A stretch of 59,294 bases of DNA, the filler included, from Globobulimina sp. (taxonomy: Eukaryota), in the NCBI GenBank assembly GCA_003354225.1. It is 7 parts of 7 records of this genome, joined end to end, with 100 filler letters (N's around TTAATTAATTAA, not from the genome) between each part and the next. Parts side by side here need not be neighbours in the genome. Positions count along the whole stretch, not along the records: positions 42,505 to 50,851 come from PIVH01000088.1; 6 more parts are not named here. One strand, given 5' to 3'. The position numbers and the translations under genes are program-made. The notes under the pieces were generated by a model, which saw nothing but the letters and a program-made list of their open reading frames with translations, made no database searches and was not told the origin of the DNA. Shown here in pieces: positions 1 to 59,294 of this stretch (within the stretch, counting starts at the first letter, position 1; every line of letters begins with the position of its first letter).

Positions 1-807
1 GCATACCAAAACAAACTAAGAAGCGAATTGAATGATACTTCATTTATCATCCACACACTGAATGTGAGCGAAGAATTTCCGTATTTGAATGATACAGTGT
101 ACGATCCAATAATTTATTCATCCAACAAAGAAAATACATTCGTGGTCGGTTTCTTTCCCTATCCAGAACCGCCGCGCGTCGCTGCTATTCAACACACATT
201 AATCGCGGGAGAAACTAGTTGCAGTGGCCCGGTTTATTTGGTCGGACAAACCATTAATCCCATTGGCGTATTGGTATTTGTTCCAATGTTCACAATCAAC
301 AATCGGTCGACACATAATTTCTCCGAAGCCGACGATATCTTTGGTTTTGTCAATTGTGTTTTCAAAATCGACACATTATTTGACCATGTTTTAGAGGGCG
401 GGGAGCTTCACGATGTCTCCCTCTTTTTGTACGACGATGGCCAATATTTGGGGAGATGGCCGACATTGCCAAACATGACAGCGGACCATATCGATGGCGT
501 CAACATTGAGGACCAAACACGAGACTGTTTAGTGACATATGAGAAATCCATTGATGTTGGCTCCAGAGACTGGCATGTTACATGTTGTGTGGATCAAACT
601 TTTGTTGACGAGAAAAGATCTTTTGTAGCATTCTTTATTTTTGGATTATCTATTCTCATTTCAACGACATTTAACGGCTTGAAGTTTATTGTGAAGAAAT
701 TATTGTTAAAAGCAGAGAAAAAATTTGAAGAAACTAGAGCCAACACAGTGGCTCAAAGCAGAGCTGAGTCATTAGAACCGGTACCAGAGCCAAATTGTTT
801 ACGTTAA
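1..807 (+). CDS. CHASE-domain membrane protein, 5'-partial
   Basis: Frame is open from base 1. CHASE-like motifs (RVAAI..TL..GETSCSGPVYLV..GVLVFVPMF..GFVNCVFKI..VGSRDWHV) are followed by one TM helix (FVAFFIFGLSILIS) and a short tail. Confidence 0.7.
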   Translation, partial: AYQNKLRSELNDTSFIIHTLNVSEEFPYLNDTVYDPIIYSSNKENTFVVGFFPYPEPPRVAAIQHTLIAGETSCSGPVYLVGQTINPIGVLVFVPMFTINNRSTHNFSEADDIFGFVNCVFKIDTLFDHVLEGGELHDVSLFLYDDGQYLGRWPTLPNMTADHIDGVNIEDQTRDCLVTYEKSIDVGSRDWHVTCCVDQTFVDEKRSFVAFFIFGLSILISTTFNGLKFIVKKLLLKAEKKFEETRANTVAQSRAESLEPVPEPNCLR

Positions 808-995
808 CTTTCATCCTTTCCTTAATACGCATTGTATTGTTTGTATTGTAGTGTAATTCCTAAATATTCTTTCACAAAGCTGTTCTTTACTAATTAAAGC
901 GACACATATTTAACATTATACTTTTTGACGAATAACCATTATATATATGATAAGTAGCTTAACTTCCTCCAACTAAACAAAAATCTCAATCTACA

Positions 996-2312
996 ATGGG
1001 TAGTCACGCAGCATTCATTATATTATTATCCTCTCTAATATATTTTGCTAAATCTGCGCAGTGTCCAATTGAGAAACCTGATCGTTGTGGCAAACCCACG
1101 GCCGATGCCACCGGTTGGTATGAGGCAAATAGAAAATGCACACAATGCTGTTCTGATCAGTCGGATTGCACAATTCCTGGCGAGGGTGAGTGTTATAGTG
1201 ACCTAAGTTCAATACCATGTGAAGATCCACAACCTTCAGTTACAGCCCGTTGTGGAACAGGTTGGGATGATGCTGAGAACCAATGTGGACCACGTTGTTT
1301 TTATGATGAAGATTGCCCCGTAATACACCTGCCAGAAACGTATTGTTTCAGCGAACTTACCCCATGCACCGTTGCACCATCACCTACCTTACCACCATCA
1401 CCTACACCACCACCTACACCTACCTCACCGCCATCGCATGCCCCTACCCCTACCCCGCCACCATCACCTACGCCACCACCATCAGCGCCTACAACAGTAC
1501 CTACATCATCCCCTAACATCGCAGCTATAATTAACAATCAAGTCGGCGATTATCGCATATCGAGCATAAGTGGTTGCGGCAGCGGTAAAAGAGTAGCATT
1601 GACTTTCGATGATGGGCCAGCCGAAGGATTAACTGCTGATCCATCTGATGGTACAACGCAAATTACACAAGCAATTCTCAACACTTTAATTGCACGTAAT
1701 GTGGCGGCTACATTCTATGTGTCACCAGCCACTGCGGGCGAAGATGAACCGGGTATGAGCCAAAGATGTTCGTTGATCACACAATTAACAGCGGCTGGCA
1801 TGGAGATTCAAAGTCATTCATGGCAACATCCAGACTTTCAAAACTTTGCTGGTTCGGGTGCTGCTGCCACCGATGCTCAGATCACACAAGAATTAGATGA
1901 CACACGTGACTTTATTGTGGGTTGTGGTGGTGCGGCACCGACCATATTTCGACCGCCGTATGGTTCGTTGAATAAGCAACAGGCCGAGTACATTGTGGGT
2001 GAGGGCTATATCATTGGTTTATGGAATATGGACTCAAACGATTACCTGGATCCGAATGATTTGAATGTAATTCGGGGGAATATCGAAAACAGTTTGGATT
2101 TCTATGGTGATGATAGTATTACGATTTTGATGCATGACAGGAGCTCATATGAGATTGTTGATGATATTATTGTTTTGCTCCAGAATGATGGGTACGAATT
2201 TATTACACAAAGTGAATGTTTTGCGAGCTGTGATACGATCGACGCGGATGGTATTTGTATGGATATGAATGGAAATAATCAAAACTGGATAATTGATAGT
2301 TGGAGGAATTAA
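996..2312 (+). CDS. Secreted polysaccharide (chitin-type) deacetylase, CE4/NodB, with N-terminal Cys-rich modules and Pro/Thr linker
   Basis: Signal peptide; two Cys-rich repeats (RCG..W..A...C); PSPT linker; CE4 motifs VALTFDDGP, HSWQH, FRPPYG, ILMHD. Confidence 0.9.
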   Translation: MGSHAAFIILLSSLIYFAKSAQCPIEKPDRCGKPTADATGWYEANRKCTQCCSDQSDCTIPGEGECYSDLSSIPCEDPQPSVTARCGTGWDDAENQCGPRCFYDEDCPVIHLPETYCFSELTPCTVAPSPTLPPSPTPPPTPTSPPSHAPTPTPPPSPTPPPSAPTTVPTSSPNIAAIINNQVGDYRISSISGCGSGKRVALTFDDGPAEGLTADPSDGTTQITQAILNTLIARNVAATFYVSPATAGEDEPGMSQRCSLITQLTAAGMEIQSHSWQHPDFQNFAGSGAAATDAQITQELDDTRDFIVGCGGAAPTIFRPPYGSLNKQQAEYIVGEGYIIGLWNMDSNDYLDPNDLNVIRGNIENSLDFYGDDSITILMHDRSSYEIVDDIIVLLQNDGYEFITQSECFASCDTIDADGICMDMNGNNQNWIIDSWRN

Positions 2313-2642
2313 TTAATTGATGACTTTTTCAATATATTTATATATCTCTGTTCAAATTCTTTCTTTTTTCTTTGTTTCATGTTTTTACCTCGATACATTG
2401 TTTGCACGTTTTTAAGTTTGTATGATTTCATATACTTTGTGCTGATACAAACTTATATTTTTTTGTTGGAATAATTTTTTTCTATCGTTTTTTTTAGTAG
2501 ATTTAAAATGTTTAATTTTACCTGTATTTTTATTATATATATGTATTCCTCTTTGAAACAGTCTAAATTATAATGTGTTGCGTTTTGTTCACTTGGCTTA
2601 GGTTTGAAGACAAAGCGAAAAACATTTACTCTGCACTGCATC

Positions 2643-4458
2643 ATGATGTCACCGTTTCTATTCATGCTTATCTTTGTTCACAATCCAAAATCAGAAACCA
2701 TCACTTGCACTGACAGTTGTCGTTGTAATTCTGGCACATCAACAGGAGTAACATGTACAATAGAGTTAAATGTTTATTTTATTTTATTTTATTTTATTTG
2801 ATTTTATAACCATTTGGAATTTCAATATTGACAGCTGTTCGACAGAATCATCCGCGTGCAAAGGAAAGGAATTAGAATGCAGAAGTGGAGATCCCTGTAT
2901 CATTGATTGCAGAGCATATGGCGGCTGCGAAGATGCACTAATCATTGGAGAATTAGCGAGTCATGTTTCAGTATATTGTCAAGGAGATCAGGCTTGCAAA
3001 GGAAGTTCAGAAATAGACTGTGGCACTGGAGATTGTTTCGTCAATTGTATTGGCGGAATTGATGTTTGCACGGATTTATCCATTTTTAACCTTCCTGGTA
3101 TAATATCTTTTCGCTGTTTTTAATCTTAATAAACATTTGTCGCATTTAGGTGCTCGAAGTTTTCAATGTGTCGGAAGTTGCGGCGATCTCAAGGTTGCAC
3201 CACTCGAATACAGCCCATCTCCCACCAGATCCCCAACACAGCATCCTGTGCCTTCTCCAACTAGTAACCCTACCACATCAACACCAACAGCCGTACCAAC
3301 CAGTAACCCGATACCATCTCCTACATCTGCACCAACTATAAATCCGACACCTGCTCCAACAAACAACCCAACTAAAAAACCGTCTTCATCTCCCACTCAA
3401 CCAACTACTGCACCAACATCTGCACCGACAGCAACAACCACTGAGCCCACACCGTTTCCAACTACCAATCCAAGCTGTGACCCAACCACTGATCCAACAT
3501 CAGACCCTACAAAAGATCCCAGTGCAGATCCAACAAGCGATCCCACTGTGGATCCAACATTAAATCCAACCAGAAATCCAACGCCTACACCAACAAATCC
3601 AATTTTGGTGGTACATAATACACCAACAACATCACCAAAGATATCAACTATAGCTACAATGTTGAATGACAATGAACAAACTGAAGAAAATGGAACAAGG
3701 GACACAGATGGAAATAGAATGGGAAATAAAATGGTGGTGATATTGACTGCATCGATGGGAGGATTATGCATCACTGTAAGCGCATCATTGATATTTTTTA
3801 TTTGTATATTCAAGAAGAAACAAGGCAATAAACATGAGAGTGATGCAGTTGCTATAATTGTTAAATCCGATACTAGTGATTATGGTCATTATGGAAAGCA
3901 GGAAGCAGTTATGTCAGTATCAAACAAATCAAATATAAATTATATGGGTGATCCTGTACTCATTCGAGTTGCATCTGCATCAACAAAAGGTGAAGTTGTG
4001 GAATTAACGCAGGTGATAACGCCATATGGTAATGACGACGGTGCTGGTGCTAATATTGCAGTTGCTGAGTTTGAAGTAGTTGGCGATGATGAAACACGTG
4101 GAGGTATGTTTTAAATTTGTGTGCAAAAATAAACAACTTTAACATGTATAATATCTAAAAAGCAGCATGCGATGATATTAATGAAGTGATGGTTACTTTG
4201 GAGGGTCCGGAAAATGGCGATGCATCAGAAAGACCGAAAAATGAATATATACAAAATGTTGATGTCGATAATATACAAAATGTTGATATTAATAATTATT
4301 TAATAGAAGATGATGATGATGATGATATGTCAATGGTGGATGAAATGAATGATGTACATGTAACGACTGGAGGATCACTGGATCAAATGGATGGGGAAGG
4401 AATAACTGATGATATTGAGGATGATTTGTTGTTGAAAGGATTGGAGACAATGCAATGA
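2643..4458 (+). CDS. Multi-exon type-I membrane protein: Cys-rich ectodomain, PTxxPT mucin-like stalk, TM helix, acidic tail
   Basis: ATG at 2643 with signal peptide. Four ORF segments are separated by short AT-rich GT-AG intron-like gaps (~2765-2835, ~3098-3149, ~4104-4163). PT repeats at 3220-3600; TM VVILTASMGGLCITVSASLIFFICIF. Confidence 0.7.
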
Positions 4459-4697
4459 TCGATTCTATAATATTTTCGTTCTAAAAACCATTAATGTTTG
4501 ATAATGTATTATATTTGTTGTGATTCTTGTGTTTAATTCATTAATTAATTTGATATATTCGACTTTTTAGGTTCACACTTCTGTCCTAGTATTTCGACAG
4601 TAGAAAGTCCGGTTTTTTGTTGTTCTGAATCTGAATCTGATTTGTGACAAAGAAGAAAGTTGCGAAATGGTCTATATTATTCTATATACGTACAACA

Positions 4698-6605
4698 TTA
4701 AATCTCTTCAATTGATACAGTTATTTCACCATTATCCTGTAAGATTAGATCAGCCGCGACAACACCAATTAACATAGTAATAGCATTTGGATGTCCAGTG
4801 ATTTGAGTCGGCATAATCGAAGAATCAGCAATTCGCAAACAATCAACACCTCTCACTTTTAACCTATTATCAACAACAATCGTATCCATGTTATTATTAT
4901 CACATCGATCGCCCATTTTACATGTACTGCATGGATGTGCAGTTGCCATTAATCCCTCCTCTCTCATCCATTTTAATATTGCTGCGTCGTCATTTGTTTT
5001 TATTTTCGATCCTGGATAAAATTCATTATGTTCATCGCCATCATATAATGCCATCAATGCATCGCTGTAACATAACTGCCTCGCTTGTCGAAATATTGTA
5101 ATCAATTTATTTTCATCATCCTTATTACTCAAATAATTTGGATTTATCACTGGTCTGCTTTTTTCTGCATCATTTCCATTCAATGTAACAACACCTTTCG
5201 ATGTCAAATGTTCACATTGACTAAATACCATAATATGAACTTCTTGCTCATTATCAAAACACCCAAATCCCCAAAAGCCGCCAACATCGGTGGTTATAAC
5301 CTCGACCACATGTTCATATTCGTCATCATCTGTTACAATATATATTCCTTCCAATATAGAACGTTGTTTCAATGGACGTTCACAGGCTTTAATATTTTTC
5401 AATTTTGGTGATATCAATACTGATATTGGATGCTCCTCCATGTTCTTAGTAACAATTCATTTTAAAAATGCATATATTTGCAATATGAAAATATACATTG
5501 TTAAATGAGATGATATACCTTGCCAACTGCAGGTACATTTGATATACATTTTATACCAAACTTATCCTCCAATTCTCTCCGATCGCCAATACCTGATAAC
5601 ATTAATAATTTCACGGTATCAAAAGAACCGCAACAAACTATAACCTCTTTATTACATTTTATATCCACATATTTCTCATCGTCAATATTTTCATCGTCAA
5701 TACTTTCTGCCCGCTAAATCAACACAAAACGTATTTTAATATTATGAGTATATTAACAGTGCACATTAACATACTTTTATTCTAACACCGCAAGCTTTCG
5801 GTTTGTTAGCAGATTCATCAATTAATATCTTAGTCGCTTTAGTATTTACCATGACATCTAAATTATTCTTTGTATCCAACACAGGCCGCACATACTGACT
5901 CCAACTTGTTTGTCTTTGGCATAAATGCGGACTGATTTGCTTTGCATTATGCTGAACATAAGAAACGCCGTAAACATCTGAACATGAATTTAAATCATTA
6001 TAATCTTTATTATATTTATAACCGCATTGTTTTGCTGCTGCCAATAAAATATCTTTATATCCATCATCAGAATAAGTTGAAATATCAAAATCTTTTTTAT
6101 TTATTTTATCCCAATATGGTGAAATGTCTCTCCATCTCCACCCATTAATATTCCATCTTTCATTATAATCTCTACGACATCCGATGGACCACAACATGCC
6201 ATTATGTGAGGCACAGCCTCCAGTCATTATTGCTTTCCACTGTGCTTGAAAACGATTATTCAAACCTGGCTGAGGTGGGGTACTATATCCACGTGAAAAG
6301 TCCGACTCGCTGCAAACATCTATAGCTTTGCTCGCATCATTAACCATTTGTATTTTTGATACATCCATACCTTCTTCAATTAATAATACTGATGAATTGG
6401 ATAATAATCCCAATTGGCCAGCGACGGCACTCCCACCTGAACCGGAGCCAATTACAATATAATCATAGGCATAACTTGATTGCATTGCGGGACCATCAAT
6501 TATTTCACATTTTGCAATCCACGGCGAATGCAGATAGAAATGTATCGAAGATGCAACTGGTACAGAAATGCCACCAAACAAACGCCATGACCACATCACT
6601 AACAA
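4698..6605 (-). CDS. GMC (glucose-methanol-choline) oxidoreductase, 3 exons
   Basis: YDYIVIGSGSGG FAD motif; middle exon ~5520-5715 reads KEVIVCCGSFDTVKLLMLSGIG; C-terminal HPCSTCKMG..VVDNRLKVRGVDCLRIADSSIMP..GHPNA. True start uncertain (possibly MQSSY). Confidence 0.9.
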
Positions 6606-6662
6606 ACAAAACTTTATTTATCTAGTCATCCCCCTGTTATATGTTACAACTTAAGTGTTTGA

Positions 6663-8414
6663 ATGGCAACACAACAAAATTACTGGGCATGGAATGAAAA
6701 TATTAATGGAAGATATACAAAATGCAATTCCCTATATAATAATGTTTCAATCAGCCATGTGGTGAATGGCAATTTCACATTGACTGCATCAGTAACAACA
6801 CCTGATTCCTTTTTAGATTGGCAAGGATTTATTGGTGGACCAAAAGGTGCTTTTTGGATGGGATTGCATTCTGGCAAATGGTGTGTTGGTAAGCAATATG
6901 GAAATATTGAAGAGTTTTGCCATTTCGGAGCTGCAGAAAAAAATAAGAGATGCGAAATCATGCTGGAGAGAGAAGGTAGCAATTGGAGCTTTTATATTGA
7001 TGATATATTTGCAAAGTCAGCAGAATGCCAACGTTCTGAATGTATCCAAACCCAACAAGTGACCATCGGAGCTGGCTATGACAATGGAAATGAACCATGG
7101 AATGGAGGAGTACATTTCATTGCGATATGTCCATTAGAACAAGCACATAGCGATGAAAAAAAAGATGATTCGACTGCAGAACCAGAGACAAATTCAGTTG
7201 CAGACCAAACCACTGCCAAAGATGAGATACGTACAGCTGCAGAACCTGGCTTAACTACAACTTGTCGCAGTGATAACAAGTCAGAAATTATTACTGTTTT
7301 TGATAAAGTTTTGTGTTTACAATAATCGTATATATATTTATATTATTTTGTTGTTTCAGGTTGTAAGAAAATGCAATAATGATGTTGGTATCGTTCGATT
7401 TGTTGGAGAAATAGCTGGGAAGATTGGCATTTTTTATGGTATAGATTTGGAACAATCGAATGGAAAAAATGATGGATCATACAACAACAGATATTATTTT
7501 AAAACAGACGAAGAATGTGGAGTCTTTGTGAGAAGAAATAAAATTAATTTGTTATCCACCAACAACGTTGACCTGAATATACGGATAACAGTGGGTGATA
7601 TAGTACATATTTCAAAATATGACAGTAAAGGCATTGTGCGATTTATTGGAGAAACCCAATTTAAACCAGCTATTATTTGGTATGGTGTTCAATTGGAACG
7701 TTCGAATGGAAAAAATAATGGCACTATTGATGGAGTAAAATATTTTCAATGTAGCAATAAATATGGTATATTTGTTCAATTAAACAGCATTAAATTAATA
7801 AAACATAATAATAAACTTTCTCGATCATCATCATTTGGGCTAAACAAACTCAAAAAATCAACAAAGAAAAATAAGCGTTCAGTATCGACGTCTTTTCTGA
7901 ATGGAGATTCTGGACCAAAATGGTTAAATAAACGACCATTAGCTGCTCTCAGAGGTAAAAACATGTTTTTCTTTTTAGAAAACGTTTTTAATCGTCAACT
8001 CTGACATAAAAAACAAAAATTATATTTTTGTATACTGCGGATAACGTTTTTTAAAAACAATAATCAAATTGTATCTATATAGATGATGATGAAGATCACA
8101 AATATAAAGATTCTGAGTTGGAACTAAAATCATCATATTCATCATCCAGTTATTGCACTGTGCGAAAACTAGGACCGCGAGACATTGGTCGTATTAAATA
8201 TAAAGGAACGAAATATGATATCGATGATTCTGATATCCCTCATTCGTTTTTAAAAGAAAAACGTCATCATCGCTCATTTTCATCCACATCATTATTGATG
8301 AGTAATAAACCAACTCCAGCACGACCAATATTGACTTCATCCAAAAGAATTGTATTAAAAAAGTTGCTGAAAACGCACGATAAAGACATTGGAGATGTAA
8401 ATCAATTTGAATTG
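6663..8414 (+). CDS. CAP-Gly domain protein (two CAP-Gly domains) with N-terminal beta-sandwich (LamG/ConA-like) region; 3'-partial, spliced
   Basis: GIVRFVG..YGIDLEQSNGKNDGS and GIVRFIG..WYGVQLERSNGKNNGT..YFQC..GIFV. Intron-like gaps at ~7308-7359 and ~7954-8082 join the ORFs. Confidence 0.7.
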
Positions 8415-8514
8415 NNNNNNNNNNNNNNNNNNNNNNNNNNNNNNNNNNNNNNNNNNNNTTAATTAATTAANNNNNNNNNNNNNNNNNNNNNNNNNNNNNN
8501 NNNNNNNNNNNNNN
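8415..8514. other. Artificial contig spacer (N44-TTAATTAATTAA-N44)
   Basis: Identical 100-nt spacer with six-frame stops recurs six times. Confidence 0.98.
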
Positions 8515-9274
8515 TTAATTGATATGAAAAAACATGAAAATAGAAAAAGAAATGAATTTGAAAAAGAATATATTCCGTTACGTGATGAGATTACAATTTC
8601 AGTGTTGAATAATAATAATAAAGAAAATAAACAGTGGGCCATAAATGGAACAATATGTGGCTTGCGAACACAAAAGAAATCATTAGAAAATAAGTTAAAA
8701 AAATATGATGGGATATTTGTTAATTATAAAAATCAATTTCAAAAGCAAAATAAATTAATATTACAATCAAAATGGTTGGAATTAAAGAAAGAAATTAATA
8801 CAAACATTAATATGCCACCAATGTGTGGTATGTAGGATATGTGGATGAGGAAGGATTGGAGGGACTTCATGTGATATGTAATGACTGTCGGAGATCGTAT
8901 TTGAATCAAAAAGGAGTGTACGTTGCGAGTGCAATATATGATGGAAAAGATATATTTGATTACATCACCAAAATATTGCCAGATGTATACAAATGGAAAG
9001 AGTAATAAATAAATAAGTTTCTTGTCAAGAACCGCGAAAATATGATTAAAGTGTGTAAATATTCGTTGTTAATCGATCCATAACATAATATTCTTGTTAT
9101 TGCAGGTCTCCTGTAATCAACACGGTATTGAATATGCGCAGTTATAACTAAGTTAGTTCGTTTCTGAATAGTTTACTTCAGTCACTCAAAAACTATAGTC
9201 ACCGAGCAAAGATACCGCCGTTTGTCAAACAAAAAAGTCAAGAACCAAAGAACAAACGGGGAAAGTCACAATCA

Positions 9275-12200
9275 ATGGCTGATCCAAATATTACTTTCGT
9301 TTCTGGGACACATGTTCCAGCGAATACCTATTCATATCCGAACGACGCCCAATTGGGTCACACCATTATCGCGAAGAAAATTAAATCAGCAACAGGCAGA
9401 GGCTTAATATCAAGCCAAACTGTCGCCACAATCGCTGCTTTATTAAAATCAGAGCTGATAATGCCATATGGGAACGATAATGGCATCAACGTTGATTTGC
9501 AATGCATCAACGAAGCATACGCCAAAGCAAAATCGTATGAAGAGGGTCATCCAGAGGAAGAAAAGGCAAATCATAATGATATTGTCTCATTCCTTTCAAA
9601 CTCATTATGGTTCGATCAGAAATTAAAGAAAAGAAGACAGGCAAAATGGGAAAAGCGCCAAACGTTATTCGATATCCATGGACAAATTGAAAGTTGGGAT
9701 TTCCCAAACCCACCACGAGCAGTCATGGTATGTCAATCAAGGGATAACGAAGAATCTGACGACAGCGATAAGGATAATGATGAAAATATCGTCGTCGATG
9801 GTACTGGTCACAACTCCGATGATCAAGAACAAGACGAAGAAAATAAGGGTATCGGGTCAGAAGAGGACCAAATTTATGATTTAGAGCAAGAAGATATTGA
9901 GATTCCTGAGCCCCCCAAACCAGTGCAAGGACAATTTGATGAGTTAGCCGATATCAAAAAACGAATTATGAGATTTCAAGATTCAAATTTTGTAAAAGCT
10001 GATCTCGCGAAACAATATGAAAAAGCATTTCAATTTCGATCAAAAGTAGTGATTGATTATAGGATGGAATTGATAAAAAACATTGGAGCATTTATGAAAA
10101 AGAAAACAATCAAATACTCCGAAGTCGCACACAAATGTAATGCGTATAATCATCGCATGACACAGTATTTAGTCAATTTTCGTATTTTTTACCATTTACC
10201 GCCAGCAACTCACAAATTTGCGCGATTATTGAACATGAAAGGGGAGGCTCTACGGACCTCGATTTTGGATACCTATTATAAACAATTTGCGTTCCTGGAA
10301 GAAAAAGGATACATCGACAAAAACGGGAAACGCGTCAAGGAATATAAGACATTGGATGTAGTGCCGCGGGAATTGTACAAAGCGAAGAAGAGCAAAGTGA
10401 AATACATCGGAGTCGGTGCAGATGGTCAGGAAACTGCAACTGTTGACCCCTGGGATGAACTAAATACTTATCGTCCAAAGAAAAAGAGACGTTTGAATAA
10501 CTCGTCAGACGATGATGAAATAGAATACGTCAATCCAAATAAAGATAAGCCAGCATCCACGACCTCGTCCGATCCGAATACAGTGTCAAATCAATGGAAA
10601 AGTGACGTAGTGTCACAAATAAACCAAATTTCAAAGGCCATTGGCGTCATTAATTCAAAAAATGTAGATTCGCCACAAAAACAGTCCGTGGAGGCAATGT
10701 TAAAAAAGGAAGGAAGAGGAATAAATCGATGGAGTAAAGAACAATATGTCCACAAAACCACCCTTGGATTCGAATTAATTGCCAAAAACACAAACAAATA
10801 CAAGAATACATCCACCCATCAAGACACATATCAGCGACTGATGAATCACGCAAAAAACAAGGACGTTATTAATGATATTCAAGGTTTGTTAGGATCTGTA
10901 TCCTATTTTCATGTGAGCCGTGTAAACAATTTGGTTGTTTACAATCTTTTGTATGACTTTGGATGATTTTGAATGGATTTATTAACAAAACAAATCTGTT
11001 TTTTCTGGAGGAAAATGTTTTTGTTCTCCCTTGAATTTTGTACATAAAATTTTGAAATCAAAGATATGAAAAATTCGCCAGGTACAATAAAGGAATATGC
11101 ACTCAGTTTGGTGCAGTTTTGTACGAATTTTAGCCCCAACGAGAAAGTGAACGGCATCTCAACAGTTTTGACAATGCCAAGAATAGTTCACTTTGTTGGT
11201 TAGAAAAGTAACAAAAGTCCCAATGAGAAAACATTAATAATGATGTAAAAGTGAGTCACCGTGTTGACCCACTTTTACACGATGTAATTATGAGTAACTG
11301 CCCTTTCCTTTTACTTTTATTTAGATGGTGACTCAGAGGACAGTGACTCAGAAAGCAAGAAAAAGAAAACAAAGAGAAAGAAGGAGTCAAAGGAATCAAC
11401 GGCACTTAGTGAGTTACTAGCATTTGTATGGAGAATTTGTCCCAAATCATTCACAGAGATCATGTTAGGAATAATGCGATACACTAAAAAGACCAAACAC
11501 ATGGTCAGAGCCAATGCGACATCAACAATTCACAATATATTTCAGGATAAGTCGAATGTATCAACTTTTTTCAATGAAGTGATAGTTATTTTGAATGAAT
11601 GGTCAATGTATGTTGGAAATCGACGCAATGAAATTATTCAGAAATTACATGTTTTGTATAAGAAAAAGGACATTAAAAAAGTAACCCCCTCAGATGAGGT
11701 TGATCGATATATGAGAATGTTGAGTGTGGCCATAAGTGACTGGCAAAGGGGATCGATTTTGATCATGCAGTTAATAGTAGACCCGCTCTTAAATGAACAA
11801 CTATTTTATTTATTTTTAAATGAATCCATGGCGATTGCTATGGAGGATGAGATATCAATTACCATCGCTTTGCAACACGTAACTCTCCGTTCAAATTTAG
11901 AAACGGAAAAGAAATTGCAACATTTAGTAGATCCAATGTGGATGCAACTAGTTTTTACAGATTACGAACATGTTAAATTATTAAAAACACAACAAACGAT
12001 ATTTAATCACCAACAATCAGTCCAACAATCCATACCAACACAAAACACAAACACTTATGACAAAAACAAGAATAACAACAGAAATAACAACACTAACTAT
12101 GGCGGCAGATTTAGTAATAACAGAATGCCACAATTATCAAAAAAAGACAAAGAAGAAAGGATTGGAAGGATAAAACAGTGGATGGAAACAACGAGAAACA

Positions 12201-12382
12201 AATTAAAAGATCAATACAAAAAGGATTTTTCAGGACATTTCTGTGCTGGACACCACATGGACAGTGAACGTTGCTTATCAAAAGGACCAATTTGTAGAAC
12301 CGGAGGCATGCAACGAGTACATCACTGCCTTTGTGGATCCACATCACATACTATTGATCACTGCAAGATTATTTTCAAATAG
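9275..12382 (+). CDS. gag-like protein of element 1, spliced: 9275..10883 + 11325..12382
   Basis: Donor CAAG|gtttgt at 10884 and acceptor ttttatttag|AT at 11324 join in frame. C-terminal finger FCAGHH..RC....ICR...HHCLCGSTSHTIDHC is typical of YR-retroelement gag. Confidence 0.75.
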
Positions 12383-12547
12383 TTTCCTTAAAATTGACTC
12401 ATATTTAATTGAATAGACAATGAGTTAAAAAGTTTGATTTAATTACAATTCCCCCCATTTTTTCCACTCTTTCCGACCTTTATTCATAACACAAACGTTT
12501 CTGAGTATAAATAAACGTTTCTAAGTTTACTTTATGAATTTACTTAG

Positions 12548-14283
12548 GTAAAATAAAAGAAGTATCCAAAATTGACAAGGAATGTGCCGATTTACTCCAG
12601 AAATTGGTAGACCTTTGGGCCCATCCACCTAAAATACCCCCGCATTTTAACATAAATTTATTTGAGGATTACTTAAGCAACCACCCAAATGGAGGTATAG
12701 CAATTCAGTTTATTAAAGATGGATATCCTCTATGGCTAAAAAATCGTGACCCAACAAAATTGTCAAGAAATGTGTCAAATATTTGTAGAGATAAAAAGGA
12801 ACTAAAAGCAATTTTAACGCGAATGGTAAAAGAGGCACAAAAAGGTTATATCACAACCACTCATAAACAACTACATTATAATTTGAATTTATTATGTGTA
12901 CCAAAGCGTAACAACGAGACTAAACTACTCACAGAAATACGCGTTGCACGTCATGGTTCCTATAGTACACGACGTACAGTTGCAATAAATGAGTTGGTTG
13001 ACAAAGCACAATGTAAAATGCCAACTTTACCAAATATCCGACAATATATCAATTTGCTTTTACAATATAAATATGTTTCTTTGAGAGATTTAAAAGACGC
13101 TTTCCGACAATTAAACCTAGCATCTGCCGATTCTGACTATATACAATATTGTATTTTTGGTCTAAGTTTTAGGGATCTACGGCAAGCATATGGTTTAGCC
13201 TCAGCAGCAGCAAATTGTCAACACTTTGCACAAATTTTAATATGGATTTTAGAAAACAAATATTTAAATTTTGATCAACGGAATCGGATTTTAGTACACA
13301 TTGATGATTTTATTTTAGCTGCAAATAGTGAGGAAGAGGCACTTGAGATGGCAATGAGATTCGATTTAATGTGTAAACAACTACACGTAAATGTTTCTCA
13401 TGAAAAGGATGAAAATGCAATTCAAAAAGGTATAGTACATGGTTTCGGATTTGATTTAAATACGAAACATGTTTTTATACCAAAGCATAAGTTTGAGGAA
13501 TTAGTAAAGGCCCTCATTTGGATTATTCAGTATCGCTATGCATCAGGACATGCTTTAGAATCAATTTGCGGTAAAATGATGCATTGGGCACAGTTACGAA
13601 AACCCGCAAAAGTACTATGTTATAGATTGCTAAAAATGATACATGAAAGAATCCGAATGCATAAAAGATTGAAGAATAAAATATTTTGGATACCAGATTT
13701 AATTGTACAGGATTTCAAGTTCTGGCTAAGCTATGCCAACTTTATGAGAATTGTTACCATGCAATCAGTTATAAATCAACCTTCGATAACAATTACAGGT
13801 GCAACAGACGCAAGCAGTGAAGGTGGTGGTTTTATCATTGGTAAACACTACGCTTGCTACAGATTTTTGGATACAATCAATGCGGAAGGAATGAACCATA
13901 GGAATATGTCCATAAACTACCAAGAGGCCCATGCCGTAATTATGTTAATTCACAATTACAAATCGTTTCTAACTGGCCATAAATTATTATTGTACATTGA
14001 TAATACTTCAGTGTTATTTAGTATGTACAAACACTGGGCGGGAAGCAATAAATTAATGGAATACATCCAAGAGATAGTACTGTTAATGTGTACATTTTGC
14101 ATTGATATTCACGTTGAATTCATACCATCAAAATTCAATGGTTTAGCAGATGCTTTATCCAGATTTGAGATGGATCGGTTTTATCAAATTGTCGATAATT
14201 TCAACTTATCGATCAATAGATATCCCTCAAAGTTGAATTATTATCCAAATCTACCATTATTAAACGGTTCATATGACTTTTAA
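12548..14283 (+). CDS. Reverse transcriptase-RNase H of element 1 (no ATG near start; begins at splice acceptor)
   Basis: VPK..R, DLKDAFRQL, AYGLASAA, VHIDD; DIRS-type RNase H TDAS..INYQEAHA..YIDN..NGLADALSR. Confidence 0.9.
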
Positions 14284-14422
14284 GAACGTGCACAAACAGT
14301 TCCCATGATTCAAGCAGATTTTAGGAGGACTAGAAAATTTTTCTTTGGACTAACTCTTTTTTCCTTGAATTATTTTCAGATTGAGAAACGTTTCCATAAC
14401 ATATGATGTGTTTTAATTTCAG

Positions 14423-15729
14423 GTTTAACATCGCAAGCATTATGGGAAGATTCAATGTCCAGAGCAGATCCTGCAACAACTGAACGAATTTTGAGAGACA
14501 CTTTCAGATCGAAACGGATAACCACAAAATCAAATTACGTCTCAGTTTTAAAAGATTGGTGGGGATATTGTGTAGAACGAGGGAGAGACCCCTTCACCAA
14601 ATATATTGATCCAAGATTAGCAATTTATTGGCAATACGATAGATGCCACAGATTAGGATCATGTAATTCACACTCAACATGGTCAGCAGCTTTATCTTGG
14701 TGGACAAAATCGTGTGGTGGCGAGCCAAGGTATTTAGAGAATGGATTCTATGATACAATCCATAAACAAATGGTCAAATTATATTCAAAACCCAGAGCAG
14801 TAAGGCTACCAATCAGAATACATTGGATTGTAAATTATTTAAAATCACTAAATATAACACCAGAAACGTGGCAGATTTGCCCCTTGAATGATTTAACAAA
14901 AGCCTTTCTAATCACAATGGGATTTTTTACCATAAGTAGACCAGCTGAATTACTCTATACTGATAGCACCGAAAACAAAGAATGGGAAGTTATCACAACT
15001 GGCCTACGTTGGGGAGATATCACAAAACATAACACCAATAAACCATATATTCGGCGATATTTAAAATTGATAATTTATTGGTATAAAAACCAAGAATTCC
15101 GCGATACTCCGAAAGAAATATATATGGCTCCACCTATATGTAATAATGCTGATAAATGTCATTGCAAATATTTGGATTTTTATGCAATGTATAAGGTTTT
15201 ATTAAGGAGAAGAAAATTAATTTATAGACAACTTATACAAAAACGCAAACAAAACAAAGGCAAACTTAGCAAAAAATTAGCAAAACAAATATCAAATTTA
15301 AACACAACAAAATTCAATTATATATTTGTGAGTAGTGAGGGAGTTGTATGGCGACCGGCACATTTAGCAAAAATCATGAAACATTTTACAAAAACACTTA
15401 AATTGAAGAATCCAACAGCTTTCCCTCCATACAGCATACGTATAGGCGCAGTTTCATTATGTAACCAGCAAAATATTGATTTATTAAAAGTCCTTAGATT
15501 CGTAGTTTGGTCTGTAAAAAATTTACCGCATGTTTCCAATCGTTATATTTTGTTTACCATCAAAGATTTGAGAATCGTTCCTTTTGAAATGATACACGGC
15601 CGTAATCGACCAGGAAGAGCGAATATTGATAACAGCAATGGTAAATTAGTAACATTTAATATTTGGGAGAGCAATGCGAGCCGACAATTCTTTGCATCAA
15701 CAATATCGGAGATTGAATCGGATCCATAA
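14423..15729 (+). CDS. Tyrosine recombinase of element 1
   Basis: SRPAEL (R), WYKNQ (K), YSIRIGA, W, SNRYI (Y). The open frame extends upstream of ATG 14455 to acceptor tttcag at 14422. Confidence 0.85.
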
Positions 15730-16076
15730 ACGAATTGAATGACCAATTGACTTTTACTTGCGGTTCCATGACAACACCACACGTTTTGACGAAAAGACTA
15801 AGACTCAGAAAACTAAAAACCAAAAAACACGTTTCACGACACACAGGGACACACGGGAAGGTGATTTATTTATAATTTACAAATTAGTTTAATTATATAT
15901 TATATTTAAATCAATTCGGAGAATGAAGTTTCTGATACTTTATATTTCCGGAGTTTTACCCCGAAAGAATATCAGTTTGTGTCGTGGAATGCATGGTTAA
16001 ATGAACAGAGTTCAATTCTCTGTCGTTCCCCAGAATGGTCTTTATCTTTGGAGAATATTTTTGGGAACAATCATTT

Positions 16077-16830
16077 TAATATTGCTTACATTTAACACTT
16101 CAATGGATGAGCGTGCGCCTAATGGATAAGCATCATCCCATCCACATATGGCATATAATTGTTGCTGATGAACAATGCATGACAAATCTGTCCGGAAAGC
16201 TTGCATATTGGTCACATTCGAAAGCCATGAAAATGAGGAAAGATTAAGTATTTGCAAATAGTTCAACGAATAAGGAAATTGATCAGAATATCCACCCACA
16301 ACAAATAAATATGCATGGTAACCGTCATTGGTTGAAGCCAAACAGCCGCCGGCATCAATATCAGTGACAGTGGATACTGCTTTCGGTATCGTTGGAATTA
16401 TAGTGGTTGGAGAAATTAAGCGTAGAAATCTCGAATCTGTTTATTTTGCTCCCCAATGGATCAATAATCCATAGAATGTTATCCAATGCTGTGTAATATT
16501 GAGGGTCGCCATACACTGCATTTGTTAAGTATGTAGAGCCGTGATCAATAAATGAATCATTATTCAGATTAAATTGAACAAGCTGTCTATTATCAGGGTA
16601 TCCGCCAAGTAAATAAATGACATCGTTAGCTGTATCATATGCGACAGCCATTGAATGTGCAGCTCTTGGTAAGAAGGAATTTGTTCCTGCAGTCCAATTT
16701 CCATCATACGAATAATTTATCGCAATTGTAACTTGACAAAATTACAAGAGTGTGACAATGTTATTTAATAGAATATAGATGTTTAACTTTGTTCCAATGA
16801 TAAGAAAACGGACAAAAATAAATACTCCAT
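16077..16830 (-). pseudogene. Secreted kelch/beta-propeller repeat protein, frameshifted and 3'-truncated
   Basis: Kelch-like motifs LPRAAHSMAVAYD..IYLLGG, YLFVVGG, LYAICG. Frameshift near 16400 between ORFs 16361..16651 and 16042..16341. Repeat pattern stops at ~16077 against the end of element 1. Confidence 0.6.
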
Positions 16831-16927
16831 GCAAGAATACTAAAGTTTTATTTATCTTTGATCTTTTTATAAAATAAATAGAGATAATATGCTGTATGCA
16901 ATCCTTATATTTGGTATTTTGTTTGGT

Positions 16928-17027
16928 NNNNNNNNNNNNNNNNNNNNNNNNNNNNNNNNNNNNNNNNNNNNTTAATTAATTAANNNNNNNNNNNNNNNNN
17001 NNNNNNNNNNNNNNNNNNNNNNNNNNN
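16928..17027. other. Artificial contig spacer
   Basis: N44-TTAATTAATTAA-N44. Confidence 0.98.
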
Positions 17028-17153
17028 AAGTAGGGAACACTAAATAAATAGTATACACAAAACAAGGATATAGGCCCTTTTATTTGGGGTTGAGGCCAAT
17101 GAACAAAGGTAAATAAAAATATTTGAAACTAGTACATAAGTACAATAGTTTCC

Positions 17154-20100
17154 TTAATCCGAAACTTTCGGAGATAAATTCATTAGGTCCACTTGGTACA
17201 GGTAACTGAATCTCTTTGTTTCTTTTACAAATTGAAGAAGTTTTTTCCAGATTCCAACTTGAGTCAAAATATCTAGTTCCTTCTCAATGTCTGGAGGTCG
17301 TCGGATGTTATATGGATAGAACAACTCATCTAAATAGAGGAGTCCTCCATTTCTGAAACAGATCCAGATTGTTTGAAGCGAATTAATTAATCGTTGTCGT
17401 TGGTGGATATAATTAGGGCAAACGCTGAAATAATGCGATATCGTCTCTCTTTTATTTAGGTTGCATTTATTACAATTTGGTGACTGAATTATTGACTTAT
17501 CGGTATCTGTAAATTTATGCTTATACAAGAAATTATTCAATTCAATATGGCCAGAAACAATTCTATTAAGCATGGCTGATTCATCTTTATTTAGATATTT
17601 GACTATTTTATTTAGTTTATTATGGAGGGTTGGGTTCGCGCAGTACATTTTATAGCTGTCTTGTGAGGATCGCGTATTTCTGTGCGCCCATTGATCACTC
17701 CATTGGAATCTAATCTGTTTATGCAATTGCGTAATGGTGGTATTGTAGGATATTTCTGTAAATAAGTTTGGGTCAAATCTTGTATGTTTTGCGGCAAAAT
17801 TGGCCAATCTATCCACTTCATCATTGAATTCATTATTATTATGTGATTTAATTTTAATAAATGATATAAAAACGTTTGGTTTATTATGTTGGATTTGTAA
17901 TAATTTAATAAATATATTTTCAATTATTATCTTTGTTTCATTATATCGCGGGAAATTAAAACCATTTATGAATTGAAGAGCAGGTAGATTATCAATGTAA
18001 ATTTTGTAATGAGCCAATAGATTATCTGGGCGATGTAATATATAATTTAATATCATATGTATCGCCTCAATCTCTGCTGTTGTTATCGTTACTGGAATCT
18101 TAAAATAATATTGTTGTTTGAAGGGATTTTTATGCGATGGTTGGGGAGGGATATAAATGGCAGAGCCTCCTTTTCCTGGATTGGGGTCACAAGAACCATC
18201 GGTAAATGCGATTGTTATTAAGTTATCAATGGGAGTTGTTGGGGTTGCTGCAGTTAGATTTACTGAATAATTTGTTGGGAAATCATTCAAATTATAGGTG
18301 GGCGAGGAAGTTATTTGTGTTTTAATCATTTTTTCAAAATTCTGAGTGAGAACTTTTATCTGTGAGTTCGTTTGGCAATAATTCGATGCAATTATTAATG
18401 GATTTTTGTTTAAGTTTACATATTTATTTGGTTTATTTTTATATTTCCTTCGATATTTATTATTTTGTATAATTTGTCGATATTTCGTTAAGGCACTGTA
18501 TGTTTTATGTAATGGGTGGTAATAATTATTGTAGTACACTCTGGCGAGCTGCCTCATGGTTAGGTAATGGGCTCTTTTCTCGATTGGCTCTATTTTTAGG
18601 ACAAATTGTAATATATCAATGGGCGAATCTAATCTGCACGGAATTGCCAATCGGAGGAATTTGTTTTGGAGGGTTCGTAATATATTCTTGGTATCATATG
18701 GAAAGTAGTGAGTTAATCCATATTCTATTCTGGATCTCGCTAATGATTTATATAAGATTGCAATCGATAATGGTGTCAATTTTATGCCCGATTTAATGGT
18801 AAAGTATAATCGCCAGTAACTACGCATCGTTTTCGCCTTTATTTTATCAAAATGTGCATGGAAATTAAGTTTCTCATCAAACCATAATCCAAGATAACGG
18901 GCTGAGTGTTCATATTGTATTTGATGAGTATGGATGTAATATTTACTTAATTTGGTTTGTTTCTTCGTAATTGGGTCATTCTTTATTGTATATTTAGGAT
19001 AGTATTGTATAGGATTGCTATGTGAAAAGTTCATGGAAGTACATTTTGATGGATTTATTAATAACTGCCATTTATCACACCATTGGCTGAAATTATTTAG
19101 TTCTTTTTGTAGGAATTTATATCGGATCGGATCTTTTGATCCGGGACTGGTCCAAAAAGCGGTATCATCCGCAAAACAGGCAAAGTGAACAAAATTTGGA
19201 TGGCTTATTGTAAAATCATTTGTAAAAAGTATGTATAGGATAGGGGAGAGAGCTGAGCCTTGAGGCACTCCAATTGGTTGTGCTACCCAATTTGACTCTG
19301 CTTTTTTGGCGATAACCTTTGTAAATCTGGATTGGATAAAGGATGCCAATACATTTAGTATATTGCCTTTAATATTATTTTTAATTAATTTATATATTAA
19401 GCCATTATGCCATACACTATCATATGCTTTAGAGAAGTCCGTAAATACAACATCAGTATCACTGACCATATCAAACGAAGTTTGTATGTCAGTGATAAAA
19501 GTCGTAAGTACGTCATCACAGCATCTATTTATTTGGAATCCGCATTGGTAATTATCAAAGATTTTATTCTCTACACAGAAGTGTTGGAGTCTGTTAGCTA
19601 GGACTTTCTCAAAAACCCTTCCAAGGCAAGAGGATATTGCAATGGGTCTGTAGTTCTTTGGATTACTATGATCTTTGTAAGGCTTTGGGATTGGTAGAAG
19701 GTGTGAGAAGTTCCAATATCCCGGGAACACACCATTAGTCAAACAGTTATTAAACAGCGGGAGGACAGTATCAATCAAAACTTCTCCTCCATGCTTTATC
19801 ATTTGGTTATGAACTCTGTCGGGACCGTACGCTTTATGTGTATCTAGGTTCCGTATAACAGAGCGAATCTCATATTTAAGGATTGGATCATTCAATATTT
19901 GGTATTTATTGTTCGTTATTAGAATATCAGTATCAATTTGTGATGGTGTTGGGATTCGGGACTGTTCATTATAGTTTAATTTATCTTGCATTATATTGTT
20001 TAAATCATTTGGATTATTTATAGGGTTATTTCTATGGTTTGTTAGGTATTCTGGGACATATTTATTGATATATTTATGCCAATTTTCATGTATTTGGTTG

Positions 20101-21470
20101 GATTTGGGCTTTGGAGGTCTCGTCATAGCCTCTTGGAGGACCTTCGCCTGTTTGACAGGATTTATTATATTTTGTTCATTCTTAAAGTTTAATGGAGGGA
20201 TATTATTTGTGGATATATCATTGGATTTATTACTGTTTATGGTGCGCCAAAATCGTCTGCCATAATCTTTGCATGTCTGGATATATTTATTTATACGTAT
20301 ATTATAGTCATTTTTCGCAGTTTTTATGGCATTACATTTATTGGATTGGATTCTATTCAGTCGGCGTTTTAGTGCAATGTACCTTGGGAATAGGTGGAAA
20401 TCCGTCAATTTCCGCTTTGCGTTTTTCTTAATTCGTTGGATTCTTCTCCTCAATCTTTTGCATCTTTTTTTCAGTTTTTTTATTTTATTATTCCACCACG
20501 GTTTGTGGCCTCTGTAGTAGTGTTTGTATCCAATTGTTTGTTCTGCTGTATATAAAATAAGATATGTTAGTTGTTGAGTGTGGATGTTTGGGTTTGTGTC
20601 AAATATAGTTTCTTTTATATTCGTTTCTAGTGTTTCCGTGTATTTGGCCCACTTTCTCTGATCTGAGAGGTTCCAGGTTTTCTTTGTCTCACTGAAACCA
20701 AAAACATTCTCTATTTCAAAGGTGGTGATAATGGGCACGTGGTCTGAACAGATTGGGTCATATAGCGAGTGGAGGATAGACCATTTAGTATGTTTTAATT
20801 GATTGGATATTAATGTTAAGTCAATGGAGGATTCAGTTTTATAGGATTTATGGATGTGTGTGAATGATGGATTATTAACATTCAGTATTTGCATTCCGAG
20901 GAAATCTAAAGCATCTACAAAGTTATTGGACTCTGTGGTTGATTTTTTGCTGCCCCATATCACATTTGGTATATTAAAGTCGCCAGCAATTATGTTTTTG
21001 GATACATTTAATGGATATCCAAAAAGTTGATCAATGTTTGGGTTTCTGGGGCAATTATATAATGAATGGACACCAATATCTTCCTCGCCACAGTGTAATA
21101 TCACACTGGTTATGTGGCAGTTTCTCGTTCTGTCATCATGGTTGTAGTTTGGCGGGGAGCTCAATGGTGTAACTAATAAGGTTTCTCGGTACAGAATTGC
21201 TGTTTCTGTGCCGGTATAATGGACTTTATATTTAGGAAAGTATTTAATGGGGAAATGGATTGCGTGGGATTTATTATTTTTGTCTATGTATGTGGAATTC
21301 TTTGGATTTACCGCATATCGTAATGTGGCACTCCATTCCTGAAGTAGTAGGAAGTCAATTTGTTTGGAGCACATCATTTGGTATATTTTATAGCATTTCG
21401 CTTCTTGAGACATATTTGAAGGATTTATCATCCCATTTATGTTATATTGTAATATGTTATATTTTACCAT
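17154..21470 (-). CDS. LINE ORF2: APE endonuclease, RT, RNase H, C-terminal CCHC (1438 aa, intact)
   Basis: QYNING/LLLQE/GDFN/IDLT/SDH; GPD, YRPIA, DFSKAYDSV, GVPQGSALSP, FADD, YLG; FTDGS..AEIEAI..IDN..KSH..NDEVDRLA; CNKC..ETISHYFSVC. Confidence 0.95.
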   Translation of the reverse strand: MVKYNILQYNINGMINPSNMSQEAKCYKIYQMMCSKQIDFLLLQEWSATLRYAVNPKNSTYIDKNNKSHAIHFPIKYFPKYKVHYTGTETAILYRETLLVTPLSSPPNYNHDDRTRNCHITSVILHCGEEDIGVHSLYNCPRNPNIDQLFGYPLNVSKNIIAGDFNIPNVIWGSKKSTTESNNFVDALDFLGMQILNVNNPSFTHIHKSYKTESSIDLTLISNQLKHTKWSILHSLYDPICSDHVPIITTFEIENVFGFSETKKTWNLSDQRKWAKYTETLETNIKETIFDTNPNIHTQQLTYLILYTAEQTIGYKHYYRGHKPWWNNKIKKLKKRCKRLRRRIQRIKKNAKRKLTDFHLFPRYIALKRRLNRIQSNKCNAIKTAKNDYNIRINKYIQTCKDYGRRFWRTINSNKSNDISTNNIPPLNFKNEQNIINPVKQAKVLQEAMTRPPKPKSNQIHENWHKYINKYVPEYLTNHRNNPINNPNDLNNIMQDKLNYNEQSRIPTPSQIDTDILITNNKYQILNDPILKYEIRSVIRNLDTHKAYGPDRVHNQMIKHGGEVLIDTVLPLFNNCLTNGVFPGYWNFSHLLPIPKPYKDHSNPKNYRPIAISSCLGRVFEKVLANRLQHFCVENKIFDNYQCGFQINRCCDDVLTTFITDIQTSFDMVSDTDVVFTDFSKAYDSVWHNGLIYKLIKNNIKGNILNVLASFIQSRFTKVIAKKAESNWVAQPIGVPQGSALSPILYILFTNDFTISHPNFVHFACFADDTAFWTSPGSKDPIRYKFLQKELNNFSQWCDKWQLLINPSKCTSMNFSHSNPIQYYPKYTIKNDPITKKQTKLSKYYIHTHQIQYEHSARYLGLWFDEKLNFHAHFDKIKAKTMRSYWRLYFTIKSGIKLTPLSIAILYKSLARSRIEYGLTHYFPYDTKNILRTLQNKFLRLAIPCRLDSPIDILQFVLKIEPIEKRAHYLTMRQLARVYYNNYYHPLHKTYSALTKYRQIIQNNKYRRKYKNKPNKYVNLNKNPLIIASNYCQTNSQIKVLTQNFEKMIKTQITSSPTYNLNDFPTNYSVNLTAATPTTPIDNLITIAFTDGSCDPNPGKGGSAIYIPPQPSHKNPFKQQYYFKIPVTITTAEIEAIHMILNYILHRPDNLLAHYKIYIDNLPALQFINGFNFPRYNETKIIIENIFIKLLQIQHNKPNVFISFIKIKSHNNNEFNDEVDRLANFAAKHTRFDPNLFTEISYNTTITQLHKQIRFQWSDQWAHRNTRSSQDSYKMYCANPTLHNKLNKIVKYLNKDESAMLNRIVSGHIELNNFLYKHKFTDTDKSIIQSPNCNKCNLNKRETISHYFSVCPNYIHQRQRLINSLQTIWICFRNGGLLYLDELFYPYNIRRPPDIEKELDILTQVGIWKKLLQFVKETKRFSYLYQVDLMNLSPKVSD

Positions 21471-21895
21471 TTAGGTTTTGTGGATTCTGTCTTTTTAGGG
21501 GGAGCGTTCTAAATTGTGTTGAAAAGTCAGTCTGTGCTTCTAAGCCAAAACAAAAATGCAATTCTAATTGAATTATTGTAAGAAATTGTTTACATTCTGG
21601 GGAGTTATTGAAAAAATAAAAAGGTAGAAAAGTAGAGTATTCTATTATTATCATCAGATTGCAAAGAAATAAAATCTCAAAGTGCGAATCCGAAATAACA
21701 GAATGGTCTCTGTCTTTAATCAAACCAAACACATTCATGTCGGCGTAATATAAAAAGGAAAGGACTGAGCAGAGAATTATAATTAATGCAGAAATAATTA
21801 GCAGGAAATTAATAAATGGGGGATATATTTACATAAAATATTCGTAGGATCTCGGTTGGTTGGAATTCTTTTATTGTTTACTTTTTTTAATCTTA

Positions 21896-24800
21896 TCATT
21901 TATTTAAATTATTAATTAAAACATCATCTTTTTTCCGTCGGTTTTGCTTTTTTTTCTTTCTATTTCTGTTATTCTTAAACGGCAACTTATTTGCTGACGC
22001 ATTCTGACTATTTACTTTTGATAATTTATTTTCTAATACATTCACTCGAAAGGATGCCGCTTTATCGTTTTTGGATTGCATATAGTTTGGCATATTTGGT
22101 TTTTCTTGAACTGGATATAATTTTAATTTGGGAGGTTGGGGTTTACGTTGTTTCTTTCTCTTTACATTACTCACCGTATCAATATCCATCGCTGGCATCT
22201 CATCAAACGTATATAAGTCGGTATTTGTTGATTGGATGGCATTCATTATGGATGGTTGCAAATTATTTAGATCATTCGCAATTTCTTCATTTAATATCGA
22301 TAATAATGTGTTATCGACATACGGGTTGGCGACATATTGCTTATTCTGATTATTTATCTCACTATCAACCAATTCGATGTTTTTAATTTCATTAAATTCA
22401 ATGGTTTGCGATGAGGCGTCTTCAAAGTCTTCAGCGTTTAATCCATGTGTTGATAAATGATTTGTTGGCAAACTTATCGCATCGTTTTGGCATAATACAT
22501 TGGGTTGGATTGGGTCGGGGTTATTGTTGTTATTATCAATGATATCTGGGAGGGTTTGAGAGTTTGTCGCCGCCGCACTATAATTTTGTGGATAGGGCGT
22601 CTTATTTTCATTATCCAAGTCCAAGACAACCTGTTTTTTATTTGTATCTGTATTTGTATCAATCACTTTGTATAACTCCGATAGCTTTAGATTCGAATCA
22701 AATGTACAATTTATCAATTTATAATGATCCAAATTCTCAAAATTAATATCCCTCCAAATCGAATTAATATTATCCAAATTCTCACACATTTTCACCAAAT
22801 TAAATGAATCCGAACAAACTAAAATATTGAGAGTCCGAATATGTTTTGATTTGTGGCAACATAGACAACACTCTTCGTCTTTGTCGTCCATATCACAATC
22901 ACTGCCAAAATGACCCCATTGACCACATTTAATGCATTTAACGGACACAATACCATCGATTTCTTTTTCCATTTGTTTCTCAGTTATTTTGCCGGATTTA
23001 TATTTTTGTTTGATTTTATTTGTCTGTTTTCTGATATAATTCGCTTGTTCTTTGCATTTGGAATGGGGCACAAATTTCTTTCCGCACGCACATGTTTTAG
23101 ACAATGCAATATAATCTAAATACATATTGCTACGGAGTAATATCATATATTTCCGGATCGCACCAAATCTAAACTGCATTGCAGGGAATCCCAACGCTTC
23201 ATCGCCAACAATTAATTTCGGATTTATTCCATTCACTGTTATTGGAGTGACAAAAACATTTTTTTCTTCAAAAATAATATCAGATTTAAAAGGTTTGCGA
23301 TTATGATGTATACAATTATCAGCTGCGACAAACTCAACCATTCTCGTCCATTTCTCCGGTTTATACCACCACGGCAACGATAAATCACTGCCGGTTTCAT
23401 TGCTCATATGGAACAATGTGTTCCTACACCACCTTCTATTTTTAATTTTATTTGATATGATAATATCATCCGGTTTCACCACATATTTATCGATCAATTT
23501 TAATATGTCCATATACTGCAAATTAGCCTCATTCGTAATATCATCATACCATAAATCCGCATTTACAGATTCATCACTGTCTTCATCTGATTTCCTTTCT
23601 TTGTCTTCATTCATTGGAGTGGGACCGGCACGTTCTTCCTCTAACTCTTTTTTCGCTTTTTTCAATCGTTCTAATTTAATCTCATACGGTTTAATTAAGA
23701 ATAGCATCAACGGCGTATAGTCTATCTTCGACATATCATAATCGTTTCTCATCGCCCATTCAATTGTATACAGCAGAAATGTCGAATGGATATTCGCTGT
23801 AATTCTATTGTTTAAGATTCGATTCAATGAGTTATTATTCAAAATACGTAATGGCAAATTAAACAGGCACATATTCACAGGTCGTCATTGTAATCGCTTC
23901 TTGACATAAACAATTTCAATATCATTATGTAAATAGCGCGGGAATGGCACGTCCCAATCGAGATCCATTAACATTGATTCTGTGCTAGATCCAATTATCG
24001 GGTCCAAATGTAACATTGTTTTATTATTAATTACTATCGTCGATGGAATTAAGTGATGGATTACCAATCTATGCATTGGATGATGTGTGTTTGTATACTG
24101 ATATATAATTCTAATCGCTTTGGCGTAATCTGGGTGTCTGCCAATGATCAAATTCATGAATTTGCTCACTGGGCAGTAAATATTGAGAGAGTTTGTCGTC
24201 ACCATAACATTGCTGATATCGCAGCAATTCTCCACCTCCCAAATCTCACGGTATTCTCTTAAATCTACCGCCACTGCTTTCAAATTTACTTTATCTATAC
24301 GGCAATCCCATAATACACCGTTTTTTAATTCATATTTAACAAAAGCGTTGGTTCTCTTAATATTTTTAATTTGGTCCGCTACAATCTCAGATTTATTAAT
24401 TGGTTGCACTTCCTTTGGTTTGGTGGCTCTTTTCTTTCGCGGTCTTCTATGTGCAGGTTGGTGTCGTCTTGGATACATATTTAATTCCAATGACTCTTTG
24501 TCATTCTCAATAATCATAGGGAGCGTTGTATCCCCTCTGGTAAAAGTATTAAATGTGGACGGAGGGATCGCTGGGCTGACTTTTGATGGGTTAATATTAT
24601 CATTTCTTTCTATAGCGCACTGTTTCCAATCCGGTGCATAGAAATTCACGCCCATTTTTGTGATGACGTTAATATTATATTCCGCTGCGGGGTTATTCCA
24701 TTTTGGCGCTTGATTTGGTAATGTTACATCTTCTTTGAATAATACTTTAAATATATTCTTTCCTCTCATATCTAATGTGTCTTTCATGTAATATACTCTC

Positions 24801-25108
24801 TGTCGGTGGGCCGGAATTAATCTGCCTTGGCATTGGACCTGTTTCAATGATAAGTTTACATCGATTAATTGAGCATTTTGGATTGGTTGGTGTGTATTCT
24901 TTGATATCTTTTCAATATGGTTGACTTTCGACGCGTTATCATAGTCTGATGGTAGCATAGTTATGCGGATTTGCGATGGATCTGTATACATATTGGACGA
25001 GGAAATATATAGTATATAGTAAATATGTATAAATATAGGGGATTCAATATTCATTATATCAATCATTTTAATGGTGGTCATTTTGTTATCATTATGTGTA
25101 AAGAGCAT
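21896..25108 (-). CDS. LINE ORF1 (gag-like, zinc knuckles), interrupted by one in-frame TGA at 23885-23887
   Basis: ORFs 23885..25108 and 21896..23878 are in the same frame (..KKRLQ*RPVNM..). CIKCGQWGHFGSDC knuckle plus further Cys/His clusters. True start uncertain. Confidence 0.7.
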
Positions 25109-25249
25109 CAGGTTTTCAGCGTCAGATTTTTATTGGAGTAAGGTGTCAGCAAACCGTTTCTGGTGACTGATAAAGGTAAAAATTATATAGGTTTGCCTTC
25201 GTTTCTCAGAAACAATAAAAATCTGACGCTGAAAACCTGATGCTCTTTA
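25099..25249. repeat. Perfect 37-bp inverted repeat with 77-nt spacer
   Basis: 25099-25135 TAAAGAGCATCAGGTTTTCAGCGTCAGATTTTTATTG is the exact reverse complement of 25213-25249. Confidence 0.95.
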
Positions 25250-25437
25250 TTGTGAATAATCAAATAATGTATATTTATTTCATTATACAGTGGTAACTCC
25301 TATAAGAGGAAGAATCATACAAATGATCATATTGTATGACTACAGAAGTCTGGGCGACCTTTCCCAGGCAAAATGTGATCCTACATTATAGAATTTATGA
25401 TTTTATTTATGTATGATTATATGATCACTGTATGATC

Positions 25438-25537
25438 NNNNNNNNNNNNNNNNNNNNNNNNNNNNNNNNNNNNNNNNNNNNTTAATTAATTAANNNNNNN
25501 NNNNNNNNNNNNNNNNNNNNNNNNNNNNNNNNNNNNN
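25438..25537. other. Artificial contig spacer
   Basis: N44-TTAATTAATTAA-N44. Confidence 0.98.
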
Positions 25538-28399
25538 AATTTAACAAAGACATACGAACATGAGAGCCAACAGATATTACAGGATTCGTACGGAAAAATA
25601 CAAGAAATGAGGAGCCGCAGTGGAGAATGGCAAGATAGAGCAAAAAGTAACACATTATATAAAGAGTTATTGTGCAGATATGAGCACGAGAAAAAATTAA
25701 GCATCAAGCAATTGGATGGAATAAAGAAACAACAAACGGAGCAGATTGATACAATACGAAAGTCATACAAACGCGAAATAGAAACAATGCAAACTGACTG
25801 CGAATCGGTCAAAAAACAAATGATAGATCGAGTGGCAACATTTAAACAAACGGTTGATGCAATGAAGCAAAATCATAAAACTACGCAACTTGAAACAAAT
25901 ACTAAATATGAGAAAGAAAGCAAATGTTTAAAACAGAAGTATGAACATATTCTGTCGGTACAAAGCCAGACTTTTGAGAAAACAAAAAAAGAATTAATCA
26001 GTCGACATGAAAACGAGACTCATAAACTCAATATTTTACATAAACAGCAAACGCAGCAATTGCATACATCACATGATGGTCACATACAAAATCTGGACAT
26101 CAAACACAATGACACAATAACTAAATTGCAAAATAACATCCAACAACTCGAAAACGGAAAAACTGAGTTAACATCGCAACTAACCGCAAAAATAGAAACA
26201 ATTGTTTCTTTGGAACAGACGATAGATAAAAAGGAGCAAACTAATACCAATTTGAACTGTAAAATCAATGCATTACAGGATGAAAATGGTAAATTGGATT
26301 CAAAACTGGTTCAGTCCCACGATATGTATGATACACTGAAACAGGAATTATTTGATATAAAAATATCATTACAAACTACGCAAACAAAATACGAGTCACT
26401 GCGCAAAAAATACCAACAATCACAGGAAATTATTAAACACAGAGATAAGGCGTTAATTGGATTGACCAATGATACAAAAAAGTTGAGCAATGAACGTGAT
26501 GCGCTACAGTTACAATTAAACACTGCACAGAAAACAATTCAAGAGATGATGAGTGATAAAGCAAAAGCATCACAGATTGCAACATTAAACGATAAGAAAT
26601 TACAATCAGAAATCACCAAATTGAACACAACATTGAATGCAGTAAATGCTAAATACGATAGCAATAAAGGAAAATACAAATCACTTAGCAATCGATATCA
26701 AATACTCTCCAATGGCATGAAACAAACAAAATATACCCTTTCAAATACGAAACAATGTGTCAATGATATATGTGTTACATGGAAAGCGTTTCAATCTGAT
26801 TATTATAAAGATTTTATTTTGTTGAAAGATAACATAATCATTAAATACCAACAAATGGTAAAAGACAAATCACTGAAAATAAAAATGTTGCAATTACAGT
26901 TTGAATCGAAAGTGACAGAGATACAAAATGAGAAACAAATAATTAAAGAGCAGTTAGGGAATAAAGTGAGTAAATTAGAGAGAGATTTGCAATGTATGAG
27001 TATTGAAAATCAGTCATTCAAACAACAAACTACTGCGTTGACCGCAGGCAGAGATACTTTGAAACAAACCATCAAAGAAAACAATGATAATATCAAACGA
27101 CTGCAAAAACGTATAGCACGAAATGATGCAGTTATCGAGAAGAAAAATATCGAACTCGAAAGACTTGGCGCAAATGTTAAAAAATTGGCAAATGAGGTGA
27201 AAGAATGCGAATTAAAGAATAAGAATACAAACGATTATATGAAGAAAATGGAAGCGAAGCATGAAAGAAACAAAATTAAGTTGGAAATGCTGAACAAACA
27301 AACACTCAAAGAAAAAATGAATACGTTGGGTCAATTGAAAGAAACGAAACAAAATATGATGGCGGATAATAAAACACTGCAACAAACACTTAAAAAAGAA
27401 GCCGAAAAATATGAGATAACTATCCGTAAATTACGAGAAAGCAATGGTTTGGAAAAAGAAAATATGAGACATGAATGTAACGAAAAAATAGCAGAAATGC
27501 GTCGGGGTCATACAGTTGCAATCAATGATTTAATGCAAGAAAATGAATCAAAAATTGGACAGTCAACAAATACATTTGCAGACAAAATGGATAAATATAG
27601 ACAAGAATGCGAGCACAAATTAAAAGAATTCAGGATCAGTCAACAAAGTGAAATGAATAAATTAAGGAAAATGCATAACTTACAAATGGAACAAAAAAGC
27701 AGTGATTCTGAAAATTTGCTGGATTCAGAACTAAAAAAACAAAAACAAGACTTTGATTATGAAACTAAAGAAATGGAAAAAAAATACGAAGAGGAAATAC
27801 AAACTGTGACGAACCAAAATGAGAGTACAATGAATCAAATCTTACACCAAAAGCATGATGAAATCAAAGGATTACAAGCGAAAATTGACGATTTGGATCA
27901 AGACATTTCATGTTTAAATCAGACCATTGAGGATAAAATACATCAATTAAAACAAAACGAACACGAATTTGAAGCAGAAAAAGAAAAATTATATCAACAT
28001 TTTAAAGATGAAAAACTTGCGATGCAGCAAGAAAAACAACAATTATCAGACAAATTTGAACACGAAAAAGCCGAAATTATAGCAAAACAACAGCATAAAA
28101 TCACAGAATTGAGTACAAAATACGAACAAACTTTGACAGAAATGAAAGCAAAGATGAATAGTTTACAGCAAGATTACGAAACATTGACAATCAAATATAA
28201 AAATAGGCCCTCACGAAAGACAGACATCGATAAAATCAAGGCGTTAAACATCAAAATAAAACAGCAAGTAAAAAAAGTGAAAACCAGCGAAACAAATATG
28301 CGCAAACTCAAACACGAACTGCTAAATCGAGAGAAAAACTTTAACCAATTATTTGGTCGCAAACCAACCGTTGGAGTCATGAATGTAGGGTACAAATAG
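25538..28399 (+). CDS. Long coiled-coil protein, FAM184-like C-terminus; 5'-partial
   Basis: ~950 codons of K/E/Q heptads ending NRPSRKTDIDKI..ELLNREKNFNQLFGRKPTVGVMN, which resembles the FAM184 C-terminal motif. Confidence 0.65.
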   Translation, partial: NLTKTYEHESQQILQDSYGKIQEMRSRSGEWQDRAKSNTLYKELLCRYEHEKKLSIKQLDGIKKQQTEQIDTIRKSYKREIETMQTDCESVKKQMIDRVATFKQTVDAMKQNHKTTQLETNTKYEKESKCLKQKYEHILSVQSQTFEKTKKELISRHENETHKLNILHKQQTQQLHTSHDGHIQNLDIKHNDTITKLQNNIQQLENGKTELTSQLTAKIETIVSLEQTIDKKEQTNTNLNCKINALQDENGKLDSKLVQSHDMYDTLKQELFDIKISLQTTQTKYESLRKKYQQSQEIIKHRDKALIGLTNDTKKLSNERDALQLQLNTAQKTIQEMMSDKAKASQIATLNDKKLQSEITKLNTTLNAVNAKYDSNKGKYKSLSNRYQILSNGMKQTKYTLSNTKQCVNDICVTWKAFQSDYYKDFILLKDNIIIKYQQMVKDKSLKIKMLQLQFESKVTEIQNEKQIIKEQLGNKVSKLERDLQCMSIENQSFKQQTTALTAGRDTLKQTIKENNDNIKRLQKRIARNDAVIEKKNIELERLGANVKKLANEVKECELKNKNTNDYMKKMEAKHERNKIKLEMLNKQTLKEKMNTLGQLKETKQNMMADNKTLQQTLKKEAEKYEITIRKLRESNGLEKENMRHECNEKIAEMRRGHTVAINDLMQENESKIGQSTNTFADKMDKYRQECEHKLKEFRISQQSEMNKLRKMHNLQMEQKSSDSENLLDSELKKQKQDFDYETKEMEKKYEEEIQTVTNQNESTMNQILHQKHDEIKGLQAKIDDLDQDISCLNQTIEDKIHQLKQNEHEFEAEKEKLYQHFKDEKLAMQQEKQQLSDKFEHEKAEIIAKQQHKITELSTKYEQTLTEMKAKMNSLQQDYETLTIKYKNRPSRKTDIDKIKALNIKIKQQVKKVKTSETNMRKLKHELLNREKNFNQLFGRKPTVGVMNVGYK

Positions 28400-31300
28400 A
28401 AATAACAAGAATGACAAACCTAATCAGATCAGTAAGTACCGATATAACCAGCTTCAATGCCATTGTTTGCAGCGCATTGTTTTCAAATACCATCGGTTGT
28501 GTGTCGGACTGATTAATAATGGATTGTATGTTTGATGTGGTGTGGCTATCAATAAAAGATAATATTGCTTGCAATGATTTGGACGATATATTGGGTATAA
28601 ATGTCCTTTTGGTCGCTTTCAAATCTTTTTTCTTGGCCCACTGTGGTCTATCCACCGGGATGCCATTCTTGATAAACAATGCACACTTGGCATAGTCATA
28701 AAAATCTAATTGTTTATTCGCACCGATTTCCTGTTTAAACACTTTTAATTGTTGATTTGCTTCGGTTATTTTCAATATTCGTTGCAACTGAATCCAATTT
28801 ATTCTGCCGGTGCCTTGTACGTCTGCGCTATGCCAATTGTTGAGAAACTCAGTCCGAATCTGCTCATCCTTGACAAATTTGGCCAGCCACGCATCGGCTT
28901 CTTCTTCGTCCAACATGTCATGTGCGATTATGGTGGCTTTAGACCGCCCGAATTCATGCGCTACTTTGGGGTAAAATAAATACGAGACTTCCGGCACTTC
29001 TTTTAAGATATCAATGGCGGTGCTTAATAACCTTTCAATGCCTTTGCGCGATTTTCTATCTCTATCCGCGTCCTCTTTTTTTTCATCATCATCATCCAAC
29101 AATAAATCCATCCATTTATATAAGTGATGACAGCGGGAATACGCCGTTGTGAAAAATGTGCGATATCCGTGTTTATATAATTCCTTTGCTCGGTTATAGA
29201 CAGCGCCAAAGGTATCGTCATATTTGGAGGAATTTGGATAAGTTATAATCTCTTCTAATAAATGACATAATTTGTCCAGGGTTTTTTGTTTAATTTTACG
29301 ATACGAGTCAAGAAAATATATATCTTCTTCCGTTTCATCCGCTAAATCTTCTTCATCTGTTTTGGTTTCTTTTTGTTCAGCCGCTTTTTCTTCAGTATCC
29401 ATTTTCTTTTTTGGCTTTAAATTGATTACAAATTCACACGTTTCAGCATCGACAATAAAGTGTTTCGACGCAGATGTTTTTGGTTCAACGGATTCGATTT
29501 TAAATCTTAAATTTGGTAAATTGTCCAAAGCACTGTCATTCTTCTCCAATTCCAATACATTTTTTATAGTTTCATCGTCAAAATCAATTTTATTTTTCCT
29601 CAGAGCTTTCATATTAATCACTGTTTGGTTTGTGATTAAAATATCTTTGCGCTCTTTTTTGAAATATTGTGCAATATAAAATGTTTCAATAAACCTATTT
29701 TCTCGGAACTGGTTCGGTAATGCTTTTAAATCATTGGCAATTGCACGCAGCACAATTTTAGTGGATTTGGACGACACCGCGGCATCGATAGACACCACAT
29801 CACCAGGTTTAATACATAAATTTGCCAATCCATACGACGATGAAATATATATAGTTTCATCGTCATCGTCGTGAAATTCCTTCACTTTTAAGGCAATCTC
29901 CCGGTCATTGGATCGAATGACAATATTAGTGCCAATTTCAGCGTCAATACTCCTGGATAAGCTCAATGAAATGGTGCAAAAATAATCCTTTACAGCGTCA
30001 TTTTGCTGCGCAAACAATACCACACCTTCCGTTTCAAACATTTTCGACGGTAAATATTCGATATTAATCTGTAACAAACCAAAAATTGACTGCAACAGCA
30101 CCCCATAAAACAACATTTGTTTTGGATCATGAGCCGTACCTCCATCTGCATCACAATCTATTCTCTTCAAATAAGCCCAGCATTGATCCAATATTCCAAA
30201 CATGGAATGAAATGTGTCCTCGTTTTGACCAATCACAAATTTCTGCCAATCCGCAGTCTGTTTCTTCGCCATCAGGTCCAACTGTGCTATCAATGCAACC
30301 ACAACACGCGTTGCTTCACATATCTCCCCAGCTACGCCTGGTATGGCAAACTGTGGATGGATCAATATCGTATCCGGCGTAGACGGCGCAGCAATCATCT
30401 CCTTCGCGGTCAAACCATCATTTTTGTCCTTATCCGGTGCGGGCAAACTAAAAAATTGTTGAATAATACCATGCAACGGATCAAACGTCCAAATTGAGTT
30501 TGTCATACATTCATAACATGATATCTTATTATTGACCGTCGACTGTGCCATTTCTTTTTTTTCCTCCGTGCCCTTCATTTCATCCACAAGCTCTTTCAAT
30601 TCTGCCTTTGGCAGCTCACTGGTCGCTGTATTAATGCCCAATATCTTCTTGGTAGATTTCACCGAATGCAAATGATCAGTAATAATGTTGTCATGCTGTA
30701 CTGTGTCCAGACCATTGCGCGGCACAATAACATCTCGTTGATGTAATATGCGACTGCCGGCACCACCGCATATCCTCATACGTGGTTCATGCAAACATGA
30801 GATATCAATCTCCGGCTTATCGCCTTCCTCATCATCATAAAACTTTAGATTCTCCGCATCCGTAACCCCCAAACGAATGCCGCCCGGCACTGTAAAGGCC
30901 ATACTATTCGGTCCACTCATAAACGTCGCATGCTGCAGCACATCCGCATGCATCCCAGCTTCCGTATTCTCAGTCTGTACCACCGAAGTATACAATCCCG
31001 CATCCAACGAGATGACAGTTTGGTCCTTAAAGGCCTCCGACAGTGTCGGTTTGCGCACAGTGCCAGTCTTACCAATCATGCACTCGCCATACGAGTTACT
31101 GCCGCACGAATACAACTCATTCTTGTCCGTCAACCACATGCTATGAAAGCCACCACACGCCATATCCACCACTGCTTTGTCCTTAAAAAACTCGGGTGTG
31201 ACCGGAGTGGCTTCGTGCGAGGATTTATCAGTACCCAATGCATAATTCGATGCATAGCCCCACATATAACACACACCATCCATCGTAATACAGCCGCTGT

Positions 31301-33503
31301 GATAATAGCCAGCCACGATTTTCTTGACTTTCTTACCCAGGAAAAAGTCAATTTTCCTCGGTACGTCACGGTTATTGGTCTTATGACCGTGACCTAACTG
31401 TCCGTACGAGTTTTGTCCACAGGAATATATCTGTCCTTTGTCGTCCAACAGCAACATATGCGTGTACGAATTGGCAGTGTACACAATTTTAATCCCCTGC
31501 AACGCGTCAACTTTCTCCGGGATGGCCACGCGTTTCTTATCCTTGCCATGTCCCAACGCGCCATAATCGTCATAGCCGCACGTGTACACTTCGCCTTTAT
31601 TGGTCACAAAAACAGAGATTCGATTATCTGCAGAGATGTGGGTTATTTTCAGGCCATCTAAGCCCTTTACCCTTTGTGGTTTTAGTTTATTGGCATTTTC
31701 GCCAATGCCTAATTGCGAGTTATGTCCACTTCCATGCGAGTAAACCTCTCCATTCTCCATTAATACAATCAAATGGTCCGAATAAGTACCACTGGCCACC
31801 ATTTTAACAGCGCCTTTTTTTTTATACCATTCGTGCAATTTGGCAGTTTTAACCACGGTGGTGTTGCCTAAACCAAATTGCCCGCTGGAATTATGGCCCG
31901 CGACGTACAAATCGCCCGATTGCGTCAGATAACTATGCCATTGGTTGCCGCCGGCGATTTGTTTAAAGGCTCCGCCGGTGATTTCATTGGCCCATTCCAG
32001 CAATATGGGCTTACTGTGTCTGGTGGTATTTCCTAAGCCGAATTCTGAGTTCATATTTCCACCGCAACCATAGCATCCACCCACGGATTTATTGCCTAAA
32101 TTGATCGGTCCGGTCAGTTTTACAGATTGGCTGTATGCGTAGCTATTGTTCGTATTCGTAAATTGAATGATTTCATATTCAAAAGTGTCACCTTTTTTGG
32201 CGTCCTTTTGTTTGACTGTTTTATGTAACACTGAGAGATATTTCCCATTGGAAAAGGACGGCGTGTATTGTTTCAACCATTCTGCGTTATAATATTCATC
32301 ATTTGCAGTCTTATCAAATGCGTTGGCGTCGATATAGTTTACGTGCTGTAAGGAATTGCAATCGATTTGTACAAAACAATGTGGTTCGATGCATTTGGCT
32401 CGAAATAGTAAGGTTGACTTTGGCTCATTTAATAAGATCAAACAGCCGTGATTACCATTATAAAAGTTGTCATTTTGAGCGTAAATCTTTGCTTTTATGG
32501 TGTTATGATATCCTGTGCCGATTTTCAATAAACCAAAATGTCCGTAAATGAATAAATATTTACCATCACAGACCATGCTGCCCATATGTTTGTGTTTTGT
32601 ATGTGGCGCGATGCCGATGTTGTATTCATCGACAATTAATTTAGGATTCGGGGGATATAATTTGGTGGATCTCACTCGGTTTGCAAGGGTCAGCAAGGTC
32701 CGAGGTAACGGGAATGTGACATTGGATTTATTCTTAGATTGCGTGCATTTTAATAAAGTTTCGATAATGGCTAATAATCGCGGCGCAGAAGCACGAGTCA
32801 GTGCCAATTCCACTGCGGTGGCAAATACTTTTTGTTGGTCGTCGTCGGATAAGATATCAGTCTCTATTTCGTTGCTTGTGGCTTCTAATAATAAGGATTG
32901 CAATATATTTTCGAGTTTATTTAATGGTTTCTGTGTGTTGCGGGTGTTTATGATTTATATGTTGTGCAAGGATGAAAGTGTCATAACACATAAGCTTAGC
33001 TGTTGGTTCATTTGATAATGCATTTAAATCAAGTCTCCCAATGGAATCTAATAAGATTTCTAATATTTGCGACGAAGCAGATGGGTCGGTGCGTATTAAT
33101 TCGTTTACTAAATCAAAATTGTCACATAAGGACTGGCTAACTTCGTCGGTTAATTTTATTTCCTCAGCTTCATCTTCTGTGGATTCATTATTACCGACCT
33201 TTTTGGGTTTAAATGTTTTTAACTTTTGGTGTAATCGACACATAAGAGCTAATTTCATTTGATACAAACAGTTGAAATGAGACATCCCACCAACATGAGA
33301 GCGAGACATTTCATTTGTCAATGCATCGTTTGGATGTAGATGGGATAAATCGGTAAATTCTCTTTTCGTCAAATCATTGTCCTGTCCGTATGTATTATAT
33401 TGTTTACATATATTTTAACATGCATTGTAATTATAACTTACCCTCAGTATTTTTGATAATTGGTCAAATGGCTGTTCATCTTCTTTTTTGTCTCCATCTG
33501 CCA
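28377..33503 (-). CDS. Large RCC1-repeat protein (MYCBP2/HECTD4/HERC-like N-terminal part) with EF-hand-like region
   Basis: CDGKYLFIYG..GLLKIGTGY..T motif; about seven RCC1 repeats (G.N..GQLG.G...P); ADVQGTGRINW EF-hand-like. Upstream exons at ~33441-33503 and ~32990-33380. The C-terminus is probably incomplete. Confidence 0.75.
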
Positions 33504-33548
33504 TGGCCCACAACGCAATATTAATGAAATAATACGATAAATCAAAAA

Positions 33549-33626
33549 AACTTACTTACTTTAAACCCTGTATTTTTCCTTTGGTTTGCGTTATACCGTA
33601 TAACTTACTTACTTTAAACCCTGTAT
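33549..33626 (+). repeat. 25-bp direct repeat AACTTACTTACTTTAAACCCTGTAT (33549-33573, 33602-33626)
   Basis: Exact duplicate read from the sequence, just upstream of the RCC1 gene start. Confidence 0.85.
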
Positions 33627-33930
33627 AACTTATACGCATATTAGCATTCGGTACAAATTTAATTTATACATGGCTTCATCAACACAGAAGAAAAAGTTTA
33701 GTGAATGCATCATCTAAATTAATTATATATTTCAATTAGAATTATAGTGCATTTAACTGAATTGAAAGCAAAGTCGATAATTCAGTTTATTTTATCCGTC
33801 TACAGTCTATATTTATTAGTCTAATCGAATAAATGTTTAATTATATCAATCATATTTATGTTGAAAAGGATATAATACAGAATTACCTACATTTTTTTTG
33901 CTGGGTCGAATAACCTTGATATCATTGCTG

Positions 33931-34030
33931 NNNNNNNNNNNNNNNNNNNNNNNNNNNNNNNNNNNNNNNNNNNNTTAATTAATTAANNNNNNNNNNNNNN
34001 NNNNNNNNNNNNNNNNNNNNNNNNNNNNNN
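33931..34030. other. Artificial contig spacer
   Basis: N44-TTAATTAATTAA-N44. Confidence 0.98.
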
Positions 34031-34075
34031 GACTTATAATATAATTAAATAACGATTCAAACAAAAGTAAAACAA

Positions 34076-37000
34076 TTATGTTAATATTTGTTGTATGTTG
34101 ATGAGGTTGAAATATTTTAACATTTGATTATTTTGCTTGATTGCATTGATTGTTAATTGTTGATCAGAATTAAATATTTGAGACATATCATTGGCATTTT
34201 CAATATTTTGAATTCCTCTCATTTGCATTGATCGTAAATGTGCGTTTGTAATATTTGTTGTGTCTTGAATTACATTTAAATTCTCCATCAACGACACAAT
34301 TTTCTCAAACCCAAAATGGCTCTCATCATTAAAACATAAATGATATAACAACTCATTATAACTTATCTCATCACCGTCCGATTCGGATTTGAATAAATTA
34401 AATAAAATATGTTGCCACACATTGTTCGCTGTTTTATCAAACCATAATAAAACTCCACCAAACTCTTTTTCATTTAACTAAATATTAAAAATAATAAATT
34501 GTTATAAAAACTGAAAATGTAATAAATAAATAAACAAACTGTTGCGGAATGATTTATATCTTTGGCATTGAACGCTTGTTTTAACTCAAATAATGTATCT
34601 AATGACGGAATAATTATTGTATTACTAATAACAGATAAGGTGTGAAACATTAATGACACCACAAACAATTTCCAATTCACATATTCATCCAATCCAATAA
34701 TAACAACTGACGATAACAACAAATCTATTTTATGATCATTTAAATTATTACACCATAATCGAGGCAAAATTGGTTCATTATCAACATCGATATCATTTGA
34801 CAATTTTTCTAATATTCCATACATTGTTTTGTATTCAATGACACCGGAAACGTTTTGGGTTTGTGACTGAAACAATTTTATAAATTGTTTGATTTGTTTG
34901 GCGGTGAAAGCAATTGCAAATTGATGCTTTGTGCTGGTTTTTTGTATTGGATTTGGCATTGGACAGACAATCACATCCTGATCAATTAAAAAATTCTGTC
35001 CATCCAAAATTAATTTATAATGCAATGGACATTCATTGCCAATGCATTGTTCAATGTGCTGTACCAAGGAATCAATTGCTTCATTTTCTGAATTAATGCG
35101 AAGCCCAATCCATTGGTCCATTTTCTGCAATAAATTATTGTGTCTCTGAGACACATCTCGCAAATGAAAGTTTAATATTTTATTTAAACGCAACAAACGT
35201 ATTTTCAACCTCGTATTTTCATCATTTATTAATTGACCTTCGGCCTCATTTTCAGGATTATCTTTGACGATATATTGCAAAGCCATATCAATGGCATTTT
35301 GTAATTTATCGTTTTCGTTTTCCAATTTCTTGTTTTGTGGCTTAATAATAGTGAACAAATCAATTTGCTGCACAGGTTTGTCGCACATTTTTTGCCCGTT
35401 TTTCAATGAAAAGTAATCTTTTATCACTCGAATGGTGGCAATATATCGATGTAATTCGTATTGAATGACATTAATCATTGTTTGCAATAAAATGTTATTC
35501 TCTTTTTTTAACCAAACACTTTTTTTAATATTATCCAATTCTTTGAGTGATTCATTTTTTTTCTCCATTGAATATTGAAATAATTTGAAACTTAATTCTT
35601 TTGATTGTTGCTTTAGTTCATCTTTTGTATCATCATTGCATCTCTCATCTGAATCGGTGTTGTTATTAAATTCATTTTGAAATTGATCAATTATTAATTG
35701 TTTGCCATCTTTTGCACGTAGAAAATTATAGAAATATTCACGAGTCGATGCCAAATATGCTAAAACTCGCCTTCTTCCATGCCGTAATAACTCAAATGTG
35801 GACAGTATATTATCGATGTATGATTCTTCAAAATTGCACCAAAAAGAATGTAATTCACCGTATATCTCTTCATCTGACAATTTATTATTTTCTGCTTCTT
35901 TCTCTTCTGTTTCTTCCTCGATTTCATTTTCATTTTCGTTTTGGTTGTTATCTGGAACATTTTCTGCAGTTTCTTCGTTTTTGTTGAGCTCTAATTTCTG
36001 TTCTTCGTTTTCTTTTTCTTTTTTTATTTGTATTTGTTGTCTAATTATTTCAATCAAAGAGAGAGTCAATGTCTTTCTGTCCTGATTACAATTCAATTCC
36101 CTCCAAATACCAAATGTATTAAACCAATTCGCAAGTTCTTCTTTCCTGTCATTCCATGCTTTGATATGTTCGGCCAAACCGGCTCCATTTTCTTCGACTG
36201 AGCCAGATCTCAATCGTTCCTAAGTCAAAAAGCAAAATTACATTACAAACAATTAGAAAAACACTATTCGCATAATTTAAAGTTGAAATCCGATCACAAA
36301 GATAAAAAAAAACACAGTGCGCAGGTTATACATTTATGGGACAATACATAGTGTTTTCCACAGATGTTAAACTTTAATGCATTGGTCATGCGGTGGCGGG
36401 TTTGCTGTGATATGATAAACGCGGCCACTTTCTTCATCAATCAATCTTCCTTCGCCTCGACTCAACAAAACCGTGTCAACATCGTCCGTCTCATTGTTTC
36501 CTTCAACGTCTAAATAAAAAACAAAATCTAATCCGCTTGGAATGGTCTCACTTTCTGACGCATCTTTTTCTGGCGGTGGTGCGATTTTCGATTTTTTCTG
36601 TTTGGTTGGTGCAGCAACAACGTATCCACTTAATTTGTTTTCGAGTAACTCTGCCTGGGATTTGCGGTTCGGAAAACCGTCCAAGATCCAACCATTTACT
36701 TTCTGCTCGTCCTTCCCTGACAGTATCGCATCAAATATAGCGTCGATATATAACTCATCATCCACTCCTTTACCGTCTTGCAACACGCTCCTTAACCTCT
36801 CGCCAATCTGTTGCTGTCTACTTAGCTCATTCTCAGTGGCAAAAACTTCTGAGTGTGCATCAAATGATTGCATGGCAGCTTCTATGCACTTTTGAGGCTC
36901 AATCACTTGCAATGCGTATCTATCTGCAATTTGCTGCGCTTGTGTGGTTTTACCAACATATGGTTTGCCAATAAATGCAATGCAAATAGGAACATCTGGG

Positions 37001-38916
37001 ATAATTTTTTCATGTTTGAGCTCTTCGCCACGTGAAATTGCTCCAATTTCTTCAATGATTCCACCCAAATTATCCGTGGTTGGTTCTGTGACATCGCTGT
37101 CGTATTTCCATATTCCTTTTGCATTTAAATAATTGTTTAATTCTGTTTGATTTATTAAGTTTTTATTTATCTCACCGTTGATATCCATACATTCAATTAA
37201 ACCGTTTTTAATACGAATTATCTCGGAATGGCATTGTTTCTCTTTTAATAAGATTTGGTTTAATTCCTTATCCAATTCTTCATGCTTTGCATTTATATCT
37301 ATATTGGATAAAATGTGCAGATTATTATTGTTGTTATTATTGTTTAATAATTGTATCCATTCTGACCACAATTGAGTTGGTACATTTTCTTCCTGCGATA
37401 ATTGCCGATATAACACCGATTTGTACGTAATACCAACCATTTTCTCAACCAATTGTTTGCAATAATTTATATTCTGAACATGTCCATATTGCGTTTCTTT
37501 CAATTTCAATGCGTTTAATTTCCTATTTTCAATACTTACTTTTGGCTTAAATTCAATTTTTTTGATTTCAAAATGCTTTCTGTCCCGCTTTAATTTTATT
37601 TGTTCGTCTTTTGCTTTCCGTTCATGTTCTTTTTCAGCAAATAACTTTGCATTTTGTTTAAATATTTGTTTGTGTAATTTTATAGATTTTATTTTATTTT
37701 CAAATTGGTTATTTTTGTCATTTATAATTGCCTTTATTTCGGTTTTACGATCAAGTTTTTCTTTTTCTTTATTTGTTTCAATCTCATCTGAAATTAATTG
37801 CTTTCTCCTTTGTTCTCGGTCTATGCATTCTTGTTTTTGTTTGTTTACATTTACTTTGATTTGTTTTAGATATTTTTCTGTTTCTTTCATCGATATGGTT
37901 TTATTTGGCAATTTGTTTCGTAATTTCTCCAAATGAGTTACTGCATTTTCATCGCTTTCATCTTCTTCCTTTGTTTCTGTTTTTTCTTCATTGTTTCTCT
38001 GCAATTCCGAAGCTTTAATTTCTTGATTTTCGTTTTTCTGTATTTTTTGCGTTTTACTCAAAATCATTTCAAATTCATCCAAACTTTGACAAATTTGATT
38101 CGACGCATTTTGTCTATCAACATTTTCCTTTTGTACTTGTTTCAAACTTTGTGTTTGCAGAAAATGTTTTTTTTCACAAATTCTCTGTTTTTTGGTTTTC
38201 TGGTTTTTAATCCATTTCTGTTTACTAAATTTATCGATTTCCTCTCTTTTCAAATGATTTTCTTTCAATGTATGCACTAAAACATCGTGTCGCTGTGCCA
38301 CGCGTTCATTTTTTAATTGTTTCTCAAATTCTTGCTCAGATTTCGCAGTTTTTTCAATTTCACTTCTGTGATCTCGATATTTTTGCCATTTTAATTCCGA
38401 TCGTTTGTGGAATTTATCAGTGGCCAATTTTCGAATTTTTAATTCAACGTCGCGTTTCAACATATCTTCATACGCATATTTCCGAATTCTTGTTGGCGAT
38501 GATATTCTTGGCGGTGCTTTGAAACTCGATGTCCCTTCATTTAATCCTGAAATTCCAACTGCAATATTTGTGTCTCTCTCTTTCGACTGCGACTCAATGA
38601 AACATTTCAAATCATAAATAAATCGATGTATTGCGCCGGATACATTACTTGCTATATCTTGCAATAATTTTGGTTTCATATTTACGCCGCCTTCGCATAA
38701 ATACAATGCTGTTAATTTGTAATTTGTGGTTATTGCCTCGATTGAGACATCATTTACAAATTGTGTTGAGAATAATTCTTCAGTTAAACCACCTATTTCC
38801 AAATTACATAATAACTTACCGATTAAATATCCATTGCTGAAGATGTCTTCTAATTTTTCATCGCGGTTATATTCAATATTAACTGAAGCCAGCCAATCAC
38901 GGATGATGGAGGTCAT
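34076..38916 (-). CDS. SPEF2: Sperm flagellar protein 2 / CPC1-like central-pair protein, multi-exon
   Basis: N-terminal CH-like domain (FSNGYLIGKLL), coiled coil, and adenylate-kinase-like domain (GKPYVGKTT, GWILDGFP..QAELLE, GRVYHITANPPP). Downstream ORFs 34474..36213 and 34076..34420 are in the same orientation. Confidence 0.8.
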
Positions 38917-39133
38917 TGGATAAACTGTGACGGATACACAGCATACACTGTGTTTTTTAGCCAAAAACCTTTACTAAGATCGGATTACACAAAACAAGTA
39001 CAGGTTTAGAAACACTTTTGTATACGAAATATCCAATTGCAATATGATAGAGATATCTGGCATTTTAATCCAACTATAAATAACATGATATCAAAAACTT
39101 ACTTGTAACGCATCCAACTATAAATACCATCAA

Positions 39134-40772
39134 ATGCAACACCTTATCAACGACGCAACTGTCTCAAACCATTTATCAATGAATTTCATCGCGGTGTTGT
39201 ATGGCATTAATAATAATAATAATAACTTATTCGACATTCATCGTAAACTCGCCACTGCCTCATACCGCATATTACAGCCACTGCCATTACTATTTGCCAA
39301 TAACTTCTTAGGTTACTTGTTATTGACTCCCTGCGCCGGCTTAGTCGGCGCCTCCTTGGGACTGTCGCCGATGATGAGTGCCTATATCAGCGACGTATTG
39401 CCGCCCAACCAACGGACCTTTGGCTTTGCAGTGTCGTATGGCTCCGCCGGTGTCGCTCTGTTAAGCTCGGCCATCATCTCCTTAATGGTCTCTTTGTATA
39501 TGTCCGATTACATCAACTTTGTGCTAATACTGATTCTCTACGCTGTGCAGACAATATATGTCTGGCTATACATTGACGAATCTCTGGACGACAAATATCG
39601 CAAAAATATGAGCAAAAAGAAACTGTTCAATCCATTGCGCCCTTTGCTGCAGGTAACATTTATTGCATTTTGCTGCAATGTTGGCAATTATTTTGTTTTT
39701 ATATATTTGTCTGTCACAGATTAGAAACAACAGAATTGTGTTTTGGATCTCCGTGGTTCAGTTTCTTATCACTTTCATGGAAGTGGGCATATTGAACATT
39801 TGCATGGTTTACATTTTGACGGAGCTGGGCATCACCAACAATGACAGCAACTTCCTGCTGATGTTCACCTTCATCATCAGTGTCAGCTTCGGCTTATTTG
39901 GAGCAACGGCGGGCGTCATCCCAGCGTCGAGGAAATATTCATTGGATTGCTGTTGGAGTGCTAAATACAGGCCGATGACTATCAGAAACTGCCACGATCT
40001 GAGTCATAGAATGTCAGTCACTGAGCAGTCGCAGATGTCACTGAACAGCGTCACTTATTCCAATACGATAAATGCGCACAATCACAATAGCAACAATACG
40101 CATTTGCTGCAGACGCCTTTGGCTTTGAATGTGATCACCGACATCGACGAAGATAGCATGTGCATCGATGGCGCCATTCCGAGCTCTCCAATCACGCCAA
40201 GTGTGCCATATAGAAACGTCAACGCCAAGAAGCAGAAGAAAAAGAAAAAACTGCTGCCTTTTCATAGAAATCAGAATAGGAACAATATGAAATCAGAAAT
40301 GGCAAACTACAGAATGCCAATGCGAACATGGAAAGATTATAACAATTTGGTGATTGGCACTTTTTTATCATTTCTGAGTTTGTTGCTCATTGGCTGTGTG
40401 GCCTGGATCCACAGCACAATATACATTGCAATGTGCGGCATATGTGTTGGCTGCGCAGTTGGTATAACATTTCCTTCTGCGAATGGCGTGGCGACCAATT
40501 CATTGCGGAATGATGAACAGGGCAAAGGCTTTGGGATTATCTACGCGGTGAAAGGGATAACCTCTGCCATTGCTCCCTTTGTGTTTGGTATCTTCTATAC
40601 GTATTTGCAAAGGAAGAATGTCGGCCCAATCATCTTTTTAATGGGAATGCTGTTCACTGCGATCGCCTTTGGTATCATTTTGTTGCCATTGCGGTGGGTC
40701 CTGTGCGACCAGCAAGGATATAAAAGAAGGAATTGTTTGTTGCCCATCAATGGCTTCGCTGCCTATACATAG
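39134..40772 (+). CDS. MFS transporter (TetA/MFSD14-like), intron ~39653-39719
   Basis: Multiple TM helices; AYISDV.P..R..GF, YIDESL, NPLRPL, EQGKGFG motifs. The N-terminus looks short or uncertain. Confidence 0.75.
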
Positions 40773-40956
40773 AAAATTAGAAGTCAGTCCATCTCATCTC
40801 ATCTCTATAAAATGTGTATATCATATATTTAAAATTAAAGGTTGTCTTTAATTCGTTTTGCAATTTGCATTTTTGGATATTAAACAACTGAACTGCCAAA
40901 CTATTGTTTCTCAGTTTTGAATTGAGTGTTTTTTAAGCTTTTAATACTTTACTAGC

Positions 40957-41760
40957 ATGTCTCAAGCGCGCATATTCGGACAACGCTTATCTACAAAAGT
41001 AGCATGGATAACAGGCGGCGGCTCTGGCATTGGCAGAGAGACAGCAATGTTGTTTGCTCGCCATGGCGCAAAAGTTATGATTGTAGACATCAATGAAGAT
41101 GCATTGCGAGAAACGTGTTCCATGATTAAAGATAATGAGAATGAGTGTTATGTTGAATACATGAAATGCAATGTGTCATCATCTGAAGAGATAGAAAATT
41201 CATTGAATAGATGCACGCAAATATTTGATTATACGAATGTGTTATTTAACAATGCCGGAATAATGGACTCGAATGACGGTGGAATTGATACGGATGATAT
41301 AGTTTGGGATAAAACATTCAATATTAATGTGAAAGGAGTATATTATGGCTGTAAATATGGAGTACCACACCTTTTATCCTCTGGGCGGCCGTCCTCAGTC
41401 ATCAACACAGCGTCCTTTGTAGCAATGAGAGGGGCGGCAACACCGCAGATTGCTTACACGTCATCAAAAGGCGCGGTCTTATCAATGACCAAAGAGTTAG
41501 CAATGATTTATGCAAAACAAAATATCCGATTTAATAACTTATGTCCGGGACCATTGCGCACTGATTTGTTGATGGAATTTTTGGATTCGGCTGAAAAGAA
41601 ACATAAACGTTTAGTACATATTCCGATGGGTCGGTTTGGTGAAGCCGCGGAGATGGCGAATGCAGCTTTGTTTTTGGCGTCGGATGAATCGTCGTATATG
41701 ACTGGGCAGGAATTAATTGTTGATGGCGGACTGTGTGCTGCCTATGTTACACCGGAATAA
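40957..41760 (+). CDS. Classical short-chain dehydrogenase/reductase, intronless
   Basis: TGGGSGIG, NNAG, S..YTSSK, CPGP, TGQELIVDGG. Confidence 0.93.
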   Translation: MSQARIFGQRLSTKVAWITGGGSGIGRETAMLFARHGAKVMIVDINEDALRETCSMIKDNENECYVEYMKCNVSSSEEIENSLNRCTQIFDYTNVLFNNAGIMDSNDGGIDTDDIVWDKTFNINVKGVYYGCKYGVPHLLSSGRPSSVINTASFVAMRGAATPQIAYTSSKGAVLSMTKELAMIYAKQNIRFNNLCPGPLRTDLLMEFLDSAEKKHKRLVHIPMGRFGEAAEMANAALFLASDESSYMTGQELIVDGGLCAAYVTPE

Positions 41761-41981
41761 AAATACAAACAATGTTATTTATTCATTTATGGCAGTTCTT
41801 GCTTGCAAATGCTTTAATAACGAACAGCAAATATCATCCAAAACGATGAAAACAAAATAAATAAAAATATTTAATGATTTTCCTTTGTATATTTCCAAAT
41901 TGTGGGACGTAAAAAAATGATTTCAGTTTCAAATAATAATATTTACAAACAACAAAAAATTAAAACAAAGCAAACAAACAA

Positions 41982-42404
41982 TCACATACATTCAAAAACT
42001 AATAAATCTTGTTTATATCCATCAATATTACTTGTTTGTTGCATTGATATTTTTATTTTTGGATATTTAATATTTAATGATGATGCAATTGATGAATATA
42101 CATAAAATAACCAACTTCGTCTATCTACACATTCTTCTTCATCATAATCCTCATCACTGTCTTCTTCACTGTCTTTTTCTTTATAATCCTTCCAAATCCC
42201 ATATAATGAACACTTGATTTTATTTGTTTTTCTTGTTTCACTTAAAATATCCAATAAACCACATAATGAAAATTGATATGAATTCCATCCATTATAACTT
42301 GTACATTGAATAATAATATGATTCAAATTTGGAAATAAATTTATCAAACTACTCTTCAATAAATTCCTGCCACCAATAATCTCTTTATATGACACATTAT
42401 CTTC
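41982..42404 (-). CDS. C-terminal fragment of an unknown host protein (5'-partial)
   Basis: Open frame runs from the contig end to a stop at 41982; no recognisable domain. Confidence 0.45.
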   Translation of the reverse strand, partial: EDNVSYKEIIGGRNLLKSSLINLFPNLNHIIIQCTSYNGWNSYQFSLCGLLDILSETRKTNKIKCSLYGIWKDYKEKDSEEDSDEDYDEEECVDRRSWLFYVYSSIASSLNIKYPKIKISMQQTSNIDGYKQDLLVFECM

Positions 42405-42504
42405 NNNNNNNNNNNNNNNNNNNNNNNNNNNNNNNNNNNNNNNNNNNNTTAATTAATTAANNNNNNNNNNNNNNNNNNNNNNNNNNNNNNNNNNNNNNNN
42501 NNNN
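42405..42504. other. Artificial contig spacer
   Basis: N44-TTAATTAATTAA-N44. Confidence 0.98.
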
Positions 42505-42666
42505 TTACACACAGAAAATGATATGTAATCTCTTCACTGTCACAACTTTCAATGAGAGGAAGTATTATTTCGTACCAATACCATCTCCTTTTATATAAAA
42601 TTGATATTTTGTAATTCGACTTTTTATAAGCCGCTCTAAATAATTCCATTACTATTTCTTCATTTG
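42505..42666 (-). CDS. Start of an ORF running off the contig; candidate N-terminus of the element 2 RT
   Basis: Phase-1 acceptor ttgtacatag|CA at 42667 followed by ~54 stop-free codons to the contig end. Same position relative to gag as the RT in element 1. Confidence 0.45.
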
Positions 42667-43281
42667 CTATGTACAAATATATATATATTCAACTTTTTAA
42701 AAGATATATGTGTCCTGACCACACCACATATGCCCCACCATTTTTCTATGGATCTTACGCTAATCCAAACATACAACACTGTATTCTTGCAACCATCAGA
42801 TATAATTTTATCTCCTTACTTGCTAACGCACTCTTTATTTATTATAAAGACACTCAAATAATAGTTGAGGACATTCAAATAATGCATAACAAGGCAAACA
42901 AAACACAATTTTTATGTGCAACTCACAATATATATTTATTTCAATATAAACAGAGGAGTTTTAGTTTACTGCTAAAATAAAATTAAATTACACCATACCC
43001 CTTTCTTTTTAAAACCCCCTCAAAATTTATTCTCTCTTTTTCATTTTATTAAAAACTAAAATCATTTCCATACACAAATATATATAGAAATAATGGATCC
43101 TAATAACATTCCAATTATATATAATATGCCCACATATTTTATCATCACAATCCATGGACAAACATACAAATAATAAGAATAATAGATATAAAAATATTGT
43201 ATATATTTGAAATGAGAATAAAATTAATGACAGATCCGTCATCAACAAATAAAATTGGATCCAAAACATCGCAAATCTCCC

Positions 43282-46212
43282 TTAACGTCCGCGACCTGCA
43301 AATCTCTTCGATTGCGCATTGGGACAGTCATAGGAGGTATGTTCATTTGCAATGCCACATCTTTCACAATAATGCGGATAGCCGCATAATAAAAACTCAT
43401 CCTTGAATTTACAAACATAATTATAATCAACCCAAAAATAACAAGGTTTCTCTCCATAATATTTATCTTTAATAAAATAAGATCCATCATTCAAATTATA
43501 AAATCTCGCTCCTCTTTGATAGGGTTTATTTCCCTGACTCGAATCCCTCCGATTATTTGCATTCTGATTATAATTTCGACGACGTTGATAACTATTATCC
43601 TCATACGAGTCACGCGAATCTCTCCCATCCCTCGTATCTCTATCTCGTCTCTGCTTTTTTCTTGGCGAACCATATGGTGTTCCTCCATATTGCGATTGAT
43701 TCGGTGGTGTTTTATTATAACTCCGATCCCGACTTTCCCTCAATCTCTTTCTTAACCTTCTATTATTTCTCTCTAATTTATTATTATTTTTATTTACTAA
43801 CTTTGGGCAATTCCTTTTTAAATGTGGTCCACCACAATGATAACATTTTATTTTTCTATTATATTTTCCCTGTTTGTCATCCACTGCTTCTCCACCAACA
43901 TTCTTTCCAACTCTTTTCCCAACATCTTCCATCAATATGTCATTGTCACCATCTCCTACAAATAGTAATTTACATTCATTCGGCAAACATTCAATCGCAT
44001 ACAACTTACTTTCCTCTGAATTCATATGCAATTTCCATGAATGTGAGAATTCAGCGGATTTCCAACTTAATATACCTTCATCATTATAATCCCTCCATTT
44101 ATTAATATATAAAGCAATCGATACTTTTTGCCAGAATATACTCGGCGATATTGCCTTATTATTTATCATTGGAAATAATTGAGTTTTTGCAAATATTCTC
44201 ATTTCATTTATATTCCTAATAATCAAAGAATATAATTGGTTAAATCTAACTTGCTTCGCCGAATATGATAATAACATATCCAACGCCCTCAATGTGATGG
44301 TTGTCCATAATGTATGAAATGTTATTTTATTACTTATAAACTTTTTCAATGCTGATTTTATATTAACTCCATAATTCAAATGAATTTTCCAATGACTTGC
44401 CCACATAAACTTTATTATATAGAAAGGATCTCCGAAACCAAATACTAAGAAATGTATAAATTCCTTTAACGCCAATTTTAGCTCAGCTTGTTTCAATAAA
44501 TTGATACCATCATTCTTATTAATTTTATCATGTAACATTCCTCCTAAAATAAAACAATAATATCAATCCATAGCAAACAATCAAAATAAACAAATATACA
44601 GAATACAAATAACATATATAAAATTAATATAAACATTTTAGTATTATTCCTTTAATCATAATAAAAAGAAATGGACACATATGTGGTGCTGATAAACGCG
44701 TAAAATAATAAAGGTTTTAAACATATGAAATACATAAAATATCTCCGATACTAAAGATATATGCCCCAACAAACACAATACACGCACGTATTGGAAAAAT
44801 TATATTTTTTGATTGCCGGGCAGGGAACACAATAGTTTTGCATACAAAATTCAAGAAATTAAAGATATAATAAAGGGTACATGATACATACTTGTTGCAA
44901 TGTGTATCATCGCATTACGTGTATCTATCGGCGTCAGCTTGGGTTTTCTCAGAATCCCCCAAATATTATCAATGCTTTCCGCCATCAATTCATTCACCGC
45001 ACTCATGGATCCTTTGGGGGTAAAGATCTTCTTCAAATGGTCCAAATCATCACTCGTCGGATTATATTTATTATCTTCCTTCCCCAGACCATGACTATCC
45101 GCATATCTTTTGATATTCTCCATTGAATTCACTTTATATTCCGCGGATTTGCTTTTTTCAATCTGTTTTTCTAATTTATCAATGTAGGATTTTAACAATT
45201 CCGTATTGTCTCCGTCCATTAATTCATCCGCATCGAGAATATCATTGATTTCCTCTCTCGTTACCTCATCCATTTCATCATCGAAACGGACTTTTCCTTC
45301 ATCTCCATCTCGTTCTTTCATATCCTCATCACTCGATCCGTCAGAATCGTCAGATTCCGGTTTATCTTCCTTCTTTTTCCTAACTATATTCCTTATTTTT
45401 TTACCTAATTTTGATTTTTTCTTTTTATCTGGTTTTGGTTTTCCCGCTTTCGGCTTCTTCCCCTTTTTGGGTTTCTTAGCGGAATCAGCCTTTGGATTCG
45501 GAGGAGGGACTAAAGAGGCAAAGTGATTATTTACTCCACCTTGAAATGCCTGGAATGCACCCGATGCAATGCTCTTTAATTCAGCCAAATTAAATATATC
45601 TTCTATCTGCTTCGATTTTAAATTCGCTGCTTTCTTAAATATCTCCTTCGATAATAGACCTAAAGCCAACGCCTCCATAACCTTCGAGCAATTCCTTCTT
45701 AATTCCAACACAGTCTCCTCCTCTTCCTCCACCAATTCAAAAGCACCTAATCGATCATATTCTACATCCATAAATGTATTATTTTCCTTCATTAAAAACT
45801 TATTCAATTTCGCATGTAATGTATTCCATAAATCCTTCAATGTTAATAAAACATTAAAGTCCAATGTACTCATCACCTCTTTGAATAAAATCGTTAATAA
45901 AGAAGCAACTTTTTGCTTTTTATTCAATACATCGATCTCATTCTCACCTTCCTTTTTATTAAATCGTGGATATAATCTCCTAAATAATTCCACTTTGCAT
46001 TCAAATTCAATCGCCACCATCATCGTTACCTGCGCATTCTGTATAGATTGCGGATTTCTATCCTGTGGCTTATCAAAATCAATGCTCGAAGCATAGCCCG
46101 GAAATAATAAAAAGGTGGTATTCATCCATTCATCCAAATCTCTCAATTTTAATCCCTTCCGTAAAGCATACGCTTTTGCTTTTGATATACCTGTAATTAG
46201 ACCTAACGCCAT
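43282..46212 (-). CDS. gag-like protein of element 2, spliced: 46212..44892 + 44543..43282
   Basis: Donor ACAA|gtatgt at 44891 and acceptor ttttattttag|GA at 44544 join in frame. CYHCGGPHLKRNC knuckle, R/D/S-rich tract, terminal CYFW..C..C..PHYCERCG..HTSYDC finger. Confidence 0.78.
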
Positions 46213-46705
46213 ATTTCAATGTACTACGTAAGTAATCTCGATATTAATCTGACTGTATAAACAACGTATTAATATCTGGCACGTAATTGCCTGACTTTCA
46301 CGCGACTTTATTAGCCCTAAGATATATCACTAATCTCTCTTTCTAAATATTATGCAAGAAAAAAAGAAAGAAGCAATCCAACAACACAAAAACAAAAAAC
46401 ACTCTCAGTCAGTCACTTCAGTTTACTTCTAATTGAATGAAACTTTCGTCGCTTACACAACGTTCAGTTTTATTGACAATTATTCGATGTGGATAAATAA
46501 CAATTAACTTAAATTTAATTATTTATATTTCATAACACATATTAACCATATACAATAATCCCAAACCTATTCCAATCTCCATCTCGTTCATACTTAATAT
46601 ACATTATAATACATACAAATTAATATTAAATAAACTAAATACATCCACATCGAAATAATTACATTCAATACTTACTATCTAACTATATCCCCCCCACCAT
46701 TTAAC

Positions 46706-48036
46706 TTAATCTGTCAATTCATATTGACATAAACTTGTTTGATAACTATTAATATAATCCATAGAGAATTTTTCTTTATTATTATTAAACTCCGTAACCA
46801 AATCACATTCATTTGCATCCATATCTAACAAAATTCTATTATTATTTTTACCATAAATAAATATTTTTGCCAAACCAATCAAATCCCTCTGTGTATGTAT
46901 TAAATATCTATAAATCGCTGCTGTCAATTTCCATCTCCCAGCAAATGCAATTAAACTCATTGGCACACATTTTTGTTGAAGAGTTGTGGCAAAACCCTTC
47001 CTCAATCCATGAAATCTATATCTATCTGCTTCCCAAAAGCCCATTTCATAAATCACTTTCTTCCAATATTTTTTAATTGTCCTCAATTTAAAGCTTCTTT
47101 TAATTGGTTGAAACAAATAATATTTCCTCAAACTTTTCTTATGGATTTTCTTTAAATCTCTCTTTTGTGTATGATAAATATGATATAGAATTATCACCGG
47201 ATCAATCTTATTATTTGTCCTCCCAATTCTTAGCATAACATCTTTTCCCTTCGTCTTCCCCTTCGAGTTTCTCAGCCTAACTCGAACATGATGTAAATCA
47301 TCAAAAGCAAGGGAATATGCATTGTTTTGATAGATTCTCTCCTTATTGTCATCCAACCAATAAAAATCTAAATCAGATAAATAAATACCATAACCAACAT
47401 AGGCTTTATTATTATTCTCATAACATTCAGCTCCTCGTAATCCTAAAACACCGACAAATAATAAAGACATAGCAAACATATACCAAAACAGTCTGCTTTT
47501 GTCCCTCCATATTTTCTCAAATGACAACCAATTCAATTTTAATTTCTTTTCATTATCTGTCAATATCAAATTATTGTATACTTTAAACATTAATATATAT
47601 TTTATAATTTGAAACAAAACATCTGCTGTCACCGGTAAAGTATCTGATCCTTTTCCCGGGTTTGTTTTCTTCACATATTTAGCCAATGCATATAGTGCCG
47701 GGTTGTCGGACCATGACTGAAACTGCCCACATAATTGCGCCACAAAATCAATCGATCTATATTTTAATCTCATCGTTGGCCAACAATTCAACCTCTTCTG
47801 CACCATACAGCACTGAATCGTATATAATTGTAAAAATGCATCCGGAGTCGGAAAAGTCCAGACTTCCTCATCAGTTAAACCAAAATTCCTCATCGTCTTC
47901 CAATAATATAGGAAATTCTTCATATATGTCGTCTCCGATGATTCCTTAACTCCACCCCCTAAAGCCATAAATAATAATTCTTTATATATAGGATTAACTT
48001 TTGACCATATTGGGTGATCATATTGTCTCCCTCTAA
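46706..48036 (-). CDS. Tyrosine recombinase of element 2
   Basis: GLRGAE (R), RNSKG (K), FHGLRKG (H-x-x-R), AGRW, IYRYL (Y). Starts at acceptor atatatag|TT (48037) with no ATG at the N-terminus. Confidence 0.9.
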
Positions 48037-49215
48037 CTATATATAATACATATAACAAAATATAAACACAGAAAAAAGTGGTTTTTCACACTTTTAACTA
48101 AAAATAAAACTGGTGCCCCCTGCCAAAATCAAAAACCATGACACCTACAGACACTGAACAATATATTCTTAAATAATATGCCATATTGCCTCTATAGTCA
48201 CTCGCTACACAATACATCGTCACTCCATTTATACAAAAACAGAAACGCTATCATTATATCCATCGTCATATATGGCAATATCGCTAAATTATTATACTAT
48301 TCATTGAAAATATTAACATAACACATATATATGCATTTTATCAATATATAACAAGACAGACGTTTCCTTGAGATATCTCATGTCGAAATGACTTGTTTCT
48401 GAGTACCCGGTCATACATTCATGATATCTGCGGGAAAGGAGTTGAAACCACGCAAATATTCACCAATTACATAATAAAACATTGCCACAATTATCTATTT
48501 GTATACATATCCATGGACAAACAATCTCTTTTTTGAGGGTAATAAATCCACCCAAATCCTCTGAAAAACATAAAAATGATGCAATCGAATCAAATAATCA
48601 CCAAATATACTCTGAAAAATTTAAAACAAATCCTTTTCAACAACGACATTCCTCTCAACTTAACATATTGCCAACAAATCACATTCTAATTTTATGTTGA
48701 AAACACCAATGATTTGCCATATATTTAATCAAATATTCACATTCTAACCCATTATGCATCGAATCTAACTTCAAACGTATATTACAACAGAAATTACACT
48801 CAAATCTGATGAGTAATCAAATGACAAAATATTAAAAATATATTTTAATTGTAAGAAAAATCTGTAAATTTAATCAAAATTGATGATATTATTCAAATTC
48901 TATTCATTAACAATAACAATAACAAATTAATACACAAATTATATGGAATTGTATACAAAATACCAGTCATTACTAAGTCAATCCGTTATTGCTGATAAAC
49001 GCAAACAACGTCGAATCAATACTCAGTCACAATAAATACATTATAATTCACCTTAATATCAGTCATCAAATACAAAAATATCCATTATTAACATATTAGA
49101 ATATGCAAAAGACAGCAAAACCAAATAATACATTACAAAATGATATAATTACACAAAATAAATGGATATTAACGTGAAATAAATGGATTCGAATCTACAA
49201 AGCTACGAAACCGAA

Positions 49216-50851
49216 TTACCATTCATGTATGTTCGGAATCTTACATTCTTTTGAAAAGTCCTTCAAAATCCACCCATTTCTCCTACATTCCTTTCTTGCT
49301 GCTTTTAACAACGATTTTATCTTAAACCTCGACGCCAAATCTGGGATCTTGTTTGCTTTCGTATTAATATAATCAATGTATAAATTTATTGATACTTCCA
49401 CGGCAAACATACAAATCCAACGGACCCCATCCTGTAGGAATTCATCATCTGAGTTTTTGTTGATTATAACAGATAAAACGTGTTTGTTATCTGTTTTTAA
49501 TAATATCTTTGTATGCGATTTTATTAAATGTTTGAACGTATGCAATCCTGTGATAATTGCTAACAGCTCAAAGTGTGCGATCGCATATTCTTTTACATAT
49601 TCTGTACGTAATGATCTGTACTCATTCGTAAACCTTTCGGGTATTGGTATTGCAAACCAATTCCCTTTATACCAACAACCAATCGCCGGATTCCAACCTA
49701 ATTCACGTTCACCGTTAGTCGCCGCATCAAAATGTATCTCGTCCTCTGGATATATCGGAGCACATATATCAAAAATCGACACCTTATTTACAATCCGTAT
49801 ATATTTTTTCCACCATAAAAAATCTAACATCTCCCATCTCTCTAAAATAATAATTACATTCTTCCTTCCATATAATTTTATACATTTATACAATTTATCT
49901 CTTAATCTTTTTAGAAAAGCCTTTCCCGGCCACTTAAATCCCGAGAAATCCTCCAATTTCCCAATAATCGATTCAAGCGTTTCTAAATCAACCACTTGAT
50001 GTAATAAAACCGCATTCAATAACTGTTCTATTTTAAATATCTTTACTTCCCTTATTATCACAGCCATATCTTCCGTATCCACATCAAATCCAATCATATC
50101 CAGATATTCATCCGGTCCCTCTCTCTTTTCTTGTTTTTCAACCAAACCTGCATTTAACATAAATTCTGAAAACTGCCCAAATATATTATTTGCAATTGAT
50201 TGCGAAGGAGGGAGAAAGAATAAATAATCATCAATATAATTATTGACAATTACCTTCAATAATTGTTTACAATCCATTTTTAATTTTATTAATAAATTAA
50301 AGAAATCCACTTCCTTAAAGATATTTAGTTCCTTCCTTGATAATACTTCCTTTGCTTTGTATATATTAAAAGATAATAAACGTAATCCATTAAATAATAA
50401 ATTATTAACAAATGGTAATATTGCCACCATTTTATTCTCTATTAACCATCTCTTAATACATAATCTATCCCATTTAAATAAAACTTTATTATCAAAGATA
50501 TAATTCCTATTCTTCTCATTCATTTTCTTATTCATTTTTTTATTATATTTCTTATAAAAGTATAATAAATTCCTTTTCTCAATACCTTCATTAATATCAT
50601 TCAATAATTCAATACCATTTATTTTAATGTTAAAATATCTACAAATTAATTGACCAACATCTTGAGTATGTTTTGAACCAGATCTGGTCCCCCAAAAATC
50701 ATATAAATCCGCAATTAATTTCTCATCAAATTGATAAATACAATTCTCAGGTTCAGTTATAGCTAAATATAACTGTCTGAATGCAGTCGCCAAATCTGTT
50801 TTGGCCAATTTAAACCCAGGACCCCATACTAAATACATCATATAACAATAA
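49216..50851 (-). CDS. Reverse transcriptase-RNase H of element 2, 5'-partial
   Basis: KTDLATAFRQL, FWGTRSG, YIDD, MIGF; RNase H FDAA..IAHFELLAI..KTDN..NKIPDLASR. Frame is open to the contig end. Confidence 0.9.
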
Positions 50852-50951
50852 NNNNNNNNNNNNNNNNNNNNNNNNNNNNNNNNNNNNNNNNNNNNTTAAT
50901 TAATTAANNNNNNNNNNNNNNNNNNNNNNNNNNNNNNNNNNNNNNNNNNNN
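50852..50951. other. Artificial contig spacer
   Basis: N44-TTAATTAATTAA-N44. Confidence 0.98.
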
Positions 50952-53900
50952 TATGCAAAGTGTCCGCTTAAGTCGGCAGCCGATACACTATCTCCGCGAT
51001 CCGTTAGTGGCTAAAATCATGAACCAATTAATTAGTAAATGTTACAACAGACCAAAACAAGTCTTCATGCCCTCCCAATTCACGCCCAAAGTGAGCAATG
51101 TCTGCAATAATACGCACGACGAGGATAACGATACGACCATGGCAGAGAACACAAACACAGAGAATGAGCATAAACACGTCGACGAGGACAGCACCAATGA
51201 CAAAATACGGCCCTTTGCAGTGATATCAGACTCATCCACGCCGCCACCAGCCAGCAAACGACAGAAGAACAAGGTGAGTGTACCGCAATTAGTGCTGCCT
51301 ATTGTGCCCATTCCGACTGACAATTATGGCCACGAAGTGTACCAAATCACGTGCAAAATGATCTCAGTCTGCATCCAAAATGGCGCCGGATTAGGAGTAG
51401 GCAAAATATTCCACGAATATGGCGTGACTTCGACCTTTGTCACCTCACTCACTAAGGTTTGTATGCTTGCCTTGTCATTGTATATCTATTTCTATCCGTT
51501 TTCATGTGTTTTTATTATCAAAAATATATATTTATAAATGTGTATTTAATCACACTTATAATTAGCAGGGTGTACCGAACCGATCGCAAGTCTTTCAAAT
51601 CGTGGTCGAGTGTTTGCGCGCCATTTGTCTGTACCAACCGGCTTTAGATATGATTATGGAAAGCGGTGTGATTGAATGCCTGATTCGGTGCTTTGCAAAC
51701 CCAAACTATACAAGTCAATTAACGGCGGAGGCCGCGGGCTTTTTTGCCAAGAAAATGGAGGAATTGTTGCGGCATAATCGCAAATTGCAACCGTACGGAA
51801 TTAAAGCCATCGTACGCACACTGAAGCAATTACGGAATAAACCATACTTAGAACTGAAGGAAATGTACAGTTCGCCCATCTATTTCCAAGATAATGCGGA
51901 TATAAATCGAAATGATATATTTCCATTCGAGGATGACGAAGAAATGCAATTAATTACCAATCCGACCAAAGCCAAGACGGATAAAAAAGATATATACCCA
52001 CTGTTCCCCAGCAATGAGAAGATAAAAAAACGCGTGATTTACCCCAAAGAGCCCTGTTTCACCGGCGATAATGAAGCATTTTGGAGCGCGGTTACAAATA
52101 TTGGCAAATTTTTAGAAACGTCATTGAAGAAATTCACGCAATGGGAATTTGTCAAGAATGGCGGTATGGACGCATTGGTACAATTGTCGTATGACCCCAT
52201 CATGCATTCGGTCGCTGCGATGAAAACCAAAGTATTCAAACCGGAGAAGGCCAAAAAGGAAAATAAAACCGAAGAGAAGGTGGATAGTGACGAGAAAAAG
52301 CCCGCCATTAAAATGAAAGATGTCACTGCGGAGATATCCGCTAAATTCGGCTCCTTAGTCGTCCCCGCCACCAATCCCAAGATGACCACTGCTCAAAAAG
52401 CAGTGGCAAACTCCTACCCTCACATTGAAGATACGGAATGGCCCAATTTAATCAACAAGTTATTGGACACCTTTTGCGTGGCGGATATTAGCGATGAATT
52501 CGTGAAAAGGTTTCATTATTACACGTTGGAGGAAGTGAATGGAGATTTGAAGCAATTAAAAATCAAACACCAGGAATTGGCGGATGCGCTGAAGACGGGG
52601 TCGCGTATAACTTGCTTGTTTTCCATATTGACGCGGTTAATGCGCAGGGCAGACATCAAAATCATACACAAATCCAAATTTTACTTATTCATGAAGTGTT
52701 TGTCGGATATCATACCGGGCATATTGTGGTATATGAGCTGTTCCGATACCAACTCTGTACACGAACAAGCATCGAAATTGCGGCGAGAAGTGCTGGGCTT
52801 ACTATCCAATGACGAAAAAAAGGAAAAGGAAAAGGGCAAAGATGGTGTGGACAAAACACAGAAAAACAATGAGGAGGATGTTCATGATGATAATGATGAC
52901 GATGTTGATATGACGCAGACGCAGACACAGAATGAGAAAATAGTACAGGAGCAGTTTAACGGCGTATTTATTAACATTCGTTATTATGAATGTCAAGTGG
53001 TGTCGTTAATGAATCACTTCACCAAATTCTTCAAAAACGCACTGCGAATTTATCGCCGCAGTCAGGATGGTCGGCAACGTAATCAATTCCTGGTGCAAAA
53101 TAACCAGAATGCAGTGGAATATATGAGTCATATGTTACATATCTTGATTGCTTTCAGAGCGCCGCTCTTAGGCAAATCTCACGAGGCGGTGTTCGACTTT
53201 TGGAGTATCACTCAATTTTATGAATATGTGTGCCATATCATTGAAGCGATGGCCTTCACCTCACACAAAACCATCGTGGAAGGTTTGATTAAATCCTTTA
53301 TTCAATATGGCGGCTTACAGCGTATTGTAAAGATCTTCCGCTATTTCGTGCATTGTTTAAATTTAACACTACATTCTTCGTGGAACAATAACACAAATGA
53401 CGGCAAAGCGTATATATTGTCATTAGATGCGGAGAACCCGTCCAATCCATTAAATTCCATCATTCATGGCGCCAAATATTTATTTATTAAATCGGACCAT
53501 TCCGACGATGAGGACATTAAAATCCGATTTTGTACGGAAAGTCTAGCTCAAAAAAAGAAGAAAAACGTCAAAGAAGTGGACAGCGAGCAAGAGAAACGCA
53601 AAAAAGAAGCGGAGGCCCAGAGCAAATATGGCATGAACGGAGTGGTAGAGAATTTAAAGTCTGTTGTGCTGCAATTTTATAACTTTTTATATTCATTAAT
53701 GAAAGCTGGCAATGTATCGGAAGTACATCCGGATTTTCGCAGGTATTTAGCGGTGGAATTGGCAGCTTTGTTGAAATCGTCATGGATTACGCAGCGAGAC
53801 GTGGACCAATATTTTAAACCGACGGATTTTGCCTTGATTGACAAGATTGTGGATTCTACGAATGAATACATTACGATTTGCACTGCGTACAACCTCGAAT

Positions 53901-56900
53901 ATCCCCCACCGGAAATCAAAGAGGAGAAGGAAGAGGAAAAGGAGGTGGAGGATGATACAAAAAGCAGCAAAGAAGAGGAGGAGAAGAAAGAAATGGATGT
54001 GGATATTGACGAGGATGACGACGATGAATGCGATGAGAATAAGAATGATACGGACGAGAAAGTAGTGCCTCCCGCGAGGCAGAATGCCATTGATCAGCTA
54101 TTGAGCATTGTGCCTGATGACAGGGAGTTAGTTGTTTATGCATTGGATGCGTTGCAAGAATCCGCGCCCAATAACGTCTCCGTGGCGTTAGAGTGGATAT
54201 TTACGCATCAAGAGGCCTGGAAAAAAAAGAAGGAAACCGAGGCCCAACAAGAAAAAGAGGCGACTATTAACGATGACGATGAGATTAAATATTATTTTAA
54301 ATCCATTGAGAAAAAAGAATTCAATGCGGCTATAACTACGGCGTTTTACGACGAGAAAGAGAACAAAAAAGTGGATGAGACGTCGTTGGTGTATTTGAAA
54401 TCGGATAAGGATACGTTTAATGCGCCGATATACTGGGAATACTATCCTTTATTCACCGATATTACCAATGAATTGATCGCGCCGTTGATTGGTTTAATTG
54501 ATAAAATGCCGTGCGAGGATCAGGAAAAATGGACTTTCCGCCCAATGTCGCAACCAGACCAAGTGGAGAAACTGCTGAAACGCATCGCGTTGTTAATCAA
54601 AGCGGCGCATAAATCCATAGGCGACATCAAAATGAAATGCTTGAATAAAAAGCAGATATGGCAAGAGCAGCAGCAAGCGAGTTATAAGGAGATGAAGAAG
54701 CGGAAAGTGGCAGAGTTGATTGATGCGCAGGAAATGCGCAAAGCGGAGCTGTTAAGCAAGAAATTGGCCAAGAAAGAAGCGGCGGAGAGGAAGAAGAAAG
54801 AGGCTGAATTGGCGGAATTGGAGAAGAATAAACCAAAGGAAATTGTGGATAATGCGTCGGATGAGTCGTATGACGAAGATGAAGAATTGCGGCTAGCGAT
54901 GCAAATGTCGATGATGGAGCAGTCGGATGAAGCCAATGAGGAACAAGAGGCTGATCACAAAACAGAGACTGAGGCTGAGATTGAGATTGTTCCCGTGCCC
55001 ATTGACGACGGCGCACCTCCTGTGATTGAGGAGAGTGAGGCAAAAATGCAGGTTGATAATAAGGATAAAGCTGTGGAGGAGGAGGAGGAGGATGAGGAGA
55101 ATGAAGAAGAGGAGTTTGAGACGGAATATTTTGATGAAGATGATGTGACAGAGACGGAAGAGATGCGCAAATTGTTAGTGTTCGCCACTCCGCCAATGTA
55201 GAAACAAGATCAGACTGAGATATTATTGTATAGTATCAAGACGTTGTTACGTATGTTTAACTCGCCGCGATATCCCAACAACCACGCCGCAGCGTATTGT
55301 TTTGCCATTTTACAAGATGCGGAGCCAAGGACTATTTTCATTGCGCAGGAAAATGGATTGTTGCGGACCATATGTGAGCTGATTGAGGAATGTTGCAAGA
55401 ATTTATCCGAATTGAGGGCGAAATTTGTTGATAGGGATTTAGAGGAAAAGACGTATAATGAATGCAAGACTCAGATTAAAAAATATCAATCCTTAGCCAC
55501 TACGTATTATATTATCATCACTGGCTTTTTAAATAAAAAAGCCATACGGACGCTGAAGGAGAATTTGTTGGAAGATATCAACCGAACCCATCCCCATTTA
55601 TATAAAAATGTGACTACGCAAATTGCTGCGTTGGATAAAGAGAGCGCTGCAACAAAACAAAAGGAAATCACTGATAAAGAATCTGCAAAAAAAGAAATTA
55701 AAAAGAAAATATCCTTTGATGAGGATGTCGATGACGATGATGACGATGTGGTGGAAAGCAAAGAGAAAACGGATGATAAGACGCCGGATAATAAAGATGA
55801 TGGCGATGTGACTATGGGAATGATACAGGAAACGGAGACGGAGACAGAGGCGGAACCGGTGAAAAAAAGTAAGTATCAAATAAAAAAAGAAAGGCAAAAA
55901 GTAAAAAAAGCGCTAGCAAAATCAGACTCAGACAACAAGAAAAAAGCAGAAGATGACAAACATAAGCAAGAATTCGATATTTTATATGGATATATTCACA
56001 AGAAATGCGATAAAATTAAATTAGAAGCTGCTCATAAAAATGATTTATTATCCTCGTGTTTAAAATTATTAAATTTATTTACGTGGAAACCATACTTTAA
56101 TTCTTCAAATCATTCGTTGAAACCAAAATATTATTTACGCTTTCAATGCGAATCAAATCTATTAAATCGGATATTGACTATTTTGGAATCCATAACCTCG
56201 GAATATAAATACGCGAAAATGTTATTAAATGGCGAGGGTTACAAATGCATTTTAAATTGTTCCACGACCAGCTCTTCCACGGCAAACACGAGGATCTCGG
56301 GCATGGCCACCAGTATTATCCGGCACATATTCGACGAGCCATCGTTGTTAACCGATGCCATGATTCGGCAAATTAAGTTATCCTTTGAACATTTGCGGAA
56401 AACCTTTACTGGGAAACAGAAATCTGCCTCTTCGCCATTTGCCAATTTATCCGGCAATGCCACGCCGGAAACTGCAGTGTTTACCCAATTATTTGACCCC
56501 TTCATACCGCTGACTAACTTTATGAGCAGCTTCAAATCGTTGGCGGCGAGGAACGAGAGCTCCTTTTACAACGCAGTGAAAAATTCCTGCTTAATTGTGC
56601 GCGATGAAAAGTCGAAATTAATCCTATCTTCGCGCGAATTATTGAATAAATTTGCGTTGACATTGCGCCAAGAAGCGAAGCAAAATGGGAAGTGGGAATC
56701 GCAGGATCCGCGCACTGTGCAATGGATGTCTTACACTGACACGGACTGCATACGGATTGAGAGTGTGTACCAAGAGTTTGTGAACCGATTTATTAGCGGT
56801 AATTTGCAGAACTTCCATAGCATTCCGTCCACAGTGAGTGTGCATTTCGATGGGCAGGCTTTTACTGTGGATGTGCGAGAGTATAAACAGAAGAATAATT

Positions 56901-59294
56901 CTGGTGGATCGAGGAAGATACGGCGGCGGAGACTGAATTTGGAAGAAAAGCGGAAGAATGCACTGCAAGCAAAGAAGGAAGAAAGAGAGAAATTATTAAA
57001 GGAAAAACTGGAAAAGGAAAAGGCGGAAACTACAAAACCATGCGATGGTAACGAGGCAGACAAAGATAAACCGGAACAGAAAGCAGATGATAAATTGGAT
57101 GAGAATACAAATCAGAAAAAGAGTGAGAAGGAAGAAGCAGACGATGACGAAGATGGCGATGTAACCATTGCTGACAAAGAAAAGGATAAAAAAATATCAT
57201 CTCCGAGGTCGCCAATAAAACTCGCATACAAAGTGTTTAATAAATATCCAATGTGTCGGCCCTATTTAGAGCAGCATAAGACTGACGACAAAGTATTATC
57301 TTCTTTTGAAGCGCCACTAAATGCATTAATGTCCATTATTGTGCAGACTACAGTGGATATCAAAGATTATTGCATTATAAAACGCGTTGAAATGAAGAAT
57401 GATGAACGTGAGAGGAGACTGAAAAAGAAGAAAGAATCTGAGCAAAAGGAGCAGAAAGAAAAAGAAAAGGAAAATAATATTGTTGTTGATGATGATGATA
57501 TTGATATCGATGCAGATGTGTTGGATGAAGATATGGTTATTTTGACCAATAAAAAAGGCAAAACCACGGACACTACAGATAATGAATTGAAAATGGAAGA
57601 GGATGATGACGAGTTAGAAGATGCGTTGCCGTCCATATCTGCCATGCAAACCATACTGGGCAGCTGCCGATTATTTGCCATTGGCGATATGTTGAAAATA
57701 TTAAATGATATCATTGGGAACTACCCCAAATTCAGTTCGTTGGTGGTCAATTTCAACGCGAATACAGGCACACTTCGGTCCACATCATTTGTGCAATTCA
57801 TGATTGATGAATTAATTCCATATTCCTCGCCATTGAATGAATCTAAAAATGTGGTGAAACCGGATAAATCCACCATTGCTTCCAATTTATTGAAAAGCAT
57901 TGCTGGTTTGAATCAGGATAAAAACCAATTAAGCGACCAGAATGCGACCAAATTTGTACTCAGTACGTTAGTGAAACACATCGGGAATCACAGCAGTAAA
58001 TTATACCGATTATCCACTTGGACAGAACTGGAAAAACAACCAAGTTTAGCCGGTACTAAATGGAATCCGATGGAGCGAATGAACAAGAAATTAGTGAAGA
58101 AGCATGAAAATAAGATATTGGAGCAACTATACCAAGTAAAGTCTAATTTGGAAGTGCTACGCGATTTTGTCAAGACGCCCAGTGACAGATTTTGTCGATT
58201 TGCCGCGCGGATATTGACGGATTCCGAAGTGATCGATACTGTTTGCAAGGTATTAGAGTCTAAATTCGATTATGGATATTGCAAAACGGAAGTAACCAAC
58301 AATCGGATTATTGGTAACAGTTTAGCCCGTTCTGTGGAGTTAAAATCCAATTTCTTAAACCCAATCGCCAAATTATTGCACAATATTTGCGAGATTGATA
58401 GTATTAATCCTATTTATAACCAATTAAAATCACAACGACGCAAATCACGGAAGCGGAAAAGTATGGATAACAACTTGATGGATGTTGATAATAAATCCAT
58501 TGATAACACTGCGCCAACTTCGCCATTGTTGGAGTCTGACCCTATGATCAATGACGGCATTATTCACAGTACATCGGACGAACTAGCACGAGCAGCCAAT
58601 CCGAGCAACGATTTAGTACAATTCATATCGGATATATCCGGGCAAATGGGTGACATTGAAAATGTACAGTTTGAAGTTGAACACGTAGTGATCGATGGCG
58701 ACGGCAATATTGAGGACAGGAATTACGGAGTCATTGATTTTGATGACGGTGGCAACGAAGACGAAGATATGGTGGATTCGCAAGATATGAATGATGAAAG
58801 TAACGCAAATACGGAGCTGAATGATGGCGACAATGAGGACGACGACGATGAGGATGAGGATGAGAATGAAAATGATGAACAGGACGAAGACGAAGACGAC
58901 GAAGAGGATGAGGATGACGATGATGAGGAGGATGAAGACGAGGAAGATGATGAGCAATATAACGAGGAAAATTTAGACCGTTTATACGGACAATATGCAG
59001 AGGATGACGCGGACGCGTTTTATGACGATGACGACTTGAATGAATATGACGAGTACGGCGAGGAAGATATTGATGACGACGACGACGACGATGATGAAGT
59101 GGATGTACCGACCTCTGTCCATCGCATTGCCAACGATTTTATGGATGACTTGGGCGGTTCGGATGATTTTCGTCAATTTTTCTTACGTTCCCAGCGCTTT
59201 GCCAATATCCGAAGGTTAGATTCGATATTAAATGGTGATGAGAGCGCCGCCATTCCCCGCCATGTGAATCGAGCCGGCGGGCAACCCCAAGCCG
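50952..59294 (+). CDS. HUWE1: HUWE1/UPL1/Tom1-like E3 ubiquitin ligase, internal fragment (introns 51457..51568 and probably 55174..55233)
   Basis: ARM-like AICLY..MEELLRH; UBA (AIDQLLSI..NNVSVALEWIFTH); UIM (DEDEELRLAMQMSM); WWE at ~56680-56930 (KWESQD..QWMSY..IES.Y..FTVDV..KQ.N....RKIRR); long acidic tract at 58700-59100. The last exon is open to the window end; the HECT domain is not in the window. Confidence 0.8.

Follow-up and report, generated by a model that had tools for sequence, protein, structure and literature searches.

A tyrosine-recombinase retrotransposon of Globobulimina sp. with one donor and three conserved phase-1 acceptors, predicted to express its proteins as alternatively spliced fusions

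How tyrosine-recombinase (YR) retrotransposons express their reverse transcriptase (RT) and recombinase is poorly understood, and the accessible text of the literature that we checked describes overlapping or frameshifted ORFs only. Among the described groups, the Ngaro elements are YR retrotransposons of the order DIRS without a methyltransferase, as far as the available portions of the sources go (PMC4157794, PMC8547959, PMC9210276, PMC13465315), and it is for these that overlapping or frameshifted ORFs are reported in the excerpts covered (PMC9210276, PMC3783388). DIRS1-like and PAT elements, which also combine RT-RNase H (RT-RH) with YR, are described in the accessible sections as having a methyltransferase domain and either inverted terminal repeats with an internal complementary region or PAT-type repeats (PMC7192593, PMC4157794). 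Within the covered text of six publications (PMC7192593, PMC8547959, PMC6681497, PMC9210276, PMC4157794, PMC3783388) we found no description of splicing-based expression in YR retroelements, the founding Ngaro and DIRS papers (including that of 2004 on Ngaro) and supplements, which may mention it earlier, lying outside this coverage. Where splicing is discussed in the accessible part of PMC7192593, it concerns an artificial reporter intron only.

Outside the YR retroelements, splicing of an element's own RNA controls which proteins arise in copia, BARE and Ogre, as is proposed below for the element described here. Copia, BARE and Ogre are LTR retrotransposons that splice to set the ratio of Gag to Pol. 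In the accounts available to us, splicing in copia, BARE and Ogre removes pol, or the intron lies inside one polyprotein, and we know of no such element that alternatively fuses a common N-terminal ORF to separate enzymes. Retroviruses use one upstream donor with several downstream acceptors and keep the unspliced RNA as genome; their packaging signal lies 3′ of the major donor, and the env mRNA of avian retroviruses borrows the gag start codon in frame. Pol of foamy viruses is made from a spliced mRNA, according to the portion of the source that was accessible (PMC9143442).

The DNA analysed here (“the window”) is a stretch of 59,294 nucleotides from Globobulimina sp. composed of seven joined pieces; all features described below are on the plus strand of the piece at 8515–16927 and are given in window coordinates. 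Four ORFs, all intact, follow each other on one strand in the order ORF1, gag-finger ORF, RT-RH and YR, with just 139 nt between the RT-RH stop codon and the YR exon. We consider it likely that this copy is an intact YR retrotransposon that joins one donor to three acceptors to produce ORF1 fusions and whose unspliced RNA serves as genome. Judged from its predicted domains the architecture is Ngaro-like, because of the gene order and the absence of a methyltransferase (none was found by Pfam after RT-RH, the ORF of 578 aa giving RT and RNase H matches only). As in Ngaro, gag-like, RT-RH and YR ORFs share one strand without a protease or DDE integrase; a Pfam search of all four ORFs, with E up to 0.1, detected neither. 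In contrast to Ngaro, the spacers between the ORFs are full of stops, gag is divided over two ORFs, and a conserved start codon is missing from three of the ORFs; the split direct repeats that define Ngaro were not found in the element, whose termini are undefined, and the likeness rests on description and architecture. The methyltransferase and repeats of DIRS1-like and PAT elements were not found either. With retroviruses the element shares the layout of one conserved 5′ splice site facing several 3′ splice sites, all of them predicted here, whereas it differs in having no LTR, protease or env and in that a 536-codon ORF would be fused in frame to three products including polymerase and recombinase.

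For comparison we used the window copy together with 15 related metagenome loci (L001–L015), counting a site wherever a contig covers it. The relatives represent 13 lineages (<80% RT identity) with a GC content of 31–62% and RT identities down to 32%. Many of their contigs come from environmental metagenomes, and no relatives were found in viral contig and genome contig collections.

Exon 1 corresponds to ORF1 (9275–10883), which starts with an ATG at 9275 and contains 536 codons up to 10882, G10883 opening the next codon. Its N-terminal domain is conserved, its middle part is acidic, and it has a basic PKKKR(R/K) motif. Two protein homologues (P0001 and P0002) are 40% identical to ORF1 and have the Met start in common with it, and no match was obtained in Pfam, PDB or Atlas, ORF1 belonging to no known family; PDB sequence searches with the finger ORF and YR gave no meaningful match either. 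The preliminary description had claimed a GT donor after CAA-G with a phase-1 intron from 10884, and this donor (D1, 10884–10885, context CAAG/GTTTGT) is read directly from the sequence, the re-checked coordinates being correct. D1 has the same position and phase in L001 (CAAG/GTAAGT) and L003 (CAAG/GTACGT) and is thus kept in 3/3 DNA copies covering the site, with consensus scores of 9/9 in L001 and 8/9 in L003, the best match in both. A donor is also implied by the protein-only relative P0001, whose homology to ORF1 stops at ...DIQ-G and is followed by K-W. Apart from D1, no phase-1 donor-like site within ORF1 and gag2 reaches a score of 6/9 in the window copy as well as in L001. Two observations count against the splicing model, namely the modest match of the window donor GTTTGT (7/9) and the coverage of donor DNA in three copies, of which two (L001, L003) have frame disruptions elsewhere. 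A second donor 30 nt downstream (CAT/GTGAGC) was rejected because it is in phase 0 and because in L003 a stop lies between D1 and that site. Unspliced, ORF1 continues for 27 further codons to a stop at 10964–10966, giving a total of 563 aa.

The putative intron 1 (10884–11324, 441 nt, with 15, 6 and 8 stops in the three frames) ends in acceptor A1 (...tatttag/AT, exon start 11325), which has the best tract of the three acceptors (pyrimidine fraction 0.90). Acceptor A2 (AG at 12546–12547, ...tacttag/GT, exon start 12548) is located at the head of RT-RH and acceptor A3 (AG at 14421–14422, ...atttcag/GT, exon start 14423) at the head of YR. All three are in phase 1, as the G of each AG forms the first position of a codon in the ORF that follows, and the upstream in-frame stops place the opening of the finger, RT-RH and YR ORFs 10, 3 and 5 codons ahead of the respective AG; the coordinates thus bear out the earlier claim of three ORFs that each open a few codons before a phase-1 AG (11324, 12547, 14422). 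It counts against the splicing model that use of A2 and A3 would skip a stronger and nearer acceptor across 1664 and 3539 nt, respectively. As background, phase-1 AGs occupy 6.3% of codon boundaries (372/5934) within RT ORFs of the element's family, and the chance that every one of the three short heads has such an AG is about 0.51 × 0.23 × 0.32 = 0.04. Because of this expectation of ~4%, the window by itself is only suggestive, and convincing support has to come from the relatives.

The exons predicted to follow the acceptors differ in how readily they are recognised. The gag-finger exon (11325–12382; 352 codons including the junction codon, plus stop) has its first ATG at codon 46 and carries a conserved Cys/His motif near its C-terminus (~12257–12379) with invariant C317, C324, H333, C335 and C347; its “gag” label is based on its position and this motif only, Pfam containing no family for it and Atlas offering no more than zf-CCHC and Retrotrans_gag clusters below threshold (0.80–0.85). 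The RT-RH exon (12548–14283; 578 codons including the junction codon, plus stop) matches Pfam RVT_1 (E 6.3e-7; 29.7 bits, cut-off 29.6) and, below the curated cut-off, RT_RNaseH (E 0.002), and it has 94 strong homologues, many of them with precomputed PF00078 and PF17917. The YR exon (14423–15729; 435 codons including the junction codon, plus stop) has 142 relatives; the window copy has no Pfam match, nine of 34 aligned homologues match Phage_integrase (PF00589, best E 6.1e-6), and the residues R173, K222, R340, W363 and Y375 are invariant or nearly so. By these sequence features, a tyrosine recombinase is present in place of a DDE integrase. P0106, in which finger-ORF residues 1–197 are joined to YR residues 178–425, was rejected as a splice product; its joint is away from any splice site, and it is therefore regarded as a deletion derivative.

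A phase-1 AG was present at the homologous ORF head in all 27 heads examined (window included), comprising 4/4 gag-finger heads (window, L001, L003 and L011), 11/11 RT-RH copies (10 lineages) and 12/12 YR copies (9 lineages). With one exception these acceptors are YAG (26/27), in 21 of the 27 the preceding 20 nt are at least 55% pyrimidine, and in 17 the ORF opens 0–14 codons before the AG. Between lineages the acceptor has moved by whole codons with phase 1 retained, the RT acceptor being 2, 6, 9 or 10 codons away from a conserved Asp and the YR heads being offset by −1, 0 or +1 codon, and the intron-side sequence flanking the RT and YR acceptors is not conserved. The comparison of related copies proposed in the preliminary description accordingly yields a non-random phase, with positions shifting only by whole codons. 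Within a class the acceptors are homologous, so that strictly independent phase matches amount to about three, plus the codon shifts. The junction leaves an echo at the protein level: among 30 RT homologues that extend upstream of the junction, 19 have [LSTI][GEDA] at this point, as NNA-GNN requires, against 26% (7733/29490) of control windows. Of 23 spacers between ORFs, 21 are closed by stops in every frame; between RT and YR of L010 and L012, one or two frames remain open. Another piece of the window carries a second and distant YR element, in which two of the ORF heads have a phase-1 YAG and the ORF with an ATG has a phase-1 GTATGT close to its end; because several candidate sites are present there, this element is to be taken as suggestive only.

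These counts bear on a reading without any splicing, according to which the pattern would reflect chance and common ancestry and the ORFs would be relics or read by another mechanism. While it could draw on the ~4% chance of the pattern in the window alone and on the abundance of TAG and CAG in AT-rich sequence, such a reading has to contend with the conservation of 27/27 heads and 3/3 donors in 13 lineages down to 32% RT identity, with four intact ORFs in the window and with purifying selection on the coding parts, and we regard it as very improbable.

The RT ORF provides a further argument. Its first in-frame ATG in the window lies 92 codons past the acceptor, which agrees with the earlier claim of a late ATG and the need for an upstream start, and in 11 copies the first ATG after the acceptor is found at codon 92, 89, 95, 1, 1, 95, 92, 54, 124, 35 and 49. 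The RT head before the first ATG is 64% identical between the window copy and L001 (dN 0.29, dS saturated) and is under purifying selection. As most RT ORFs have no ATG for ~90 codons and yet conserve this head, an upstream coding exon would be needed. Alternatively, only intron 1 might be real, with Gag made from ORF1 and the finger exon by constitutive or near-constitutive splicing, RT-RH and YR arising from separate transcripts or by internal or non-AUG initiation, and the AGs at their heads being inherited or serving otherwise. This would fit the short length of intron 1 and its superior acceptor tract, as well as the ATGs located right at the RT head in L004/L005 and right at the YR head in L003 and L010, which together with the open spacers of L010 and L012 make independent translation possible in some lineages. 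It would also fit the outcome of an ORF1-query search for fused proteins of 939–2680 aa, which found none, although this null is weak because ORF1 found only two relatives even at near length. However, most RT ORFs are ATG-free for 89–124 codons over a conserved stretch under purifying selection, and in 10 RT and 9 YR lineages the AG has shifted by whole codons without leaving phase 1, next to an unconserved intron-side flank. Since phase is irrelevant to an untranslated acceptor or a promoter, its constancy disfavours a restriction of splicing to intron 1, which we consider unlikely.

If the AGs are real acceptors, their partner might still be different from the ORF1 donor, either a spliced leader that the host adds in trans or a short leader exon at the element's own 5′ end. 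The polycistron-like layout with a YAG before each ORF does resemble operons that are resolved by trans-splicing, a process known from several groups of marine animals and protists. Such a leader, however, would have to bring along an ATG and one further base, always in the same phase, in hosts of 31–62% GC, and it leaves aside the conserved phase-1 donor in every element copy where this region is visible. No other common donor-like site was found upstream, the ATG-proximal GT of L001 being missing from the window copy and none existing elsewhere in ORF1, and an Rfam search of the window detected no SL RNA and no other RNA gene. A leader as partner is thus quite improbable. Sequential constitutive splicing of ORF1, finger, RT-RH and YR into one polyprotein mRNA could make use of a phase-1 GT located four codons before the RT stop in the window copy, L001, L004, L005 and L009, in frame with the YR acceptor. 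In L001, L004, L005 and L009 this GT is nevertheless part of a CGT arginine codon, which L014 writes CGC; a phase-1 GT is missing from the last 25 RT codons in 5/13 copies and scores at most 5/9 in the others; and no conserved phase-1 donor precedes the finger-ORF stop in 8/8 copies. We accordingly hold a polyprotein mRNA to be exceedingly unlikely. An RT-to-YR mini-intron was rejected because the RT-tail GT is absent or weak and not conserved as a donor, and a donor at the finger-ORF tail was rejected on the eight copies just mentioned.

The region just 3′ of D1 (10884–10975) is conserved at the nucleotide level in an alignment of the window copy, L001 and L003, with a dS of 0.48 compared to >1.2 or saturated values in the coding parts. 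Because all three proposed splices remove this block, it would be confined to unspliced RNA, and it is a candidate for a cis-acting element in packaging or in the control of splicing. Folding of each of the three copies predicts a hairpin at the centre, with two compensatory pairs in L003, the single-sequence z-scores being only −1.8, −1.4 and −0.2. L003 has a stop two codons after the donor. Conservation of the tail as protein-coding sequence was rejected because frames differ between copies and dS is low, and a long stem sequestering the donor was rejected because none of its pairs varies, only the window copy has it as the minimum-energy fold and its z-scores are weak.

The probable 5′ end and 5′ UTR (9083–9274) were delimited by blastn and alignment with L001. 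Similarity to L001 begins near 9083, the block 9088–9193 is conserved with L001:327–432 (blastn 67.6% over 111 nt), and many contigs of run X1 diverge at ~9092. At the other side a putative 3′ UTR or 3′ end region (15730–16035; blastn and alignment with L002) contains a 52-nt imperfect palindrome (15862–15913) and a block (15874–16027) conserved with L002:3226–3379. A search for split direct repeats (A1 ... B1 A2 B2) found no direct repeat of at least 20 nt at 75% identity between the ends, and sensitive blastn of the 5′ against the 3′ region and of both against all loci returned low-complexity matches only; this test is weak, both ends being available in the window copy alone with true termini undefined. 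Inverted repeats in the window copy are short and weak (22–28 nt at 74–82%). As no terminal repeats were found, completeness of the copy is unproven. A search for runs containing 9100–15900 returned X1 and no RNA run. Across 8515–16927, X1 gave a contig depth of ~10 spread evenly over exons, introns and flanks, as for genomic DNA. In these genomic-DNA-like data none of the joints listed (15 of 19) matches the proposed junctions 10883>11325, 10883>12548 and 10883>14423; most joints have unassigned intervening sequence and resemble diverged copies.

We infer from these sites the following mode of expression. One primary transcript would start near 9090 and, unspliced, would be both the template for reverse transcription and the mRNA for ORF1 alone (563 aa). 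The single phase-1 donor after ORF1 codon 536 (10883/10884) would be joined alternatively to one of the three phase-1 acceptors, with ORF1-GagZF (888 aa, 536+352), ORF1-RT-RH (1114 aa, 536+578) and ORF1-YR (971 aa, 536+435) as predicted in-frame products. Every protein would carry a common N-terminal module including the conserved basic PKKKR motif, and as the element lacks a protease this module would stay attached; as the preliminary description suggested, it might direct RT and YR to a particle. The scheme would be a splicing-based counterpart of the Gag-Pol fusion, with the post-donor block as a candidate signal marking or protecting the unspliced genomic RNA. The three-isoform scheme of the preliminary description stands with respect to its one phase-1 donor, its three conserved phase-1 acceptors and the lack of other access to RT, there being no usable start codons, alternative donors or open spacers; its RNA junctions and the pairing of sites, and with them the isoform set and the roles of ORF1 and the post-donor block, are what we infer. 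That such a scheme was undescribed, as had been claimed, agrees with the accessible literature, founding Ngaro and DIRS papers aside.

Beyond the single copy, we lean slightly towards the broader interpretation that a widespread YR clade expresses its whole proteome as ORF1 fusions by obligatory splicing of one donor to three acceptors, with an intron element marking the genome, RT and recombinase as permanent fusions and a retrovirus-like RNA economy that evolved independently in a class regarded as relying on overlapping ORFs. If true, this would account for the translation of ORFs that lack start codons, and it would tether polymerase and recombinase to a common module without a protease. 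At present gene callers treat the element's ORFs as proteins in their own right, whose false N-termini come from translated intron sequence, and the scheme would provide an annotation rule for such ORFs. It would also mean that a retrotransposon belonging neither to the LTR elements nor to the retroviruses depends on alternative splicing and therefore must protect and export its intron-bearing RNA.

The seven pieces of the 59,294-nt window, each of about 8.4 kb, are separated by N44-TTAATTAATTAA-N44 spacers (8415-8514, 16928-17027, 25438-25537, 33931-34030, 42405-42504 and 50852-50951), across which ORFs and repeats cannot validly be read. The tyrosine-recombinase (YR) retrotransposon lies entirely within piece 8515-16927 (34% GC). 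Its ORF1 starts at ATG 9275, the methionine and the following GTHVP motif being common to two homologues, and at the end of its 536 codons reads CAA-G|GTTTGT, which would place the start of a phase-1 intron at 10884. The three downstream ORFs each open shortly 5' of an AG preceded by a pyrimidine tract: the gag-finger ORF by 10 codons (...tatttag|AT, exon from 11325), the RT-RNase H (RT-RH) ORF by three (...tacttag|GT, exon from 12548) and the YR ORF by five (...atttcag|GT, exon from 14423). As the G of the AG is codon position 1 in all three, the acceptors are all phase 1. Re-reading in the sequence and by coordinate confirmed the positions and phases that the preliminary description had assigned to the donor (10883|10884) and to the acceptors (AGs ending at 11324, 12547 and 14422). 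The predicted fusions measure 888 aa (ORF1-finger), 1114 aa (ORF1-RT-RH) and 971 aa (ORF1-YR), while unspliced ORF1 ends at a stop 27 codons beyond the donor (563 aa). With phase-1 AGs at 372 of 5934 codon boundaries (6.3%) in the family's RT ORFs, the chance of finding one in each of the three short ORF heads is about 4%, by arithmetic from this background and for the window alone. By itself, the site pattern in the window is not compelling.

The comparison with relatives carries more information. Strong homologues number 94 for RT-RH and 142 for YR, and only two, each with 40% identity, are detectable for ORF1. A scan of metagenome contigs with an RT alignment yielded 15 loci (L001-L015), representing 13 lineages at a cut-off of <80% RT identity; their GC content ranges from 31 to 62%, indicating that the family inhabits quite different hosts. 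The DNA at every contig-covered ORF head was read and the sites were then checked by coordinate. A homologous phase-1 AG is present at the finger-ORF head in 4/4 copies (the window copy, L001, L003 and L011), at the RT-RH head in 11/11 (the window copy, L001, L003-L007, L010, L011, L013 and L015; 10 lineages, since L004 and L005 are 99% identical) and at the YR head in 12/12 copies from nine lineages (the window copy, L001-L005, L007-L010, L012 and L014). All but one of these sites read YAG, and the rest of the intron-side sequence is unconserved. Between lineages the acceptors are shifted by whole codons: the RT acceptor lies 2, 6, 9 or 10 codons 5' of a conserved Asp and the YR acceptor varies in position by -1, 0 or +1 codon, with phase 1 kept throughout. 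Place and phase are thus conserved among homologues and not random. Database proteins carry false N-termini that are translated pyrimidine tracts, and a residue pair fitting NNA-GNN follows the tract in 19 of 30 informative sequences versus 26% in control windows.

The donor is conserved as well. At the same codon and phase L001 has CAAG|GTAAGT (9/9 to consensus) and L003 has CAAG|GTACGT (8/9). In P0001, a homologue available as protein only, homology to ORF1 breaks off after ...DIQ-G, and the next residues are K-W, as would be expected if the DNA reads GGT-AAG-TGG. Of the 68 GT dinucleotides that the window copy and L001 share at aligned positions, the ORF1-end donor alone in ORF1 and the finger ORF is in phase 1 and reaches a score of at least 6/9 in both copies; one more such common site lies in mid-RT.

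Expression of the downstream ORFs calls for an upstream coding exon. The lack of an early ATG noted in the preliminary description recurs among the relatives: the first in-frame ATG lies 89-124 codons past the acceptor in 6 of 11 copies, and only L004 and L005 have an ATG at RT codon 1. The RT head before the first ATG is 64% identical between the window copy and L001, with dN 0.29 and saturated dS as in the remaining RT, so this stretch is translated. Neither readthrough nor frameshifting can connect the ORFs, since in 21 of 23 inter-ORF spacers every frame is closed by stops, the exceptions being the RT-to-YR spacers of L010 and L012. In the GC-rich relative L010, the RT stop overlaps a YR-frame ATG (ATGA, L010:2202-2205) and the RT-to-YR spacer is open, so stop-start coupling might provide an additional route in this lineage; its phase-1 CAG acceptor is retained 28 codons beyond the overlap. 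A chain of constitutive introns, finally, would need donors at the ends of the finger and RT ORFs. None of the eight copies examined has a conserved phase-1 donor before the finger-ORF stop, and at the RT tail such a donor is absent in 5 of 13 copies and elsewhere weak, consisting of arginine CGT codons; the chain is therefore unsupported.

We consider it likely that the element instead uses one donor and three acceptors to fuse ORF1 to each downstream product. A single primary transcript would be spliced from the donor at the ORF1 end to three alternative acceptors, giving ORF1-GagZF (the finger ORF), ORF1-RT-RH and ORF1-YR, with ORF1 alone made from unspliced RNA. Unspliced RNA would have to be retained as template in a retrovirus-like manner, because a spliced template would lose the downstream genes on retrotransposition. 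No protease was found among the Pfam matches of the element's ORFs, and without one ORF1 would remain fused to the enzymes. Of the earlier interpretation, a shared first exon alternatively spliced to gag, RT-RH and YR, it is the donor and acceptor scheme that the comparison strongly supports. The sites, their phases and conservation and the lack of alternatives are read directly from the sequences; splicing itself, the pairing of donor with acceptors and the function of ORF1 we infer. No RNA run is among those listed as covering the element. Contigs of the one run that covers it, X1, look genomic and span introns and flanks alike, and the predicted junctions are absent among the joints listed. 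Long fused proteins were not found with ORF1 as query, a weak test given its two detectable homologues.

Directly 3' of the donor lies a block of about 90 nt (10884-10975, plus strand; L001:2091-2180; L003:1261-1355) that aligns as conserved nucleotides in L001 and L003 despite ~40% ORF1 protein identity. Conservation at the protein level was rejected: L003 has a stop two codons past the donor, inside the block, the short tail of P0001 after the donor is a different protein sequence, reading frames differ among copies, and dS is 0.48 as against >1.2 or saturation in coding parts. A central hairpin is predicted in the window copy, L001 and L003, and two of its pairs show compensatory changes in L003. 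The alternative of a long stem burying the donor was discarded, all its pairs being invariant and single-sequence z-scores weak (-1.8, -1.4 and -0.2). Since all three proposed splices excise the block, it would mark unspliced RNA. In retroviruses the packaging signal lies 3' of the major donor, a placement that the block recalls, and as a lead rather than a result it is possibly a packaging or splice-control element.

The RT ORF matches Pfam RVT_1 and RT_RNaseH. The last ORF has no Pfam match in the window copy and is a tyrosine recombinase by family, judged from its alignment: 9 of the 34 homologues in it hit Phage_integrase, and the catalytic-type residues R173, K222, R340, W363 and Y375 are invariant or almost so. 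Neither ORF1 nor the finger ORF matched a Pfam family; the putative 'gag' label is based on position and a conserved C-terminal Cys/His motif. In ORF1 the N-terminal domain is conserved, the middle is acidic and a basic PKKKR(R/K) motif recurs in P0001; one may guess that the protein acts in nuclear import, RNA binding or co-assembly. In L001 and L003, ORF1 and the finger ORF contain frame disruptions (L001:1928-1931; L003:1075-1165 and 1987-2024), although the one in the ORF1 tail of L003 may alternatively represent an additional short intron. The 430-aa protein P0106 was considered as a splice product; it joins finger-ORF residues 1-197 to YR residues 178-425 away from the splice sites, a structure that identifies it as derived from a related element by internal deletion. 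In the distant relative L015, three tandem units of ~25 nt lie directly 3' of the gag-like stop codon (L015:1624-1720).

Immediately 5' of the element, 8796-9092 is a high-copy repeat with a summed contig depth of ~550, compared with ~10 for the element and flanks; many loose contig ends fall within it (8821-9092), and the window holds no further copy. It could belong to the element's 5' end or be an unrelated repeat. The 3' untranslated region contains a 52-nt imperfect palindrome (15862-15913, 73% self-complementary) adjoining a block conserved in L002. Elsewhere in the window, 17154-21470 (minus strand) is an intact 1438-aa non-LTR retrotransposon ORF with Exo_endo_phos_2 endonuclease, RVT_1 and RNase_H domains.

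A distant YR element occupies 43285-50850 on the minus strand of piece 42505-50851, its RT being 26% identical over 266 aa. It consists of an RT-RH ORF cut by the piece end (50850-49219), a YR ORF (48085-46709; E 1.6e-5 to Pfam Phage_integrase), a 454-aa ORF that bears an ATG (46215-44854) and a 426-aa ORF with a terminal CCHC knuckle (44562-43285), an order that suggests a tandem pair of copies or a permuted layout. Long pyrimidine tracts accompany phase-1 YAGs at the heads of the YR (48037) and CCHC (44544) ORFs, and a phase-1 CAA|GTATGT lies at 44891, 12 codons 5' of the stop of the ATG-bearing ORF. In one copy with several other candidate sites, these are suggestive only.

By architecture the closest known group is Ngaro, which has gag-like, RT-RH and YR genes without a methyltransferase (PMC4157794, PMC8547959, PMC9210276, PMC13465315), as has our element. 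The split direct repeats that define Ngaro were not found, a weak test with the window copy the only one to have both ends and its termini undefined; we call the element Ngaro-like and claim no membership. DIRS1 and PAT are excluded because it has neither a methyltransferase nor ITR/ICR.

The proposed mode of expression resembles that of retroviruses, which splice from one major donor. Avian retrovirus env mRNA uses the gag start codon, and splicing is known in copia, Ogre and a plant pararetrovirus. Foamy virus Pol is translated from spliced mRNA (PMC9143442). In agreement with the preliminary description, which knew of no account of such a scheme, the full texts searched do not describe splicing-based expression in YR retrotransposons, as far as their accessible parts go, and the founding Ngaro paper might still contain an earlier remark. 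Unlike retroviral and LTR-element splicing, the scheme would fuse a shared 536-codon exon alternatively to a structural protein, a polymerase and a recombinase. Its novelty would lie in the presence of such an exon in a class for which the literature examined, in the parts available, mentions only overlapping or frameshifted ORFs (PMC9210276, PMC3783388).

What the first reader, a model, noticed from the sequence alone, without database searches (positions are those of the whole stretch)
42505..50851. Circularly permuted element: extrachromosomal circle or head-to-tail array
Seen: the sense-strand order is RT (C-terminal part), YR, gag, start of a new ORF, whereas element 1 is gag-RT-YR. Both contig ends fall inside open frames, only ~490 nt separate the YR stop (46706) from the gag ATG (46212), and no host DNA is present. 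Known: YR retrotransposons are modelled to replicate via a circular dsDNA intermediate. Inference: the contig is a linearised circle or tandem array, and 46213-46705 holds the end-to-end junction or recombination site.
Basis: partly seen in the sequence, partly recalled or inferred. Interest (0 to 1): 0.75.

Follow-up and report, generated by a model that had tools for sequence, protein, structure and literature searches.

The report
Circularly permuted retrotransposon contig, cause unresolved
This small contig is nearly one full copy of an intact tyrosine-recombinase retrotransposon written in rotated order, which shows its tail is joined to its head in the sequencing data but cannot show whether that join is a free circle, a tandem array or an assembly shortcut.

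Summary
The window is seven contigs joined by artificial spacers, and 42505-50851 is one whole contig. On its sense (minus) strand it reads: RT/RNase H ORF lacking its start, 1.1 kb spacer, tyrosine recombinase (YR), 493-nt spacer, orfA, orfB (two CCHC-like knuckles), 0.6 kb spacer, then a 48-codon ORF running off the end. A profile of 8 public homologues shows that this last ORF is the N-terminus of the same RT gene (E=8e-7; BLASTP E=8e-9). Both ends therefore lie in one gene, about 119 codons (~360 nt) apart, and the unit is about 8.7 kb.

Nothing in the contig occurs twice. The ends neither overlap nor abut, and the YR-orfA spacer carries no junction signature.

The contig is a rotated, slightly sub-unit-length copy of an intact Ngaro-like element. 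The data cannot separate three sources:
- assembler collapse of same-orientation terminal repeats (my favourite, ~0.5);
- a real head-to-tail array (~0.3);
- a free circle (~0.07).

Reads or the assembly graph are needed to decide. This is a new member of a known kind, of modest interest.

The parts
49216..50851 (-). RT/RNase H ORF, 5'-truncated by the contig end. 544 codons, from RT motif A (KTDLATAF) through YIDD and RNase H to a conserved C-terminus and stop.
   Evidence: RT_RNaseH E=6.9e-5, below the Pfam cut-off; 10 homologues, 35-50% identity; HMM 169-713, E=3.9e-219; Ty3 RT/RNase H chains at profile positions 578-695.
50269..50478 (-). SAM-like insertion inside the RT, between the motif-B-like WGTRSG and YIDD. 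The c2 RT lacks it.
   Evidence: the family profile matches the SARM1 SAM domain 6o0t_A (E=8.3e-5, profile 281-360) and other SAM domains more weakly; weak SAM_1/2/3/PNT Pfam hits in a few of 10 members; c2 skips HMM positions 239-372. One search gives the coordinates.
47969..49215 (-). Non-coding spacer between the RNase H stop and the YR ATG (1130 nt without any long frame, 1247 nt up to the ATG). Function unknown.
   Evidence: No Rfam or tRNA match. No repeat partner. The 54-nt similarity to c5 is AT-rich chance.
46706..47968 (-). Tyrosine recombinase ORF, intact, with the catalytic set R-K-H-x-x-R-W-Y.
   Evidence: Phage_integrase E=1.6e-5, below cut-off. (35 homologues, 10 of 35 carrying PF00589). 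(R177, K235, H319, R322, W345, Y354 invariant in 14 sequences)..
46213..46705 (-). 493-nt spacer joining the YR stop to the orfA ATG. This is the tail-to-head join and the candidate position of the element's ends.
   Evidence: No direct repeats, and only short AT-rich inverted pairs. No tandem repeat of note. Same strand bias as the ORFs.
44851..46212 (-). orfA, 453 aa, helical with a K-rich and acidic middle. It sits in the first 'gag' position but belongs to no known family.
   Evidence: 0 hits; 1 weak hit, E=2.3e-5; model pLDDT 39, unusable.
43282..44538 (-). orfB, 418 aa, with two CCHC-like zinc-knuckle motifs (aa 232 and 391). It is the nucleocapsid-like gag candidate and the positional counterpart of c2 ORF2.
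   Evidence: zf-CCHC at aa 230-246, E=1.2, not significant alone; model pLDDT 38, unusable.
42650..43281 (-). Non-coding spacer between the orfB stop and the RT start.
42505..42649 (-). Start of the RT/RNase H ORF: ATG at 42649, then 48 codons running off the contig end.
   Evidence: HMM positions 4-49, E=8.2e-7; E=8e-9 to P0001 residues 13-62.

Best explanation
Contig c6 is about 96% of one unit (8347 of ~8.7 kb) of an intact Ngaro-like tyrosine-recombinase retrotransposon, written in rotated register. The unit is orfA, orfB (zinc-knuckle gag-like), RT/RNase H without a methyltransferase, then YR.

I think the rotation most likely arose in assembly. Copies of such elements carry the same sequences, in the same orientation, upstream of gag and downstream of YR (split direct repeats A1...B1A2B2). 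When several near-identical chromosomal copies are collapsed, the read graph closes into a loop (internal part, then B, then A, then the internal part again). The low-coverage branches into host DNA are pruned. The loop is then output as one contig, cut where the copies differ or coverage fails, here inside the first quarter of the RT gene.

Shown: the gene content, the intactness, the rotation, both ends lying in one gene, and the absence of any duplicated segment.

Inferred: that the assembly is a short-read draft, that the family is multi-copy, and that it has split direct repeats.

The element's life cycle is inferred from family knowledge only: transcription from upstream of orfA, reverse transcription by RT/RH, repair of the ends from internal repeats, and YR-mediated integration without target-site duplication.
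For: - Rotation and near-unit length: RT HMM positions 169-713 lie at one end and 4-49 at the other. If the second end of a contig through linear DNA fell anywhere within a unit length of about 8.7 kb, landing within ~360 nt of exactly one unit has a chance of roughly 4% (my estimate). A loop in the graph explains it directly.
- No segment occurs twice. There is no (BA)(BA) duplication and no ITR/ICR. That is what a collapsed loop holding one A and one B would show.
- The domain set matches Ngaro: RT/RH ends at a C-terminus conserved in all 9 rows that reach it (8 homologues and c6), no MT, PR or DDE integrase by Pfam, YR last. For Ngaro, A-pol-B-A-B repeats are the rule (passages in PMC3783388, PMC8547959, PMC4157794).
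- Seven contigs fall within 71 nt of each other in length, and other contigs also end inside genes. This points to a fragmented draft of thousands of contigs (inference).
- All ORFs are intact, as expected of a consensus of young copies.
Against: - The split direct repeats are assumed, not seen. A sub-unit contig cannot show them.
- The other YR-type element in the window (c2) runs into a kelch gene at most 312 nt after its last ORF and shows no B1-A2-B2 or A1/A2 repeats. Elements of this genome may therefore lack canonical repeats, although c2 is a distant family (26% RT identity).
- An assembler using read pairs should not walk B to A to the internal part unless real molecules support that path. 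That favours a true tandem or circle.
- Copy number and sequencing technology are unknown.
Confidence: 0.5

Rival explanations
1. The genome holds a true chromosomal head-to-tail array of two or more units. It could arise when a circular cDNA is integrated by the YR, or by homologous recombination, into a resident copy. The assembler collapsed the units into one loop, cut in the RT gene.
For: - It shows the same rotation, near-unit length and single spacer as the best explanation.
- It needs no mis-join.
- The strand bias is uniform across every part, so no foreign DNA lies between the YR and orfA.
- DIRS-1 is reported to insert preferentially into existing DIRS-1 copies (passage in PMC7192593). 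Two adjacent Ngaro insertions are described in Cafeteria (passage in PMC8547959).
Against: - No part of the unit is seen twice in the contig.
- A juxtaposition of two complete A1...B1A2B2 elements would give B-A-B-A in the spacer. It is absent.
- My two literature searches and five papers searched by term gave no report of head-to-tail arrays of YR retrotransposons ('tandem' 0 occurrences; the listing held nothing relevant).
Confidence: 0.3
2. The contig is an extrachromosomal double-stranded circle, the proposed replication intermediate of YR retrotransposons. It was abundant enough in the DNA preparation to be assembled, and the assembly linearised it in the RT gene.
For: - The contig holds only element sequence in one orientation, with all ORFs intact, the tail joined to the head by a single spacer, and a length close to one unit.
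- The circle is part of the accepted model (passages in PMC7192593 and PMC3266345).
Against: - The ends neither overlap nor abut, and ~360 nt are missing. Assemblers normally return a circle with overlapping ends.
- Where it was looked for, the extrachromosomal DIRS-1 cDNA was mostly linear single-stranded DNA, and junction PCR failed.
- Such intermediates are expected to be rare next to chromosomal copies (general knowledge).
Confidence: 0.07
3. Two separate insertions lie next to each other by chance, or one is nested beside the other. An upstream copy is cut by the contig end in RT, and a downstream copy is cut by the other contig end, also in RT. There is no loop in the graph.
For: Contigs of this assembly often end inside genes. 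YR elements are known to cluster and nest (passages).
Against: - It needs the coincidence that both ends fall about 360 nt apart in the same gene.
- It needs a clean join with no host DNA, no truncation and no composition change between the YR and orfA.
Confidence: 0.1

Closest known systems
Ngaro retrotransposons (order DIRS; zebrafish, fungi, Cafeteria)
   Same: RT/RNase H without a methyltransferase domain, YR as the last gene, gag-like ORF(s) first, no protease and no DDE integrase. The size range is similar: 6-7 kb in Cafeteria.
   Different: - There are two upstream ORFs instead of one gag.
- A 1.13-1.25 kb non-coding spacer lies between RNase H and YR.
- A SAM-like domain is inserted in the RT.
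- The split direct repeats A1...B1A2B2 that define the group's ends are not visible.
- No tree with Ngaro reference sequences was made, because none was on hand.
PAT / Kangaroo / Toc3 elements (DIRS group with split direct repeats)
   Same: Same cyclic gene order. Nematode-form Pat1 and Kangaroo keep their internal repeats between pol and YR (passage in PMC4157794), which is where c6 has its largest spacer. Pat1 gag has a zinc finger, as orfB does.
   Different: PAT elements encode a methyltransferase domain and c6 does not. The spacer has no repeat partner in the contig.
DIRS-1-like elements (Dictyostelium and others)
   Same: A YR retrotransposon with RT/RNase H, and the same proposed circle-and-recombine integration.
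   Different: - The DIRS-1 cyclic gene order is gag-YR-RT (recalled, from no call), the opposite of c6.
- It has a methyltransferase domain, inverted terminal repeats of 31-304 bp and internal complementary regions.
- None of these is in c6. The longest inverted pair is 38 nt at 71%.
Rotated contigs of LTR retrotransposons, and 1-LTR circles
   Same: The layout 'internal 3' part, one repeat, internal 5' part' arises both from assembler collapse of terminal direct repeats and from real circles. Sequence alone cannot tell them apart (general knowledge, from no call).
   Different: c6 has no LTR, no protease and no DDE integrase. Its terminal repeats, if any, would be of the split A/B type.
Element 1 of this window (contig c2, 8515-16927)
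   Same: Four ORFs in the order ORF1, ORF2 (Cys/His C-terminus), RT/RH, fourth ORF. This equals c6 after rotation. The RT/RH regions are homologous (26% identity over 266 aa, E=1.5e-15; HMM E=3.8e-40).
   Different: - c2 is linear in its contig and ends against a kelch gene.
- It has no SAM insertion.
- Its RH-to-fourth-ORF spacer is short (171 nt).
- Its strand bias is weak.
- Its fourth ORF is not detectably related to the c6 YR (hhalign probability 1.9%).

Membership tests
Tyrosine-recombinase retrotransposon (order DIRS in the broad sense) | Reverse transcriptase domain | tested here: met
   Motif A and YIDD are present. The family HMM aligns to the RVT_1-bearing part of the c2 RT (HMM 54-238, domain E=2.6e-14; c2 RVT_1 E=5.9e-7). 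RVT_1 itself was not reported for c6 or its homologues (0 of 10 members).
Tyrosine-recombinase retrotransposon (order DIRS in the broad sense) | RNase H domain after the RT | tested here: met
   RT_RNaseH was found in 8 of 10 alignment members, best E=6.9e-5, below the Pfam cut-off. The profile matches Ty3 RT/RNase H chains (E=0.0076 and 0.026).
Tyrosine-recombinase retrotransposon (order DIRS in the broad sense) | Tyrosine recombinase with catalytic R, K, HxxR, H/W and Y, in place of a DDE integrase | tested here: met
   Phage_integrase E=1.6e-5. 10 of 35 homologues carry PF00589. R177, K235, H319, R322, W345 and Y354 are invariant in 14 sequences. No rve or protease hit in any c6 ORF.
Tyrosine-recombinase retrotransposon (order DIRS in the broad sense) | Gag-like ORF upstream of pol | tested here: inconclusive
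   The call rests on position and two CCHC-like motifs in orfB only. There was no family match for orfA or orfB. The models were unusable.
Ngaro | No methyltransferase domain after RNase H | tested here: met
   The ORF stops about 77 aa after the RNase H match, at a C-terminus conserved in all 9 rows that reach it (8 homologues and c6). No MT family was found in 10 members.
Ngaro | Order gag, RT/RH, YR | tested here: met
   The order is met as a cyclic order. The linear start point is not known.
Ngaro | Split direct repeats A1-[ORFs]-B1A2B2 | tested here: inconclusive
   No repeat was found. However, a rotated contig shorter than one unit would hold A and B only once each.
Ngaro | RT and YR group with Ngaro reference sequences in a tree | not tested
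   No reference sequences were available from a tool, and sequences from memory were not used.
DIRS-1-like | Inverted terminal repeats plus internal complementary region; methyltransferase domain | tested here: not met
   The longest inverted pair is 38 nt at 71% with arms 6 kb apart. There is no palindrome in the spacers and no MT.
PAT / Kangaroo | Methyltransferase domain | tested here: not met
Extrachromosomal circle | Closure: contig ends overlap or abut | tested here: not met
   There is no end-to-end similarity. About 119 RT codons are missing between the ends.
Extrachromosomal circle | Read pairs across the ends, excess depth, exonuclease resistance | not testable with these tools
   No reads, no graph and no DNA were available.
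Head-to-tail tandem array | At least part of the unit present twice in the same orientation on one molecule | tested here: not met
   There is no self-match in c6 beyond short AT-rich words. The contig is shorter than one unit, so this test cannot exclude an array.

The most novel reading that the evidence does not exclude
The contig is the sequence of the long-postulated double-stranded circular intermediate of a YR retrotransposon, or of arrays made directly from it. The 493-nt stretch 46213-46705 would then be the first sequenced end-to-end (B-A) junction of an active Ngaro-like element, giving the recombination site of its YR.
Probability: 0.07. Interest if true: 0.7.

Novelty: new member of a known kind. 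Interest (0 to 1): 0.3.

Why it matters
If the tail-to-head join is physical (array or circle), it would give a concrete junction sequence for testing how Ngaro-type recombinases choose and cut their sites. That step is still only modelled. For DIRS-1, attempts to amplify a circle junction failed (PMC7192593, passages).

If the join is an assembly loop, the practical lesson concerns annotation. The unit should be re-linearised as orfA-orfB-RT/RH-YR, and the missing ~360 nt and the true ends should be looked for elsewhere in the assembly.

Either way the element looks intact, and so possibly active. Its family carries an unusual SAM-like insertion in the RT.

Tried and rejected
- **Terminal or internal repeats.** blastn of c6 against all 7 contigs, the repeat finder on c6 and c2, Tandem Repeats Finder, and Smith-Waterman of every spacer pair against mononucleotide shuffles. 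In one search, 3 of 6 c6 pairs were slightly above the 95th percentile and 0 of 6 were above the shuffle maximum. Nothing usable came out.
- **The one non-self blastn hit.** 54 nt, 78% identity, to c5. It is AT-rich chance.
- **Rfam and tRNA scans of c6 or the window.** 0 matches.
- **orfA and orfB as gag.**
  - Word-index search: 0 hits.
  - Exhaustive search: 1 weak hit.
  - Atlas: no usable lead.
  - Pfam at E up to 5: nothing significant.
  - AlphaFold single-sequence models: pLDDT 39 and 38, too poor for a fold search, so none was run.
- **PDB sequence search with the c6 YR and the c2 fourth ORF.** 0 hits.
- **c2 fourth ORF as a YR.** No integrase Pfam hit, no hit with the c6 YR-family HMM, hhalign probability 1.9%. 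The hhalign alignment does put R, W and Y under the catalytic columns, so the question is left open.
- **Independent copies with genomic context.** The genome-contig scans with the RT protein and the YR alignment found no relative. So the contigs carrying the homologues could not be read. These include an 8716-nt contig for P0015 and a 5368-nt contig length listed for both P0003 (RT) and P0020 (YR).
- **DIRS-1-type architecture.** Rejected: no ITR, ICR or MT.
- **A juxtaposition of two complete A1...B1A2B2 elements.** Rejected: no B-A-B-A in the spacer.
Full report
**What the window is.** The 59,294-nt window is not one locus. It is seven contigs of 8414, 8413, 8410, 8393, 8374, 8347 and 8343 nt, in order of decreasing length. 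They are joined by identical artificial spacers, N44-TTAATTAATTAA-N44. The finding's interval 42505-50851 is exactly the sixth contig (c6). Other contigs carry ordinary eukaryotic genes: CHASE, polysaccharide deacetylase, RCC1, SPEF2-like, MFS, and DUF913/WWE. There is also a LINE-type element. Several of these contigs also end inside ORFs. Seven contigs within 71 nt of each other in length implies an assembly of thousands of contigs, meaning a fragmented draft. That is my inference.

**Anatomy of c6.** The sense strand is minus. Reading down from 50851:
- An ORF open to the contig end, 50850..49216 (544 codons).
- 1130 nt without a long frame (1247 nt up to the next ATG).
- An ORF from ATG 47968 to the stop ending at 46706.
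- A 493-nt spacer, 46705..46213.
- orfA, 46212..44851 (453 aa).
- orfB, 44538..43282 (418 aa).
- 632 nt of non-coding sequence.
- An ATG at 42649, opening 48 codons that run off the other contig end.

Pfam gives RT_RNaseH for the first ORF (E=6.9e-5) and Phage_integrase for the second (E=1.6e-5). Both are just below the curated cut-offs. It gives nothing for orfA or orfB. The first ORF holds RT motif A (KTDLATAF) at residue 17 and YIDD at residue 205.

**The key test.** The first ORF has 10 public homologues at 35-50% identity, and 8 of the 10 are 680-728 aa long. I set aside the two short ones, P0008 (544 aa) and P0009 (380 aa). c6 therefore lacks roughly the first 175-185 residues of this gene. 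I built an HMM from the 8 full-length homologues, without c6, and ran it over all 1626 stop-to-stop pieces of at least 20 aa from the six frames of the whole window. Three pieces matched:

| Piece | HMM positions | E-value |
|---|---|---|
| c6 RT/RH ORF | 169-713 | 3.9e-219 |
| c2 RT ORF | 54-238 and 373-686 | 3.8e-40 |
| 42452-42688 (-) | 4-49 | 8.2e-7 |

BLASTP of the terminal piece against P0001 gives 20/50 identities to residues 13-62 (E=8e-9). Its Met lines up within a few residues of the start codons of P0002, P0006 and P0007. So the frame at the 42505 end is the beginning of the very gene whose remainder opens at the 50851 end. About 119 profile positions (~360 nt) are missing between them, and the ends share no sequence. 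The unit length is therefore about 8.7 kb, and the contig covers about 96% of it in rotated order.

**The recombinase.** The YR ORF has 35 homologues (E from 6e-143 to 5e-44). Ten of the 35 carry a precomputed PF00589. I aligned c6 with 13 of the 35. In that alignment R177, K235, H319, R322, W345 and Y354 are invariant (numbering starts after the initiator Met). This is the full catalytic set of a tyrosine recombinase (assignment from general knowledge). A PDB sequence search found nothing.

**The 'gag' region.**
- orfB has two CCHC-like motifs, CX2CX3HX4C at aa 232 and CX2CX5HX4C at aa 391. The Pfam zinc-knuckle model touches the first only at E=1.2.
- orfA is close to an orphan. It had no hit in the word-index search, one 173-aa hit at E=2.3e-5 in the exhaustive search, and nothing in the Atlas.
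- Single-sequence AlphaFold models of both proteins were unusable (pLDDT 39 and 38), so I ran no fold search.

**Element 1.** Contig c2 (8515-16927) carries, on the plus strand:
- ORF1, 9275-10966.
- ORF2, 11462-12382, with a Cys/His C-terminus.
- An RT/RH ORF, 12604-14283 (RVT_1 E=5.9e-7).
- A fourth ORF, 14455-15729.

A kelch-repeat ORF follows on the other strand from 16042 (Kelch_6 E=5.3e-7). So c2 leaves the element at most 312 nt after its last ORF. Rotating c6 gives the same four-ORF order.

The two RTs are distant: 26% identity over 266 aa. I could not confirm the c2 fourth ORF as a YR. It had no integrase Pfam hit, no hit with the c6 YR-family HMM and no PDB hit. hhalign gave a probability of only 1.9%, although that alignment places an R, a W and a Y under the catalytic columns.

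**Search for ends and junctions.**
- c6 has no self-similarity beyond short AT-rich words. The longest direct family is 38 nt at 71-74%, and the longest inverted pair is 38 nt at 71% with arms 6 kb apart.
- Local alignments of all six pairs of c6 spacers scored 23-37. Shuffle 95th percentiles were 34-35 and shuffle maxima 39-45. Three pairs were marginally above the 95th percentile and none above the maximum.
- The 493-nt spacer has no direct repeat and only short AT-rich inverted pairs. No tandem repeat is notable.
- Rfam and tRNA scans are empty.
- c2 likewise shows no A1/A2 or B1/B2 repeats.
- This excludes a DIRS-1-type architecture (ITRs of 31-304 bp plus ICRs; passages in PMC3266345). 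It also excludes a juxtaposition of two complete A1...B1A2B2 elements, which would give B-A-B-A.
- It does not exclude one B-A. That is what a circle, an array made from circles, or a collapsed loop would each contain.

**Composition.** On the sense strand every part of c6 is depleted in C. GC skew is +0.31 to +0.47 in the ORFs and in three of the four spacers, and +0.13 in the orfA-orfB spacer. The other six contigs have |skew| of at most 0.14.

**Interpretation.** The shown facts are an intact unit, rotation, near-unit length, ends in one gene, and nothing duplicated. They say that in the read data the tail of the element is continuous with its head, and that the path closes, or nearly closes, on itself. 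Three physical sources give this result.

1. *Collapse of same-orientation terminal redundancy.*
   - Ngaro- and PAT-type elements carry A1-[ORFs]-B1A2B2 (passages in PMC3783388, PMC8547959, PMC4157794).
   - c6 has the Ngaro domain set: no MT, YR last.
   - With several near-identical copies, the host branches are weak. The graph then reads internal part, B, A, internal part. A contig cut at a variable or poorly covered stretch of RT is the natural output.
2. *A real head-to-tail array.*
3. *A free circle.*

Against the first source: the repeats are assumed rather than seen, c2 shows none, and pair-aware assemblers should resist the mis-join. Against the second: no segment is seen twice, and I found no report of such arrays ('tandem' had 0 occurrences in each of the five papers searched by term; the search listing had nothing relevant). 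Against the third: the ends do not overlap, and the only experimental work I read found mostly linear single-stranded cDNA and no junction PCR product (passages in PMC7192593).

I put these at about 0.5, 0.3 and 0.07. About 0.1 goes to two chance-adjacent partial copies.

**Where the junction is.** It has no sequence signature. The 1.13-kb spacer between RNase H and YR is the largest non-coding block, and it sits where nematode-form Pat1 and Kangaroo keep their internal repeats. It remains a second candidate.

**What stayed unchecked.**
Two scans of genome contigs found no relative.
- No reads, depth or graph were available.
- No phylogeny with reference Ngaro, PAT, DIRS or VIPER sequences was made.

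**Verdict.** c6 is a new, apparently intact member of the Ngaro-like YR retrotransposons. Interest is 0.3.

Noticed in passing
window 50269-50478 (-), inside the c6 RT ORF: The RT of this family has a ~70-residue insertion between the motif-B-like WGTRSG and YIDD. A family profile matches it to SAM domains: SARM1 6o0t_A at E=8.3e-5, with liprin, neurabin, Scm and DGK-delta more weakly. A few members get weak Pfam SAM hits. The c2 RT lacks the insertion. One literature search found no paper linking SAM domains with YR retrotransposon RTs.
   Followed up: partly
window 42505-50851, whole contig c6: There is a strong, uniform depletion of C on the sense strand. GC skew is +0.31 to +0.47 in the ORFs and in three of four spacers. 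None of the other six contigs shows it (|skew| at most 0.14). The cause is unknown.
   Followed up: partly
window 47969-49215 (-): A 1.13-1.25 kb stretch between the RNase H stop and the YR start has no long frame, no repeat and no RNA family match. The corresponding spacer in c2 is only 171 nt.
   Followed up: partly
window 8415-8514, 16928-17027, 25438-25537, 33931-34030, 42405-42504, 50852-50951: The window is a concatenation of 7 length-sorted contigs joined by N44-TTAATTAATTAA-N44 spacers. Neighbouring segments are therefore not neighbours in the genome.
   Followed up: yes
window 17154-25108 (-), contig c3: This is a full-length non-LTR (LINE-type) retrotransposon. A 1438-aa ORF carries endonuclease, RVT_1 (E=8e-32) and RNase H domains. 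Two ORFs of 660 and 407 aa precede it and match no Pfam family.
   Followed up: no
window 14455-15729 (+), contig c2: The fourth ORF of element 1 sits where a YR is expected, but no search detects it as one. In the weak hhalign alignment it has Ser where the c6 family has the box II His (…YSIR…), while R, W and Y line up. Its only Pfam lead is the topoisomerase C-terminal domain at E=0.0095.
   Followed up: partly
window 16042-16741 (-), contig c2: A kelch-repeat gene fragment lies at most 312 nt downstream of element 1 on the opposite strand. It gives that element a host boundary.
   Followed up: partly
proteins P0015, P0003, P0020 (public homologues): The YR homologue P0015 (54% identity) is listed on an 8716-nt contig, close to the ~8.7 kb unit predicted here. 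The RT homologue P0003 and the YR homologue P0020 both list a 5368-nt ENA contig, so they may lie on one contig. These contigs could not be read.
   Followed up: no
window 51602-59293 (+), contig c7: Two long ORFs of 1199 and 1356 aa are separated by 24 nt and carry DUF913 and WWE domains. This looks like one large HUWE1-like ubiquitin ligase gene split by a short intron or a frameshift (the name is recalled, from no call).
   Followed up: no
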